A DNA stretch of 64,000 nt from a bacterium (GCA_021799485.1 JAJZAK010000008.1:5569-69568), one strand, 5' to 3'; shown: positions 1-64,000, counted from the stretch's first letter. Made by a program: numbers and translations. The notes: a model not told the origin generated them from the letters alone.

Positions 1-303
1 GTGATCGCGGGATGCGGTTGGAACGCGCCGGCGCCCGTGTGCTCGAAGCCCGCGGGGAACACGGCACAGGGGCTCTGCGACATGGCGGGAAACGTCTGGG
101 AATGGCTGGCGGATTGGTTCCACGATTCCTACAAGGGAGCTCCTCGCGACGGCGGCGCCTGGATCGAACCGGAGGGCTCCGCCCGGGTGTTCCGCGGCGG
201 CTCGTGGAATTCCGGCGCCGACGCGGCCCGAGCGGCGAACCGCTCAAGCTTTGATCCGGGATACCATGAAGGCAACCTCGGATTCCGGGTGGCGCGCTCG
301 TGA
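1..303 (+). CDS. C-terminal fragment of a formylglycine-generating-enzyme (FGE/sulfatase-modifying factor) domain protein. The 5' end lies outside the window
   Basis: Motifs GNVWEW, RVFRGGSW and GFRVAR are typical of the FGE-sulfatase domain. The ORF runs from the window edge. Confidence 0.55.
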   Translation: MIAGCGWNAPAPVCSKPAGNTAQGLCDMAGNVWEWLADWFHDSYKGAPRDGGAWIEPEGSARVFRGGSWNSGADAARAANRSSFDPGYHEGNLGFRVARS

Positions 304-1562
304 ACGCTTGGGCCTTGCTTCTGATGGCTCTAGGGGGAATTCCGGCGCATGCCGCCGTCTCGTCCGGGACGGGCGCGAATTTCGACGCCGCGGCCTGGAG
401 CCTCTCCGACAAGGGCTTTCGCGAGCTGTATTCGCTGGACTATGAGAAGGCCCGGCAAACCTTCGCCCTACTCGAGAGAACCGAGCCCGACCGGGCCTTC
501 AGCTATCTATTCGACGCGGGAGCCCTTTGGTGGCAAGCCTCCAATGAAAGAGGGCTCTTCAAAATCCGACCCGATTTGCGTCGGCGCTTCGAAAACGACG
601 TTCGCGAGGCTATCAAGAAAGCCTCCGCTCTCGTCTCCTCGGCCGATCCGCGCGCCCAGGCGGACGGCCACTTCATCCTGGGCCTGTCCTACGGCGCCAG
701 CGCCCAGTCGGACCTCCTTTCGAGGCATTGGTTCCGGGCTTATCGGGCCGGCAAAAACGTCGTCTACCATCTCAAAAAATGCCTCGACATCGACCCGGAT
801 TATGTCGATGCCAAGTTCGGCCTGGGCTGGTTTGAATGCGATCTCGCGCGCTATTCCGGCTTCCTGGGATTTTTAGCGCGCCACTTGATGGGCGTCGGCG
901 GCAGCGAGGCGGAGGGGATCGCGCTCCTCACGGAGGCCTCCCGGAACGCCGTCTACGTCAGGCACCAGGCGGCGATCGTCCTGTCCTCCTTCTACATCGG
1001 ATTCAAGCATGACTACGCGAAGGCTCTCCCGATCATCCAGGCCTTGCGGCGGGATTATCCCGCCAGCCCCTACTTTCAATTTGTCGATATCGCCCTCCTC
1101 TTTAAAACCGGAGACCCCGCCGGCTCATCCTCCGCCGCCCGCGATTTTTTCGCCGCCTTTTCCCGCGACCAAACGACCGCGCAACCCAAGCTCATGACCC
1201 TCCTCTGCTCCTTCTCCAGCAAAGCCTGCCCCGACCGCTCCCTGGCCGAGGAGTCGCTCGATTGGTTCGGCAAGGCGATCCCAGCCGAGAGCGCGCTCGG
1301 CCCCGGCCATTTCCCGCCGGACTGGAACGAACGCGATCACCTGGCTTGGCTCTCCACTCTTTATCTTTATCGCGGATACGCCGAAGAGGCTCTGGGCCTT
1401 TCGAGCCTGGCTCGAGAGGACTTCGATCGCGTGGAAAAAGACTACCCTGACTTCTGGGATAACCAGTTCAGGGCCGGCTATTGCCTGGAAAATCCCTGCG
1501 GCGGCAAGGAGCTCGGTCTTTATTTTCGGAACTTGGCGATGCCTCCCCTCCCGGCCCCATGA
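300..1562 (+). CDS. hypothetical secreted protein
   Basis: 420-aa ORF with an N-terminal signal-peptide-like hydrophobic segment (LLLMALGGIPAHA). No recognisable catalytic motif. Confidence 0.45.
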   Translation: MNAWALLLMALGGIPAHAAVSSGTGANFDAAAWSLSDKGFRELYSLDYEKARQTFALLERTEPDRAFSYLFDAGALWWQASNERGLFKIRPDLRRRFENDVREAIKKASALVSSADPRAQADGHFILGLSYGASAQSDLLSRHWFRAYRAGKNVVYHLKKCLDIDPDYVDAKFGLGWFECDLARYSGFLGFLARHLMGVGGSEAEGIALLTEASRNAVYVRHQAAIVLSSFYIGFKHDYAKALPIIQALRRDYPASPYFQFVDIALLFKTGDPAGSSSAARDFFAAFSRDQTTAQPKLMTLLCSFSSKACPDRSLAEESLDWFGKAIPAESALGPGHFPPDWNERDHLAWLSTLYLYRGYAEEALGLSSLAREDFDRVEKDYPDFWDNQFRAGYCLENPCGGKELGLYFRNLAMPPLPAP

Positions 1563-2461
1563 ACGCGGCCGTCAAAAGAGCGCGCTCCCTCCTCTTGCTT
1601 GGGGCCGCGGCGTTTTCTGGCTGCGCGGCGTGGAACGCGCACGGCGTGGCGGTCCGTCCGCCAAGGAAGCTGCGCGTCGCCATCCTGCCCATCACCCAGG
1701 ACTTCAAGTTGTCGAAACTCTCCAGCATCGAGACGATCCCCAAGGGTCTCGATCCGAGCACGACGTCCCAAGAGGAGCAAAAAAAGATGGCGGAGAAGGC
1801 CATGGCCGCCGATCTGATCTGGCTTCGCCGCAGCCTTGGCGAAAGATTTTCCCGCACCTACGCTTACGAGGTGGTCCCGGACTCGGAAGCGCTGACGGCT
1901 CTCCAACGGGAAGGCCTCTCGCCGGAAAGCGCTCTGTGGGAACTGAAGCCCGCGAAGATGAAAAGCCTGGCTCAAAGGATGAAGGCGGACGTGATCCTGA
2001 AAAGTCGGCTTGACGGCTACGGCAAGCTCAAGTCTCTTTGGCTGGCCGGCGTGATGACCGCGGATTACGCGGAGAACGGCGTGACGGGCTTCGCGGTAGC
2101 CGCGGCCTCAGGGAACCCCTGGGCCGGAATTGGAACAGGCGTTCTTGAGACGGTGTTGGACACCGTTAAATGGATAGGCGCCTTGTGGTTCACGAATCGT
2201 CTTTTCGTTCCCGTGATCCTCAAGGGAGAGCTCGTGAGCGGCGCCGACGGCCGCGGCTTGGCGTCCAACATGGAGACGGAGATGAGTTTCGAGATTTTCG
2301 GCCACGATAAGGCGTTCGACAAATATCCCTTGGAGCAGAGAAAGCTCAAACAGGTCCGCCTGAAAGCCGTCGCGGAGAAGGCCATCGACGACATGGCCGT
2401 CTATTTCGACGGCCAAGCCCTGAAGAACGAGGGCGGTTTTGAAGAGCCTCCCCGCTCATGA
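1559..2461 (+). CDS. hypothetical lipoprotein
   Basis: ATG at 1559 precedes a signal peptide with a lipobox-like LLLGAAAFSGC. Coding-like composition. Confidence 0.45.
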   Translation: MNAAVKRARSLLLLGAAAFSGCAAWNAHGVAVRPPRKLRVAILPITQDFKLSKLSSIETIPKGLDPSTTSQEEQKKMAEKAMAADLIWLRRSLGERFSRTYAYEVVPDSEALTALQREGLSPESALWELKPAKMKSLAQRMKADVILKSRLDGYGKLKSLWLAGVMTADYAENGVTGFAVAAASGNPWAGIGTGVLETVLDTVKWIGALWFTNRLFVPVILKGELVSGADGRGLASNMETEMSFEIFGHDKAFDKYPLEQRKLKQVRLKAVAEKAIDDMAVYFDGQALKNEGGFEEPPRS

Positions 2462-3483
2462 CGATTTTCAGGAATTTTTTCGCGGCAGGCCTTGTTCCCA
2501 CCGCGCTGACGGCCATGGCCATCTCAGGCTGCGCCGGCTTGCCCATGGGAACGCCGGTCCCCTTGGATGGGATCCGCGGCCAAGCGATCGGCTTCGACGA
2601 CTTGGGCATCGACGCATTCCTTGGCAAGATTCTTATACCATGCGGGCGCACCGGCGCCGTCTATTTATTGGACCCCAAGAGCGGCGGAGGCTATCCGCTT
2701 CAGGCCTTTCCATCCGTCTCCGGCGGCGAGCATGGGCACGACGCGGGCGTGACTTCCGCGGATTCCGGCTTGGGACTCGTCTTCGCGTCCGACCGAGACA
2801 CCCGGTCGCTTGAGGCCCTTGACCCCCGCAGCGGGCGGGTCAAGGCCGCTGTCGCTTTAAAAGGAAAACCCGACTACGTCCGTTATGTCGGCCCGACCCA
2901 TGAAATCTGGGTCACGGAACCGACGTTGCAACAAATCGAGATCTTCTCCATCGAGCGCATGGGAAAAGCCATAAGCCTCATGCGTTCGGGCGTTGTCCGA
3001 GTCCCCGGAGGGCCCGAGTCTTTGGTCGTTGACTCCAAGAGAGGGACCGCCTTCACGAATTCATGGAAGGGATCGAGTTTCGAGATTTCCTTAAGCGGCC
3101 GCGGAATCAGTGCCCGCTGGAGGAACGGCTGCGCGGGATCGCGGGGACTCGCGTTGGATGAGGCCGACGGCTTCCTCTTCGTCGGCTGTGAAGAGGGCAA
3201 GGCGTCCGCCCTGGATGCCTTGCACGGCGGCAAGCCGCTTTCAAGCATGGACTCGGGCCGGGGAGTCGACATCATCGCCTACGACCCCGGCTTGCGCCAT
3301 CTCTACGTGCCGGGCGCCGAAGACGCCACGCTGACGGTCGCGTCCGTGGGCCGTCGGGGAAAGCTGACTCCTCTGCGGATGTTCCAGACGGCGCCGGGAG
3401 CCCATTGCGTCGTCGCCAACGGCCGCCGGTTCTGGGTCTGCGACCCGCGACGCGGCCGACTCCTTCGCTTCGACGATCACTGA
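2458..3483 (+). CDS. hypothetical lipoprotein, probable beta-propeller repeat protein
   Basis: Signal peptide with Cys (AISGCAG). Repeated Gly/Asp-rich strand-like segments. 4-bp overlap with the upstream gene. Confidence 0.45.
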   Translation: MTIFRNFFAAGLVPTALTAMAISGCAGLPMGTPVPLDGIRGQAIGFDDLGIDAFLGKILIPCGRTGAVYLLDPKSGGGYPLQAFPSVSGGEHGHDAGVTSADSGLGLVFASDRDTRSLEALDPRSGRVKAAVALKGKPDYVRYVGPTHEIWVTEPTLQQIEIFSIERMGKAISLMRSGVVRVPGGPESLVVDSKRGTAFTNSWKGSSFEISLSGRGISARWRNGCAGSRGLALDEADGFLFVGCEEGKASALDALHGGKPLSSMDSGRGVDIIAYDPGLRHLYVPGAEDATLTVASVGRRGKLTPLRMFQTAPGAHCVVANGRRFWVCDPRRGRLLRFDDH

Positions 3484-3541
3484 AGCTTCCTCATAAAGTT
3501 TCCGCTGAACTCCATAGGCGGGTGTCCAAGTCGCGGCTGAC

Positions 3542-3575
3542 TTGACCTTGATCTTTGGCCGTTGGGTGCTATAAT
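3542..3575 (+). promoter_or_regulatory. sigma70-like promoter upstream of the glycoside hydrolase gene
   Basis: TTGACC/TTGATC -35 candidates, a 16-nt spacer and a perfect TATAAT at 3570-3575, about 8 nt upstream of the ATG at 3584. Confidence 0.4.
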
Positions 3576-3583
3576 CCTAAGCC

Positions 3584-5056
3584 ATGGGACGATGTCGTCT
3601 GATCGCGTGGGCTGTTCCGGCTTTTCTCATGCCCCCCCTCGCTCATCAGACCTCCTGGGCGGACCAAACACCTAGCGGCAGTCTCGAGGCGGCGCTCAGC
3701 CCTGATTCGACACCGCGCGTCTTCGACGGCGGAGGCGCCCGAGCGGCGGTCACGGCGGTTCCCGGATCGCCTTTCGGTCGGCTGCCCGCCGCCGCCCAAC
3801 CTCGGGCTTCCAGCGCCATGCCGGCGGCGCCGCGGCTCAACGAAGCCCGAACCCTCGCCCAGGCGGCGGCGCTTGCCCGCGAGGCGATCCGCAAGGACAG
3901 CTACGCCGTATCGATGCCGGGCCAGCCGGGGCTGCGGCTGATCACGACGGCCGGAAGCCGCCAATACAAGAGTTTCTGGACCAGGGATGCGAGCTTCGCC
4001 GGCTTCGGGATTTTAGCCGAGCCGGGCGGCGACAAAACGGTCCATGACGTTCTCAGCTCCCTCTTTGATCGCGCCAACTCCAAAGGCCAGCTGCCGCGGC
4101 GTCAAGGATCGGAGTCGAACGCCAAGATATTCCTGCGCGCCTTCCTGGGCATGAAGGTCCCGGGCCCCCGTTCGCTCAAATCCGCCGATTATAACGGCAC
4201 GCTGGGAGTCCCGCAGCTCGACGCGACGGCGCTGCCGATCATCCTTGCGGCAGCCTATGTCGAGTCCACCGGAGACTCGACATTCCTCTCCCGCTACTAC
4301 CCCGCGATGAGGAAAAGCTTGAACTTCCTCTCGCGCCGGGCCGGCGCCGACGGCCTCATCCGCCAGAAGGGCGGCTCCGATTGGAAGGACATGACGCATC
4401 GTCAAGGCCGCGTCGCCTACACCAACGCTCTCTATTACAAAGCCCAGGAATCCTTGGCTGAGCTCGCGCGCGGGATGGGCGACGCCGGCGAGGCGGCCCG
4501 TGATGCCGCGGGCGCGGCCAAAACGAAAGCGGCGATCAACTCCCTCCTTTGGGACGATCACCGCGGCTTCTATAAGGACAGCGACCTCTTTCCGGGGCTC
4601 TCCCCGGACGGGAATCTTTTGTCCGTCATCTTCGGCGTCGCGGACCGGCGTCAAGCAGGCAGGATTCTGGACAATCTTCAAGCCATGATGCGCCGCTCCG
4701 GTCTTCCGCTCCAGGCCCTGGACGGCAGCTACCCCAAAGGATCCGCCTCGATCTGGACCAAGATGAGCGGCCTTGAGCACTATCAAGACGAGGACATCTG
4801 GCCCTGGCAAGGGAATCTCCTCGCCGTCGCGGCGGCCCAAGAGGGACGGCCGGATCTCGCCCGCGAGGCCCTGGATCGCGTCGCGGCCCAGGCGGTCCGG
4901 GACGGAACGTTCCGGGAAGTCTACCAGCCCGGCGCCGTCCGGGCGCCTGTTGAGACCTGGGACTACCATGCCGAGCCGGACTTCCTCTGGAGCGCCGGCA
5001 CCTACCTGTGGGCCTACCGGCTGACGGAAAATCCAGGCTCCTCGCAGCATCCCTAA
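3584..5056 (+). CDS. glycoside hydrolase, GH15-like (glucoamylase/glucodextranase-type six-hairpin fold)
   Basis: FWTRDASFAGFG matches the conserved (Y/F)WTRD motif of GH15-type (alpha/alpha)6 hydrolases. 490 aa. Confidence 0.55.
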   Translation: MGRCRLIAWAVPAFLMPPLAHQTSWADQTPSGSLEAALSPDSTPRVFDGGGARAAVTAVPGSPFGRLPAAAQPRASSAMPAAPRLNEARTLAQAAALAREAIRKDSYAVSMPGQPGLRLITTAGSRQYKSFWTRDASFAGFGILAEPGGDKTVHDVLSSLFDRANSKGQLPRRQGSESNAKIFLRAFLGMKVPGPRSLKSADYNGTLGVPQLDATALPIILAAAYVESTGDSTFLSRYYPAMRKSLNFLSRRAGADGLIRQKGGSDWKDMTHRQGRVAYTNALYYKAQESLAELARGMGDAGEAARDAAGAAKTKAAINSLLWDDHRGFYKDSDLFPGLSPDGNLLSVIFGVADRRQAGRILDNLQAMMRRSGLPLQALDGSYPKGSASIWTKMSGLEHYQDEDIWPWQGNLLAVAAAQEGRPDLAREALDRVAAQAVRDGTFREVYQPGAVRAPVETWDYHAEPDFLWSAGTYLWAYRLTENPGSSQHP

Positions 5057-6544
5057 TTGCCGGCAAACAACCTCCTCGCGATCGATCAAGGGACGACCGG
5101 GACGACCGTCCTGGTCGTCGGGCCGCGGGGCGATATCCGCGGAAAAGCCACCAGGGAATTCCCCCAAATATTCCCAGAGCCCGGCTGGGTGGAGCACCGC
5201 CCCGACGACATTTGGAGCTCCGTCCTCTCCGCCGTCCGGGAGGCGCTCAAGTCCGCGGGGCTGCGCCGCGAGCGAATAACCGCGATCGGCGTCGCCAATC
5301 AAAGGGAGACGACTCTCCTCTGGGAACGCCGCACGGGAAAACCGCTCGGCAACGCCATCGTATGGCAGGACCGCCGAACAGCCGGGCTCTGCGGCGCGCT
5401 CAAACGCCGCGGCCTCGATCCCGTCGTCAGGATCCGATCGGGTCTGCGGCTCGACCCCTATTTCTCAGGAACCAAGATCCGCTGGCTTCTCGACCAATCG
5501 AGAAGCCTGCGGCGCCGCGCCGAGTCGGGGGATATCGCCTTCGGGACCATGGACTCCGTCCTCCTCCACCGCCTGACAGGAGGCGCCGTTCACGCGACCG
5601 ACGCGACCAACGCCTCCCGGACCCTCCTGATGAACCTTCGCAGCCTCCGGTGGGATCCCGTTCTCTGCCGAGCCCTCCGCGTCCCGGAGGCGATGCTTCC
5701 CGATATTCGGCCGACGATCGGGATCTTCGGCCGCACGCGCGGGGTCTCGTTCGTCCCGGACGGCGTCCCGATCACGGCCATGGCCGGGGACCAACAGGCG
5801 GCGCTTTTCGGACAGGCGTGCTTCAGGCCGGGCGAGGCCAAATGCACGTTCGGGACGGGGAGTTTTCTCCTGATCAACACGGGCCGCCGTCCGCTCATCA
5901 GCCGCTCCGGCTGCCTTCCGACGGTCGCATGGAGCTGGAACGGAGGCGTCCATTATGCCCTCGAAGGCTCGGCCTTCGTCTGCGGTGCGGCGGTCCAATG
6001 GCTGCGGGACGGCCTCGGGATCCTACGCCGGTCCTCCGACGTCGAGGCTCTCGCGAGCGCCGTCCCCGACGCGGCCGGAGTGGAGTTTGTCCCGGCTTTC
6101 GCGGGCATGGGAGCGCCGCGCTGGAAGCCTCTCGCGCGAGGGCTTCTTTGCGGGCTGACTCGAGGCACCACCAAGGCCCATATCGCCAGGTCCGTCCTCG
6201 AGGGCCTGGCGCTCCAGAACGTCGAGCTTCTGCGCGCCATGGAGCGCGACCTGGGACGGAGGGTCGTGGTCATGAAGGTCGATGGAGGCGCTTCGGCGAA
6301 CAATCTTTTGATGTCTCTCCAGGCGGACTACTCGGGCGCGCGCTGCGTGAGACCGCGCATCGTCGAAACCACGGCCATGGGAGCCGCCTTCATGGCCGGT
6401 CTCGGCGCCGGCGTGTGGAAAAATCTGGAGGATGTGCGAGCGTTATGGCGCAAGGACCGGGAGTTCCGGCCGGTCCTGTCGCGAAGACGGCGCGAGATGC
6501 GCCTCGAGAGATGGAAACGCGCCGCCCGGCGCGCGGAACCGTAA
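5057..6544 (+). CDS. glpK: glycerol kinase
   Basis: AIDQGTTGT and EFPQIFPEPGWVEHRPDDIW are hallmark FGGY/GlpK motifs. 495 aa. Confidence 0.9.
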   Translation: MPANNLLAIDQGTTGTTVLVVGPRGDIRGKATREFPQIFPEPGWVEHRPDDIWSSVLSAVREALKSAGLRRERITAIGVANQRETTLLWERRTGKPLGNAIVWQDRRTAGLCGALKRRGLDPVVRIRSGLRLDPYFSGTKIRWLLDQSRSLRRRAESGDIAFGTMDSVLLHRLTGGAVHATDATNASRTLLMNLRSLRWDPVLCRALRVPEAMLPDIRPTIGIFGRTRGVSFVPDGVPITAMAGDQQAALFGQACFRPGEAKCTFGTGSFLLINTGRRPLISRSGCLPTVAWSWNGGVHYALEGSAFVCGAAVQWLRDGLGILRRSSDVEALASAVPDAAGVEFVPAFAGMGAPRWKPLARGLLCGLTRGTTKAHIARSVLEGLALQNVELLRAMERDLGRRVVVMKVDGGASANNLLMSLQADYSGARCVRPRIVETTAMGAAFMAGLGAGVWKNLEDVRALWRKDREFRPVLSRRRREMRLERWKRAARRAEP

Positions 6545-6550
6545 GGCGCG

Positions 6551-8416
6551 CTACTCCGACTCTTCCTCGTCCCCCTTTTCGCGCTTCCTGGAGCTGGCCC
6601 TCAGGATCTTCTTGCGCAGGCGGAAGGACTTCGGCGTGACCTCCAGAAGCTCGTCCTCCGCGATGTATTCAAGCGCCTGTTCGAGCGTCATCTCGACCGG
6701 AGGCTCGAGCTGGATCGCCTCGTCGGAGGCCTTGGAGCGCATATTCGTGAGCGCCTTTGCCTTGCAAGGGTTGACGACCATGTCCCCCGCGCGGGAATTG
6801 GAGCCGATGATCATGCCCTCGTAGACCGGGATGCCAGGCCCCAAAAAGAGCCGGCCGCGGTTTTGGAGATTGTCGAGGGCGTAGCCCGTCGTCAAGCCTT
6901 CTTCCTTCGCGATCATGACTCCCTGAGGGCGCTTGGCGGGGTCGGGGCCCTTGGGCCCGTACCCGTGGAAACTGTGATGCATGAGACCCTGGCCCTTCGT
7001 CATCGCCATAAGCTCGGTCTTAAATCCCATGAGCCCGCGCGAGCTCACAACGTACTCGATCCGGACGCGCGTCGAACCCTCGGGAGTCATCCCCGTCATC
7101 TGGGCGGCGCGGCGGCCTAGGCTCTCGATGACGGCGCCCTGGAATTGGGTGGGCACGTCAACCACGAGATGCTCCATGGGCTCGAGCATCTTTCCGTTCT
7201 CTTCCTTATATACGACCTCGGGCCTCGAAAGGGCGAGTTCGAACCCCTCGCGGCGCATGGTCTCGATGAGAACCGACAAATGAAGCTCCCCGCGACCGGA
7301 AACCTTGAAATGCCCCTCGCCCGACAGCTGCTCGATGCGCAGCCCCACGTTCGTCATGCGCTCCTTCAGGAGCCGTTCCTTTAAGTGCCGGGCCGTGACG
7401 AAGCGGCCCTCGCGGCCCGCGAAGGGGCTGGCGTTGACGGTGAATTCGATCGAAAGCGTGGGCTCGTCGATCTCGAGCGGCGGAAGCGCCTGGGGGTTCT
7501 CGGCGGAGGACACGGTATCGCCGACGTTCAGGCCGTCGAGCCCCGCCAAGCACACGATGTCTCCCGCCCGGGCTTCCTCGACGTCCTGGCGCACGAGGCC
7601 GAAATGTTTTTGAAGGAGGGTGATCTTGCCCGGAAGGACGGTCCCTCCGGGCTTGACGAGCGCGGCGGGGGATGACTTCGCGATGCGCCCGTTCTGGATG
7701 CGGCCGATGCCGATCGTCCCCAAATAGCTGGAGTAATCGAGCATGGTGACCAGCATCTGGAAGGGCTTTCCCGGATCGGCCGCCGGGCCAGGCACGTGGG
7801 AGAGGATGGTGTCGAGAAGCGGCGTCATGTCGCGCCCGGGATGTTCAGCCTCGATGCTCGCCCATCCTTCCTTGCCGGCGGCATAGATGATCGGGAACTC
7901 GAGCTGCGGGTCCGTCGCGCCCAGGTCGACGAAGAGGTCGAACACCTTGGAGAGGGCGTCGTGGGGACGGGCGTTCGGCCGGTCCATCTTATTGACGACC
8001 ACGATGGGGCGCAGACCCAGGGCAAGAGCCTTGCGCAGAACAAAGCGCGTTTGCGGCATCGGCCCCTCGACCGCGTCGACCAAAAGGAGGGCTCCGTCCA
8101 CCATCTTGAGGACCCGCTCCACTTCGCTTCCGAAATCCGCGTGGCCCGGGGTGTCGACGATGTTGACGACGACGCCCTTATAGGGAACGGCGGTGTTCTT
8201 GGCGAGGATGGTGATCCCTCGCTCGCGCTCGAGCGGATTGGCGTCGAGGACCTGCTCCTGGGCTTCGTCGGCCTTGACCGTGAAGGTATGCGTCGTCTTG
8301 AGGAGCGAATCGATCAGCGTGGTCTTCCCGTGATCAACGTGCGCGATGATCGCGACGTTGCGGATGTCCTCGCGGCGGACGTTGGGCGTCGACGGCGACA
8401 TGGCTTCTTTCGGCAT
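6551..8416 (-). CDS. typA: translational GTPase TypA/BipA
   Basis: [16 protein letters not shown]1 motif and EF-G-like architecture. Likely start is at MPKEAM or MSPST. The listed 668-aa ORF carries an N-terminal over-extension. Confidence 0.9.
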
Positions 8417-8451
8417 CCGGTTATTGTAGCAAGTCGACCGGAGGAGCTTTT

Positions 8452-9177
8452 TTAAAACGTATACGCCAGAGCGGCCGTGGCGCCGAAGCCGACATAGCCC
8501 ACCCCGCCGGGGCTTGTGATGGAATGGAGCCCGTCCAAGGCGATGTTCATGCGCCAATGGGTGTCGGGAATCTGCCGCTCCCAGCCCAAGGCGACGTCCC
8601 AGGCGGCCGACGGCCCCGTGAGGGGCGTGAGGAAGGAGCCGGCCGGAGCGCCCGTCATGTCCGCGGCCTCGACTCCCGCGCGAAGGATGACGTAGCGGGT
8701 CTGGGACGTCCCCAACGGGACGAGGGCGAACTCAAGGCCGACGGGAATCGCCCATCGAACGAGGTCCGCCGTGGCGCCGGAGCTTTCTTTCTCGTCCATG
8801 GGAACTCCTTCAAAACCCGCGTAACCCCTGACCCATGTGAAAAAATGCCGTTCGTAAAGCGCCCGCGCTCCCAAGAGCCCCCCCGCCGTCGATCCGTAGC
8901 CGTTCTTATCATAAGGGTAAATCGTCACGGTCGCCGGCGCCAATTCCAAAGCCCAGGCCGGCCGCTCCGCCGCGACGGTCCCCCGAGGGAGAGCGATGTC
9001 GCGAGCCTCGCCTTTCGGCATGGGCTGATTCGACCGAAGGTAATCCAAGAACTCCCGCTTGTCCTGATCGGTCCAGTCCTTCTGGTCGCCGAGGGGCGGG
9101 ACCTGTTGGGCGGCGACCCGCGCGGCGGGCAGCGCGACAAGGCCGGCCCATAGAAGAAAGTAGCCTTGAAATCGCAC
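8452..9177 (-). CDS. hypothetical outer-membrane beta-barrel protein
   Basis: Signal peptide, alternating hydrophobic beta-strand pattern and a C-terminal ...ALAYTF ending in an aromatic residue, as in OMPs. Confidence 0.4.
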   Translation of the reverse strand: MRFQGYFLLWAGLVALPAARVAAQQVPPLGDQKDWTDQDKREFLDYLRSNQPMPKGEARDIALPRGTVAAERPAWALELAPATVTIYPYDKNGYGSTAGGLLGARALYERHFFTWVRGYAGFEGVPMDEKESSGATADLVRWAIPVGLEFALVPLGTSQTRYVILRAGVEAADMTGAPAGSFLTPLTGPSAAWDVALGWERQIPDTHWRMNIALDGLHSITSPGGVGYVGFGATAALAYTF

Positions 9178-9201
9178 GGAGGATGCATTATACCTTTCCC
9201 G

Positions 9202-9666
9202 ATGTTTTCGACGGCCCGGCTCTTCCTGACGGCGCTGGCGCTGGCGGCGTTTCCATCAAGCAGCCAGGCCATGACGATCGCGCGGGCGCGCGACCGCGTC
9301 GTCGCCCTGACGATGCCCTATCTCAACATCCCCTACCTTTGGGGAGGCACAAGCCCGCGCACGGGGCTCGACTGCTCGGCCTTCGTCCAGCTCGTCTACC
9401 GGAAAGCGGGGTTTAATCTTCCTCGGGTGTCGCGCCAGCAATTCGCCGCGACGCGCTATCTCCCGCCGCGCCGGGTTCTCCCGGGCGACCTGATTTTTTT
9501 CTCGATGCATCATCCCCAAAGGCGCGTCGTCGACCATGTGGGAATCTACCTCGGCAAGGGCTACTTCATTCATGCCTCGGTGAGCGAGGGCGTCCATATC
9601 CAGTCGATCCTGGATCCTTATTACATTAAGAGGCTCGTTTCGATCCGCAAATACGCCGGATTTTAA
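9202..9666 (+). CDS. NlpC/P60 (C40) family peptidoglycan peptidase
   Basis: Signal peptide, then the YLWGGTSP.GLDCSAFVQLVY (catalytic Cys) and HVGIYLG (His) motifs of the C40 family. Confidence 0.8.
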   Translation: MFSTARLFLTALALAAFPSSSQAMTIARARDRVVALTMPYLNIPYLWGGTSPRTGLDCSAFVQLVYRKAGFNLPRVSRQQFAATRYLPPRRVLPGDLIFFSMHHPQRRVVDHVGIYLGKGYFIHASVSEGVHIQSILDPYYIKRLVSIRKYAGF

Positions 9667-9843
9667 ATGGATCAACCCTCGCGGCGACGGACCCGATGCC
9701 CCCGTTGCGGAAAGGGTTTCATCTGCGGGCCGGAGGAAGGCCGGGAGCTTTGCTGGTGCGCCGATCTTCCCGCCCCCGACCCGCCGACCAAGGAGGATTG
9801 CCTATGCCGCGATTGCCTCATCAAGGCCGCCGCCAAAAAATGA
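9667..9843 (+). CDS. small cysteine-rich protein (CWC-type zinc-ribbon-like), 58 aa
   Basis: MDQPSRRRTRCPRCGKGFICG...LCWCADLP...CLCRDCL has eight Cys including a CWC motif. Below the ORF-track length cutoff; read directly from the sequence. Confidence 0.4.
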   Translation: MDQPSRRRTRCPRCGKGFICGPEEGRELCWCADLPAPDPPTKEDCLCRDCLIKAAAKK

Positions 9844-9886
9844 GTTGAAGCCGCCGAAGAAGATTTAGTATCGTTTTGCGCTCGTT

Positions 9887-10321
9887 ATGACCGCCACCTT
9901 GACGCCGAAGCGATCGTTTCAGAAGACTCCTCTCCCCGAGGTCGCGAGCCTTCCCAACCAGAGGCGCCGGCACCGCCTTGACGCCGCGGGCCAAGTCCTG
10001 GGCCGCCTCTCCACCCGCGCCGCGACGCTGCTGCGCGGCAAGCACAAGCCCGTCTATACCCCGTCCCTCGACTGCGGCGATTTCGTCGTCATCACGAACG
10101 CGAAGGACGTCAAGCTCACCGGGCGCAAGATGGAGCAGAAGTTCTATTTCAGCCATTCGGGATACGCCTCGGGCGCCAAGACGACGCCCGTCGCCCGGGT
10201 CATGGAGAAAAACCCGGCCAAGGTCGTCTACTTGAGCGTCAAGCGCATGATCCCGGCGAACCGCCTGCGCAGCCGCCAACTCAAGCGCCTGCGGATCTAT
10301 CCGGGAGCGGAGCGCCCCTAG
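9887..10321 (+). CDS. rplM: 50S ribosomal protein L13
   Basis: GRLSTRAATLLRGKHKPVYTP matches the L13 signature. Confidence 0.9.
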   Translation: MTATLTPKRSFQKTPLPEVASLPNQRRRHRLDAAGQVLGRLSTRAATLLRGKHKPVYTPSLDCGDFVVITNAKDVKLTGRKMEQKFYFSHSGYASGAKTTPVARVMEKNPAKVVYLSVKRMIPANRLRSRQLKRLRIYPGAERP

Positions 10322-10338
10322 CCAACCAAAGGAATAAC

Positions 10339-10743
10339 ATGCCCCAGATTTTCAGTCATTTGATGGCCACCGGGCGGCGCAAGACCTCCATCGCCCAAGT
10401 GCGTCTCGTGTCCGGAGGCAAGGGCCAGGTCACGGTGAACAAGAAGTCTCTCGATGAATTCTTCGGAGGCCAGGACCGTCAAAAGGCCTCCGTGACCGAG
10501 CCGCTCAAGCTCGTCGAGGGCTCGCAGAAGTTCGATTTCATTCTCAAGATCGTCGGCGGCGGGATCACCGGCCAAGCGGAAGCCGCGCGTCTCGCCATCG
10601 CCAAGGCCATGGTCAAGCTGGACTCCAAGAACCGCAAGATCATGCGGGCGCACGGCTTTCTCACGCGCGACCCGCGCATGGTCGAGCGCAAAAAGAGCGG
10701 CCAGCCCAAGGCGCGCAAGCGCTTCCAATACTCGAAGCGCTGA
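10339..10743 (+). CDS. rpsI: 30S ribosomal protein S9
   Basis: GGGITGQAEAARLAIAKA and a C-terminal ...KRFQYSKR typical of S9. Immediately follows rplM. Confidence 0.9.
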   Translation: MPQIFSHLMATGRRKTSIAQVRLVSGGKGQVTVNKKSLDEFFGGQDRQKASVTEPLKLVEGSQKFDFILKIVGGGITGQAEAARLAIAKAMVKLDSKNRKIMRAHGFLTRDPRMVERKKSGQPKARKRFQYSKR

Positions 10744-10761
10744 TTCTCGCCGGAGCGCCCC

Positions 10762-11061
10762 GTGGAAAAGATCAAGATCCGGGGCTTGGCTCTTCTCCTG
10801 GCGAACCTCTTTATCGCCTGGGGCGTCCTCGTCGGGGCCAAGTCGCTCTACGATCTTTTCGCGGGAGAGCCGGAGGCGAACGCCTATTCGGTCAAGCCTT
10901 GGACCTTCGTCACGCGCGATCAATGGATGCGCTACGGGGGCTTCGAGCTCGCCTACGCCCTTTCCTGCCTGGGTCTGGGCGCCGCCTGCCGCCGCTACTC
11001 CCGCTTTCTCCCCGAAACGATCGAGCGGCCCAAGCCCCCGGCGCCTGATTTCTTCCGTTGA
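10762..11061 (+). CDS. hypothetical small membrane protein
   Basis: 99 aa with two hydrophobic helices. Confidence 0.35.
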   Translation: MEKIKIRGLALLLANLFIAWGVLVGAKSLYDLFAGEPEANAYSVKPWTFVTRDQWMRYGGFELAYALSCLGLGAACRRYSRFLPETIERPKPPAPDFFR

Positions 11062-11657
11062 AAGCCCTTCTCTTTTTAGACAGAAAATCTTCGAGGCGCG
11101 GCGGAGCCCTGCTGCGCGCGGTCGAGGAGGAACTGGGCGGCGCCGCCGAGGAACTGCGCGCCTATTTCGCCAGTTCCTCCCCCGACAGGGCCCTGAAGGC
11201 GGCCGGCCGCCTCGAGACGGCTCAAAGGAGGCTTGAAAGCGCCTCGAAATCGGCCGGGGATTCCATCGGACCCTCGGGCCTTCTCGCCCTGGAGCGCCTC
11301 CGCTCCGCATTCGATTCCTTGCGCTGGGCGGTCAAGGAGAACTCCTACTGGCGGCTGCCCCACGACCGCTCCGCGGGACGCGCGGCGTCCCATCTCGATG
11401 ACGCTCTGGGCAAACTGCGCCGAGCTCTCGCGGCCAGCTCGGCCGCCAAGCGCGAGCCCCTGCTTCTCGAGTCGCGCCGCTCGGTCCGGGCTCTGGCGCG
11501 CGTGCTGCGGGAGGGGCAGGAAAGGCTTTGGAAAGGGGACGCCCCCTTCATCCAGGGTCTTGAGCGGGGCGAGGTGCTGCGCCTGCTTCTTGAGGCGGCG
11601 GCGGCCCTCGACGAGGCCGTCGAGGGCTTTCTCCTTGAATCGGAGGGCTTGCGGTGA
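11058..11657 (+). CDS. hypothetical protein (Ala/Leu/Arg-rich, helical)
   Basis: 199-aa ORF that overlaps its neighbours by 4 bp in an operon-like arrangement. Confidence 0.35.
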   Translation: MKALLFLDRKSSRRGGALLRAVEEELGGAAEELRAYFASSSPDRALKAAGRLETAQRRLESASKSAGDSIGPSGLLALERLRSAFDSLRWAVKENSYWRLPHDRSAGRAASHLDDALGKLRRALAASSAAKREPLLLESRRSVRALARVLREGQERLWKGDAPFIQGLERGEVLRLLLEAAAALDEAVEGFLLESEGLR

Positions 11658-12250
11658 GCTCCAAGGGATTCATCGGCAAAATGACCGGGCGAATCAAGAA
11701 GTCCCTCATCCTTCTCGCCGCCTGGGCGGCGTTTTTCAGCTTCGCGACGCTTGCGAGGCTCTCGGTGGGTTTCGGCTTCGACGGAACCCTCGTGCAATCC
11801 GCGGCGGCCTTCTCCAAAGCCGCCGCGGTCGCGCCCGCGTGCTCAAGCGGTTTCTGGGCCGAGGTCAACCGCTCCTACGACCTCGAGCGCGTGAAAATAG
11901 TCCCTTACGCCCTCGCCTGGCTTTTCCGGCTCATGGGCTTTCGCGTCGAGGTCGTAAGCCCCCGTCCCGAACAGGGTTCGGAGCACCTCGTCAAGGACTG
12001 GCGCTATCTGCTTGCTCCGGGGCGCTTTGTCCTGGCCGGTTCCCTCGCGGGGCTTCTCGACAAGCTTAAAATGGGGCGCTTCGTCCTTTTCTTTTCCAGC
12101 TCGGCGTGGGAATTGAGCGCCGCCCGGGAAGCCGGCGTGCGCCCCCTGCGCATTCTACGGGATGGCGGCCCGCCGCCATGCCCCGAAGGCTCCGGACCGG
12201 AGCCGAACATCGCGGCGGAAACCTTGTGGGTTCCCTTGTCTCAATATTGA
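11654..12250 (+). CDS. hypothetical membrane-anchored protein with a degenerate HAD-like motif
   Basis: N-terminal TM helix. GFGFDGTL resembles HAD motif I (DxDGT) but the first Asp is replaced. Confidence 0.35.
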   Translation: MSSKGFIGKMTGRIKKSLILLAAWAAFFSFATLARLSVGFGFDGTLVQSAAAFSKAAAVAPACSSGFWAEVNRSYDLERVKIVPYALAWLFRLMGFRVEVVSPRPEQGSEHLVKDWRYLLAPGRFVLAGSLAGLLDKLKMGRFVLFFSSSAWELSAAREAGVRPLRILRDGGPPPCPEGSGPEPNIAAETLWVPLSQY

Positions 12251-12352
12251 CCCGTTTCCCCGCCATTCGCTAAAATCGACCGCATCGGCCATGTGCAAGA
12301 GGGCAGCCCGTCGTCGGAACGAACGGATGTGGCCAATTTGGCCATCGCCACG

Positions 12353-13141
12353 ATGAACCCTCAACGCCTCCCCCTCATCGCCGCCAACTGGAAAATGCAT
12401 TTGGGATTGGCCGACGCGGCCAAACTCGCGCGCGAGATTCGAGAGGGCGTGGGCGCGGGGGATGCCGAGGCCGCTCTCTGCGTTCCCTTTACGGCCCTGG
12501 CCGTCGTGGCCGAGATTCTCAAGGGAAGCCCCGTCAGGCTCGGGGCGCAAAATCTTCATTGGGAGCCCCAAGGAGCCTTTACGGGAGAGATTTCGGCCGC
12601 CCAACTGGCCGACGCGGGGTGCCGCTACGTGATCGTGGGGCATAGCGAACGGCGCCGTCTTTTCGGCGAGACGAACGCCATCGTCGCGAAAAAGCTCGCC
12701 GCGGCGCTTGCCGCGGGCCTTCTGCCGATCCTCTGCGTGGGAGAAACCCTGGAGGAGCGCGAAAGCCAGAGGACGTGGGGGGTGCTCGCCGAGCAATTCC
12801 GCGCCGCCCTCAAGGACCTGCCGCCGGTCGAGGCGGCCGAGATCACGCTGGCCTACGAGCCCGTCTGGGCGATCGGGACCGGCAAAACCGCCTCCCCCTC
12901 CCAGGCCGAGGAAGCCCATGCTTTCATCCGCAAGCTTGCCTCCCAGGCCCACGGCGAGGGCTTCGCGTCGGCCCTGCGCATCCTTTATGGCGGCTCGGTC
13001 AAGGCCGACAACATCGACGCCCTCATGGCCCAGCCGGATGTCGACGGCGCCCTGGTCGGCGGGGAGAGCCTCAAGCCGATCTCTTTCCTCCGCATTGTCC
13101 ATTACAAGACCCTCGCGGACGCCGGAACACGGAGGCCCTGA
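12353..13141 (+). CDS. tpiA: triosephosphate isomerase. First gene of the BMC cluster
   Basis: NWKM (Lys), GHSERR (His) and AYEPVWAIGTG (Glu) catalytic motifs. Confidence 0.9.
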   Translation: MNPQRLPLIAANWKMHLGLADAAKLAREIREGVGAGDAEAALCVPFTALAVVAEILKGSPVRLGAQNLHWEPQGAFTGEISAAQLADAGCRYVIVGHSERRRLFGETNAIVAKKLAAALAAGLLPILCVGETLEERESQRTWGVLAEQFRAALKDLPPVEAAEITLAYEPVWAIGTGKTASPSQAEEAHAFIRKLASQAHGEGFASALRILYGGSVKADNIDALMAQPDVDGALVGGESLKPISFLRIVHYKTLADAGTRRP

Positions 13142-13779
13142 TGGACCAGGACCCCGAACTCGCCAGGCGCATCACCGCGGAAATCGTCTCGCGCATGGAG
13201 CGCTCGAAGACCGCGATCCCCGTCGGGGTTTCGAACCGCCACGTCCACTTCCGGCAGGAGGACTTCGACGTCCTCTTCGGCAAGGGCGCGGCGGTGCGTA
13301 AATTCAAGCAGGTCAAGCAGCCCGGCTTCTACGCCTGCTACGAGACCGTGGACATCGAGGGGCCCAAAGGCGCCATTAAAAACGTCCGCCTCGTGGCGCC
13401 CCACCGCTCCAAGACACAAATTGAGATTTCGCAGACCGACGCCCAGGCCCTGGGCCTGCGGCCTCCGATCCGCGACTCGGGGGATCTCGCGGGCTCCTCC
13501 CGCGTGCGCGTGATCGGCCCCAAGGGCTCTCTTGAGATCAAGGAAGGCCTCATCGTCGCGCGGCGCCACATCCATTTCCACCCGCTCGAGGCCAAGGCCA
13601 TGGGCATCCATGACGGCGAGAGCGTTCGCGTGCGCGCCGGGACGAAGGGGCCGCGCGAACTCGTCTTCGAGCAGGTGCTCTGCCGCGTCTCGGACAAGTT
13701 CAGCCTTGAGTTCCACGTCGACACCGACGAGGCCAACGCCGCCTGGATCCGGAGCGGCGACGAGGTCCGCATCGTCTGA
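13141..13779 (+). CDS. pduL: phosphate acyltransferase PduL (BMC-associated phosphotransacylase)
   Basis: Two PduL repeats with PVGVSNRHVHF and RRHIHFHP metal-site motifs. N-terminal amphipathic helix (ELARRITAEIVSRM). Confidence 0.85.
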   Translation: MDQDPELARRITAEIVSRMERSKTAIPVGVSNRHVHFRQEDFDVLFGKGAAVRKFKQVKQPGFYACYETVDIEGPKGAIKNVRLVAPHRSKTQIEISQTDAQALGLRPPIRDSGDLAGSSRVRVIGPKGSLEIKEGLIVARRHIHFHPLEAKAMGIHDGESVRVRAGTKGPRELVFEQVLCRVSDKFSLEFHVDTDEANAAWIRSGDEVRIV

Positions 13780-13816
13780 TTTCCATGTCGCAACAAGCTA
13801 AGCCAAGGAGATAACC

Positions 13817-14116
13817 ATGTACGCACTCGGCATGATCGAAACAAGAGGCCTCGTCGCCTGCGTCGAGGCCGCGGACGCCGCCGTCAAGGCCGCGGACGTG
13901 AGGCTTGTCGGCTACGAGAAGGTCGGAACGGGCCTCGTGACCATCCTCTTCCGGGGCGAGGTCGCGGCCTGCAAGGCTTCCTGCGACGCCGGCGCCGCCG
14001 CCGCGCAGAAAGTGGGAGAGCTCATCGCCGTCCATGTGATCCCGCAGCCTCACCCGGACCTCGAGGGGAAGATGCCCATTTCCCTTCCCGAGACCTTAAG
14101 CCGCAACAAGAGATAA
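13817..14116 (+). CDS. BMC shell protein, hexamer-forming (BMC-H, PduA/EutM family)
   Basis: [26 protein letters not shown]...VGYEKVG.GLVT...GEVAACKAS is the canonical BMC domain. Confidence 0.9.
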
Positions 14117-14147
14117 CGGAACCGGCAACGGACCGTTTCTTCCTGCA

Positions 14148-14468
14148 ATGATCTTCGCGCGCGTGACGGGAACAGTCGTCTGCACCCTGAAAGACGAGAA
14201 GCTCGTGGGCTTCAAGCTTCTTCTCGTCCAGCCCGTCGACCTCAAAAATGAGCCCCGGGGCAACCCTCTGGTGGCGGTCGACACGGTGGGCGCGGGGGAG
14301 GGGGAACTCGTCCTCGTCGTCCAGGGCTCCTCCGCGCGCCAGACCGTCCGGACGCAGGAACGCCCCGTGGACGCCTCCATCTTCGCCATCATCGACTCGG
14401 TCGAGGAGGGAGGCCGGCGGGTCTTTGAGAAGGCCTCCGACGCCCAGCCGGCAAGGAACTCCCGTTGA
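14148..14468 (+). CDS. BMC vertex protein (BMC-P, EutN/PduN/CcmL family)
   Basis: MIFARVTGTVVCT...LLLVQP...VAVDTVGAG.GELVLVVQGSSAR matches the EutN/CcmL fold. Confidence 0.85.
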   Translation: MIFARVTGTVVCTLKDEKLVGFKLLLVQPVDLKNEPRGNPLVAVDTVGAGEGELVLVVQGSSARQTVRTQERPVDASIFAIIDSVEEGGRRVFEKASDAQPARNSR

Positions 14469-15910
14469 GCATGGCCCCGGAGGATCTGGCGAACGTCGTC
14501 GCGCAAGTCCTTGATCGCCTCAAGGCCCAGGGCACGATGAACCCCTCCTGGGGCGCGGCGGGGAACGCGGCTCGCGACTCCGACGTCGTCTTTCCAAGCG
14601 TCAATGACGCCGTCAAGGCCGCCCGCGCCGCCCAGGAGGAGTTCCAGCGCCTGGGCCTTGAGGCGCGGCGCAAGATTATCGACGCCATGCGAAAGGCCGC
14701 GATCGCCAACGCCGAGCGCCTGGCGCGTATGGCCGCCGAGGAGACGGGGATGGGACGCGCGGAGGACAAGGCCCAGAAAAACCTTCTCTGCGCCCTAAGG
14801 ACGCCCGGCGTCGAGGACCTGGAGTCCCGCGCTTACACGGGAGACAAGGGCCTCACCTTGGTCGAATACGCCCCCTTCGGGGTCGTCGCGGCCGTCACCC
14901 CCTCGACGAACCCCGGCGCGACCGTCATCAACAACTCGATTTCGATCCTCTCGGCTGGAAACGCCGTCGTCTTCTCGCCGCATCCGGCCGCGGCGAAATG
15001 CTCGACCGAGGCGATGCGGATCCTGAGCGCGGCCGCCGTCCAGGCCGGCGCGCCGCCCGACCTCATGGTCACGGTCTCCCCCGCGTCCCAGGAGACGACG
15101 AAGGCCCTTTTGGCCCACCCGGACGTGCGCGTGAATCTCGTGACCGGCGGCCCCGCCATCGTCAAGGTCGCGATGACGGTCGGCAAAACCTGCAAAACGA
15201 TCGCGGCGGGGCCGGGCAACCCCCCGGCGGTGGTGGACGAAACCGCGAATTTCCCGCAATGCGCCTCGGACATCATCTTCGGCGCCTCTTTCGACAACAA
15301 CGTCCTGTGCACCGCGGAGAAGGAGACGATCGTCGTCGAGCCCGCCTGGAGCCGGTTTCTGGAATGCATGCGCCGGGACGCGCGCGCCTTCGAGCTCTCC
15401 TCCGCCCAGCTTGACGCCTTGACGAAGCTTGTCATCGTCGAAGGGGGCCGCGGCTGCAAGGACCCCCGGCTCAACCGGGAGTACGTCGGCAAGGACGCCG
15501 CCTACATCGCGAAAGGAATAGGCCTTGCGGTCCCGCCGCAGACCAAGCTCCTCTGGGCCCAGGTCCCCAACGATCACCCGCTCGTCTGGACCGAGCAATT
15601 GATGCCGGTCATGCCCGTGACCAGGGTTCCCGACGTCGATTCCGCGATCGAACTCGCCTACGCGGCCGAGGGGGAGAACCACCACACGGCCTCCATGCAC
15701 TCGACCCATGTCGGCAATCTGACCCGCATGGGCCGGCGCATGCAGTGCTCGATTTACGTCAAGAACGCGCCGAACCTCTACGGGCTCGGCATGGGCGAGG
15801 GCTACGCCTCCATGTCGATCGGGACTCCGACGGGGGACGGGCTCACGAAAGCCATGCACTTCGCCCGGCCGCTCCACTGCAGCCTGGTCGGCTACTTCAG
15901 GATCGCCTAA
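14465..15910 (+). CDS. CoA-acylating aldehyde dehydrogenase (PduP/EutE type)
   Basis: Active-site region SFDNNVLCTAEKE matches the PduP catalytic-Cys motif. N-terminal helix NVVAQVLDRLKAQ resembles an encapsulation peptide. Confidence 0.9.
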   Translation: MSMAPEDLANVVAQVLDRLKAQGTMNPSWGAAGNAARDSDVVFPSVNDAVKAARAAQEEFQRLGLEARRKIIDAMRKAAIANAERLARMAAEETGMGRAEDKAQKNLLCALRTPGVEDLESRAYTGDKGLTLVEYAPFGVVAAVTPSTNPGATVINNSISILSAGNAVVFSPHPAAAKCSTEAMRILSAAAVQAGAPPDLMVTVSPASQETTKALLAHPDVRVNLVTGGPAIVKVAMTVGKTCKTIAAGPGNPPAVVDETANFPQCASDIIFGASFDNNVLCTAEKETIVVEPAWSRFLECMRRDARAFELSSAQLDALTKLVIVEGGRGCKDPRLNREYVGKDAAYIAKGIGLAVPPQTKLLWAQVPNDHPLVWTEQLMPVMPVTRVPDVDSAIELAYAAEGENHHTASMHSTHVGNLTRMGRRMQCSIYVKNAPNLYGLGMGEGYASMSIGTPTGDGLTKAMHFARPLHCSLVGYFRIA

Positions 15911-15930
15911 TCAATCACAAGGAACTTCCC

Positions 15931-16482
15931 ATGCAAGCTCAACTCGCCGTCGGACTTCTGGAGACCTCCTCGATCGCCAAGGGGATCGAGGCGTCGGACG
16001 CCATGTGCAAGATGGCCTCGGTGTCCCTCGTCAAGACAGCCGTCATCGCCCGCGGGAAATACACGATTCTCATCTCGGGTCCCGTGGGGGAAGTCGAAAG
16101 CTCGCTTCGCGCCGGCCGCGAAATCGCGGGCAAAACGAAGATCGACGAAGTCATCATCCGCAACGTCCATTCCCAGGTCCTGGAGGCCTTGGAGAAGCGC
16201 CGTCCCGTCGAAAGCCTCGGCGCCGTCGGGATCATCGAGACCAAGGAGGCGATCTCGACCGTCATGGCCGCGGACGCCGCCGCGAAGGCCGCGCGCGTCC
16301 ATCTCTTGGAGGTCAAGACCGTCGTGGGCGGCGGCAAGGGCTACGTCACGATGACGGCCGACGTGGGCGCCGTCCGGTCCGCCGTCGCGGCCGGGATTTC
16401 GATTTTGCCCGAGGGGATGCTCGTCTCCCACGTCGTCATCCCCCAGGCCCACGAGCAGCTGTTGAAGACCATCGCCCGATGA
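15931..16482 (+). CDS. tandem-BMC-domain shell protein (BMC-T, PduT-like)
   Basis: About 184 aa holding two BMC domains (LAVGLLETSSIAKGIEASDAM... and LGAVGIIETKEAISTVMAADAAAKAA...). Confidence 0.85.
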   Translation: MQAQLAVGLLETSSIAKGIEASDAMCKMASVSLVKTAVIARGKYTILISGPVGEVESSLRAGREIAGKTKIDEVIIRNVHSQVLEALEKRRPVESLGAVGIIETKEAISTVMAADAAAKAARVHLLEVKTVVGGGKGYVTMTADVGAVRSAVAAGISILPEGMLVSHVVIPQAHEQLLKTIAR

Positions 16483-16961
16483 AGATTGTCGTCGGGTCGG
16501 ACCACGGGGGTTTCGCCGCCAAGGAATTCGCCAAGAAGAGGCTCCAGGCCGCGGGCCACGAAGTGGCGGATTTCGGGTGCCACTCGCCCGAGGCCGTCGA
16601 CTTCCCCGACGTGGCCCTTTTGGTCGGAGAGGCCGTGGCCTCGGGCGAATTCGAGAAGGGAGTCCTTTTAGACGGATTCGGCGGGGCCGTGGCTCTCGCG
16701 GCCAATAAGGTTCCCGGCGTCCGGGCCGTCGCGGCCTATAACTCCGTCTCCGCGCGCTTCGCGGCGGCCCACGACAACGCGAACATCCTCTGTCTCGGCG
16801 GGAAGACCCACGGCGAGGCGGCCTGGGACGAGATGCTGGAGGTCTTTTTCAAGACGCCGTTCGAAGGCGGCCGCCATGAGCGCCGGATCGCCAAGATCTC
16901 CCAGATCGAGCATAAATATTCGCCGCTCGCGGCCGACTGCGGCTGCCGGGGAGGCGCATAA
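16479..16961 (+). CDS. rpiB: ribose-5-phosphate isomerase B family (RpiB/LacAB)
   Basis: MKIVVGSDHGGF, ANKVPGVRAV, AHDNANIL and FEGGRHERRI align with RpiB throughout. The position of the E. coli catalytic Cys (CGTG) reads DGFG here. Confidence 0.8.
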   Translation: MKIVVGSDHGGFAAKEFAKKRLQAAGHEVADFGCHSPEAVDFPDVALLVGEAVASGEFEKGVLLDGFGGAVALAANKVPGVRAVAAYNSVSARFAAAHDNANILCLGGKTHGEAAWDEMLEVFFKTPFEGGRHERRIAKISQIEHKYSPLAADCGCRGGA

Positions 16962-16962
16962 C

Positions 16963-17256
16963 GTGCGTCTCGCGCGGATTTTAGGACGAGTCTTCTGCAC
17001 GAGGCAGGAGCCGTCGATCGAGGGGAAAAAGCTCCTCCTGATCCAGCCTCTAAATTGGGAGGACGAGTCGCCGGCGGGCCCCGCCATCGTCGCCGCGGAC
17101 GCCGTCGGCGCCGGAGCGGCGGAAAAGGTCTTCTGGGTGGCCGCGCGCGAGGCGGCCGTCGCCTTCGAGGACGTTCCTCCCGTCGACGCGGCCGTCGTCG
17201 GGATCGTGGACGGCCGCCGCGTCAAGAATTTCAGGACCGCCGGAGGCGCGGGATAG
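16963..17256 (+). CDS. BMC vertex protein (BMC-P) paralog 2
   Basis: GTG start 1 nt after the rpiB stop, with GGAGG 9 nt upstream. VRLARILGRVFCT...LLLIQP...VAADAVGAG fits the EutN/CcmL pattern. Confidence 0.75.
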   Translation: MRLARILGRVFCTRQEPSIEGKKLLLIQPLNWEDESPAGPAIVAADAVGAGAAEKVFWVAAREAAVAFEDVPPVDAAVVGIVDGRRVKNFRTAGGAG

Positions 17257-17258
17257 CC

Positions 17259-17555
17259 GTGTTCATCGCGAGCGTCGTGGGAAACGTCTGGGGAACGCGC
17301 AAGCATCCTTCGATGGAAAAACGCCGGCTGCTTCTCGTCCAACCAATCGACCCCTTGACGGAAAAGCCGCTGGGCGCCGCCGTCATGGCGATCGACGGCG
17401 GCGTCGAATCGGGTCCCGGAAGCGTCGTCTTGGTCATGGACGAGGGCAACGGCGCACGGCAGATTTTGGGCGACCGGAGGGCTCCGGTCCGCACCGTCGT
17501 CTGCGGCATCGTCGACAGAGTCGTGTCGGGGGGGACAGCCAAGCGCTATGAGTGA
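17259..17555 (+). CDS. BMC vertex protein (BMC-P) paralog 3
   Basis: GTG start 2 nt after the previous stop. [13 protein letters not shown]...LLLVQP...[10 protein letters not shown] fits the EutN/CcmL pattern. Confidence 0.7.
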
Positions 17556-18594
17556 GCCTGATATCAGAAAAATCGTCGAGGAGATCGTGGGCGTCCTCCA
17601 CAAGAGGGGCTATCTCGCCGGCCCAGATTCGGCATCCTCATCGAAGACCGATTGGCGAGACGGCGAGGGGTCGCTCAAGCCGCTGGAGAACGGCGCCCGG
17701 GCCACCGTCGGGACCGCCGGCAAGGTCTTCTCGGGCGATTGGCGCAAGACCCCGGCGGCGCCGTCGAGGGCCGTCTCTCCAACGGCCTCGTCGCCTTCCG
17801 GCGACGAGGATCACTCCGGATCCGACGCCTCCTGCCCTCACTGCGACAAAGTGTCGAGCTTGAGCGAAAAGGATTTGAAGGAATTGGGCCTCGACCGCAT
17901 CGCCGTCTGCAAGCCGGCGAAAAGCCGCTCTCCCATCGCGCGGCTCGTCGACCACACTCTCTTGAAGCCCAACGCGACCCAGGAGGAGATCGCGAAGCTC
18001 TGCGAGGAGGCCAAGACCTACTGCTTCGCCTCCGTCTGCATTCCTCCGAGCTATGTTCCGCTTTCCGCAAGGCTCCTGACGGGCAGCGGCGTCAAGGTCT
18101 GCACGGTGATCGGCTTTCCGCTCGGCTCCACCACCTCGACCGTCAAGGCCGTCGAGGCGCGCGACGCGATCGCGGGAGGCGCCGAGGAAATCGACATGGT
18201 GCTCAATATCGGCGCCTTGAAGTCCGGCAACGACGCCTTGGTCCTCTCCGATATCCGGGCCGTTCGGGAAGCGACGCGCGGACGCGTGCTCAAGGTGATT
18301 CTTGAAACCTCGCTTTTGTCCCAGGACGAGAAGGTTCGCGCCTGTCTCCTCTCGAAAAAGGCCGGCGCCGACTTCGTCAAGACCTCGACGGGCTTTGGCG
18401 GGGGCGGAGCGACCGTCGAGGATATCCGGCTCATGCGCGAGACCGTCGGCCCCTTGATGGGGGTCAAGGCCTCGGGCGGCATCCGGTCGGCCGACGCGGC
18501 CGAGGCCATGGTGCGCGCCGGGGCGACAAGGCTCGGAACCTCGGCAAGCGTCGCCATCGTCACCGGTTCGGAGCCGGCCTCGGGGAAATATTAG
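17548..18594 (+). CDS. deoC: deoxyribose-phosphate aldolase (DERA/DeoC, class I) with a 120-aa N-terminal extension
   Basis: DERA core [16 protein letters not shown]...CIPPSYV...[10 protein letters not shown]...KVILET...DFVKTSTGF (Schiff-base Lys). Preceded by an amphipathic helix ([18 protein letters not shown]) and a Ser/Pro/Gly-rich linker. Confidence 0.85.
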
Positions 18595-18616
18595 GGCTTG
18601 CGCCACGATCATATGA

Positions 18617-18943
18617 GTGATCACGATCATGTCCAAAAATAAGCCCGCCAAATTCAAGCTCACGATCGACTTCCAATGCGGCTCCTGCGGCGCCCTCATC
18701 CACCAGGCGCCTGGAACCTCGCCGGAAAAAACGGTCGCCCCCAAATTCTGCCCTCGATGCGGGGCGGGCATGGAGCGCTTCTGCCTCGCCTGCCGCAAGA
18801 AGGCGGACATGTTTTTCGAGGAGTGGTGGCCGGAGGACGATGAATGCGTGCGGACCTACAGCCCCGCCAAGCGCTGCGGCTCGTGCGGGGCGATCCTCGA
18901 GCAGGAGAAAAAGATGGACGAGGGCGATTGGAGCGAGGCATAA
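18617..18943 (+). CDS. small four-CxxC zinc-ribbon protein of unknown function inside the BMC locus
   Basis: CGSC, CPRC, CLAC and CGSC motifs; about 105 aa. The start may instead be at MSKNKP (18629). Confidence 0.5.
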
Positions 18944-18957
18944 AAAAGGAGGCTCTT

Positions 18958-19263
18958 ATGGCGGAAGTTTCCGTTCGTGAGGCCCTGGGGCTCGTCGAGA
19001 CCAAGGGCTTCGTCGGGATGATTGAGGCGTCGGACGCGATGGCCAAGGCGGCCAAGGTCCGGCTCCTGGGATACGAGAAGATCGGCTCGGGGCTCGTCAC
19101 CACCCTGTGCCGCGGAGAAGTCGGAGCGGTGCGGGCAGCCATCGACGCGGCCGCGGCCGCGGCCCAGAAAGTGGGCGAACTCGTCAGCGTCCATGTGATT
19201 CCTCGCCCGCACGACGATTTGGAGAAGTATCTCGACCAAATCTCGATCAAGATCGCGCGCTAA
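18958..19263 (+). CDS. BMC shell protein, hexamer-forming (BMC-H) paralog 2
   Basis: [25 protein letters not shown]...[11 protein letters not shown]...[13 protein letters not shown] is the canonical BMC domain. AAGGAGG RBS upstream. Confidence 0.9.
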
Positions 19264-19299
19264 GACGTCGTTGAGCGCAGGCGCCGCCCATTCATCGCG

Positions 19300-19596
19300 A
19301 TGCTGACCCGCGACGATCTTATCGATCTGATCGTCTCCCAGCTCACGCCGCTCAAGGCCGGGAATTCCGCGCCCGCCCCGTCCACGCCCGGCGATAGGAG
19401 GACGGCGGACATGGGCAAGCAAAAAGCGGGAAAAACCTCCGACGGCCCCGCCGGGAGGATCTTCGTTTCGGAATATGAGATCAAGAAGCTGCTCAAGCCG
19501 GGCGCCAAGGAGATTCGACTGCCGGCTGGAGCCATCGTGAGCCCCCTGGCCGCGGACTGGCTGACCCTCCAGGGCGTTCGCATCGTGCGCCCATGA
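19300..19596 (+). CDS. small BMC-locus protein with an N-terminal encapsulation-peptide-like helix, a linker and a conserved C-terminal mini-domain
   Basis: MLTRDDLIDLIVSQLTPLKAG amphipathic helix, low-complexity linker, then RIFVSEYEIKKLLKPGAKEIRLPAGAIVSPLAADWL. Confidence 0.45.
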   Translation: MLTRDDLIDLIVSQLTPLKAGNSAPAPSTPGDRRTADMGKQKAGKTSDGPAGRIFVSEYEIKKLLKPGAKEIRLPAGAIVSPLAADWLTLQGVRIVRP

Positions 19597-20105
19597 GCTC
19601 CTTGCCGCCGGAAAAAGCCCTGGGCATCTGGACCGACCTCGAAGCCGTTTTCAGCGTTATCTCCGATTCAGCCCTCAAACCGCCCGAGCGCGCCTGTCTC
19701 CCGACAGCGCCGGAGTCGTCGCCCCCCGCCGCGAAATCCGCCTCCCGAAGCCCGGGAACATCCCTGCTCGCCTTCATTCGAACCGCCAAGAGCGCGGCCG
19801 CGAAAGAGCGCTTGGCTTCTCTTCTCAAGACTCTCTCCTCCGGCGCGACCAAGAGCCCCCTCGCGATCGAGGAATGCCTTGATCGGACGGTGATGGAGGG
19901 AGAGGACCCCTTCGCCGTCGCGGCGGAAGCGAAGGCGGCCGGCGCGGATCTCGCCGTCGTCATTCCAGACGGCCTCAACGCCGATTGGCTCAAGGTTCTC
20001 GCGGCGGCCTTGCGCGCCACGGGCATCGCCCGGCACCAGATCGACGCCTTCTCCGCGGGACGCAAGGCCGCCGTCATCGAAATCATCTTTAAGCTTCAAT
20101 TCTAA
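19593..20105 (+). CDS. hypothetical protein
   Basis: 170-aa ORF overlapping the upstream gene by 4 bp. Confidence 0.35.
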   Translation: MSSLPPEKALGIWTDLEAVFSVISDSALKPPERACLPTAPESSPPAAKSASRSPGTSLLAFIRTAKSAAAKERLASLLKTLSSGATKSPLAIEECLDRTVMEGEDPFAVAAEAKAAGADLAVVIPDGLNADWLKVLAAALRATGIARHQIDAFSAGRKAAVIEIIFKLQF

Positions 20106-20107
20106 TT

Positions 20108-21592
20108 TTGCCAAGCCCAAAGTCGAGCGCTCCCGTGACTTCGCCGAGCTGGCTTCTCAAGCCCGCGCCGTCAAGCCGCGATCCTCTCCGCCATCTGCTT
20201 TTCATCAAGGGAAGCCTCAAGGACATCTCCGCTCTCGTGGCGAAGATGGGCGCCCTCTGCGGCAGGCCCGACTCCTCGTCCTGCCCGGAGGGCTTCGATT
20301 ACAAGCTCTACCTCCATCAGCTCGACGAACGCGCGCGCCGGATGATCCTCGCGGCCCTGGAGGACATCTCTCCGGCGCCTCGAAAAAGCCCTCGGCCCTC
20401 TCGCGCCGATCCGGACATCCCCGCCGGGCCTGGTCCCAGGCGCTTCGACTCGGGCCAGACCTTCGACGCCTTTTGCGTGGGCCCCTCCAACCGCTTGGCT
20501 TTCGCCGCGGCCCGAGAGGCGGCCGCCTCTCCGGGAATGCTGCACAACCCCCTCGTCATCCGGGGACCGTCCTCCTCCGGCAAGACCCATCTTCTCAACG
20601 CCATCATGGGGGAAGTCGAGCGCCGCTGGGGGCCCGGAAGCGCGATGTTCGTCGGCGCCCTCGATCTCGAGCTCGGTGCGGCAGGGGCCTTGCGCGCGGG
20701 AAAAGCAGAGGCCTTCGGCGCGGCCTTCCGTTCGCGGCGCGCTCTTCTCATCGACGACGCCCATCTCCTGGGGCCTGGAACGGGCGCGCGGCTTGCGGCG
20801 GGAATCGCCGCCGACTACTGCCGCCGCGGCCTCCAGGTCGCCGTCGCGGCGGATTCGGATCTCATGGGCCGGCAAGCCAATGAGTTGACGGCGCCCTCCG
20901 GAGATCTGGCGCGGGAAGTCGCGGCCTCCCCGCCTTCGGGAAAGCTCCTCTTCGCGGCCGCGGACCGTTTTTTCAGCCGCAACGGACTCCTTGTCGAGCC
21001 CGAGGCGCTTGAGGCCATGCTCTCGGAGCTCCCGGATGATGGAGGATTCCCCGTCCTTTATCCCTGGCTCAGAAGGATCGGGGCCTTGCGGCGAATCGGC
21101 TTCTCGAGCGCTTTCGATTTATCCCTGGAACCGCTCAAGGCGGCGGGCCTTCTCGACGCGGGAGCCGCGCGCGACAGCGGAAAGCCGCGACGCCTCGCCT
21201 TCTTCTATCCCGAAAGCCTAAAGGCCGGCGCCGGGGCGTCCTTGGACCGGTTTTTGGCGGAGGGCCGCCGACGGCCCCAGTTGCCCCGCTACGAGCCCGT
21301 CTTGGCGCGCCCGTATCCCGAGATGAACGCTCCGGGAAAAGACGGCCTCCTCGCCGCGACCGCCCGCGCGCGCTTCTCCTGCGACGCCGCCGTCGTCGCG
21401 GACGGCGACGCCGACGACTGGATCGCCGCGGCGAGAAGCCCCCGCGCGCGCCGCCTCCTCTCGGCTATCGCCGGCCAGGGCCTGGCCTGCGCGGCGCTCC
21501 CGGCGAACCAAGAGTCGGAGCCGGACGCCTATCTCGCGGCTCACGCGGATCTTCTCCACGCCTTTTTTCATCATTATGACGCAAACCCTTAA
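20108..21592 (+). CDS. DnaA/Hda-like AAA+ ATPase domain protein (DnaA paralog lacking domain IV)
   Basis: TFDAFCVGPSNRLAFAAAREAA...NPLVIRGPSSSGKTHLLNAI and LLIDDAHLL match the DnaA/Hda Walker A and B regions. Much longer than Hda. Confidence 0.55.
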   Translation: MPSPKSSAPVTSPSWLLKPAPSSRDPLRHLLFIKGSLKDISALVAKMGALCGRPDSSSCPEGFDYKLYLHQLDERARRMILAALEDISPAPRKSPRPSRADPDIPAGPGPRRFDSGQTFDAFCVGPSNRLAFAAAREAAASPGMLHNPLVIRGPSSSGKTHLLNAIMGEVERRWGPGSAMFVGALDLELGAAGALRAGKAEAFGAAFRSRRALLIDDAHLLGPGTGARLAAGIAADYCRRGLQVAVAADSDLMGRQANELTAPSGDLAREVAASPPSGKLLFAAADRFFSRNGLLVEPEALEAMLSELPDDGGFPVLYPWLRRIGALRRIGFSSAFDLSLEPLKAAGLLDAGAARDSGKPRRLAFFYPESLKAGAGASLDRFLAEGRRRPQLPRYEPVLARPYPEMNAPGKDGLLAATARARFSCDAAVVADGDADDWIAAARSPRARRLLSAIAGQGLACAALPANQESEPDAYLAAHADLLHAFFHHYDANP

Positions 21593-22994
21593 TCTCACGT
21601 TATGCGCCGCGGCGCTCTCGGCTCTGGCTCTCGCCGCTTGGGCGCTCGCCGTCAACCGGAGGCTGCGCCGCGAACTCGCGGACTCCCGATCCGAATCCCA
21701 GGAAGCCCTGGCCGCGGCGCGGGAAAAGTCCCTCCACCGCCGCCGGGAGGTCAAGACCCTGCGGGTGGTGGCCGCGGCGCTGACCGCCCAAGCCGAGCAG
21801 GCGAGACCGGCGTTCAGCGCGGTGGTCACGATCGTCGCCAAATACCTCAAGGCGGACCTCGCGGCCCTCATGGCGCTCGACGAGGAGACGATGGATCTCG
21901 TCACCCAACCGGGCGCCTTCGGCTTGGACAGCGAGGACCAGTTCTACCGCATCCCCATTTCCGCGGAGAATTCCTCATCGGTCCGGGTCTTCAAATCCGG
22001 GGAGCCGTTCATGACCGGCGACGCCCAGAGCGACCCCTCCGTCGCCGCCGGATACGCCAAGCTCTGGAACATCCGATCTCTCATGGTGGTTCCCTTGAAA
22101 ACCAAGTCCCACTCCCTCGGCGTCCTGCGGGTGGGAAGCATCCGCCCTCATTCCTTCACGCCGAACGACCTGCGCTTCGCCCGACTCATCGCCGACGAGG
22201 TCGCCATCCTCGTCGAAACGGCCATGCTCAACAGGAAGTTGTCCTGGGCGACGGAACAATTGGAGGCCCTCAACCGTATTAAAGATGAGTTCGTGTCGAC
22301 GGCAAGCCATGAGTTCCGCACTCCCTTGACGACGCTGGGTGGGTTTTTAACCATCCTCATGGAGGGCGAGGCGGGGCCGCTGACCGAGAAACAGACGGGT
22401 TTTTTGAACATGGCCTTGAAATCGGTGCGGCGCCTGGAGGCGATCGTTTTGGAGCTCTTGGATCTGACGAGGCTCGAGGGGGGAGTTCCCATGGAGATGC
22501 GCCCTCTCCGAATCGCGGAGATCGTCGAATCGAGCGTCGACTCTCACGCCCCGCAGGCCTTAAACGCCCAGAAGGTCGTCTCCATGGACCTTCCCGGCGA
22601 TCTCCCCCTCGTCATGGGGGACCCTAAATGGCTTTCCCTCGTCGTGGACAATATCCTGTCGAACGCCTTGAAATTCACGCGGCCGGGGGGGCAGGTGAGG
22701 ATTTCGGCGCGCGACAAGGGAGAATTCATCGTCGTCTCCATCCAGGATAACGGCATCGGCATCCCCCCCTCGGAGCATCACCGCATCTTCGAGAAATTTT
22801 TCCGCGCCTCCAACCATACCGAGGTCAAGGCCCCGGGGACGGGACTAGGGCTGGCGCTCTGCCGGGAGGTCATCTCCAAGCACGGCGGGCGGATCTGGTT
22901 CGACTCCCAGCCCGGCCTCGGGACCACCTTCCATTTCCTGCTCGTCCGACAGAGGGAGCCCGGAGGCGCCGACGGGGAAGGGACGCCGCCATGA
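21576..22994 (+). CDS. sensor histidine kinase with a GAF-like sensor domain
   Basis: N-terminal TM helix. H-box ASHEFRTPLTTL, then N/G1/G2 HATPase_c motifs (NALKFT, DNGIGIP, GTGLGL). Confidence 0.8.
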   Translation: MTQTLNLTLCAAALSALALAAWALAVNRRLRRELADSRSESQEALAAAREKSLHRRREVKTLRVVAAALTAQAEQARPAFSAVVTIVAKYLKADLAALMALDEETMDLVTQPGAFGLDSEDQFYRIPISAENSSSVRVFKSGEPFMTGDAQSDPSVAAGYAKLWNIRSLMVVPLKTKSHSLGVLRVGSIRPHSFTPNDLRFARLIADEVAILVETAMLNRKLSWATEQLEALNRIKDEFVSTASHEFRTPLTTLGGFLTILMEGEAGPLTEKQTGFLNMALKSVRRLEAIVLELLDLTRLEGGVPMEMRPLRIAEIVESSVDSHAPQALNAQKVVSMDLPGDLPLVMGDPKWLSLVVDNILSNALKFTRPGGQVRISARDKGEFIVVSIQDNGIGIPPSEHHRIFEKFFRASNHTEVKAPGTGLGLALCREVISKHGGRIWFDSQPGLGTTFHFLLVRQREPGGADGEGTPP

Positions 22995-24565
22995 TCGCCC
23001 GGACGCACTCCCTCGCTCTGCGGGGCTTGGAGGGCTACTGCGTCGCCGTCGAGGCGGACGTCGCCAACGGCCTCCCGGCCTACGCGGTGGTCGGGCTCCC
23101 CGACGCGGCCGTCCGGGAGTCCAAGGAAAGGCTCACGGGCGCCTTGCGCAACTCGGGCTTTTTCCTCGCGCCCAAACGGATCACCGTCAATTTGTCGCCC
23201 GCCCGGGCCCGCAAGGAAGGCTCCCATTTCGACCTGGCGATCGCCGTCGCCCTCCTCAAGGCCACGGGCCAAATCCCGAAAGGCATCTCCGGAGCCCGGC
23301 TCTGCCTGCTGGGAGAACTCGCCTTGGACGGGACGGTCGTGAGAATCGAATCGACGCTGCCGTTGGCCTTGGAGGCGAAGCGTCTCGGCTTCGCGGCGCT
23401 GGCGGTTCCCGCGGCGAACGCCGAGGAAGCCGCGGCGGCCGGCCTTCCCGTCTATCCCGTCAATTCCCTTCGCGAGGCGGCCGGCCTTCTCGGAGCCTCC
23501 GACGATGAAAAACCGCGGCCCTACGCCGCCGCCGGAGGCGCCACGAGCGACGAGCCGGGGGCCGGAGGCTCCGAGGACCTTTCCGACATCAAGGGACAGG
23601 CCTTCGCCAAGCGCGCCATGATCGTCGCCGCGGCCGGCGCGCACAACATCCTCCTCATCGGCCCTCCCGGCACGGGGAAATCCCTTCTCGCCAGGCGCCT
23701 TCCGGGCCTCCTCCCCCCGCTCGGAACCCAGGAGATGATCGAGATCACGCGCATCCACGCCCTCTCGGGGCGCGGCGGCCCGGCGCGCTCGGGTCTCATC
23801 CGGGAGAGACCTTTCCGCGCTCCCCATCATTCGGCCTCCGCCGTCGCGCTCGTGGGCGGGGGGCCCTGGGCCAAGCCCGGGGAAGTCGCGCTGGCGCACC
23901 ACGGCGTCCTTTTTCTCGACGAACTCGCCGAATTTTCCCGCCAGGCGCTCGAGGCGCTCCGGGAGCCCATCGAGGAGGGCCGCATCACGGTCGCCCGCGC
24001 GCGAGAGTCCGTCGAGTACCCGGCCCGCTTCATGCTCGTCGCGGCGACGAACCCCTGCCCTTGCGGCTTCCGGGGCCATCCCCGCCGCGAATGTCTCTGC
24101 ACCCCCTTGATGCTGGGGCGCTATGCCCAGCGGCTCTCGGGCCCGCTCCTCGACCGCATCGACATCCTGGCCGAGATGAACCCCCTCGCCTTCGACGAAT
24201 GGTCCGGAGAGGCGCGCGAGACCGCCGCGCCCTCCTCGGCGACCGCGCGGCAGGCCGTTCTCGGGGCCCGGAAGTCGCAGGAAGATCGCTTCCAAGGAAT
24301 GGATTTCGCCGTCAACGCCCGCATTCCTCCGAGGGAGCTGCCCCGTTTCTGCCGCTTGGACGGCGACGGGCTCAAGCTCCTCGAAGCCGCCTCTCGGAGA
24401 TGGTCCGTTTCCGCGAGAAGCCTGGATCGCACGCTCAGGCTGGCGAGAACGATCGCGGATCTTGGAGACAGCTCCGACATCCGGCGCGAACACGTGGCCG
24501 AGGCCCTCGATTTCAACCGCCTGGAGCGGCTCTGGGCCGAGCCCGCGGCCCCGGCGGCGCCATGA
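22991..24565 (+). CDS. YifB/ComM family Mg-chelatase-like AAA+ ATPase
   Basis: N-terminal Lon-like domain, Walker A LLIGPPGTGKS, and the ChlI-type ordering with HHSAS and VLFLDELAEF. Confidence 0.85.
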   Translation: MIARTHSLALRGLEGYCVAVEADVANGLPAYAVVGLPDAAVRESKERLTGALRNSGFFLAPKRITVNLSPARARKEGSHFDLAIAVALLKATGQIPKGISGARLCLLGELALDGTVVRIESTLPLALEAKRLGFAALAVPAANAEEAAAAGLPVYPVNSLREAAGLLGASDDEKPRPYAAAGGATSDEPGAGGSEDLSDIKGQAFAKRAMIVAAAGAHNILLIGPPGTGKSLLARRLPGLLPPLGTQEMIEITRIHALSGRGGPARSGLIRERPFRAPHHSASAVALVGGGPWAKPGEVALAHHGVLFLDELAEFSRQALEALREPIEEGRITVARARESVEYPARFMLVAATNPCPCGFRGHPRRECLCTPLMLGRYAQRLSGPLLDRIDILAEMNPLAFDEWSGEARETAAPSSATARQAVLGARKSQEDRFQGMDFAVNARIPPRELPRFCRLDGDGLKLLEAASRRWSVSARSLDRTLRLARTIADLGDSSDIRREHVAEALDFNRLERLWAEPAAPAAP

Positions 24566-25236
24566 CAAAGCCGGAGGCAAAAACCGTGAAGACCGTCAAC
24601 CGGGCATTGCATCTCGTCTGTCTCGTTCTCATCCCCGCCGCGTCGGCGGCGGGAGCGATCAAGCATCAGGTCAAACGCGGAGAGGATCTCTGGGATTTGT
24701 CCCAGCGCTATTACGGCGATCCATGGCTGTGGAAGCGCCTCTACGCCGCCAACCATGCCGTCATCCGCGACCCCCACTGGATTTATCCGGGGCAAACCCT
24801 CATGATCCCCTCCATCTCGACGGCGGCGCCCGCCAAGCCCCCGCTTCCCCCTCGAGAAGGGCTTTCCGAGACGGCTCCCCAGTCGCAGCCGGGATACTCT
24901 CCCTCGGAGGTGCGTCTGCGGGTCGGCCGGTCTTGGAAGCCGGACGGCAAGGTCGGCTCACCCATGACGGAGGAATCGCCGGCTCTAGTCGAGAAGGGCG
25001 CTGATTTCGTCGCGATCCTCAGGCGCGGGCTCGGACCCTCCGCGGGCCAACGATTCAGGCTCCTGCGCATGGACAGCGTGAAATCCGGCGACGCCCCGGG
25101 TTCGCGCCACGCCATGTGGTTCGCGACCGCCGTCGTCAAGAAAAAAATCGGCCCGGGGCGATACGAGATGACCCTCCTCAAGGCCGTAGACGCCGCGACG
25201 GAGGGGGACCTGCTGGAAAAGGATCCCTCTCCATGA
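24562..25236 (+). CDS. LysM domain-containing secreted protein
   Basis: Signal peptide, then the LysM motif HQVKRGEDLWDLSQRYYGDPWLWKRLYAANHAVIRDPHWIYPGQTLMIP. Confidence 0.6.
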   Translation: MTKPEAKTVKTVNRALHLVCLVLIPAASAAGAIKHQVKRGEDLWDLSQRYYGDPWLWKRLYAANHAVIRDPHWIYPGQTLMIPSISTAAPAKPPLPPREGLSETAPQSQPGYSPSEVRLRVGRSWKPDGKVGSPMTEESPALVEKGADFVAILRRGLGPSAGQRFRLLRMDSVKSGDAPGSRHAMWFATAVVKKKIGPGRYEMTLLKAVDAATEGDLLEKDPSP

Positions 25237-25712
25237 AGGAGAGCCGGACGGCGGACGCCGGTCGGAAAAGCTCCCGCGCCGCCCATCCCTTCGCCCTCGA
25301 GATCCTGGCGAGCATGCGCCGGCAGGGGATGTCCCTCAGGGAACTCTGCCGCCTCTCCGGCCTTGATCCGTCGTTTTTCTCGAAGGTCCTCTGCGGCAAG
25401 AGAAACCCTCCCTCCGACGAGGGCGCCTTGCGCCGCCTCGCCCGGGCTCTCTCCCTCGACGCGCGCTGGCTCATCGTCTGCGCCGGACGCATCCCCGCCG
25501 AATGGGAGAGCTTGAGCCGCGACAAGCTCGTCTTCGGCCGCGTCGCGAACGTCGTCGCAGGCAACCGGCCGGCCCGGCTGCCGCCCCCGCGGCTTCAGGC
25601 GGCCCTCATGCGGCTCCCGGCACGACCGGCGTCCTCGGGACTCAAGGCTTCCGGACTTCCGGCGCCGCAGCGATCTCGGGTTGGAAGCTCCCTCTCCGAG
25701 GAGCTTTTATGA
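25233..25712 (+). CDS. XRE-like helix-turn-helix DNA-binding protein
   Basis: MSLRELCRLSGLDPSFFSKVLCGKRNP has an HTH_XRE pattern. Confidence 0.4.
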   Translation: MKESRTADAGRKSSRAAHPFALEILASMRRQGMSLRELCRLSGLDPSFFSKVLCGKRNPPSDEGALRRLARALSLDARWLIVCAGRIPAEWESLSRDKLVFGRVANVVAGNRPARLPPPRLQAALMRLPARPASSGLKASGLPAPQRSRVGSSLSEELL

Positions 25713-26611
25713 GCGATGGGCTTTGCGTCCTGCGGCGCGGGGAGAAGGGCTTTCCTCCCCTCCTAGAAGAGATCCCCGACGCCCCCGACATCCTTTATGT
25801 CCGAGGACGGCTCGATCCGGCGATCCCCGCCGTCGCGATCGTCGGCTCGCGGCGCCCGAGCCCCTACGGTCTTCGCGCCGCCGCGGCGCTCGCTCGCGGC
25901 ATGGCTTCGAAGGGGATCGCCGTCGTCAGCGGCCTGGCGCGGGGCATCGACGGCATGGCCCATCGAGCGGCGCTCGACGCGGGAGGCGCCACGTGGGCGG
26001 TGTTGGGATGCGGCCTGGGCCAGGTTTACCCGCCGGAGCACCGGGATCTCGCCGAACGGATCGTCGCCGCGGGCGGTTGCCTGATGAGCGAACTGCCCCT
26101 GGACGCCGCGCCGCTGGCGGGCCACTTCCCGCGCCGCAACCGGATCATTTCCGGCCTGAGCATGGGCTGCGTGGTGGTCGAAGGCCGTCTCAAGTCGGGC
26201 TCTCTCATCACCGCGAAGCTCGCCGCCGAGCAGGGGCGCGAAGTCTTCGCCGTGCCGGGCCCCGTCTCGTCGCCCTTGAGCCAAGCCCCCCACTGGCTCC
26301 TCGAAAACGGCGCCGACCTTTTGACGAGCGCCGAGGACATTCTCTGGAAAATCCCGGGGCTTGCGGAAAGGCTCGCGGCGCGCGGTCGCCCGGACGTTCC
26401 ACCGGCGCCGGTGGAACGTCCGGGCGACCGCCTAGTTTCCCAAGGTTGGTCCAAAATTCTAGAATCCTTGGGCTCCGAGGCCCTGACGCTCGACGAGCTT
26501 CAAGAGGCCGTGGGCTCCGACGCGCAGCCCTTGGTTCAACATCTAGTCGACATGGAACTCTCCGATCTCATCATCTCCCTTCCCGGACGACGCTATGCCC
26601 GCAAAACCTAA
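25709..26611 (+). CDS. dprA: DNA processing protein DprA (Smf)
   Basis: VAIVGSRRPSPYG, GIAVVSGLARGIDGMAHRAAL and VFAVPGPV are Rossmann-like DprA motifs. C-terminal winged-helix-like tail. Confidence 0.85.
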   Translation: MSDGLCVLRRGEKGFPPLLEEIPDAPDILYVRGRLDPAIPAVAIVGSRRPSPYGLRAAAALARGMASKGIAVVSGLARGIDGMAHRAALDAGGATWAVLGCGLGQVYPPEHRDLAERIVAAGGCLMSELPLDAAPLAGHFPRRNRIISGLSMGCVVVEGRLKSGSLITAKLAAEQGREVFAVPGPVSSPLSQAPHWLLENGADLLTSAEDILWKIPGLAERLAARGRPDVPPAPVERPGDRLVSQGWSKILESLGSEALTLDELQEAVGSDAQPLVQHLVDMELSDLIISLPGRRYARKT

Positions 26612-28958
26612 AGCGAAGACGGCTCCCAAGCCGCGGGAGGCCGCATCCAAGAAGCCCTCCCAGGATTCCGCCAAGGCGCTTCTCATCGTCGAGTCGCCCG
26701 CCAAGGAAAAGACCATCGCCCGCTACATTGGCTCCAAGGGCTACGTCGTGCGCAGCTCCTACGGCCACATCCGGGACCTCCCGGAGAGGCGCTTGGGAGT
26801 CGACGAAAAGAAGGACTTCGCGCCCGATTATGTGATTCTGCCGAAGGCTAAAAAGATCCTCTCCGAGATCGGGACGTTGGTCGGCAAGTCCTCGCGCGTC
26901 TACCTCGCGACCGACCAGGACCGGGAAGGAGAATCCATCGCCTGGCATCTCGTCGAGGCCCTGGGCATCCCGCCGGAAAAAACCGCCCGCATCACCTTCC
27001 ACGAGATCACGCCCCAGGCCATCGCCGATGCCCTCCAGCACCCGCGCTCGATCGACGAGAGGCTCGTCCAGGCTCAGCAGGCCCGTCGCGTTCTCGACCG
27101 CCTGGTGGGCTACAAGCTGTCCCCGCTCCTATGGAAGAAGATCAGCCGCGGCCTCTCCGCGGGGCGCGTCCAGTCGGCGGCGCTCGCGCTCCTCGTCGAG
27201 CGCGAAAGAGAGATCAAGGATTTCAAGCCTGAAAACTACTGGGCCGTCAAGGCGCTTCTTGAAAAGCCGGGCCATCCCCCCTTCGAGGCGGAGCTCTCGC
27301 GCTGGAAAGGGCAGAAGGTGGAGTCATCGAGGACCTTCGACCTTTTCGCGGAGCCCTACCGCGTCCGGGTCACCATCCTGAGGACCGCCGAGAGCGTCTC
27401 GGATCTCAAGAAGGAGATCGCGGGCAAGGACGTCTTAGTCGCGGCGACCGAGCGCAAGGAGACGCGCCGCTTCCCGTCGCCTCCCTTCGCGACGAGCGGG
27501 CTCCAGCAGGCCGCCTCGCAGAGGCTTGGTTTCACCGCCAAGAGGACGATGATGGTCGCGCAGTCGCTCTACGAGGGCGTCGAGCTGGGCGGGGAAGAGG
27601 CCGTCGGCCTCATCACCTACATGCGCACGGACTCCTTCTCCGTCGCCGCGAGCGCCGCGCAGGAGGCGTCCCAATATCTCGCGCGGCGCTTCGGGCCCGC
27701 CTACGTCCCCAACAAGCCTCCCGTCTACCAGCAGAAATCCTCCCTCGCGCAGGAGGCCCACGAAGCCATAAGGCCGACCAGCATCCTGCGCGAACCCGGC
27801 CAGGTCAAGAAGCATCTGACGCCCGACCAAGCGCGGCTCTACGAGCTTATTTGGAACCGCTTCGCCGCGAGCCAAATGACTCCGGCGGTCTACGATTCCC
27901 TGTCGGCCGACATCGCCTGCGGCGAAGCCGTTTTCCGCGCCTCGGGAAGGACCCTCAAATTCGACGGATTCCTCAAGGCCGCCGAGGCCTCCCAGGAGGG
28001 GGACGCCGAGATCGACGCCGAGCCGGCTTCCGCCGCCGAGGCGCCCATCCCGCCGCTTGCCGACGGCGAGCGGCTCAAGCTCGACGATCTCAAGGCCCAG
28101 GAGATCTCGACGAGCCCCCCGCCCCATTACAACGAGGCAAGCCTCATTAAGACGATGGAGAAGCACGGCATCGGCCGTCCCTCGACCTACGCCCCGACGA
28201 TCTCGACCCTATTCGACCGCCGTTACGCCGAACGCCAGCCCAAGGACCGGCGCATCATTCCGACGGAACTGGGGGGGCTCGTCATCGACAAGCTCAAGGA
28301 GCATTTCCCCGACGTCGTGAGCCTCGCCTACACCGCCAAGATGGAGGATCGGCTCGACTCGATCGCCGAGGGGAAAGAACCCTGGTCGCGGGTCGTGAAG
28401 GACTTTTATGATCCCTTTTCCCGGGCTCTTGCCGAAGCGGCGCGCGTCATGAGCGACGAGCGCGTCAAGCCCGCGCCCACCAATGATCGATGCCCCCTCT
28501 GCGGCAAGCCCATGCTCCTGCGGCAAAGCCGCTTCGGCAAATACTTGGGCTGCTCCGATTTTCCAAAATGCAAGGGGAAAATCGCCCTCGACGCCCAAGG
28601 CAAGAAGCTCGTGGCCGAGGAGACGGGGGAGCTCTGCGATCTCTGCGGGAAACCCCTCGTCTACCGCACGGGCCGGCGCGGGCGCTTCATCGCCTGCTCG
28701 GGCTACCCCGCCTGCAAGAATTCCTACACCTTGGACTCCGAGGGCAAAAAAATCGAGTCCTCGCGCCCCATCCCGACCAGCCGGCGCTGCGAAAAATGCC
28801 AAAGCCCCTTCTTGCTGCGCCTGGGCAAGCGCGGCTATTTCATCGCCTGCTCGGGCTATCCCAAGTGCCGCAACCTCAAGCGCCTCGGCCGGGAGGAGGG
28901 CGAAGCCCTGAAGGCCGAGTTCGAAGCGAAGCGTCCCAAGACCACGCCGGTCTCGTGA
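26595..28958 (+). CDS. topA: DNA topoisomerase I with C-terminal zinc ribbons
   Basis: LLIVESPAKEKTIARYIG Toprim start, then TYMRTDS. Three C-terminal CxxC...CxxC Zn ribbons. Confidence 0.9.
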   Translation: MPAKPKAKTAPKPREAASKKPSQDSAKALLIVESPAKEKTIARYIGSKGYVVRSSYGHIRDLPERRLGVDEKKDFAPDYVILPKAKKILSEIGTLVGKSSRVYLATDQDREGESIAWHLVEALGIPPEKTARITFHEITPQAIADALQHPRSIDERLVQAQQARRVLDRLVGYKLSPLLWKKISRGLSAGRVQSAALALLVEREREIKDFKPENYWAVKALLEKPGHPPFEAELSRWKGQKVESSRTFDLFAEPYRVRVTILRTAESVSDLKKEIAGKDVLVAATERKETRRFPSPPFATSGLQQAASQRLGFTAKRTMMVAQSLYEGVELGGEEAVGLITYMRTDSFSVAASAAQEASQYLARRFGPAYVPNKPPVYQQKSSLAQEAHEAIRPTSILREPGQVKKHLTPDQARLYELIWNRFAASQMTPAVYDSLSADIACGEAVFRASGRTLKFDGFLKAAEASQEGDAEIDAEPASAAEAPIPPLADGERLKLDDLKAQEISTSPPPHYNEASLIKTMEKHGIGRPSTYAPTISTLFDRRYAERQPKDRRIIPTELGGLVIDKLKEHFPDVVSLAYTAKMEDRLDSIAEGKEPWSRVVKDFYDPFSRALAEAARVMSDERVKPAPTNDRCPLCGKPMLLRQSRFGKYLGCSDFPKCKGKIALDAQGKKLVAEETGELCDLCGKPLVYRTGRRGRFIACSGYPACKNSYTLDSEGKKIESSRPIPTSRRCEKCQSPFLLRLGKRGYFIACSGYPKCRNLKRLGREEGEALKAEFEAKRPKTTPVS

Positions 28959-29875
28959 ACTCCTGGCTTGACCGCTTCCTGCGGCACATGAAGTGGTCTC
29001 TGCGTTGCTCGGAGCATACCCTGCGCGCCTACGAGAAGGATCTACGGGACTTCCTGCGCGCGGAAAATCCCTCCGGACCGGGCGACATCCGGCGTCCTCT
29101 GTTGAGGAGCTATTTGGCGCGTCTGGGCGCGGGGCGGCGATCGAGCCCCAACACCGTCCTCAGGCGCATCTCGGCCCTTCGCTCCTTTCTGCGTTTCCTG
29201 CGCCAGGAAGGCGCCCTGCGGGAGGATCCATTCGTAGGCCTTCCTCTTCCCAAAAAGGAAAGACGCCTGCCCCGGTTCCTCACGGCCAAGGAAACGGAGG
29301 AGTTCCTGGGATCGGCCCCGGAGCGCTCCAAGGAGCTCGCGGCGCGCAACAACGCCATCGCGGAGATTCTCTATTCGAGCGGCCTGCGCCGCGCGGAGCT
29401 TTGCGCCCTCAACGTCGGGGACGTGGACTGGATCTCCGGCGTCCTGCGCGTCTGGGGGAAAGGCCGGCGCGAGCGCGTCGTCCCCGTCGGGAAAAGGGCC
29501 TTGGGACGTTTGCGGGACTACCTGGACACGCGGCCCCATCTCGACGCCGCCCAGCCGCTCTTTCTCAGCTCGCGAGGGCTTCGAATTTCGGCCGAGACCG
29601 CCGCATGGCTGATCAGGCGCCGGGCGCTTGCCTCGCCTATCGCCAAGCCGGTCTCTCCCCACTCCCTGCGCCACAGCTTCGCGACCCATCTCCTCGACAA
29701 CGGCTGCGATTTGCGCTCGGTCCAGGAGATGCTGGGGCACAAGAATCTCGACACGACCCAGATCTACACCCACATCTCCCTTGAAAGGCTGCGGAAAGCC
29801 TACGGAGACGCTCATCCGCTGGCGAGGAGCCGCTCGACGCGGCGGGACGGGAAGACGCCCCCTGATGGACGATAA
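28955..29875 (+). CDS. xerC: tyrosine site-specific recombinase XerC/XerD
   Basis: Phage-integrase N-terminal SAM-like domain (RAYEKDLRDFL). Catalytic R...HSLRHSFATHLL...Y (HxxR and Tyr). GTG start overlaps the topA stop; ATG at 28988 is an alternative. Confidence 0.85.
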   Translation: MNSWLDRFLRHMKWSLRCSEHTLRAYEKDLRDFLRAENPSGPGDIRRPLLRSYLARLGAGRRSSPNTVLRRISALRSFLRFLRQEGALREDPFVGLPLPKKERRLPRFLTAKETEEFLGSAPERSKELAARNNAIAEILYSSGLRRAELCALNVGDVDWISGVLRVWGKGRRERVVPVGKRALGRLRDYLDTRPHLDAAQPLFLSSRGLRISAETAAWLIRRRALASPIAKPVSPHSLRHSFATHLLDNGCDLRSVQEMLGHKNLDTTQIYTHISLERLRKAYGDAHPLARSRSTRRDGKTPPDGR

Positions 29876-30800
29876 GATCGCGCTCCTCATCGAGGAAACA
29901 GGCTGCGAGCCGAGCGAGGCCGAACTGGCGCTCAGCCTCTCGGGCTTCGACGTCCCGCGGGCCGTGCGCCTCTTGGAGCGCATGCTCAAGAACATCCTGG
30001 TCCTCTCCGGGAAGTTCCGCGACCCGGCGCGCGGGGTCTTTGGTCTTTTCCTCGCCGTTCTCGACGTCAAGACGGCGTCTCCGCTGCGGACCCGGGCGCT
30101 CCTTTCCCTCGACCCCGCCGTCCACGCGGAGGATCTCGCGCAAGACTGGTTCGATTTCGAGCGCCAAATCTACGGCCTGCGTCTGGGAGAGGGAAGCCTG
30201 CTCGAGGAAAGCCTCTCTCTCGAGCACGGCCTTCTTGAGCGGCTTCGCGTCCTGCCGCGCCGGAAGAAAAGAGTGATCGAGGAGGGCCCCTTGGAGGCCG
30301 CTTCAAGGGAAGCGGCCTCCATCCTGCGCGCCCTCCTCGACGCTCCCGACGCCCCCGTCATCCTCATGCGCAAGCTCATCAGCCTCAGCCATTACCGGGA
30401 ACTCAAGGGCCGCAAAACCCAGGCCGCCAAGCGGCGCCCTTCCTCCGCCGCGGCGCGAGAGTCGGAGATCCTCGTCCTCGACGTCCGCATGACGGAGAAT
30501 TCCCAGGGCGTGCCGGCGCGAGAGCTGCGCTCGGGCGACATCGTGTGGGTTTCCATCACGGATCATCGCGACGTCGCCCAATACCTCGCGAGGCTCCTGG
30601 GAGCGGTCCGCGACGGAGCCCCTTCTCCCATCGAAGCCGCCGTCGAGGCGGTCGAGGCGGTCAGCCGCGGCGTTCTCGTCCGCGTGCGCCTTTCCGGAGA
30701 GGTCTGCGGCGATGCGATGCTCTCGTCATCGGCGAGAATCCATTGCCTGCGCCAAACGCGATTTTACAGCGGAGACGGTTTGACGATGGATGAGAAATAA
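29865..30800 (+). CDS. hypothetical protein upstream of dnaA
   Basis: 311-aa ORF. ATG overlaps the xerC stop (ATGGACGATAA). No recognised motifs. Confidence 0.45.
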   Translation: MDDKIALLIEETGCEPSEAELALSLSGFDVPRAVRLLERMLKNILVLSGKFRDPARGVFGLFLAVLDVKTASPLRTRALLSLDPAVHAEDLAQDWFDFERQIYGLRLGEGSLLEESLSLEHGLLERLRVLPRRKKRVIEEGPLEAASREAASILRALLDAPDAPVILMRKLISLSHYRELKGRKTQAAKRRPSSAAARESEILVLDVRMTENSQGVPARELRSGDIVWVSITDHRDVAQYLARLLGAVRDGAPSPIEAAVEAVEAVSRGVLVRVRLSGEVCGDAMLSSSARIHCLRQTRFYSGDGLTMDEK

Positions 30801-30937
30801 GATAAAATGATGTTTATCGGAAAGGGGTTTTCTTCAAGTTTCAAGGTACTTTGTGGGCGACGGCCGCGTCCAAATATTTCTTTTAATTTACTTCATTATT
30901 TCTATTTTGAGCCGTTGTCAACACCTGTTGATAAGCT
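30801..30937. promoter_or_regulatory. AT-rich dnaA upstream region with DnaA-box-like sites (candidate oriC part or dnaA promoter)
   Basis: Local GC drops sharply. TGTTGATAA (30927-30935) and TGTGAATAA (30937-30945) are each 1 mismatch from TGTGGATAA. AT-tract ttttaatttacttcattatttctatttt. Confidence 0.45.
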
Positions 30938-32287
30938 GTGAATAACCCCCACGCCGAACTCTGGGGCGGAGCCCTTGAAAAGCTTCAGCAGGAGGTCGGC
31001 GCGGAGTCCGTTGATTTATGGCTCCATCCGGTCGAGGCTTTCAAGCTTGAAAACCATATTTTGACTCTGAAGGTCCCGAACAAGTTTTTCCTCAACGGCA
31101 TCCGAGACGGGTACCAGAAACGCCTTGAGGCGATCCTCAAGGATCTGGCCGGAGAACCCATCCTCATCGACTATCAGATATCCCAAGGCCTTGCCTCGCT
31201 GCCAACGGCGGCCGACCCCATCCCCACGCCGACTCCGCAATCGGATTTCGCCTCGACGGAGTTCAACCCGCGCTACACCTTCGATTCCTTTGTGGTCGGC
31301 GACTCCAATCGTCTCGCTCACGCGACGGCCGAGGCCATCGCGAAGAAGCCGGGAACCCAATACAACCCCTTCTTCCTCTACGGCGGCGTCGGTCTCGGAA
31401 AGACCCATCTCCTCCACGCGATCGGCAACCACATCCGGCGCGCTTCTCCGCGCGCGGGGCTCCTCTACACGACGGCGGAGCAGTTCGTCAACGACTATAT
31501 CAACGCCATCCGGCTCGGCACGACCGACGCCTTCCGATCCAAATACCGGAGCCTCGACTGCCTCCTTATCGACGACATCCAGTTTCTCATCTCCAAGGAC
31601 AAGAGCGAGGAGGAATTCTTTCACACCTTCAACGCCCTCCATGGAGCGCGTCGTCAAGTCGTCATCGCCTCCGACCGCTCCCCGCAAGACATGTCCCAGA
31701 TCGAGAAAAGGCTCCTGTCGCGGCTCGAGTGGGGGGTCGTGGCGGACATCAAGAGCCCGGATCTTGAGACCCGCATCGCCATCCTCAGGAAGAAAGCGGA
31801 CGTCGAGCGCTTCTATGTCCCGGATGACGTCCTCGTCTATGTCGCCTCATCGATCAAAAACAGCATCCGCACCCTCGAAGGCGCGCTCATCCGCCTCAGG
31901 GCCTTCACGTCCATGACCGGAAGCGCCCTGACCGTCGATGAAGCCAAGGAAATCCTCAAGGACAGCGTGTCCCCGGAGGATATGGGCCCCGTGCGCGTCG
32001 ACACCATCCAGCGCATGGTCGCCCAAAAGTATTCGATCGAGACCAAGGATCTGAAAGGGCAGAAACGCACATCCTCGGTTTCGATGCCGCGGCAGCTCGC
32101 GATGTATCTGGCCTGCGAAATGACGGAGCTTTCCCTGAAGGAGATCGGGGAATTCTTCGGCGGCCGCGATCATTCGACCGTCCTCCACGCCCGCAATAAA
32201 ATCAAAGAGAAACTCTCGGATCCTTTTTTCCTGGAGCTGGTCAATAAGCTCCAGTCCGACATCCGAACGGCCGTGGAAACCGGTTGA
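30938..32287 (+). CDS. dnaA: chromosomal replication initiator DnaA
   Basis: YNPFFLYGGVGLGKTHLLHAIG (Walker A), LLIDDIQF and domain IV ...PRQLAMYL...GGRDHSTVLHA. GTG start. Confidence 0.9.
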   Translation: MNNPHAELWGGALEKLQQEVGAESVDLWLHPVEAFKLENHILTLKVPNKFFLNGIRDGYQKRLEAILKDLAGEPILIDYQISQGLASLPTAADPIPTPTPQSDFASTEFNPRYTFDSFVVGDSNRLAHATAEAIAKKPGTQYNPFFLYGGVGLGKTHLLHAIGNHIRRASPRAGLLYTTAEQFVNDYINAIRLGTTDAFRSKYRSLDCLLIDDIQFLISKDKSEEEFFHTFNALHGARRQVVIASDRSPQDMSQIEKRLLSRLEWGVVADIKSPDLETRIAILRKKADVERFYVPDDVLVYVASSIKNSIRTLEGALIRLRAFTSMTGSALTVDEAKEILKDSVSPEDMGPVRVDTIQRMVAQKYSIETKDLKGQKRTSSVSMPRQLAMYLACEMTELSLKEIGEFFGGRDHSTVLHARNKIKEKLSDPFFLELVNKLQSDIRTAVETG

Positions 32288-32431
32288 CAAACGGTGGATG
32301 AATGGCATTCTCGGCATTGCCCGTGGACGGCGTGGATAATTCCAAGGTTTTTCTCCTCCGTTTTTCCCCATGGGTTTTCCCTCCATGTTTCAGGCTTTTC
32401 CACACAATCCCCAGCATGAATAGAGACTAGG
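32288..32431. promoter_or_regulatory. dnaA-dnaN intergenic region with DnaA-box-like sites (candidate oriC)
   Basis: CGTGGATAA and TTTTCCACA are 1 mismatch from consensus; GGTGGATGA is 2 mismatches. Confidence 0.4.
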
Positions 32432-33558
32432 ATGATTATGAAAATTCACTGTCAGAAATCGGAACTTGTGGACGGAGTTCAAACCGTGCAGTCGGGGTTG
32501 TCCGCCCGCACGACGCTTCCGATCCTGCTCAACTTCATGATGGAAACGGAAAAATCGAAGCTTAAGGTGGTCTCAACGGACCTTGAGATGGGTGTCAAGC
32601 ATTATATTCCCGTCGAAATAGAGTCCGAGGGGAGCATCACGATCCCGGCCAGGAAGTTCGCCGACATCCTCCATAGCCTTCCGGAAAACCAGGACATCGA
32701 GCTTGCCGCCGACGCGGCCGGCAAGATTCAGCTTAAGTGCGGACGGACTCGATTTGATATTTTGGGTGCGCCGAAGTCGGAATATCCCTTGATTCCGGAG
32801 TTCAGCCGCGACGAAGCCTTCACGATTTCGGCGGTCGCCGTGGGCGAGATGATCGGGCGGACGATCTTTTCCGCGGCCAGCGACGAGACGCGGCACGCTT
32901 TAAACGGAGTCTGCTGGACGGCGAAGGGAGGGGTTCTTGAGCTCGCGGCCACCGACGGCCGCCGTCTCGCCGTGGCGAGTCGCGATGTCCTTCCGAAAGA
33001 CAAGGAATTCCAAATCATCGTTCCGACTAAAATTTTAAACGAACTGATGAGGCTTCTGGGAGCCTGGGATCTTCCCGCGGACTCCAAGGAAAGCGCCTGG
33101 GTCGCGGTCTCCGAGAATCAGATCGCGTTCCAGATCAGGGAAACGACTTTGTTGTCTCGGCTAGTGGGGGGGCCGTATCCGCGCTATGACCAGCTTATTC
33201 CGTCCAAGGCCCAAAAGGACCAGTCGGCCGTGATGAAGACGGCGGATTTTTTGGCGGTGACCAGGCGCGCCGCCCTGTGCGCGGCGGAGAGGGGAAGCTC
33301 GGTTAAATTCGTTCTCAAGCCGGGGAGCCTCCAGGTCTCGGCGTCGAGCCCCTATCTTGAATTCGAGGACGAGATGCCGGCGAGCTACCAGGGCTCGGAG
33401 ATGGTCGTCGCCTTTAATCCTCAGTTTGTCATCGACGCCTTGAAGCGAGTGGATTCCCCGGAGACGTCCTTCACCCTCACGAGTTCGCTCAATCCCGCTC
33501 TCATCGAGCCCGCGGGAGGAGCCGATTACCGCTTTGTCGTCATGCCCATGAGGATTTA

Positions 33559-33559
<1 letters not shown>
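32432..33559 (+). CDS. dnaN: DNA polymerase III beta subunit (sliding clamp)
   Basis: 375-aa three-domain clamp with a typical N-terminal MKI.C.K.EL. Directly downstream of dnaA. Confidence 0.9.
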
Positions 33560-36401
<2,842 letters not shown>

Positions 36402-36425
36402 CAGAGGAGATCGAGGAAAAAGAAC

Positions 36426-38942
<2,517 letters not shown>

Positions 38943-38955
38943 CGGCGCCCCTGCG

Positions 38956-39504
38956 ATGGCAATGAAGTCGGCGGCGGCCGCTCTTTTTCTCGCCGTCGCG
39001 GCGGCCGCTTCGCGGCCCGCTTGGTCCCAGGAGCCCCGGTCGTCGCGCGGGGTCCGGCTCGAGGCGGTCTCGTGGCAGCTCTTCGCCAGCTCTGCAAGCC
39101 GCCAAGGGGCGTGGGAAGACGCCCGAAGCGTCGTCGTGCGGGGATCGAAGCTGCCGGGACGGCTTCGGGCCGTGGCGACGCTCGACAACGCCGCGTCCCG
39201 CGCCATGCTCGGCCTGGTTCTGCGCTACGTCGTCTCCATGCGGTACGATGCGCCGGCGGCAGGAACCGAAAACATCCCGTTTTTTATGGATGAGCGGCGC
39301 GTTCCGATGGTCAAAGCCGGGGAGTCGCTGCGGCTTTCCCTGGAGGTTCCCAACCTAGCCTCCAATCTCAGGGAATCCCTGGGATCGAATCTCCCGCTCC
39401 CGATTTCCGTGCGCATCAAGGTCGTTCTCAAGCCGCGCGGAGACCTCGTCGAGACGCTGCAGGCGGTCTCCGGGGACCTGCGCCTTCGCTACGAGAACCG
39501 ATGA
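38956..39504 (+). CDS. hypothetical secreted protein
   Basis: Signal peptide (AAALFLAVAAAASRPAWSQ). Confidence 0.4.
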   Translation: MAMKSAAAALFLAVAAAASRPAWSQEPRSSRGVRLEAVSWQLFASSASRQGAWEDARSVVVRGSKLPGRLRAVATLDNAASRAMLGLVLRYVVSMRYDAPAAGTENIPFFMDERRVPMVKAGESLRLSLEVPNLASNLRESLGSNLPLPISVRIKVVLKPRGDLVETLQAVSGDLRLRYENR

Positions 39505-40808
39505 TCGATCTGGCCCTGGCGAGGAAAAATCCGGACGCGCTGCGAGCGGCCTTCAAGTCGCGCGGCGGACGCTTTAACGAGCCCTTCGAGGGCCTTTTGG
39601 CGCTTTCGGCGCGCGAGAAGGCCGTCCGCGCGGAAGTCGATGAGATGCGCGCGGCGAGGAACGCCTATTCCAAGCGCATGGCGGAGATGAAGTTCAGGGG
39701 CGGGGCCGCCGCTCCGGTGGGGGGCGGTGCGGAGACGGCCGGCTTCGACAAGGCGGCGCTAGCGAGGAAAGAAGAAGAACTGGCCGGCCTCGAGAGGGAG
39801 CTCAAGGATTCGGCCCTCGGCCTGCCCAACCCCCCGCACGAGTCCGTGCCGCCGGGCCTGTCCCCCGAGGACAACAAGGTCGTGCGGGAATCCGCGGGGA
39901 GCGCGCCGGCGGCGGGATTCAAGCAGCGTGACCACCAGGAGATCGGCGAGCGGCTCGGCCTCCTGGATTTCGCCGCGGCGGCGAAGCTCGCCGGATCCAG
40001 GTTTTGCCTGTGGCGGGGCGTCGGCGCCAAGCTCGTCCGCGCGATCATCCGTTATCAGCTCGAACGTCATATCGCCGCGGGCTACGAGGAGATATGGCCT
40101 CCGGCTCTCGTTCGCTCCGAGATTCTGGAGGGAACGGGGCAACTCCCTAAATTCGAGGACCAGCTCTATAAGACGGGATCGACGGAGGAGCAGGAGGGAG
40201 GAGCGCTGTACCTCATCCCGACGGCCGAAGTGCCGCTGACGAACCTCGTGCGCGAGAGCGTGCTCGAGGGGAAGGATATGCCCCGCAAGTGGTGCGCCTA
40301 CACGCCGTGCTTCCGCCAGGAAGCGGGCTCCTACGGCAAGGACGTCCGCGGCCTGATCCGAAACCACCAATTCGACAAGGTGGAGCTCGTCTGGGTGACG
40401 AAGCCGGAGGATTCTCTTGCCGCCCTGGAGTCCCTGACCGCGGACGCCGAGGGAGTTTTAAAGAGCTTGGGGCTGCGCTACCGGGTGATCGAGCTCTGCG
40501 CGGGGGACCTGGGCTTCGCCTCCCGCAAGACGTACGACATCGAGGTCTGGATGCCGGGGGAGGGAAAATTCCGGGAGATATCCTCCTGCTCCGACTGCGG
40601 CGACTTCCAGGCCCGAAGGATGAACGCGAGGTTTCGGAGGGCGCCCCGGCAGCCTCTCGAATGGGTTCACACCTTGAACGGCAGCGGCGTCGCCGTGGGG
40701 CGGCTTTTCGCGGCGATTCTGGAGAACTGCCAGGAAGCGGACGGCGGCGTGCGCATCCCCGGCCCCCTCATCCCCTACTTCGGCGCCGAGCGGATCGATT
40801 CGAAGTAG
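39501..40808 (+). CDS. serS: seryl-tRNA synthetase
   Basis: N-terminal coiled-coil arm, then class II motifs (YTPCFRQEAGSYGKDVRGLIRNHQFDKVE). Confidence 0.9.
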   Translation: MIDLALARKNPDALRAAFKSRGGRFNEPFEGLLALSAREKAVRAEVDEMRAARNAYSKRMAEMKFRGGAAAPVGGGAETAGFDKAALARKEEELAGLERELKDSALGLPNPPHESVPPGLSPEDNKVVRESAGSAPAAGFKQRDHQEIGERLGLLDFAAAAKLAGSRFCLWRGVGAKLVRAIIRYQLERHIAAGYEEIWPPALVRSEILEGTGQLPKFEDQLYKTGSTEEQEGGALYLIPTAEVPLTNLVRESVLEGKDMPRKWCAYTPCFRQEAGSYGKDVRGLIRNHQFDKVELVWVTKPEDSLAALESLTADAEGVLKSLGLRYRVIELCAGDLGFASRKTYDIEVWMPGEGKFREISSCSDCGDFQARRMNARFRRAPRQPLEWVHTLNGSGVAVGRLFAAILENCQEADGGVRIPGPLIPYFGAERIDSK

Positions 40809-40883
40809 CGCCGTCGGCATCAGCCGCCAATTTGCTAACATGCGCGAATGCCGTCCACGATTCTCGTTGGGGGAGGTTTTTCC

Positions 40884-42179
40884 ATGATTCGAAGATTTAA
40901 ATCCGCCGTCATCTCCGCGCTGGCGCTTTCCCTCGCCGCGTGGCTTCCGGCCGCACCGGCGTTCGCCGCCTCATCGGCGGCCTTGCCGCCGGGCGTCGTT
41001 CGGCACATCGTGGTTTTTAAGTCCGGAATTGAACGCGGGGCGAGGCTCTCGATCGTCCAGGGCGAGGGAGGCCAAGTCGTCAGGGAGCTCCCGCTCATCA
41101 ACGCGGTCGTGATCCAAGGCGACTCCAGCCGAATTTTGGACGCCAAGGCCGGCCTCTCGCGGCATTCCGAGGTGCTGCGCGTCGATCCGGATCCGGTCGT
41201 CAACTGGCTTGTTTCCGTCGACCGGGGAATGGGAGAGTTCGCCGCTCCTTCGGCCTCCGAGATCCTGGGCGCCGCGGCCTCGGCCCTCAAGACGCTCAAG
41301 ACCGCGCCCCAGCCCGCCAAGCCCGCCGGCCAGAAGACCCCCTGGGGGGTGAGCCGCGTCCACGCCCCCGAGGCGTGGGCGAAGACGGCCGGACAGGGCG
41401 TCAAGGTTTGCGTCGTCGACACCGGCATCGACATGACGCATCCGGATTTGAAGGGCAATATCGCCGGAGGCTGGAACGCTCTCGATAACAGCTCGAACTT
41501 CAAGGACGACAACGGCCATGGCACCCACGTCTCCGGCACGATCGCGGCCGTCAATAACGCGATCGGCGTGGTGGGAGTCGCCCCCAAGGCGTCTCTCTAT
41601 GGCGTGAAGGTCCTTGACGCCTCGGGCTCGGGAAGCTTCGACGCCGTGATCGCCGGCATGCAGTGGTGCGTGCAGAACCATATGCAGGTCGCGAGCATGT
41701 CCTTGGGCGCGGATCAAGGAAACGATTCGCTCAAGGAAACGGTGGCCGCCATGGCGAAAGGAGGCGTGACCCTCATCGCCGCCGCCGGCAACTCCGGCCC
41801 GGGCGCCGGCACCGTGGGCTATCCCGCGGGCTATCCGGGGGCGATCGCGATCGCGGCGATGGACAGCTCGGACAAGACGGCCGATTTCTCGAGCCGCGGC
41901 CCCCAGGTCGCCTTCATCGCTCCCGGCGTCAACGTGCTTTCGACCTATATGGGAGGAGGCTACCGGAGTCTTTCGGGAACCTCGATGGCGACCCCCCATA
42001 TGACCGGATTGGCGGCTCTCGCGATCGCCGCCCGAGGCGTCTCGGGCTACCAATCGGTGCTCGCGGCCCTGAAGTCCGCCGCCACGCCGATCTCCGGCGT
42101 GGACGCGGCGGAGCAGGGCAACGGCGTCGTCGACGCCCGCGTCCTGGCCGGCGGTTCCCACGCGCCGCGCCGTCGCTGA
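40884..42179 (+). CDS. secreted subtilisin-like serine protease (S8 family)
   Basis: Catalytic triad motifs VVDTGID (Asp), HGTHVSGTIAA (His) and GTSMATPHMTG (Ser). Signal peptide. GGGAGG RBS. Confidence 0.85.
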   Translation: MIRRFKSAVISALALSLAAWLPAAPAFAASSAALPPGVVRHIVVFKSGIERGARLSIVQGEGGQVVRELPLINAVVIQGDSSRILDAKAGLSRHSEVLRVDPDPVVNWLVSVDRGMGEFAAPSASEILGAAASALKTLKTAPQPAKPAGQKTPWGVSRVHAPEAWAKTAGQGVKVCVVDTGIDMTHPDLKGNIAGGWNALDNSSNFKDDNGHGTHVSGTIAAVNNAIGVVGVAPKASLYGVKVLDASGSGSFDAVIAGMQWCVQNHMQVASMSLGADQGNDSLKETVAAMAKGGVTLIAAAGNSGPGAGTVGYPAGYPGAIAIAAMDSSDKTADFSSRGPQVAFIAPGVNVLSTYMGGGYRSLSGTSMATPHMTGLAALAIAARGVSGYQSVLAALKSAATPISGVDAAEQGNGVVDARVLAGGSHAPRRR

Positions 42180-42203
42180 TCGCCGCCCGTAGCTTTTATC
42201 GCG

Positions 42204-42851
42204 GTGAACCGAGCTCTTAAACGCAGGCTTGGGGGGCTCCTCCTCGCCGTCGCGGCGTCGGTCGCCTCCGCTTACGGGGCCCGTGGCTTCACGGGGCGCG
42301 TCGAGATGAGGATTCCAGCGCCCGCTTTTCGCGTGATGGGCAGCGCCTCGGCGCCGATCGAGATCGTCGAGTACTCCGACTTTCAATGTCCGGCCTGCCG
42401 CGCGGCCGAGGCGCCTCTGCGGGGGGCCTTGGGCCTCTATGGATACAAGGTGAGGCTTGTGTTCCGGGACGATCCCCTGACCACGATTCATCCTTGGGCC
42501 TTCGAGGCGGCCGTGGCGGCGGAATGTGCCGGACGGATGGGGAAGTTCTGGCCTTATCACGACATGCTCTACGACAACCAGGGCGAGTGGGTATCCTCCA
42601 AGGATCCGAAGGTCTTTTTCCGTTCCTACGCCCAAAAGCTGGGACTGAAGAGAAAGGCCTTTGACTCATGCCTATCGAGCCCCGAGGCCGCCTCCTCCGT
42701 GCGCTCGGACATGCAGCAGGCAAGAAACAGGTGGATCAGCGGCACCCCCACCTTTTTTATCAACGGCCGCCGCTTCGTCGGGGGCAATCAATTCGCATCG
42801 TTAGGAATTCATTGGATCGATCAAATCTTGAAAAAGAGGAACACGCCGTGA
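42204..42851 (+). CDS. DsbA-like thiol:disulfide oxidoreductase
   Basis: Signal peptide and a thioredoxin-fold CPAC active site (YSDFQCPACRAA). Confidence 0.75.
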   Translation: MNRALKRRLGGLLLAVAASVASAYGARGFTGRVEMRIPAPAFRVMGSASAPIEIVEYSDFQCPACRAAEAPLRGALGLYGYKVRLVFRDDPLTTIHPWAFEAAVAAECAGRMGKFWPYHDMLYDNQGEWVSSKDPKVFFRSYAQKLGLKRKAFDSCLSSPEAASSVRSDMQQARNRWISGTPTFFINGRRFVGGNQFASLGIHWIDQILKKRNTP

Positions 42852-43321
42852 GCGGCTCGCTGGGAGACTGGCTTGGCTTCCTTGGCCGCCTGGCGGTCGG
42901 GGGGGCGCTCGTGGCGGCCGGAGCCCTGAAGGCTTCGGCGCCCTCTCAGGAATTCGCGGTCGTGATCGACGCCTACCGGATCGTCTCGCCGGGGGCAAGC
43001 CTCGCGATCGCCGCCGTCCTGCCCTGGGCCGAGCTTGTCGTCGGTTTTTGCCTGCTGTTGGGCGATTTTACGAGGCCCGCGGCGGCCGCCGCGGGCGGGC
43101 TCGTGGCCTCCTTCGTCGCGGCTCTCCTGTCGGTGAAGATGCGGCATATGGAACTACCCAATTGCGGCTGTTTTGGCGCCGCCTTCCACCCGAGCCTGGG
43201 CCACGCCCTGGCGATGGACGCGGTCCTCTTCATCCTGGCCTACGCGGCGTATTCGAGAGGAGCGCGCCTGTGGAGCTGGGACCGATGGGCCAGCGGCCCC
43301 GCGAGGGAGCGGCATGGCTAG
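42848..43321 (+). CDS. DoxX/MauE-like membrane protein
   Basis: Four predicted TM helices. GTG start overlaps the DsbA-like stop. Confidence 0.45.
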   Translation: MSGSLGDWLGFLGRLAVGGALVAAGALKASAPSQEFAVVIDAYRIVSPGASLAIAAVLPWAELVVGFCLLLGDFTRPAAAAAGGLVASFVAALLSVKMRHMELPNCGCFGAAFHPSLGHALAMDAVLFILAYAAYSRGARLWSWDRWASGPARERHG

Positions 43322-43712
43322 GAAATTGATCCTGGCCGTCGACGACGACGCCTCGATTTGCGAGTTTTACTCCGAAGGGCTTCCGGCCCTGGGCTACGAC
43401 GTGGCCTGCGCGACGTCGGCGCAAAAAGCCAAGGAATGGCTCAAGAAGGAGAAGCCCGACCTGATCCTCATGGACATCATGATGCCGGGCGAGGACGGCA
43501 TATCGCTGACCCGCGATATCCGCCGGACTCTCGATATTCCCGTCATCGTGGTGAGCGGCCTCGCGGACGCCGGCACCTTAAACGACGCCCTTCTCTTCGG
43601 CGCGGCCGATTATCTTGTCAAGCCCATCGAACTCGACACGCTCAAGGCCAAGATCGAGAGGGTCTTCCAGGCCGTGGAGCGCCGCCGCTCCCAGGCGAAA
43701 GGAGAATCATGA
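43314..43712 (+). CDS. single-domain response regulator (CheY-like receiver)
   Basis: LAVDDD, DLILMDIMMPGEDG (phospho-acceptor Asp) and ...YLVKP. Confidence 0.8.
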   Translation: MARKLILAVDDDASICEFYSEGLPALGYDVACATSAQKAKEWLKKEKPDLILMDIMMPGEDGISLTRDIRRTLDIPVIVVSGLADAGTLNDALLFGAADYLVKPIELDTLKAKIERVFQAVERRRSQAKGES

Positions 43713-43894
43713 AACGAAGGGAGCTGATCAAGCATTTGACGGACAACGGCTGCGTCCTGTTGCGGGAAGGGGGGAAATACTCCGTTTATCGCAACGAGGC
43801 GACCGGGACCGAGGTCGCGGTGACGCGGCATCCGGAGCTCGAGGACTACGCCGCGCGCAAGATCTGCAAGCAGCTTGGCATCCCCGAGATTTAA
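43709..43894 (+). CDS. HicA-like mRNA interferase toxin (YcfA family), orphan
   Basis: MKRRELIKHLTDNGCVLLREGGKYSVYRN...VAVTRHPELEDYAARKICKQLGI aligns to HicA. ATGA overlap with the response regulator. Confidence 0.55.
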   Translation: MKRRELIKHLTDNGCVLLREGGKYSVYRNEATGTEVAVTRHPELEDYAARKICKQLGIPEI

Positions 43895-44513
43895 GCGGGG
43901 GCTTTTCGTCGTCCTGGACGGCCCCGACCGCTCCGGGAAATCGACGTTGGCCGGGCTTCTGTGTGAACGGCTTCGCCGCCGCGGCGTTTCCTGCCTGCGG
44001 ACGCGCGAGCCGGGCGGCGTTCCCCTGGCCGAGGCGCTCCGCCGCGTTCTCCTCGACAAGTCCAGGGCCATCGCGCCCTTCGCGGAGCTTCTTCTCTACG
44101 AGGCGGCCAGGACCCAGCATGCCCAGGATCTCATCCTTCCGGCTTTGTCGAAATACAGGGTGGTTCTCTGCGACCGCTTTAGCCCCGCGACTTACGCCTA
44201 CCAGGGCGCCGCGCGGGGGATCTCGCGCCGGTTGATCGATCTCATCGACGGCGTGGCGACGAAAGGGCTCCAACCCGACTTGACCGCCGTCATCGACCTG
44301 CCGGAGTCGGAATTCCAGAAGCGGGGGAGCCGATCGCGCGAGGACCGCTTGGAAAGGGAAGGAGAGCGATTTCGGCGGCTGGTCCGGGCGGGCTTCCGGG
44401 GCTACGTGCGCCGCCGCCGCGGGGCTTTCCTGATCGACGGCCGTAAAAACTCCGGGGAGATCGTGGGCGAGATTTTGAAGCGGCTCGATCCGTTGCTCAA
44501 GAGGCGGACGTGA
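43875..44513 (+). CDS. tmk: thymidylate kinase
   Basis: FVVLDGPDRSGKST P-loop, TREPGG and DRF. Start uncertain (TTG at 43875 or downstream). Confidence 0.8.
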   Translation: MASPRFKRGLFVVLDGPDRSGKSTLAGLLCERLRRRGVSCLRTREPGGVPLAEALRRVLLDKSRAIAPFAELLLYEAARTQHAQDLILPALSKYRVVLCDRFSPATYAYQGAARGISRRLIDLIDGVATKGLQPDLTAVIDLPESEFQKRGSRSREDRLEREGERFRRLVRAGFRGYVRRRRGAFLIDGRKNSGEIVGEILKRLDPLLKRRT

Positions 44514-45442
44514 AAGGCCAGGAACGGGCCCTCAAGATCCTCTCCGGCTTCCGATGCTCGGGGAAGATCCCGTCGGCGCTCTTGTTTCACGGCCCCCCGG
44601 GAGTCGGCAAGAGGACTCTCGCCCTCGAGTGGGCCGCGGCGATCGTCTGCGAACGCCCTGGCGAAGAGGGCGCCGCCTGCGGGGCATGCCGCGGCTGCGA
44701 GGCCGCCGGCCGAGGGGCGCATCCGGACTTGCGGCTCGTCGGCGCCGCCTACCAGGCGGCTCTCCTCGGCGAGGAGCCCGAGACGCAGCGCGCCCTCAAG
44801 GTGGACACCATCCGGCACCTGCGCCGGGAGATGGAGACGACGTCCCTGTGGGGCGGTTGGAAGATCTCCATTCTGGAGGATGCGCAGACGCTCGAGTCCG
44901 CCTCGGCGAACGCCCTCCTCAAGATCTTGGAGGAGCCCAAGCCCCGCACGCTTTGGATTCTTCTCGCCGTGTCGCCGGAGTCCCTCCCCAAAACGATCGT
45001 CTCCCGCTGCGCCCGCGTGCCCTTCAGCGCCCTGCGCGCGGGCGACGTCGAGGAGATTCTGGCCGCGAGGGGAGTCCCGGCCCCGAAGGCGCGGGCGATC
45101 GCGCGGCTCTCTGGCGGCTCGGCGGGCCGGGCGGTCGAGATGTGGGAGGAGGCCGCCGACGGCGAGGAGGAGGCTCCGGCGAAGGGAGATCCCCTCGCTC
45201 CTTTCTCGCTGGCGGAATCTTTGCCGCGGGAATTGCCGCTCGCGCGCAGGAAGGCGGAGCGGATCATCGCCTTGGAGATCGAGAAGCTGCGGCTGGATGT
45301 GATCGAAAGACGGGTTCCCTTCTCGAAAGCCGGCCCAGCGCTCCGGGAGCTGCGGGATCTCCTGCGAGCCGTCGGATCCAACGCCGATCCCCGAGCGGCC
45401 GTCGTCCTCTCGCGGATCGCCCTCGAGGTCCTTTCATCATGA
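44510..45442 (+). CDS. holB: DNA polymerase III delta-prime subunit
   Basis: ALLFHGPPGVGKRT, Zn module CGACRGC and SRC motif TIVSRCARVPF. Confidence 0.85.
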   Translation: MKGQERALKILSGFRCSGKIPSALLFHGPPGVGKRTLALEWAAAIVCERPGEEGAACGACRGCEAAGRGAHPDLRLVGAAYQAALLGEEPETQRALKVDTIRHLRREMETTSLWGGWKISILEDAQTLESASANALLKILEEPKPRTLWILLAVSPESLPKTIVSRCARVPFSALRAGDVEEILAARGVPAPKARAIARLSGGSAGRAVEMWEEAADGEEEAPAKGDPLAPFSLAESLPRELPLARRKAERIIALEIEKLRLDVIERRVPFSKAGPALRELRDLLRAVGSNADPRAAVVLSRIALEVLSS

Positions 45443-45448
45443 AAGTGG

Positions 45449-45516
45449 AAAACCGGTGACACCATACCTATTTCTTATTCATAACGCGGGGAATGCGTAT
45501 GGTGTCACCGGTTTTT
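45449..45516. terminator. long perfect hairpin: 19-bp stem, 30-nt AT-rich loop, then a T-run. holB terminator and/or metG leader structure
   Basis: AAAACCGGTGACACCATAC ... GTATGGTGTCACCGGTTTT followed by TTTC, ending 4 nt before the metG ATG. Confidence 0.5.
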
Positions 45517-45520
45517 CTAT

Positions 45521-47029
45521 ATGAAGCCCTTCTATATCACGACGCCGATCTACTACATCAACGCGGCGCCGCATATCGGGCACGCCTACACGACGATCGC
45601 GGCGGATGTCCTCGCGCGGACGCTGAGGCTCCAGGGCCGCCCGGTTCACCTCCTGACCGGCACCGACGAGCACGGGCTCAAGATCGAGAAGGCCGCGTCG
45701 GCGGCGAAGCTATCCCCGAGGGAATACGCGGACGGCGTCTCCGCCAAGTTCCGAGAACTATGGAAGGCTCTCGACGTCCTGCCGGACGATTTCATCCGCA
45801 CGACCGAGCCGAGGCACGAGGAGACCGTGCGGCGCGCCTTCGCCGCGATGATCGAGTCGGGGGACATCTACAAGGGCCGCTACAGCGGATTCTATTGCGT
45901 CTCGGACGAGACTTTTTGGACGGAGAAGGAGACTCTGTCGGGCCCCGGCGGGGGCAAACTTTGCCCGAATCCCGACTGCAAGAGGCCGCTTGAACGCGTG
46001 GAGGAGGAAAGCTATTTTTTCAGGCTCTCCACCTACGGCGGCAAGCTCCTGAGCCACTACGAGTCCCATCCGGAGTTCCTCGCGCCCTCATCGCGCTCCT
46101 CGGAGATGAAGAACTTCGTCAAGGCGGGGCTTCAGGACATCTCTGTCTCGCGCACGAAGGTTCGATGGGGCCTTCCCGTTCCCGGGGACGAGGCTCACAC
46201 GGTCTATGTCTGGTTCGACGCTCTTTTGAATTATCTCGCCGCGGCGGAGTCGAAAGACGCCTCTCTTTGGCCCCCCGACGTCCACGTCGTCGGGAAGGAA
46301 ATCTACCGCTTCCACGCGGTCGTCTGGCCCGCGATGCTCATGGCTCTGGGGCGGGAGCTTCCTGGTAAGGTCTTCGCCCACGGCTGGTGGACGGTCGAGG
46401 GGGAGAAAATGTCGAAGTCCAAGGGCAATTTTGTCGATCCCTTGGCGGTCACGGGGGAATTCGGAGTGGACGCGTTTCGTTTTTTTCTCTTCCGCGAGAT
46501 GCCCTTCGGCCAGGACGGGGATTTCTCGCTTGCCTCCATGAAGCGCCGCTACAACGCCGATCTGGCCAACGACCTCGGCAATCTCGTCAATCGCGGCTGC
46601 GACATGGCGGCGCGTTATCTCGGCGGGGCGATCCCGGAGGCTCTGCCGGACGGGCCCTTGCTCGACCGCGCGAAATTCATGGCCGCGGGCGCCGCGGCCT
46701 CCGCGGCGATCGAGAGGCTCGAATTCGGGGCGGCGCTCCATGATTTGTGGACCGCGATCGGAGGCTTGAACGGCTGGTTGAACGAGAAGGCGCCCTGGAC
46801 CGTCGCGAAGACCGATCCCCCCAAGGCCGCCGCCGTGATCTCGGAGCTTTTATGGGCGCTGCGGGCGATCGGCTGCTGGATCGCGCCCTTCATGCCCGGC
46901 ACGTCCGCGCGAATCCATGAGAGGATCGGCGTCCCGAAGGCGCCATGGCCGAGGACCCCGGACGAGGCCCGGCCCGTTTCCGCCGGCGCGGTCAAGAAAG
47001 GCGAGCCGCTCTTTCCTCGGAAAGCCTAA
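45521..47029 (+). CDS. metG: methionyl-tRNA synthetase (short form, no C-terminal tRNA-binding domain)
   Basis: PIYYINAAPHIGHAYT (HIGH), four-Cys knuckle CPNPDCKRP, and KMSKSKGN (KMSKS). Confidence 0.9.
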   Translation: MKPFYITTPIYYINAAPHIGHAYTTIAADVLARTLRLQGRPVHLLTGTDEHGLKIEKAASAAKLSPREYADGVSAKFRELWKALDVLPDDFIRTTEPRHEETVRRAFAAMIESGDIYKGRYSGFYCVSDETFWTEKETLSGPGGGKLCPNPDCKRPLERVEEESYFFRLSTYGGKLLSHYESHPEFLAPSSRSSEMKNFVKAGLQDISVSRTKVRWGLPVPGDEAHTVYVWFDALLNYLAAAESKDASLWPPDVHVVGKEIYRFHAVVWPAMLMALGRELPGKVFAHGWWTVEGEKMSKSKGNFVDPLAVTGEFGVDAFRFFLFREMPFGQDGDFSLASMKRRYNADLANDLGNLVNRGCDMAARYLGGAIPEALPDGPLLDRAKFMAAGAAASAAIERLEFGAALHDLWTAIGGLNGWLNEKAPWTVAKTDPPKAAAVISELLWALRAIGCWIAPFMPGTSARIHERIGVPKAPWPRTPDEARPVSAGAVKKGEPLFPRKA

Positions 47030-47067
47030 CCCTGGTTTCTTGGTCCGTCAAGGGGGCGGGACGAGTT

Positions 47068-47862
47068 TTACCGAAGATTTGCCGTGCCGGGACGGGGTCT
47101 GAAAAGTTGCCGAGCCTTCCTTAATAAGGAGCCCAGGGGGCCGGCCAGGGCATAGCCGGCGAAGACGGCGAAAACCGCGTTTTGGGGGTAGAGCACCAAG
47201 GTCGCGGCCAGGAGCGCGTAGAAGAGAATCATCAAGGGAGACTTGGGGCGGAGTTTGCCCGGGTCCTTGAACGCGGGGTAGGGGATGGTCGAGATCATGA
47301 GGAAGGCGAGGCCCAAGGTGGCGACGGGGATGAGCCCGTAGAGGGAGGGGACCTCGGACATGAGGAATTTCCAGGTCCGGGCGGGACGCCCCTCCTCGAT
47401 GATTTGGTAGAGCCAGACGAAGGAGGCCAGCACCCCGGCCGCGGCCGGGATGGGCAGGCCCGTGAAGTGGGTCTTGCTCGACCCCGCGCCGTGGGCGACG
47501 GCGTTGAATCGCGCCAAGCGCAGGCCCCCGCAGAGCGCATAGAGGAAGGCGAGCAGATAGCCCCAGGCGCCGTAGTCTTTCAGGATGAAGGAGAACATCA
47601 TCCACGCGGGGGCCACGCCGAAGCTGAGGAAGTCGGAGAGGGAGTCGAACTCGATGCCGAAAGTGGATTCCGCCCGAACAAGCCGCGCCACGCGCCCGTC
47701 CAAGGAATCGAAAACCATGCCGAGGAGGATCGCCACGGCCGCGGGTCCGTACTCGTCTCGTCCGACGGCGACCAAGGAGTAAAATCCGCATGCCATGTTG
47801 CCGAGTGTGAAAAGGGACGGCGCCAAGACGCGGCTTGCGCGGCCGAATTCAATCAGCGCCAT
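47068..47862 (-). CDS. pssA: CDP-diacylglycerol--serine O-phosphatidyltransferase (CDP-alcohol phosphatidyltransferase family)
   Basis: DSLDGRVAR...G...D motif of the CDP-OH phosphatidyltransferase family; multiple TM segments. Start at MALIEF. Confidence 0.75.
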   Translation of the reverse strand: MALIEFGRASRVLAPSLFTLGNMACGFYSLVAVGRDEYGPAAVAILLGMVFDSLDGRVARLVRAESTFGIEFDSLSDFLSFGVAPAWMMFSFILKDYGAWGYLLAFLYALCGGLRLARFNAVAHGAGSSKTHFTGLPIPAAAGVLASFVWLYQIIEEGRPARTWKFLMSEVPSLYGLIPVATLGLAFLMISTIPYPAFKDPGKLRPKSPLMILFYALLAATLVLYPQNAVFAVFAGYALAGPLGSLLRKARQLFRPRPGTANLR

Positions 47863-48515
47863 TGGGCGATGGGCGTGACGCCGGCCGCGACTCGCACGCC
47901 GGGGATGACGATCGGCGCGGCCGATGGGGGAAGGTGGACCGCGACCTGGGAGCCGAAATGAATGATGCCGTAGCGGTCTCCCGCCTGGCCGCTGGCGCCC
48001 TCCCTCATCCAACATTCGATGCGGCGCGCGAGCAGCCCCGCGATCTGCTCGACGACGACCGGCTCCGGGCGGCCGTCGGGGACGAGCGTCAGCGCAAGCC
48101 GCTCGTTTTGGCGCGCGGCGGCGGCCATCGCGGCCTGGAAGGCGCCTTTATGGTATTCGATCGCTTGGACGCGCCCCGAACAGGGCAGGCGCTGGACGTG
48201 CACGTCGAAGACGGAGAGGAAGATGCGCACCGTCTTGCCGCCGCCGTCGCGCTCCTGCTCGACGCTCAAGACCCGGCCGTCCCCCGGGGCGTAGATCTTG
48301 GAGGGGTCGTCCGGCGACGGCCGATCAGGGTCGCGATAGAAATAGAGGAGGAGCCCCGACGCGACGAGGGCCAGCAGGGCGAGGACGCCGGCCAGTGCCG
48401 TCGCCCGGTTCGCGGCGCCTCCGATGGAGAGCAGGGCAAGGAAGAAGACGACGATCGTCCCGGCGGCGATGAAGGAGAGAAGGACGGGTTTTTCCCCGGG
48501 CTGGGCGATTTTCAT
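47853..48515 (-). CDS. psd: phosphatidylserine decarboxylase proenzyme (short form)
   Basis: N-terminal TM region. C-terminal ...IIHFGSQV resembles the Psd self-cleavage (GS[TQ]) region. Overlaps pssA. Confidence 0.65.
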   Translation of the reverse strand: MKIAQPGEKPVLLSFIAAGTIVVFFLALLSIGGAANRATALAGVLALLALVASGLLLYFYRDPDRPSPDDPSKIYAPGDGRVLSVEQERDGGGKTVRIFLSVFDVHVQRLPCSGRVQAIEYHKGAFQAAMAAAARQNERLALTLVPDGRPEPVVVEQIAGLLARRIECWMREGASGQAGDRYGIIHFGSQVAVHLPPSAAPIVIPGVRVAAGVTPIAQWR

Positions 48516-48529
48516 GGATCCGTTTTTTC

Positions 48530-48613
48530 TGGGCAGGGCGGGAATCGAACCCGCACGGCCTTGCGGCCGAGGGATTTTAAGTCCCTTGCGTCTGCCAGTT
48601 CCGCCACCTGCCC
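48530..48613 (-). tRNA. tRNA-Leu (anticodon UAA), type II with a long variable arm
   Basis: Reverse complement GGGCAGGTGGCGGAACTGGCAGACGCAAGGGACTTAAAATCCCTCGGCCGCAAGGCCGTGCGGGTTCGATTCCCGCCCTGCCCA folds with a 7-bp acceptor stem, U8, a CTTAAAA anticodon loop, a long variable arm and a GTTCGATTC T-loop. Confidence 0.8.
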
Positions 48614-48702
48614 GTGTAGGAAATTCAAGGATTTTTTTGAGCGCGGGGTCTAAAAGTTACACGGATGTGGCCAAAATGCGGCCAAATCCGGGAATGCGTG
48701 TT

Positions 48703-48784
48703 CATGCGTGTAAAGGATTTTACCCTTTTTTACACGCATGGGCCTGGATGCGTGTCAGCGGGGGGCGAGTAGTCCCTTGCGTCT
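48703..48784. repeat. 12-bp inverted repeat (CATGCGTGTAAA...TTTACACGCATG) plus a GGCGAGTAGTCCCTTGCGTC repeat copy next to the tRNA
   Basis: Perfect 12-bp arms at 48703-48714 and 48729-48740. A 19-20-nt element shared with 59204-59223 includes a 12-14-nt match to the tRNA-Leu D/anticodon-arm sequence. Confidence 0.45.
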
Positions 48785-48840
48785 TGGTGGTGGAGCTCCT
48801 TCTTGGTAGGGAGTTGGGGGCATAAGATGCTTAACGAAGC

Positions 48841-49134
48841 CTATCGTTGTAATTTGGGATCGTTGGGTAATCGCCCATGAGTTTCAAGGTGTGCGAGCCA
48901 TTGGTAGTAGCTCTCAGCCATTATGATTGCGTCCTCTAAGTGCACGCCATGTCCGCTTTTATCGGCCGCACGCATGAGGAACTCGATTCGCATCTTGGCC
49001 AACTCGATGGCTTTGTTGACCAAGAGTTCGCGCCTTCGTGCCTTCCGGTCAAAATACTGTCCCACCAGGGCGACTATTCCCGAGACGATTGCGCCGGTCA
49101 AGGAGGCCGTCAGGATCGTTTGGATCACAGTCAT
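48841..49134 (-). CDS. hypothetical small membrane-anchored protein
   Basis: MTVIQTILTASLTGAIVSGIVALV TM helix followed by a charged helix. Lower-GC codon usage. Confidence 0.3.
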   Translation of the reverse strand: MTVIQTILTASLTGAIVSGIVALVGQYFDRKARRRELLVNKAIELAKMRIEFLMRAADKSGHGVHLEDAIIMAESYYQWLAHLETHGRLPNDPKLQR

Positions 49135-49145
49135 TATGCGCCTTC

Positions 49146-50054
49146 CTATGTCGGCTCGGAGGATGGCTCTGGGGGTGCGATAGCCGAAGGGATATCTTGC
49201 TTGCTGAGGAAGGCCAGGAACTGCTGGCACATGGATAAGCTGGCGAGTGCCTCGGAGCGCGTGGCGGGATGGCCCGAATGAGGTCCTATGGAAGCGAACC
49301 CCTTCAGTGCGTCATAGAGTTTCTTCGTGTTGTCGCGTCGGAGCGATTGATCCTTGTCGCCATCCAAGGTTTTGATATATCCCCTGAATGGCTCTCCTAG
49401 GCCCTCAACGGCCTTTCTGGCCTCCATGAGGGTGCCGGGATAGTCGCCACCCAGGAAGCGACGCTTGGCGTCGTTGATATGGGCCCAGGAGGAGGCGAAT
49501 ATCTTCCTGTTGACGTCGTCTTTCGGGAGGACAACCTCAATTGGCAATATCTCAGCGTAGTTCCATCGACCCAGGACCTCTATCCACTCAGCTTGCGAAA
49601 CTTGGAAGTCGCTTCTACCATCTCGAACGAGATCGGCCTGCAACCAGAAGATGGATTGGACCTCGCTCTTCTCCTTGGCCACTTCCGCACACATGAATTG
49701 GAGACCAGCGGAGAATCCTACTCCACCACCATCCCGATACTTCTCGATTTCATGCACGGTTTCCCAGTCGAGGGATAGGACCAATTGGTCCTGCCACTTG
49801 TTGTGTGGATGGAACTCCATGGGGTAGGGAGGGGATTGCAGGCAAAGGCGGGAGAGCGGTCCCAGGTAGCGATCTCCTTGCGAAGTTCGTAATAACATTG
49901 TGCCCTCGATCCCCAAGACGGCGATTACGAAGGGATGCGTGCTCGTGGCGGTAACCCGGAAGACGATAGTCGGCCTGGCGGCATTGGGGAGGCCGTATAC
50001 GCCGGCCACTTCGACCTCAAATCGCGAATTGAGCCTGCTCTTATATGTTGCCAC
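49146..50054 (-). CDS. hypothetical protein (302 aa) in the lower-GC patch
   Basis: Long ORF with atypical composition for this genome. No motifs recognised. Confidence 0.4.
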   Translation of the reverse strand: MATYKSRLNSRFEVEVAGVYGLPNAARPTIVFRVTATSTHPFVIAVLGIEGTMLLRTSQGDRYLGPLSRLCLQSPPYPMEFHPHNKWQDQLVLSLDWETVHEIEKYRDGGGVGFSAGLQFMCAEVAKEKSEVQSIFWLQADLVRDGRSDFQVSQAEWIEVLGRWNYAEILPIEVVLPKDDVNRKIFASSWAHINDAKRRFLGGDYPGTLMEARKAVEGLGEPFRGYIKTLDGDKDQSLRRDNTKKLYDALKGFASIGPHSGHPATRSEALASLSMCQQFLAFLSKQDIPSAIAPPEPSSEPT

Positions 50055-50063
50055 CCCGATCCT

Positions 50064-50140
50064 CGTTTGGCGATTCTAGTAAATCATCCCCAGATGACGT
50101 GTCCGCGCAAGGAGAAAAGTCCTTTACGTCCTCAACGCGG
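50064..50140. repeat. about 80-nt repeated element, copy 1, with a palindromic core GATTCTAGTAAATC, upstream of the 302-aa minus-strand gene
   Basis: About 75% identical to 59165-59240. Lies 10-85 nt upstream of the start codon at 50054. Confidence 0.5.
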
Positions 50141-50851
50141 GACTGGGCGCCGCATCTGGATCGGGAGCCCATAGGCGTCCCGTTCCTCGCCCGCGGCCTT
50201 GATCGTGGCCTCCGGCCGCCATGTCGCGGCCGTGACGCAGGCCACGACCGCGTCCAATACGTCGTCCTCCTGCAACTTGTTGCGGGGCCACGAGCCCGAC
50301 GCCTTGGTCACGGCCACGTCTAGGCCCGGCACAAAGCATCTCAGAAGCGCCCGCCGGGCCCGCAGGCCATCTTTCTTCTTCTTGCCGATCATCAGGGGAA
50401 CGCCGCCATTCAGGGCCGCAAAGCAGGTCTCGGGATGCACCTCCCAGATGCGGCCGGCGCTCCCAGGTTGGGTCATCAGATAACGGTCTACCTCGTCAAT
50501 CTTCGGCATGATCGCGAATGCCTGTCGCGACAGCCCCTTCCCGCAGAGTTCCCAGTGTAGGCGGTTGGCCTTCTCGTAGGTCTTGGCGGCAAGAACGGGC
50601 CTGGGAGGCGCCGGGAACACGCACATCCAGCGCGCGCCCAGGGCTTTGCGGGCGAGTAGGTCAACCGCCCTACCGTCACGCTCGCCAAGGCCGATCGGGA
50701 TGTCCACGGCGACGTGGGCGGCATCCTTGGCGGCGTCGATCGCGTCCGCGAACGTCGAGTGAACGCCGACCTTGACCGTCAACGCGCGCGCCGAGCCCGT
50801 ACCCATGGCTAGGCACCATCCGCCCCGGCAACCGTCGATTCCGGCGACCAT
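50132..50851 (-). CDS. DUF429 family protein (predicted RNase H-like nuclease fold)
   Basis: N-terminal MVAGIDGCRGGW matches the DUF429 signature (GIDGC.GGW). Confidence 0.55.
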   Translation of the reverse strand: MVAGIDGCRGGWCLAMGTGSARALTVKVGVHSTFADAIDAAKDAAHVAVDIPIGLGERDGRAVDLLARKALGARWMCVFPAPPRPVLAAKTYEKANRLHWELCGKGLSRQAFAIMPKIDEVDRYLMTQPGSAGRIWEVHPETCFAALNGGVPLMIGKKKKDGLRARRALLRCFVPGLDVAVTKASGSWPRNKLQEDDVLDAVVACVTAATWRPEATIKAAGEERDAYGLPIQMRRPVPR

Positions 50852-50893
50852 CTTGTGCGTGGAGGTGCTGCCTGTCGAGGGGATATGTTGCCT

Positions 50894-53800
50894 TCAGCTA
50901 CGAGCTAAAAAATCAGCGGTTGTATTCCGAACGAGCTTTTCGTGGTAGGCTTGATTGGAGTAGGTCTTCAAGCAATCATAACAGGCCATTTCGCAGGTGC
51001 ACTGAGAGCAGATTTCTGCGCTTTGCGTCACGACCGACGCCCAAGCGTCCATCGCTTGCTTTACAAACCCCGCGCCGCCGGGCGTAAGGTCAAAGAAGAT
51101 TAGTTCGGGACGTGGTCGTGATATTTTCTGACCGAGCCATCGCCAGGACACTCCGATGTCTTGAGACTCGACGTCCAATACCCTGCAAATGCCTCGCTGA
51201 AGCGCATATGCGAGGGACTCGACAGACGGAGGCGGGGCTATTGGACGAGCTATCAAACAATAGCTTTGGAACACATGCCCATATGATATTTGCCGCCATA
51301 GCGGGTGGCCGCAACTGGCAGTGCCAGAGAACACACGAAGCCGTTTGTGTTTGCGTTCGGTTCGCGAGCTAATCTCCGGCTCGCTGGATCCACATGTCGG
51401 ACAGAGACTAAACCCACGCGCTTGCGGTCCGAGGTTGTATCTAAAGAGACTGCCCTCTTCTTTCATAGCCAATCGGAACAGGCCGTTGTCTTTGAACTCA
51501 GGATCCTCTACTGCGTCAATAAACTGCGTGACAGTTTGGCGCTGCCGCAACAAAGTTCCACGTCGAAATCGTTCGGCTCCGCCACCCTTGGAATCCAGAC
51601 GGACACTAAAGGCGGCCGGCTGGATATATGGCTTGATATCCTGTATGGTGATCGCGCGCCCGCACACACTGCACGAGACCTTGAGCGCGTCCTGCGTTGG
51701 AGCCGTGCGTATTTGCTCACAACTCCTGCATCGAGAGAACCAGCGACGGACCGGGACATCCGAATTGCCCATAATGTAAAGTCCTGCGCTCGTGAAAACC
51801 TTCTTATGCGCAATAACCTGTGCCCCTGGCGCAAATTCAGCAATTGCCAACCCACGTTCACGACTCAGTTCTACGTCGGAGTCTCTCGACCATCGAGTCT
51901 TTCCTGTTTCAAGACTAACAACGTCGAGCGGGAATGCGTATCGTGGCAAGAAACCTTCTCTCGCCATGATGTCAATAACGTTGCTTCCAAGCAACTCTTT
52001 GATAGAACGCTCGATGTCGGCAAGATGTTCGCCAAGCGCAACAAGTCGACCTCGTTCGGCGACTAACGCGGCAAGCTCTTCACCAAGCCGATTTATAACA
52101 TCACGGTATGATGATATTGCTCCTTCGCGCGCCTCGACGAATCCGCCGGCCGACGTAGCCACGGCTTTCCCAACTTCGGTATGAAATATCTGGACTTCAT
52201 TTTGCGCTGCCAGCCAAGCAATGAAGTCGAGAAATGTATCTGTGGGGCGTGCTTGAATCCACCCCGTTGGAATATTGCGGCGGGAATCAATAGGAAGGAA
52301 AACCTCGAGACGGATTTTTTGTTTGATTGTATCGCCGAGCACGCGCTCATCGCGGATTTTGATCCGCAAGAAATCCGCAAATGCGACTGCATTGAAATGA
52401 CGTTGCGCGATAATGCGATTGTCTACGAACACGGATGGGGTGCGGACTTCGCCTGACATCAGGAGTTGTGGCTTACTCCAAGCGTCAGAGTCATACTTCG
52501 TTCTCCGACACATGGTGACGCATACGGCGTTTTTATCCTTGCCTCTTCCCGCGCGACCAACTCGCTGGATATAACTCGCGCTGCTCGGGGGGGCATTTCG
52601 CAGGAGGACCTTTTGGAGGTCTCCAATATTGATGCCCATCTCGAAGGTGGTTGTACTACTTAGCAGGTTTAGTCCCTGCGCCCGGAAATCATCCTCGATC
52701 GTTTTAGCAAGGTCCTTGTTTATTTGTGCCGTGTGTTCCTCTGACCGTAGAGTGCTGAATGTCACTGAGCGATCGCCTGCTACCCACCTAGCGATAAGGT
52801 TGGCGTCGTCGGGATTAAACGTCGCTGCCCCTAATCTGCCAAGACAGCCCTTCTTCGGGCAGCAGCCTCGCGCGGAAAACGTGGTCACGATACCACAGCG
52901 ATCACATACGAATCGCGCCGTAGCCTTCCTCACAAAAATGCGTTCATGGTCGAGTTTCCATTCACCGCGGGACGGAATCAAAAGGACTTGCGTGATTAAG
53001 AATTGCCAGATCGCTTCCGCGATAGCGAGGATGTCCGTCGGCGATTTGCCAGTGAGCCGTCGAATGTAATCCGTGAAGTAGTTGTCGCGGTAAGAGCCGT
53101 CCACATTCTTTTGCGGCGTCCAGCCTACCGCGTTCCGACGACCTTGTCGTTCATGTAGCAGGGCGATATCAGCTGTAATTCGCCCAAAGGCTGGCGCATC
53201 AGGCAAGACGCGTCCCCTTGGCAGAGTGAATATCTTTCTCTGGCGAACGTACGCCAGAAGTGATTGAAGAGCCGCCGCCGAGTCTTCATGTGTTAAATGG
53301 CTGGGCTGAAGTAACGCATGGAACTTGTCACGTTCCGCCGCGGTCGTCTCGTACTCGACGGTCAGTAAACCGAAGTCTTCGGCTGATTCTCGCGCGGAGT
53401 CGGGGACGCCGAAGTATGCAAAAACCTCCGCTACCCACAAGTCCCGCTCGCGTTTTTTATCAAGCTGCTCCTCCGGCTTTCGCGAGGCCGGTAGAAATAG
53501 ATTCGGATCAAACGTGCTGGAAGCAGGGTCTGTGGATTCCGCGAGCCGCTCTCCCAGCGATATAAAGTCAATATGCTCGCCATCTTTAATGAGCGATACT
53601 ATTTTGCGGCCGAGATCATAACCGAAAGTCTCCTCCTCAAGGAGGGACGGAAACGCTGCGGCGCGCTGGCGGTTATCGGTAAAGCAAAGGAGCTTCCGGG
53701 CACGCCTCTCCGCCGATGAGGACGAAATATTGAAATGCGCCAGCGGAATCGCCATCGCGAGGCCAACTTCATCATCTGATTCTTGGAATCGTCTTACTGG

Positions 53801-55774
53801 CTCGAGGCCCGAAGCGTTGCGGCCGCCACAATTCGGACAGCAAGGCAAAAGCTCCTTATCACCACCATAAAGTTTTGTTTGGTCCTTGGACCGCTTGGAG
53901 TGCGGACATTGCCTGTGGAACACTAGCAACTCCCGAATCAGCGGCGGCGCACACTGACAATCGTCTCCGGCGTCGTTGTACTTCCGCTTCCCGCATATGG
54001 TGCACCACGGCACCCTTTCCGGCCTGTCAATGAGGTCTGCATCCTCCTCTTCATCCGTGGCGGCCTGTGACGGGAAAGGAAGCTCGTCCTGGATGCTGAA
54101 GTAGGTCCAGAACGAGTCGGCGGCCCAGCCGAGTTCAGTCGAGAAGGCATCAAAGCATGGCTTCGGCTCATCAACACCAGCCTCTTGATTGCGAGCACGG
54201 CGCGGCCCGAGGTCCTGCAGCGCGCCATAAAGATAACCACACTTTCTACACGAAACGAGTTCGACGAGCTGTGACCGCATCCCCACGGCATGGCAGTCAG
54301 GACAGTAACCTATTGGAGCGTCGGGCAGATGGTTCCGAGTAACGAACAGGCTTGGTTTACCCTCTCGTCGCGCAGGGCAGCGCGGCGATAAGCAGATGTG
54401 GAGCCCATCTTCGGCCTTCACAAAGTAGTGGAGGCGCGTTGGCAGTAAATCCTCAGTCGCTCCAAGTTCCTTTGCGGAAGCCACAACTTCGAGTAGCGCG
54501 TTAAGTGCTTCTTCGGCCTTTGGACTTTTTGGCCACAATTCGGCCGCAACGGACGCCAAGGGTTTCGGTACCGTCAGGATATCTTTCCTGAGTTTGTGAA
54601 GGTTTTCATCCCGAAGAAGTCCATCGAGGAGGTTCGTCCCTGGCGGCAAGCCAAGACTCTGCCCGGGGTCCTTCTTTGCTCGAACGTCTGTGGCGGCGCG
54701 GATGTACTGATCGGGGGACGGGCGAATAACCGGATTGGTGATCACCGGTGTGGCGATAGTCCCGTATATTGGGCTGCGCTGGTCAAATCCTGCGCCGAAC
54801 AACGCTGATGCAAATTCTCTAACCTTTTGAATACTCCGTGGATCATCCTTCTTGCCCAAAGTTGCGGACGTAGCGATACAACACACCTTATTCGCGTTCA
54901 GCCGATCCCTGAGGCGCCTTAGGAGAAATCCGATCTCCGTTGCCTGAACGCCGCGGTAGGCGTGAACTTCATCTAGCACAATGAACTTCAATCGTGCGTT
55001 TTCAAAGATGGGCGCATCAACGGGCCGCTCGAGGAGGTACTCCAACATCGAAAAGTTCGTTATTAGGATATGCGGCGGCGCAAGACGAATCTGGTCTCGG
55101 TGATTGAGACGATTTGAAATCTCTTCGCGGTCGCGGCGAAGTTGCTCGCGGAGTTGTCGCGATACTTCCCGTTGAAGCTCCTGTTGGCCGTGCATTTCCA
55201 CTTCGAGCCTTCTGCGAAGTGCATCTTCAAGCCGATTCTGATAATCCCCCTGCGTGCCTGGTGTCTGCCCTGAAAAGCGCGCGAATCGGATCGACGGATA
55301 CTCTCGAAGAATTTCTTCCCATTCGCCGAGTTGATCGTTTACCAGCGCGTTAAGGGGGTAGATAATGATCGCACGAAGCCCCGGCGTGCAGTCCCGGATG
55401 AGATCATCGAGAATCGGGATCTGATAGCAGAGCGTTTTACCACTACTCGTTCCAGTGGCTACTACTACGTTGCCGCCACTCAAGACAGCTTCCAGGGCTT
55501 CGGTTTGATGCTTATAGAGCGTGCGGTTGGACAATCGTCGTTCAACGGTTTGTATCGTCTTCTTATGAAGGTCAAGGGACGTTAAGGGCGCCCCAGGCGC
55601 ATACGCTTGGGAGCGTTCCATGTAGGGGCCGCGGACGAGCGCCTCGACATTGAGTTTCTCTTCCCAAACGCTTTTCGCGTGGCTGAACGCAGGATGAAAG
55701 CGATAGCGCGCCTTGAGCAGGTCAAGGTAAGGGACAAACACATCTGATCTGAAACGGGAAGTTAGGGATTCCAT
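50894..55774 (-). CDS. large SF2 DEAD/DEAH-box helicase with multiple zinc ribbons and a DUF1998/MZB-like C-terminus (DruE-like)
   Basis: YKHQTEALEAVLSGGNVVVATGTSSGKT (motifs I/Ia), FIVLDEVH (DEVH), TTTFEMGINIGDL and YIQRVGRAGR (motifs V/VI). At least 6 CxxC pairs. Terminal CSQCTCEMACYDC cluster. Confidence 0.7.
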   Translation of the reverse strand: MESLTSRFRSDVFVPYLDLLKARYRFHPAFSHAKSVWEEKLNVEALVRGPYMERSQAYAPGAPLTSLDLHKKTIQTVERRLSNRTLYKHQTEALEAVLSGGNVVVATGTSSGKTLCYQIPILDDLIRDCTPGLRAIIIYPLNALVNDQLGEWEEILREYPSIRFARFSGQTPGTQGDYQNRLEDALRRRLEVEMHGQQELQREVSRQLREQLRRDREEISNRLNHRDQIRLAPPHILITNFSMLEYLLERPVDAPIFENARLKFIVLDEVHAYRGVQATEIGFLLRRLRDRLNANKVCCIATSATLGKKDDPRSIQKVREFASALFGAGFDQRSPIYGTIATPVITNPVIRPSPDQYIRAATDVRAKKDPGQSLGLPPGTNLLDGLLRDENLHKLRKDILTVPKPLASVAAELWPKSPKAEEALNALLEVVASAKELGATEDLLPTRLHYFVKAEDGLHICLSPRCPARREGKPSLFVTRNHLPDAPIGYCPDCHAVGMRSQLVELVSCRKCGYLYGALQDLGPRRARNQEAGVDEPKPCFDAFSTELGWAADSFWTYFSIQDELPFPSQAATDEEEDADLIDRPERVPWCTICGKRKYNDAGDDCQCAPPLIRELLVFHRQCPHSKRSKDQTKLYGGDKELLPCCPNCGGRNASGLEPVRRFQESDDEVGLAMAIPLAHFNISSSSAERRARKLLCFTDNRQRAAAFPSLLEEETFGYDLGRKIVSLIKDGEHIDFISLGERLAESTDPASSTFDPNLFLPASRKPEEQLDKKRERDLWVAEVFAYFGVPDSARESAEDFGLLTVEYETTAAERDKFHALLQPSHLTHEDSAAALQSLLAYVRQRKIFTLPRGRVLPDAPAFGRITADIALLHERQGRRNAVGWTPQKNVDGSYRDNYFTDYIRRLTGKSPTDILAIAEAIWQFLITQVLLIPSRGEWKLDHERIFVRKATARFVCDRCGIVTTFSARGCCPKKGCLGRLGAATFNPDDANLIARWVAGDRSVTFSTLRSEEHTAQINKDLAKTIEDDFRAQGLNLLSSTTTFEMGINIGDLQKVLLRNAPPSSASYIQRVGRAGRGKDKNAVCVTMCRRTKYDSDAWSKPQLLMSGEVRTPSVFVDNRIIAQRHFNAVAFADFLRIKIRDERVLGDTIKQKIRLEVFLPIDSRRNIPTGWIQARPTDTFLDFIAWLAAQNEVQIFHTEVGKAVATSAGGFVEAREGAISSYRDVINRLGEELAALVAERGRLVALGEHLADIERSIKELLGSNVIDIMAREGFLPRYAFPLDVVSLETGKTRWSRDSDVELSRERGLAIAEFAPGAQVIAHKKVFTSAGLYIMGNSDVPVRRWFSRCRSCEQIRTAPTQDALKVSCSVCGRAITIQDIKPYIQPAAFSVRLDSKGGGAERFRRGTLLRQRQTVTQFIDAVEDPEFKDNGLFRLAMKEEGSLFRYNLGPQARGFSLCPTCGSSEPEISSRTERKHKRLRVFSGTASCGHPLWRQISYGHVFQSYCLIARPIAPPPSVESLAYALQRGICRVLDVESQDIGVSWRWLGQKISRPRPELIFFDLTPGGAGFVKQAMDAWASVVTQSAEICSQCTCEMACYDCLKTYSNQAYHEKLVRNTTADFLARS

Positions 55775-57885
55775 AGGTCATTCACCACTCGCGCACCGCG
55801 CGACTTCAGGTATCGATAGATTTCTCCGTTCGCTTCCGCGGGCCACTCAATTTGGACGAAGGGGGGCTCTCCCCGTTGGTCAACGATGGAAACTGGCGGC
55901 AATTTGTCCTTCATGAGGTGGTACATCTTCCGATAGAGGCCCCACAAGATCGATGGGTCACCACAAAACCTCATCGTTAGCCAAGGTGAATGAGCTTTCA
56001 ATATGGCGCGCGATTCAGCGATCGCCCAGCATCGTCCGCGTTGAATAATCAGGCGAACATCCAAGTACTTTTTAAGCAGGTAATACGAAACCTTCGTATC
56101 CGGAGCTATCACATGACTCGCAAGCGCAAGCTCATCCCACTTGAGTCCTTCGCGTGATTGAGCGAGAAGGAACCAAAGCAAGTAGTTCCCGGGGAGGGCT
56201 CGCCAGCACCGCTCAATCTCAATCCTTGGGTTCTCGAACCAAAGATCATATGCGAATCTGATTCCGAGCCGTGTCGCTTCAATCGTTAAAATTCGGTGAC
56301 CTTGGAGATCCATCGGCTCGAAGAACTTTCCCAACTCCCTGAGATTTGTGGCCTTCCCGGTGCGCACCTTCTCTAGAAGCGGACGTTTTGACCAGCTCCA
56401 AAAGAACAATTCGTAGTCCTCGAGGGCTTCTCCCCGTCTTTCCCACGAGCCGCCAGCTCTATGGCCGTCGATTTGGACAATGAAGTTTTCCTGGACGGTC
56501 TGCTCGCTGTTCGCGAAGTAGCCAAGCGGGACGAGTACGCACACCAAAGGAAATTTCTCAATGTTCAGCGAGTCGCCTTCCCGCCGGAATCGGGCAGAGT
56601 GCCAACCCTGTCCGACAAATAGTCGCGCCTGAACGCGCTTCCGAGTTCGGAACCGCAGCTCAGTAGTTTTAGCCCCATCGGCTATCGAGGCAGCCGCGAA
56701 CCTATCCTTGGGCCAAAGCCGCGTGAGATAGCAAGAAGTTCCGTCCGGCAGTTCATATCGATCATTCGCCGGGCAGTCCGCCTCTTCAAATCCCCGTCTG
56801 ACGAGCTGCACGGGCTTCGTGGCGATGAGCACGTAGCTCCGGAGCGGCAACTCCTCACGATTGGTATTTATCCAATAGCCGCCACGTTCCATATCGAAGA
56901 GGCCCCAGGGGTTGAGCCCTGGGAGCCGCACAGCTTGTGAGTCTGATTGAGCTGTTATGGTCGCTGGTATCGCGGGTGCGAACGCGGCCGAATCGATCGC
57001 TATTTCTGCAGGTGTCGCATTTGCCGCGAGAGGCCGCCCGGCAATGTTCCATGTCGCTGGGAGACGTTGGCGGTCCAAGCCGGGCAGGTGCAGCACTAGA
57101 GAACAGTTCTGGTCCTTCCAGACCAGGCGGGGCCGATCTCGGAACAGCGATTCAGGGTCATTCGGTTTAAGAAACTCGGCCGTCTCCGGCACTTCATCGA
57201 AGTACTCGACTCGGAGCAAACACGCCTGCTTCAATTGATCAACCGTCAGGGCCGGATCGCTTGCTAGACAACGCCTCGCATCGAGCATTTCACGGATAAT
57301 TTCAGTGCCGCCCTGTCTGTTGGAGAGCAGGAATGATCGCAGCCGCCGACGGCTTCCCGATAACCGTGTTACGGTGGTCTCCCATTCGTCGCCGGACAAC
57401 GACTGCCAATCTTCACGTGCGGCAGCCCACTCACAGAGATCGAGGAAGCCGTCCCATAGGGAAATTGGTATCCCAATATGGTGGACTGCTGAACCGACGT
57501 AGGACATTCGGGCATCGTTGCCAAGCAGCTTAAGGCCCCATCGCTGGACGGCGGAGCTATAGACTCTGTTAAGTCGATTGTACGCTGCAAGAGGAAGAGT
57601 CTTCTGGGGACATCCGACAGCTTCGGCAAACCGGGGCCAAAACGTGGCGTCTTCGTACTCGAAGAATGCATGTCCCCCATACAAGACCACCAAGCACGCT
57701 GGGAACGTGTCGGGCTTCGTGCGCCATAGGTCCCATGCTTGGCGAGTAACGCCGATAAATCTGTCCCATTCATTACGGTTCGGAATCAGTGGTAGAAGAT
57801 ATCCCGAGCGTTCTCGGACCGTGGCTTCCTGAGAATCGAGAAATTTACGGAAGGTGGACTCAAATGCGATGAGCTGCGTTGTCAT
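55762..57885 (-). CDS. 707-aa protein of unknown function, translationally coupled to the helicase (DruH-like candidate)
   Basis: 13-nt overlap with the downstream helicase gene. No recognised domains. Confidence 0.45.
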   Translation of the reverse strand: MTTQLIAFESTFRKFLDSQEATVRERSGYLLPLIPNRNEWDRFIGVTRQAWDLWRTKPDTFPACLVVLYGGHAFFEYEDATFWPRFAEAVGCPQKTLPLAAYNRLNRVYSSAVQRWGLKLLGNDARMSYVGSAVHHIGIPISLWDGFLDLCEWAAAREDWQSLSGDEWETTVTRLSGSRRRLRSFLLSNRQGGTEIIREMLDARRCLASDPALTVDQLKQACLLRVEYFDEVPETAEFLKPNDPESLFRDRPRLVWKDQNCSLVLHLPGLDRQRLPATWNIAGRPLAANATPAEIAIDSAAFAPAIPATITAQSDSQAVRLPGLNPWGLFDMERGGYWINTNREELPLRSYVLIATKPVQLVRRGFEEADCPANDRYELPDGTSCYLTRLWPKDRFAAASIADGAKTTELRFRTRKRVQARLFVGQGWHSARFRREGDSLNIEKFPLVCVLVPLGYFANSEQTVQENFIVQIDGHRAGGSWERRGEALEDYELFFWSWSKRPLLEKVRTGKATNLRELGKFFEPMDLQGHRILTIEATRLGIRFAYDLWFENPRIEIERCWRALPGNYLLWFLLAQSREGLKWDELALASHVIAPDTKVSYYLLKKYLDVRLIIQRGRCWAIAESRAILKAHSPWLTMRFCGDPSILWGLYRKMYHLMKDKLPPVSIVDQRGEPPFVQIEWPAEANGEIYRYLKSRGARVVNDLWNP

Positions 57886-58157
57886 ATCACCAACTTGATG
57901 GATGGGCGTGAACGTCAGTCCCCTTTGGGCCCATGGATGAGAGCCTCGATGGGAACCACCACGGCAGGTATCCGATCATTCCGTCAGACAGCATTTCGAT
58001 ACGCCGCACATTTTACCGCTTCTATGTGTGAATCGGGTGTCGAAATGTCAGCCTGCCGGCAGGCGTGTTGCCGCGATGCAAGTGGCCCTTCACGGCTTGC
58101 TACCCGAATTTTATGCGGCTCAAGGGTGACGTGGCGCCCCTTCTGAGTAATAGTCGG

Positions 58158-59132
58158 TCAGCGATCAAGGTACCAAAGGGTTTTAATGTCCTCTGAGTCC
58201 ACGCCTTTGGGCGCTGCCGCGGGGGGTTCCAATCGAACCATGCGTGCCGAGTCGCAAAGTTTACCGCCCAGTAATTCCTTCACGGGCTCGGAGAAAATCA
58301 AAGGAGTCTCCGGACTGACTTCTAGTAGACGCGAAGCGAGATTGACGGGGTATCCAATGTAATCGAGACGGAAACGATTGGGATTCTTCGGATTATAAAC
58401 GCGCAGCCTACAAACTTCACCGAGTGTGATTCGTGCGCGGAAGCCACCGGGGCGAGGTGATGGCCATTGAAGGATAAGAGATCTCATTCTCTTGATCAGC
58501 TCAAGTGTGTCGCGCAGAAATATTTCAGCGACCTCGGGAGCTGTCGCGTCGTCGGAAAGTTCCTTTACGAACATGACGCCATCGCCAAGCAATTTAGCGA
58601 AATATGATTTATCCAGACGCAATGTGGAAAACTCTGCATAGATATCCGTCATTGCGTTGCGTAAGGCAGTCTGGGTGAGCGTGGGGCGCTTCAGCCACGT
58701 AGAGAAAGAGATAATATCTCCGAACGCCACGATAATTTTTTTACGGGCCGCTTTGACTCTGGGTTTCGGAACGGCAAAAGAAGATAGCTCAATTGGCTCG
58801 TTTGGCCCTCCAACTTCTTCGGTGCCGTCCCAGCGCACGCCGCAACCCGGACAATCCAGCTCTAGTTTTCTGGCAACTTCAAGGACCTCATCAGAACGAA
58901 GGTGTTGTTTGCGCTTGATCTTTCCCCAACTCTCGAGCGCGCTTTGAATGATGTATTGCAAGGGGTGGGGAGTCGTGAGCCAAACGGCTTCTCCGTCTTC
59001 CCAGGGCATGCATGTGGCGCAACATTGCGCTTCCTCGAAGATTTTCTCGCGCAGTGCGTCAGCATCGCGCTCGATTAATTCGTTTTCGGACCTAGAGAGG
59101 GCCATTAATTCCTTTGCTCCGTCACCATTCAC
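58158..59132 (-). CDS. class III nucleotidyl cyclase with a Cys-rich N-terminal domain
   Basis: IIVAFGDIISFST (metal-binding Asp of the F.D..GFT motif), LLGDGVMFV (second Asp) and GYPVNLASRLLE (VN.ASRL motif). N-terminal CCATC...CPGCG. Confidence 0.7.
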   Translation of the reverse strand: MNGDGAKELMALSRSENELIERDADALREKIFEEAQCCATCMPWEDGEAVWLTTPHPLQYIIQSALESWGKIKRKQHLRSDEVLEVARKLELDCPGCGVRWDGTEEVGGPNEPIELSSFAVPKPRVKAARKKIIVAFGDIISFSTWLKRPTLTQTALRNAMTDIYAEFSTLRLDKSYFAKLLGDGVMFVKELSDDATAPEVAEIFLRDTLELIKRMRSLILQWPSPRPGGFRARITLGEVCRLRVYNPKNPNRFRLDYIGYPVNLASRLLEVSPETPLIFSEPVKELLGGKLCDSARMVRLEPPAAAPKGVDSEDIKTLWYLDR

Positions 59133-59164
59133 GACCTTATTGGTCGCGCCTCGCGTCGTTTGAT

Positions 59165-59240
59165 GATTCTAGTAAATCATCGCCAGAGGGCGTCTTGGCG
59201 CGAGGCGAGTAGTCCCTTGCGTGCAATGCGTCCGCCTCCT
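59165..59240. repeat. about 80-nt repeated element, copy 2, with a perfect palindrome GATGATTCTAGTAAATCATC, upstream of the cyclase gene
   Basis: 7-bp inverted arms with a 6-bp spacer at 59171-59190, followed by GGCGAGTAGTCCCTTGCGT, which is also found at 48764-48784. Confidence 0.5.
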
Positions 59241-59356
59241 TAAGCCGTGGAGACGGCACTGCCAAGGCCCCAGCCAGGGCGTGGGAGGGGTGTCCCAGGT
59301 TCTAGCCCAAGTGCTTTAATCTGTGCGGGTCGGAAGGTTGGTAAAATCGAACTACA

Positions 59357-60508
59357 ATGATGCGCGTTGACATCAAGCCCGAGCTTCTAAACTGGGCCTG
59401 TCAGCGGGCGGGACTCACCGCCGAAGCGATCAGCCATCGCTTCCCGCAGTACATGGCCTGGGTGAGTAAGGAAACCCAGCCAACCTTTAGGCAGATTGAG
59501 CAGTTCGCCAAGGCGACCTACACCCCGGTTGGTTTTCTATTCCTTCCCGCGCCTCCCGTCGAGCAAGTTCCGATCCCTGATTTTCGCACGGTTGCAAACA
59601 AGAAGGTTCATCGACCCAGCCCAGACCTGCTGGATACGATCTATATCTGCCAGCAACGACAAGAGTGGTACCGCGATTATGCCCGATTGTTGGGTGAGCC
59701 GTCGCAGTCGTTCGTAGGATCGGCACGCATCGGTGCCAGCGTTGTCCAAACTGCCAAGGCTATCCGGGATAAACTCGGCCTCAACATCCAAGAGCGTCAA
59801 CAGATTGCGACGTTCGTCGATGCGCTGCGCCGCCTAATCGAGCAGGCCGATTCGATGGGGATCATGGTCATGTGCAGTGGCGTTGTTTCGAGTAACAACA
59901 GGCGTCGCTTGAACCCGGAGGAGTTCCGGGGCTTTGCCATGAGCGATCCCTTGGCGCCACTCATTTTCATAAATGGTTCCGACACCAAGTCGGCACAGAT
60001 GTTCACGCTTGCCCATGAGTTGGCGCACATCTGGGCCGGGAAGTCTGGGGTTGACGACGCCCAGGCATCCTCCATCTCCGGCAACGAGGTCGAGAGGTGG
60101 TGCAACCAGGTAGCGGCCGAACTGCTCGTGCCGATGGCTTCTTTCCGGCCCGAATACGACAAGCACGCGGACCTCGACACCGAACTTCCGCGCCTTTCGC
60201 GGCGTTTTAAGGTGAGCACTCTCGTGATCCTCCGCCGGATGTTAGATGCGGGAGGGATTGCGCAGAAACAATTTTGGGATGCCTACCACGTTGAACTCGA
60301 ACGCTTATCTTCGCTACCTAAGCCCGATGGTGGCGGCAACTTTTACCTGACGACCGCAACCCGCGTCAGTAAACGGTTCGCCCGCGCAATCATCACGAAC
60401 ACCTTGGAGGGCCAGACTTTGCATCGCGATGCCTTCCGCATGTTGGGCTTCTCCAAGCTGGAGACCTTTCGGGAACTCGGGCGCGGACTTGGGGTGATCG
60501 TGAAGTGA
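59357..60508 (+). CDS. XRE-type HTH fused to an ImmA/IrrE-family zinc metallopeptidase (COG2856-like)
   Basis: N-terminal HTH region. HEXXH motif LAHELAHIW with a downstream Glu. Confidence 0.7.
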   Translation: MMRVDIKPELLNWACQRAGLTAEAISHRFPQYMAWVSKETQPTFRQIEQFAKATYTPVGFLFLPAPPVEQVPIPDFRTVANKKVHRPSPDLLDTIYICQQRQEWYRDYARLLGEPSQSFVGSARIGASVVQTAKAIRDKLGLNIQERQQIATFVDALRRLIEQADSMGIMVMCSGVVSSNNRRRLNPEEFRGFAMSDPLAPLIFINGSDTKSAQMFTLAHELAHIWAGKSGVDDAQASSISGNEVERWCNQVAAELLVPMASFRPEYDKHADLDTELPRLSRRFKVSTLVILRRMLDAGGIAQKQFWDAYHVELERLSSLPKPDGGGNFYLTTATRVSKRFARAIITNTLEGQTLHRDAFRMLGFSKLETFRELGRGLGVIVK

Positions 60509-61029
60509 CCTCGGCCGCGACCTATCTGCTCGATGCAAACGTTTTTATGCAGGCCAAGAACCTGCATTACGGACTCGATTTTTGCCCGGCTTTCTGGGAA
60601 TGGTTGATTAAGAACAACGCAGCTGGCCGCGTATTCAGTATCGAGAAAGTCAACGACGAGATTCAGGCTGGCAATGACGAATTATCGACCTGGGCGGCTC
60701 AACGTGGAGCCGGATTCTTCTTGCCGCCGGACCAGTCCTTGTTGTCGGTCTTGGCTCAAGTCAGTACCTGGGCAACGAACCATACTTGGGGGAACCAGCA
60801 ACGGTACTCCCAAGCCGCGATCAGCGCATTTCTTCAGGTAGCGGACTATTATATTGTTGCCCAGGCCCTCGCACATAAGCATGTCTTGGTTACGCACGAG
60901 GTTGCTGCTGCGACGATCAATAAAATCAAAATTCCCAACGCCTGCATCGCGCTCGGCATAAAGTGCATGACGCCCTATGAGATGCTTAGGCGAGAACGAG
61001 CGCGCTTCGTCCTTGGGACACATCCATAG
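60505..61029 (+). CDS. DUF4411-like (PIN-like) protein, 4-bp overlap with the ImmA-like gene
   Basis: N-terminal YLLDANVFMQAK acidic PIN-like motif. 174 aa. ATGA overlap. Confidence 0.5.
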   Translation: MTSAATYLLDANVFMQAKNLHYGLDFCPAFWEWLIKNNAAGRVFSIEKVNDEIQAGNDELSTWAAQRGAGFFLPPDQSLLSVLAQVSTWATNHTWGNQQRYSQAAISAFLQVADYYIVAQALAHKHVLVTHEVAAATINKIKIPNACIALGIKCMTPYEMLRRERARFVLGTHP

Positions 61030-62232
61030 TCAGGCCGCCATCTCCGCCACCCGCAGCGCGATGGGCCTCTCGACGGGGACAACGGTCCCGTTGACCGTGC
61101 CGTCCGACTTGCCGATCAGGCGCTCGAGGTGCTTGCCGTAGAGCACCGCGCTCGCTTCCTTGTGCCGCGGCGACAAGTGCCCGTAAACTTTTTCGACCAT
61201 CGACGGGCTCGTATGTCCGACGAGTGCCGCGATCGTCGCGAAGTCCATGCCACTCATCACCATGATGCTTATCGCCGTATGACGCAGGTCGTGCAACTTG
61301 AAGTTCGCGAGGCCCGCGCGCGCGACGACGTTCTTAAACGCCGTCCTCACGTCTCTGGAGGGGCCTGTCCCTTTGGGATTCGGGAAAAGCCAGGGGCATC
61401 CCATCTCCTTGGCGCGGTCGGCGGCCGCGTCGAGGATCTCGCAGGCGAGACGCGGAATCGGGATCCAATCAGGCGAGCCTTCCTTCGTTTTCTCAAAGAA
61501 CACGTATCCGTTCCTGCGGTCGTAGTTCTCCACGCGTAAACTCAAGACCTCGGTCCGCCGACGACCGATGAAAAGGAGAAGGCGTAGTGCGAGGCGTGAG
61601 CCCTCGAGCTTGAGCGTCTTGAGCGCGTCGAGGAAGTGGTGGAGCTCGTCGTCGATGAGGTGGCGTTTGCGTGTGCGTGCCTTTTCGCTCCTGCGTTTGA
61701 AGCGCGGGGCAGGGTGGAGTGGCAGGATGCCCCACTCGACGGCGCACGCGAGCATGCAGCGGATAACTGAAATTTCACGGTTCACGGAAGAACTCTGGAC
61801 CGTCCGCGCTGTGTTCTTCCGCCACTCCGTGGCGCGCTTCGAGTTGGCCAGCTCGCCGCGGAAGGGAGAGAGAATCTTCTCGCTTTCGCGCATCCCTCGG
61901 TAGCGGGAAAGCAAGCCGTTCGTGATCTGCGTCAGGCGCACGTTGCCTGACCACGCCCGGAACCGCTTCAGGTATCGCTCGACGTGACCGCGATAGGCGA
62001 GCGGATTGACATGCTCCCTCATGAATCTAGGCGTGAACTCGTCCAGGGTTGGGGCCTTGGTCGCGATGCCCAACTTGCCCAAGTTAAGCTCGGTCCGAAT
62101 TTGCGCCGCGAGAGCATCGGCATGCCGCCTCGTGCCAGCCTTCTTCTTGATTTTGACCTTTCGTGCGGGGTCCCAAACGTTCGCGTACCATGTCGTTGTT
62201 CCCGGCCTCTTCCAGATATCCGATTTTGCCAT
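61030..62232 (-). CDS. int: tyrosine-type phage integrase
   Basis: C-terminal catalytic region LHDLRHTAISIMV...GHTSPSMVEKVYGHL (R-H-R-Y family). Confidence 0.85.
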   Translation of the reverse strand: MAKSDIWKRPGTTTWYANVWDPARKVKIKKKAGTRRHADALAAQIRTELNLGKLGIATKAPTLDEFTPRFMREHVNPLAYRGHVERYLKRFRAWSGNVRLTQITNGLLSRYRGMRESEKILSPFRGELANSKRATEWRKNTARTVQSSSVNREISVIRCMLACAVEWGILPLHPAPRFKRRSEKARTRKRHLIDDELHHFLDALKTLKLEGSRLALRLLLFIGRRRTEVLSLRVENYDRRNGYVFFEKTKEGSPDWIPIPRLACEILDAAADRAKEMGCPWLFPNPKGTGPSRDVRTAFKNVVARAGLANFKLHDLRHTAISIMVMSGMDFATIAALVGHTSPSMVEKVYGHLSPRHKEASAVLYGKHLERLIGKSDGTVNGTVVPVERPIALRVAEMAA

Positions 62233-62311
62233 CGCATCCTCCTGTTATCGTCTCGTTTTGATACGCATGACACGCAAGGTTGGCCAGTCCACCAGATCCC
62301 GCCTTGCGTGG

Positions 62312-62524
62312 TCAAGCCTCATCCCGTGTCGTCCCACGGCGACGTTCGACCGTCTCGACGTTGAACTGGTCGAGCCACGACGCCATCTTTCCCTCGTCGA
62401 ACAGCAGTCTTCCTCCAACCTTCATGTGAGGAACCTTCTTCCTGGAGGCCCAGTTGTATAGCGTGCGGGGTGACAGACGCGTCATCTCGGCCGCCTCAGC
62501 CACGGTCAGAAGTTTTCGTGCCAT
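62312..62524 (-). CDS. xis: AlpA/excisionase-like HTH DNA-binding protein
   Basis: LLTVAEAAEMTRLSPRTLYNWASRKKVPHMKVGGRLLF is a typical phage Xis/AlpA HTH. The start is probably MARKLL. Confidence 0.5.
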   Translation of the reverse strand: MARKLLTVAEAAEMTRLSPRTLYNWASRKKVPHMKVGGRLLFDEGKMASWLDQFNVETVERRRGTTRDEA

Positions 62525-63614
62525 CGCTTTTCCTCCTATCGTTGTGCGTGCGGAAACGGCAGGCGTCGGAACAGAACGAGGCCCACGGTTTCTTCGGCGT
62601 GAAAACGGCACCGCAGCGGTGACACGCCCGGGGACGCACGATCGCGCGGGCGGACGTCTTGGGCGCGTGTCCTGGTCGGGTCATGTCCTGGTCGACGGGC
62701 GTGGACGCGGTGTTCGTGGGTGACGGTGTCGACGTGGACGTGGACGATGTCGTCATGTGCTGGCCGAACTCGACATTCGCGAGAGCGGCGCGTGCCTGCT
62801 CGACGTACTCGTGGTTGAGGTCCGAGCCCACGAAATGACGTCCGAGGGTCTTGGCGGCGATGAGTGTCGTCCCCGATCCACAAAACGTGTCCATGACGAC
62901 GTCACCTTCTTTTGTCGCGTACGAAACCAACCACTCGGCGACGAGCGATGACATGCGCGCGGGGTGCGTCGAAACTTGGTCCTGCGTTTTGTGGATGACG
63001 AGTACGTCGGCGTCCTGACCCAGGAGCAGGGACATCGCGTCCTTCGCGGACATGCGGCGAAGACGCTCGAGGGCTGGTGCGATCACGTCACCAGGGTCCG
63101 CGCCGTTGACCGCGTACTTCGGCCTCTTGTCGATGCCCGACCAGTAACTCGGCCTGCGCACACCGTCCTTGTTCACGATGTACGCCCTCGGGTCCAGGAC
63201 CGCGTGCCAGACCGTCTCCGTCATGCGTCGGAGGGTCTTGTCGTCGTTCTGCGGATGCGCATTCGATTTCAGGATCGTGAGTTGCTGGACGATGTGGAAG
63301 CCACGTTCGACGAGGGTCTGTGGGAGGAGCCACGCCGTCGGCGATAGGGCGCCGTCGATCGTCTGCGGCATGAAATTCAGGAAGATGTGGCCCGTCGGCT
63401 TCTTCAACACGCGTTTCCACTCGTCGATCACAGGGATCATGTGCTTGATGAAATCTGCGCCCGCGAATTGTCCGAGGTCCACGGGGTCGTCCGAATACTT
63501 GCGCATTCGCTCGAACGGCGGGCTCGTGATGATCGCGTCGATGCTCGCGTCCGGCACGCGGGGGAGGTGCGCGGCGTCGGCCACTACGACTTGGTTGAGC
63601 CAGTTCGTCGTCAC
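62496..63614 (-). CDS. DNA methyltransferase (N6-adenine/N4-cytosine, beta class) with a C-terminal Thr/Ser-rich linker and zinc ribbon
   Basis: IDAIITSPPF (motif IV) upstream of THPARMSS...DVVMDTFCGSGTT (motif I), i.e. PF01555-like order. C-terminal CHRCG...CSDAC. Confidence 0.8.
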   Translation of the reverse strand: MTTNWLNQVVVADAAHLPRVPDASIDAIITSPPFERMRKYSDDPVDLGQFAGADFIKHMIPVIDEWKRVLKKPTGHIFLNFMPQTIDGALSPTAWLLPQTLVERGFHIVQQLTILKSNAHPQNDDKTLRRMTETVWHAVLDPRAYIVNKDGVRRPSYWSGIDKRPKYAVNGADPGDVIAPALERLRRMSAKDAMSLLLGQDADVLVIHKTQDQVSTHPARMSSLVAEWLVSYATKEGDVVMDTFCGSGTTLIAAKTLGRHFVGSDLNHEYVEQARAALANVEFGQHMTTSSTSTSTPSPTNTASTPVDQDMTRPGHAPKTSARAIVRPRACHRCGAVFTPKKPWASFCSDACRFRTHNDRRKSDGTKTSDRG

Positions 63615-64000
63615 GCGTGCGCAACCCCCAGTGTCGACGCGACTGTGCGTATGCGCTCCGTTGCCTTGGCGGCATAGTCAGGCGAGAGTTCGCTGCCGAT
63701 CCATCGGCGGCCAAGACGTTCGCAGACGACGGGGATCGTCCCGCTGCCCGTGAACGGGTCGTATACTCGTTCCCCTGGGAAGGTGAGCAACCGCACGAGG
63801 CGGCCTGCGAGTTCTTCGGGAAAGGGCGCCGGGTGCCACGGGATCGCGGTTTCGGGCTTGATCTGCCAGACCGAGCTCGTCGCGGCCATGAACTCGTCGC
63901 GCGAGATGTCGGACTTGCCGCGTCTGTCGCCGTCCTTGCGAAAGATGAGCACGTACTCGTGCCGGACGCGAACGCGCGGCTTGTTCGCCGAGCACCAGCT
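63611..64000 (-). CDS. second DNA methyltransferase (N6/N4 type), 5' end outside the window
   Basis: HEYVLIFRK...WHPAPFPEEL...RVYDPFTGSGT is the C-terminal catalytic half of the same family. The reading frame is open to the window edge. 4-bp overlap with the downstream methyltransferase. Confidence 0.6.
   Translation of the reverse strand, partial: SWCSANKPRVRVRHEYVLIFRKDGDRRGKSDISRDEFMAATSSVWQIKPETAIPWHPAPFPEELAGRLVRLLTFPGERVYDPFTGSGTIPVVCERLGRRWIGSELSPDYAAKATERIRTVASTLGVAHA

Follow-up and report, generated by a model that had tools for sequence, protein, structure and literature searches.

A probable VapBC52-type toxin-antitoxin pair, joining an HTH-like ImmA/IrrE peptidase to a DUF4411 PIN-like protein, at the edge of a bacterial integrative element

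Two overlapping genes in a 64,000-nucleotide stretch of bacterial DNA (the window) probably form a protease-gated type II toxin-antitoxin module of the VapBC52 type. The upstream gene, referred to here as A, encodes an antitoxin candidate in which an HTH-like domain is joined to a zinc peptidase of the ImmA/IrrE (M78) family, and the downstream gene, B, encodes a candidate toxin of the PIN-like DUF4411 family. The pair is an ordinary additional member of a known family and there is little new in kind about it: the pairing is annotated in RefSeq, was predicted in 2009 and 2017, and has a homologue for which structures and a mechanism are available. The value of the analysis is modest: it maps the mechanism described for M. 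tuberculosis onto a very large environmental clade that retains the self-cleavage motif and the C-terminal plug, shows that this clade does not keep the cysteine switch, and reveals recurrent insertion of the pair between hsdS and hsdR.

Results

The overlapping gene pair

Positions are counted from the first nucleotide of the window. The pair comprises the following features:

59357-60508, + strand: gene A, HTH-like plus ImmA/IrrE (M78) antitoxin candidate, 383 amino acids
60505-61029, + strand: gene B, DUF4411 PIN-like nuclease/toxin candidate, 174 amino acids
60505-60508, + strand: GTGA, a 4-nt overlap of the GTG start of B with the TGA stop of A

Gene A starts with ATGATG and either ATG is chosen by gene callers, giving a protein of 382 or 383 amino acids. 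The GTG at 60505 is the sole in-frame start located 5' of the codon for the catalytic Asp of B, and the start/stop overlap implies translational coupling of A and B. An earlier interpretation of this region made from the DNA alone (the sequence-only reading) had placed both open reading frames correctly, and the four-nucleotide overlap that it described is also present, although as GTGA rather than ATGA because B starts with GTG.

Gene B matches the DUF4411 family (PF14367) end to end in Pfam (E 2e-53; 180.9 bits, cut-off 23.5), which bears out the earlier description of its 174-residue product as PIN-like. The catalytic acidic residues expected of such a protein are intact on alignment and comprise D10 (60532-60534), E52, D58, D114 and E132; among 103 diverse family members, VapC52 of M. 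tuberculosis included, these residues are retained by 97-100. The first of these aligns to VapC52 D6, the residue that was mutated to obtain an inactive mutant for crystallization (PMC13273310). Residues 7-18 of B read YLLDANVFMQAK. The AlphaFold2 model of B has a mean pLDDT of 80.9, and the top 41 Foldseek matches are all PIN-domain proteins, including FitB, VapC toxins, uncharacterized archaeal PIN proteins and PIN-like protein-only RNase P. B also matches PHROG 11126 (1.6e-33) and carries approximately 10 extra residues at positions 92-101 that are common only to its closest relatives. A search of PADLOC, RmrT models included, gave no family match for B at E<=0.01; since A matches only regulator or antitoxin models in the same collection, current defence-system callers would not label the pair.

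Domain organization of gene A

Pfam assigns residues 165-295 of A to Peptidase_M78 (E 4.6e-18; 65.6 bits, cut-off 22), and the sequence-only reading had recognized the COG2856-type peptidase by its LAHELAHIW motif, which spans residues 218-226. The predicted layout consists of an N-terminal five-helix HTH-like domain, a linker, the M78 zinc peptidase, helical HTH-like subdomains and a C-terminal helical domain. The segments most relevant to function are:

59357-59566, + strand: N-terminal domain, residues 1-70, a toxin-binding XRE-like domain by homology
59579-59587, + strand: D75-F76-R77 in the linker between the N-terminal and middle domains, with a predicted self-cleavage site at F|R
60014-60094, + strand: zinc site, formed by H220-E221-L-A-H224 (the HEXXH codons, 60014-60028) and E246 (60092-60094)
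60329-60505, + strand: C-terminal domain, residues 325-383, which opens with GGGNFY and by homology would occlude the toxin active site

The AlphaFold2 model of A (mean pLDDT 76.5) is predicted to be all-helical past residue 205, with no strands in that part, and contains no GAF domain; A therefore has no counterpart of the ssDNA groove found between the peptidase and the GAF domain in CapP and IrrE. The best folds identified by Foldseek were CapP (7t5t, the top match), PprI (8sln), IrrE (3dti) and PrpR (6cyy), with the alignment to CapP covering 184 columns only. Consistent matches came from the PADLOC capP model (5.7e-15) and PHROG 2439 (1.9e-46). Fourteen PADLOC RmrA models also matched A, the best at 1.9e-13 and mostly over the peptidase part (approximately residues 190-306), and a single RmrA model covered residues 36-304 (3.4e-6). 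The sole NCBIfam match, to the spr1629 repressor/antitoxin family, fell below threshold (20 bits, cut-off 335), and membership in that family was rejected.

The XRE-type HTH that had been assigned to the N terminus of A was not matched by any Pfam HTH family in this protein, even when residues 1-84 were scanned alone at E<=10, but several comparisons favor the assignment. Among 61 A orthologues, Pfam HTH_3 matched in six and HTH_31 in five; residues 8-70 align with the N-terminal domain of VapB52; and the model places helices at residues 8-17, 22-28, 32-36, 44-54 and 58-62, with pLDDT values of 84-94 for residues 1-50 falling to 74-79 for residues 51-70. A weak Foldseek match to the Xre antitoxin 3omt was also found (TM 0.69, E 3.9). 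The HTH identity of this domain is thus suggested indirectly, through its orthologues and through structure.

The D75-F76-R77 motif lies within a segment (residues 70-83) that is modeled with pLDDT <50 and is predicted to be a disordered linker. The motif occupies the same alignment columns as the DFR of VapB52 and is strongly conserved, with D75 and R77 present in all 69 A sequences and F76 in 55 of the 69 (Leu in 10). Among the zinc-site residues, H220, E221 and H224 do not vary at all, and E246 is retained by 68 of the 69 sequences; the site aligns to H216, H220 and E245 of VapB52. Between HEXXH and E246 lies the 'switch loop' (residues 228-243), of which residues 233-241 have pLDDT <50. 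This loop contains no cysteine in A, and Cys is not among the common residues at any position from 228 to 243 in the clade. At the position matching Cys229 of VapB52, the A protein of the window has Asp233 and 66 of the 69 sequences have Ser; the adjacent D234 position is Asp or Asn in 68 of 69. The position corresponding to the basic residue R90 of CapP, seven residues before HEXXH, is Ala213 in A when the sequence is read by eye.

The C-terminal domain, searched alone, matched no Pfam family. It carries approximately 25 invariant positions across 61 A orthologues and is modeled with low confidence as helices at residues 339-350, 356-363 and 368-377. The GGGN[FW]Y motif and the helix that follows align to VapB52, with the alignment of this domain limited to its first ~20 residues. 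By analogy with VapB52, the domain would cover the active site of the toxin.

Homology to VapBC52 of M. tuberculosis

Homology of the pair to VapB52/VapC52 (Rv2515c/Rv2514c; PDB 9vzy and 9vzz; Singh et al., NAR 2026, PMC13273310) rests on sequence and profile searches. A matched 9vzy_A at 1e-16 by phmmer over residues 8-346 and at 1e-24 by profile over residues 6-345, and B matched 9vzy_D and 9vzz_A at 1e-8 by phmmer and 6.4e-9 by profile; the identities are 27% for A and 24% for B. In both systems the antitoxin gene comes first and the toxin gene second. The three domains of VapB52 recur in A, namely an HTH-like one at the N terminus, an M78 peptidase plus helical subdomain in the middle, and a 59-residue C-terminal domain opening with GGGN[FW]Y. 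Both antitoxins also have the HEXXH+E zinc site and D-F-R where the N-terminal domain joins the middle one, and VapC52 and B share the PIN acidic residues, with the D6 equivalent among them. The two systems differ in that VapB52 has a cysteine switch (Cys229), replaced by Ser or Asp in the A clade, and in that VapBC52 resides in the mycobacterial core chromosome whereas the pair in the window is located on an integrative element.

Experimental information on VapBC52 provides the basis for a functional prediction. The toxicity of Rv2514c is relieved by Rv2515c (PMC6504116). The two proteins form a 1:2 complex that undergoes ssDNA-induced self-cleavage at FR, and the toxin cleaves tRNA; the N-terminal domain of VapB52, which is XRE-like in the crystal and resembles the controller proteins of restriction-modification systems, binds the toxin directly together with the C-terminal domain and blocks its active site (PMC13273310). 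The peptidase cuts its own N-terminal domain, rather than a repressor or the PIN protein, and the relatives reported for the middle domain of VapB52 are CapP, PprI/IrrE and PrpR, as in the fold matches of A (PMC13273310). Phage resistance in M. tuberculosis was obtained with the toxin overexpressed, not with the native module (PMC13273310).

Distribution of the pair

Of 80 related loci, which span more than 15 phyla, 79 have A directly upstream of B, and this pairing, like the Pfam E-values, is far beyond chance. The stop and start codons overlap in 68 of 74 orthologous loci, by 1 nt in 61 cases (60 with an ATG and one with a GTG start, e.g. TGATG) and by 4 nt in the other seven. Across these phyla, identity within the clade is 52-83% for B (median ~66%) and 41-78% for A, the two proteins co-vary in identity across loci, and the clade has been spread by horizontal transfer. 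The family comprises 3,406 clusters at 50% identity. Homologues of the pair are carried by 37 plasmids, of which 21 are conjugative, and by 8 viral contigs in IMG/VR; the pairs most closely related to that in the window come from Elusimicrobia groundwater MAGs. RefSeq routinely labels the two genes 'ImmA/IrrE family metallo-endopeptidase' and 'DUF4411 family protein'.

Type I restriction-modification genes are recurrent neighbors of the pair, in the order hsdM-hsdS-[A-B]-hsdR. At least 15 of 79 loci have hsdS and/or hsdR directly next to the pair and on its strand; in seven of these the pair separates the two genes. Such recurrent insertion favors a role in defence over pure addiction. The copy in the window lies outside any restriction-modification operon.

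Upstream region and mobile-element context

The immediate surroundings of the pair contain the following features:

58158-59132: cyclase-like gene, divergent from the pair
59205-59222: right-hand copy of an 18-bp exact direct repeat, GCGAGTAGTCCCTTGCGT, with the other copy at 48765-48782
59342-59347, + strand: TAAAAT hexamer of a possible extended -10 element, TGGTAAAAT, ~9 nt upstream of the ATG of A
61030-62232, - strand: tyrosine integrase (Pfam Phage_integrase 1.5e-21), convergent with B with zero spacer
62312-62611: excisionase-like HTH_17 gene, beyond the integrase

A sigma-70 two-hexamer scan of 58900-61300 identified no promoter, terminator-like matches in the same interval were at chance level, and no Shine-Dalgarno sequence adjoins the ATG of A. 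The possible extended -10 element would tentatively give a leaderless or near-leaderless mRNA, and TAGAAT or TACAAT occurs near the start in some stand-alone orthologous loci. A search for an operator found only short, unconvincing inverted repeats in 59100-59420, and the upstream regions of 71 loci, many of which are the 3' end of hsdS, share no common motif.

The 18-bp repeat is present in two exact copies in the window, and two or more copies were found in 0 of 100 shuffles. Longer degenerate copies occur at 48750-48782, 50063-50129 and 59156-59222, and the G+C content falls over approximately 48-61 kb. The repeat may mark an att-type boundary between a Druantia-like segment and an integrase-bearing element that includes the toxin-antitoxin pair. 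The repeats also resemble the 5' half of tRNA-Leu, the only Rfam family detected in a scan of 48000-64000; the island lies on the 5' side of the gene, an unusual geometry for a tRNA-Leu att site. Beyond the integrase the element extends to methyltransferases, an AAA_25/DnaB_C protein and an MmeI-type enzyme. The pair marks the putative att-proximal cargo of an integrative element within a defence island.

The sequence-only reading had drawn on the adjacent integrase as consistent with addiction or defence. The integrase does adjoin B directly, but the association is specific to this locus: as a candidate conserved partner it was rejected, being shared by none of the 80 related loci. Two further contigs show the same pair-integrase arrangement and apparently represent this element as recovered in other metagenome assemblies. 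A functional link of the pair to the cyclase-like gene or the Druantia-like genes was likewise rejected, as clustering of the 80 neighborhoods yielded no similar recurrent family.

Discussion

Proposed mechanism

The VapBC52 homology, the gene order and the intact PIN acidic residues together support the protease-controlled toxin-antitoxin or defence pair suggested by the sequence-only reading. In the mechanism that we propose by extension from VapBC52, B would be a Mg2+-dependent endoribonuclease of the PIN fold, most likely directed against tRNA; VapC52 itself cuts tRNA in the anticodon or variable loop. A would be made first, with B translationally coupled to it, and would neutralize a dimer of B, its N-terminal HTH-like domain providing the main grip and its C-terminal helical domain capping the active site. 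A would combine in one chain an ImmA/IrrE zinc peptidase and the site that this peptidase cuts, F76|R77, located in the flexible linker. A stress or infection signal, which in VapBC52, CapP and IrrE is single-stranded DNA, would cause the peptidase to remove the N-terminal domain of A; the complex would then fall apart, and free B would cut tRNA and arrest growth, with abortive infection or post-segregational killing as the outcome. Toxicity and neutralization, the 1:2 complex, self-cleavage, the ssDNA trigger and the tRNA target would all carry over to A and B through homology at 24-27% identity.

The control of the peptidase is the step at which the clade departs from its characterized homologue. 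The cysteine switch has been proposed to hold VapB52 and CapP inactive until they bind ssDNA. Since this residue is not conserved, the gating step proposed for the two proteins cannot be general, and both the trigger and the tightness of control may differ in the A clade. Lacking a zinc-capping cysteine, these proteins are probably gated in an IrrE-like manner, either more loosely or through another loop residue such as D234.

Alternative interpretations

A variant of this model, which we regard as unlikely, is that the clade is not a simple copy of VapBC52 and instead provides a PrrC-like second line of defence coupled to restriction. The PrrC anticodon nuclease sits inside the EcoprrI type Ic restriction operon; it is an ABC-ATPase/HEPN-like protein and is masked by the restriction enzyme itself. 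In this variant a tRNA-cutting PIN toxin would be freed once restriction fails, and the trigger would be something other than a Cys-gated ssDNA switch, such as restriction-generated DNA ends or ssDNA, or phage anti-restriction proteins. This variant is raised by the approximately one-fifth of loci that adjoin hsdS and/or hsdR, with the seven located between them, and by the absence of the switch together with unusually high conservation.

Somewhat less likely again is that A serves mainly as a transcriptional switch, with a CapH-like repressor and a CapP-like peptidase fused in a single chain that represses its own operon, comprising B and, elsewhere, the downstream hsdR. DNA damage or phage ssDNA would provoke self-cleavage and de-repression, and B would be an induced effector rather than a pre-made, complexed toxin. 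Several of the results above fit this model, including the capP match, the position of CapP as the best structural match of A, the hsdS/hsdR neighborhoods and the resemblance of the VapB52 N-terminal domain to controller proteins, and the scissile F|R dipeptide is identical to that of CapH (PMC13228613). VapB52, however, binds and blocks its toxin directly in a stoichiometric 1:2 complex (PMC13273310), the upstream regions contain no conserved operator or palindrome, and the HTH of A is too degenerate for Pfam detection. The C-terminal domain is furthermore among the most conserved parts of A, which fits a protein-protein interface better than a repressor role. The transcriptional and toxin-holding roles of A are not mutually exclusive, as type II antitoxins usually autoregulate.

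It is improbable that the pair is a plain addiction module without signal sensing, in which host proteases would degrade A faster than B and the peptidase domain would serve as a scaffold. The location at the edge of an integrative element, the plasmid-borne homologues and the missing cysteine switch are compatible with such a module. However, HEXXH, E246 and D-F-R are invariant or nearly so across phyla, a pattern that points to a functional peptidase with a functional substrate site, and many copies reside in chromosomes, within restriction-modification operons, rather than on replicons in need of stabilization.

We give very little credence to A being an ImmA-like anti-repressor that cuts a repressor of the adjoining element upon DNA damage and so leads to excision, with B as a passenger: A falls within the ImmA/IrrE family, and the pair does have a putative att repeat on one side and, on the other, the integrase of an element that continues beyond it, but no separate Xre/ImmR-type repressor gene is located beside A, the HTH-like domain and cleavage motif are part of A itself, A and B overlap and co-vary, and their pairing persists in 79 of 80 related loci, none of which shares this integrase. 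Bose et al. (2008; cited in PMC2701414 and PMC13228613) reportedly found ImmA to act on ImmR in the control of ICEBs1 excision.

Comparison with known systems

The association of COG2856-Xre proteins with PIN toxins was predicted in 2009 by Makarova et al. (PMC2701414), and a 'three-component' toxin-antitoxin system comprising DUF4411.1 and HTH-DUF955 was predicted by Matelska et al. in 2017 (PMC5499597). These surveys described the same arrangement, with a DUF4411 gene downstream of a fused HTH-COG2856 gene and four conserved acidic residues, and proposed, without experiment, that the target of the protease is an Xre repressor-antitoxin, either separate or fused; neither the linker motif F|R nor the C-terminal domain was identified in them (PMC5499597, PMC2701414). 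The statement in the sequence-only reading that such pairs had been predicted computationally is therefore accurate, but its description of them as poorly characterized was overtaken by the 2026 dissection of VapBC52 (PMC13273310).

CapH/CapP resembles A in having a Phe|Arg cut near the HTH domain (between F82 and R83 in CapH; PMC13228613), and in both the peptidase has a flexible acidic loop downstream of HEXXH. Substrate and protease are separate proteins in CapH/CapP but a single chain in A, and no separate CapH-type small HTH gene flanks A, its neighbors being the cyclase-like gene and B. CapP also has a GAF domain and a cysteine switch, neither of which is present in A. CapP acts on transcription, in contrast to the homologue of A, which binds a toxin directly.

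IrrE/PprI-DdrO of Deinococcus and ImmA-ImmR of B. subtilis likewise use an M78 zinc peptidase that cuts an XRE-type HTH protein. IrrE, like A, has no cysteine switch, and it is stimulated by ssDNA (PMC10904395, PMC13228613). In contrast to A, IrrE and ImmA act on a separate repressor substrate, have no toxin partner and regulate DNA repair genes or mobile-element excision, and IrrE has a GAF domain. No Xre/ImmR-type repressor gene adjoins A, the only nearby HTH gene being the HTH_17/excisionase-type reading frame past the integrase.

Among toxin-antitoxin systems, the antitoxin of the anti-phage RosmerTA (RmrT/RmrA) systems is also an HTH plus ImmA-type peptidase protein of ~370-400 amino acids that is paired with a toxin (Millman et al. 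2022; PMC10440598), and NetFlax includes PIN-like partners of the ImmA antitoxin node (PMC10440598). The characterized RmrT toxin, of Gordonia phage Kita, depolarizes the membrane (PMC10440598) and is not a PIN nuclease, whereas B is PIN-like. In canonical VapBC systems, VapB is a protein of ~70-120 amino acids of the RHH, AbrB, PHD or MerR type, whereas the upstream partner of B is a 383-residue M78 peptidase protein. Orthologous pairs between hsdS and hsdR (7 of 79 loci) occupy the position of prrC; PrrC has no sequence or fold kinship with the pair, which uses a dedicated antitoxin instead.

Organization of the gene pair

Both open reading frames placed by the sequence-only reading were confirmed, and the pair is closed downstream by a convergent integrase gene.

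59357-60508, + strand: ORF A, 383 aa, beginning ATGATG; Pfam Peptidase_M78 (ImmA/IrrE-type zinc peptidase), candidate antitoxin
60505-61029, + strand: ORF B, 174 aa; Pfam DUF4411 end to end, candidate toxin
61030-62232, - strand: tyrosine integrase, convergent with B

Residues 165-295 of A match Pfam Peptidase_M78 (IrrE N-terminal-like, E 4.6e-18) and include the previously noted peptidase motif LAHELAHIW at residues 218-226. The Pfam search proposed for B returned DUF4411 over its entire length (E 2e-53), and the stretch YLLDANVFMQAK, described as lying near its N-terminus, occupies residues 7-18. Two details required correction: the four bases common to the two genes are GTGA rather than ATGA because the start codon of B is GTG, and the XRE HTH attributed to A was not recovered, as Pfam detected no HTH at E<=10 even when residues 1-84 were scanned alone. 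At the other end, the stop codons of B (TAG, 61027-61029) and the integrase (TCA on the + strand, 61030-61032) abut with zero intergenic bases and no terminator-like structure between them.

Homology to VapBC52 and predicted folds

The key homology result came from searching the Protein Data Bank by sequence: residues 8-346 of A aligned with chain A of entry 9vzy (E 1e-16) and B aligned with the chains named 'DUF4411 family protein' in 9vzy and 9vzz (E 1e-8). Profile searches gave E values of 1e-24 for 61 A orthologues against 9vzy chain A and 6e-9 for B against its matching chains. Entry 9vzy, whose description appeared in June 2026 (PMC13273310), is the Mycobacterium tuberculosis VapB52-VapC52 antitoxin-toxin complex (Rv2515c/Rv2514c). 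A is 27% and B 24% identical to its counterpart there; the homology covers both partners, and the order antitoxin to toxin is common to the two pairs.

AlphaFold2 models of A and B agree with this homology. For B (mean pLDDT 80.9), all of the top 41 Foldseek matches were PIN-domain proteins, with FitB and VapC toxins first. The model of A (mean pLDDT 76.5) comprises a confident N-terminal domain of five helices (residues 1-62), a disordered linker (residues 70-83), the peptidase core, helical subdomains and a low-confidence helical C-terminal domain. Its closest structural matches were CapP, PprI/IrrE and M. tuberculosis PrpR, the same set reported as structural relatives of the VapB52 middle domain (PMC13273310). 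A role for A mainly as a transcriptional switch, equivalent to a fused CapH-CapP, is a less likely reading of this CapP-like protein with no Pfam-detectable HTH.

Conservation of functional residues

The sequence-only reading held that loss of PIN-like catalytic acidic residues would speak against its assignment of B. These residues are not lost, because D10, E52, D58, D114 and E132 are kept in 97-100 of 103 diverse family members, VapC52 included. Residue D10 aligns with VapC52 D6, which was mutated to obtain the inactive protein for crystallization (PMC13273310).

In A, the zinc-site residues H220, E221 and H224 never vary, and 68 of 69 sequences have E246. The D75-F76-R77 segment matches the DFR of VapB52 column by column, with R77 invariant and position 76 occupied by Phe or Leu in 65/69 sequences. 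This 'FR motif' is the site at which ssDNA-activated self-cleavage detaches the toxin-binding N-terminal domain of VapB52 (PMC13273310), and CapH is cut by CapP between F82 and R83 (PMC13228613). At its C-terminus, A has 59 residues that open with GGGNFY (GGGNWY in VapB52) and contain approximately 25 invariant positions, in keeping with the active-site-occluding role of the VapB52 counterpart.

The zinc-capping Cys229 of VapB52 corresponds to the 'cysteine switch' of CapP, but the window protein lacks this defining feature, the position being D233 here and Ser in 66/69 clade members. This absence weakens the proposed gating step and not the whole mechanism, because the switch cysteine is also missing from IrrE, which ssDNA nevertheless stimulates, and from some CapP homologues (PMC13228613, PMC10904395).

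Distribution and genomic neighbours

Scanning a single genome from each species identified 80 loci with close B homologues in Elusimicrobia, Chloroflexi, Acidobacteria, Planctomycetes, Actinobacteria, Desulfobacterota, Spirochaetes, Proteobacteria and others. An A homologue lies immediately upstream on the same strand in 79 of these, the remaining locus being truncated by a contig end, and the A stop and B start overlap by 1 or 4 nt in 68/74 evaluable loci. Identity across phyla to the window proteins is 52-83% for B and 41-78% for A (best tblastn segment), and conservation this close is unusual for a toxin-antitoxin pair and implies horizontal spread as well as strong constraint. Clustering at 50% identity divides the whole family into 3,406 clusters; 37 plasmids and 8 IMG/VR contigs also carry homologues, and the pair matches PHROG families 2439 and 11126.

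Among the genes around the pair in related loci, only those of type I restriction-modification recur. Twenty-two loci have an HsdR-like gene within 4 kb; in at least 15/79 the pair directly adjoins hsdS and/or hsdR, and in 7 it is located between the two. Insertions of the form hsdS-[A-B]-hsdR were seen in many unrelated genomes (related loci L003, L007, L013, L039, L055, L072 and others, at approximately positions 1500-7500), frequently with an overlap of 1-4 nt between the pair and the hsdS stop codon. In the E. coli prr locus the place between hsdS and hsdR belongs to prrC, an anticodon nuclease gene, and the recurrent position of the A-B module in orthologous loci is PrrC-like.

Local context in the window

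The pair resides in a low-G+C tract (~0.55 vs ~0.65) that begins at a tRNA-Leu gene at 48.5 kb.

48765-48782 and 59205-59222: exact 18-bp direct repeat GCGAGTAGTCCCTTGCGT, flanking a 10.4-kb low-G+C Druantia-like segment
48750-48782, 50063-50129 and 59156-59222: longer degenerate repeat copies, 33-67 nt, in three intergenic regions
49146-50054, - strand: 302-aa ORF between the copies at 48750-48782 and 50063-50129
50132-50851, - strand: DUF429 gene of the Druantia-like module, downstream of its helicase
50894-57885, - strand: remainder of the Druantia-like module (helicase, PADLOC DruE3, and 707-aa ORF)
58158-59132, - strand: 324-aa ORF divergent from the pair, with sub-threshold nucleotide cyclase similarity
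62312-63952, - strand, and 12953-21149 of contig L081: genes after the integrase, L081 being apparently the same element from another metagenome assembly

To the left of the pair, the 1,626-aa DEAD/Helicase_C/MZB protein matches PADLOC DruE3 (5e-166). An overlapping 707-aa ORF lies upstream in a DruH-like position and has no match in Pfam, PADLOC or PHROG; the module may represent a Druantia variant of type III whose partner protein lies outside current models. The 324-aa ORF (Pfam Guanylate_cyc 3.6e-4, below cut-off; PADLOC Pycsar PycC 2.7e-5) has no obvious effector gene beside it and could represent a Pycsar-like cyclase that is orphaned or degenerate. The 302-aa ORF, with no match in Pfam or PHROG, looks like a minimal one-gene islet.

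Each degenerate repeat copy is found shortly upstream of a minus-strand gene or of the tRNA; on the minus strand, its first bases look like the 5' half of the adjacent tRNA-Leu (GACGCAAGGGACT). The repeats may have been left as att remnants by islands that accreted in tandem, or may form a common promoter/leader element. As the 18-bp repeat flanks the Druantia-like segment, the toxin-antitoxin pair has the right-hand repeat on one side and the integrase on the other, and may be att-proximal cargo of the integrase-bearing element.

The gene next beyond the integrase is of the HTH_17 excisionase-like type and overlaps the 5' end of an N6_N4 DNA methyltransferase gene, which is followed by a second methyltransferase; past the window end the element continues with an AAA_25/DnaB_C-like protein, a 303-aa ORF and a 930-aa MmeI-type (type IIG) restriction-modification enzyme. 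The integrative element therefore has further defence cargo past the window end. A function for A as an ImmA-type anti-repressor of this neighbouring element would suit its location near the integrase, but is less likely than the VapBC52 model.

Proposed mechanism

The VapBC52 model is the best-supported account of the pair, with its parts read from sequence and its dynamics drawn from the homologue. A and B would be translationally coupled, and A would grip a B dimer with its N-terminal and C-terminal domains. The A peptidase would be switched on by a signal and would cut at F76|R77 with loss of the N-terminal domain, and the freed B would cleave tRNA and stop growth. We consider it highly probable that the two genes form a toxin-antitoxin pair in which B is the toxin and A acts on it directly as antitoxin. 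Release through self-cleavage at F|R is only slightly favoured, and ssDNA as trigger in this Cys-less, GAF-less clade is at best an even call. A signal-blind addiction module, which would retain the toxin and antitoxin roles and dispense with the trigger, is less likely.

Relation to known systems

Assignment to the Rosmer system by PADLOC was rejected because the RmrT models all miss B, and assignment as a CapH/CapP pair was rejected because a separate CapH, a GAF domain and the Cys switch are absent. The arrangement itself was predicted by Makarova et al. in 2009, who named Rv2515c (PMC2701414), and as DUF4411.1 with HTH-DUF955 by Matelska et al. in 2017 (PMC5499597). The M. tuberculosis pair was found to be toxic and rescuable by Akarsu et al. 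in 2019 (PMC6504116), NetFlax noted the arrangement within its ImmA/Rosmer zone (PMC10440598), and the mechanism was dissected by Singh et al. in 2026 (PMC13273310). The window pair fits best in the VapBC52-type family, as a new and distant member, and would not surprise a specialist. Mildly useful are the findings that the cysteine switch is not conserved across a large environmental clade and that the module recurs between hsdS and hsdR, a position like that of prrC.
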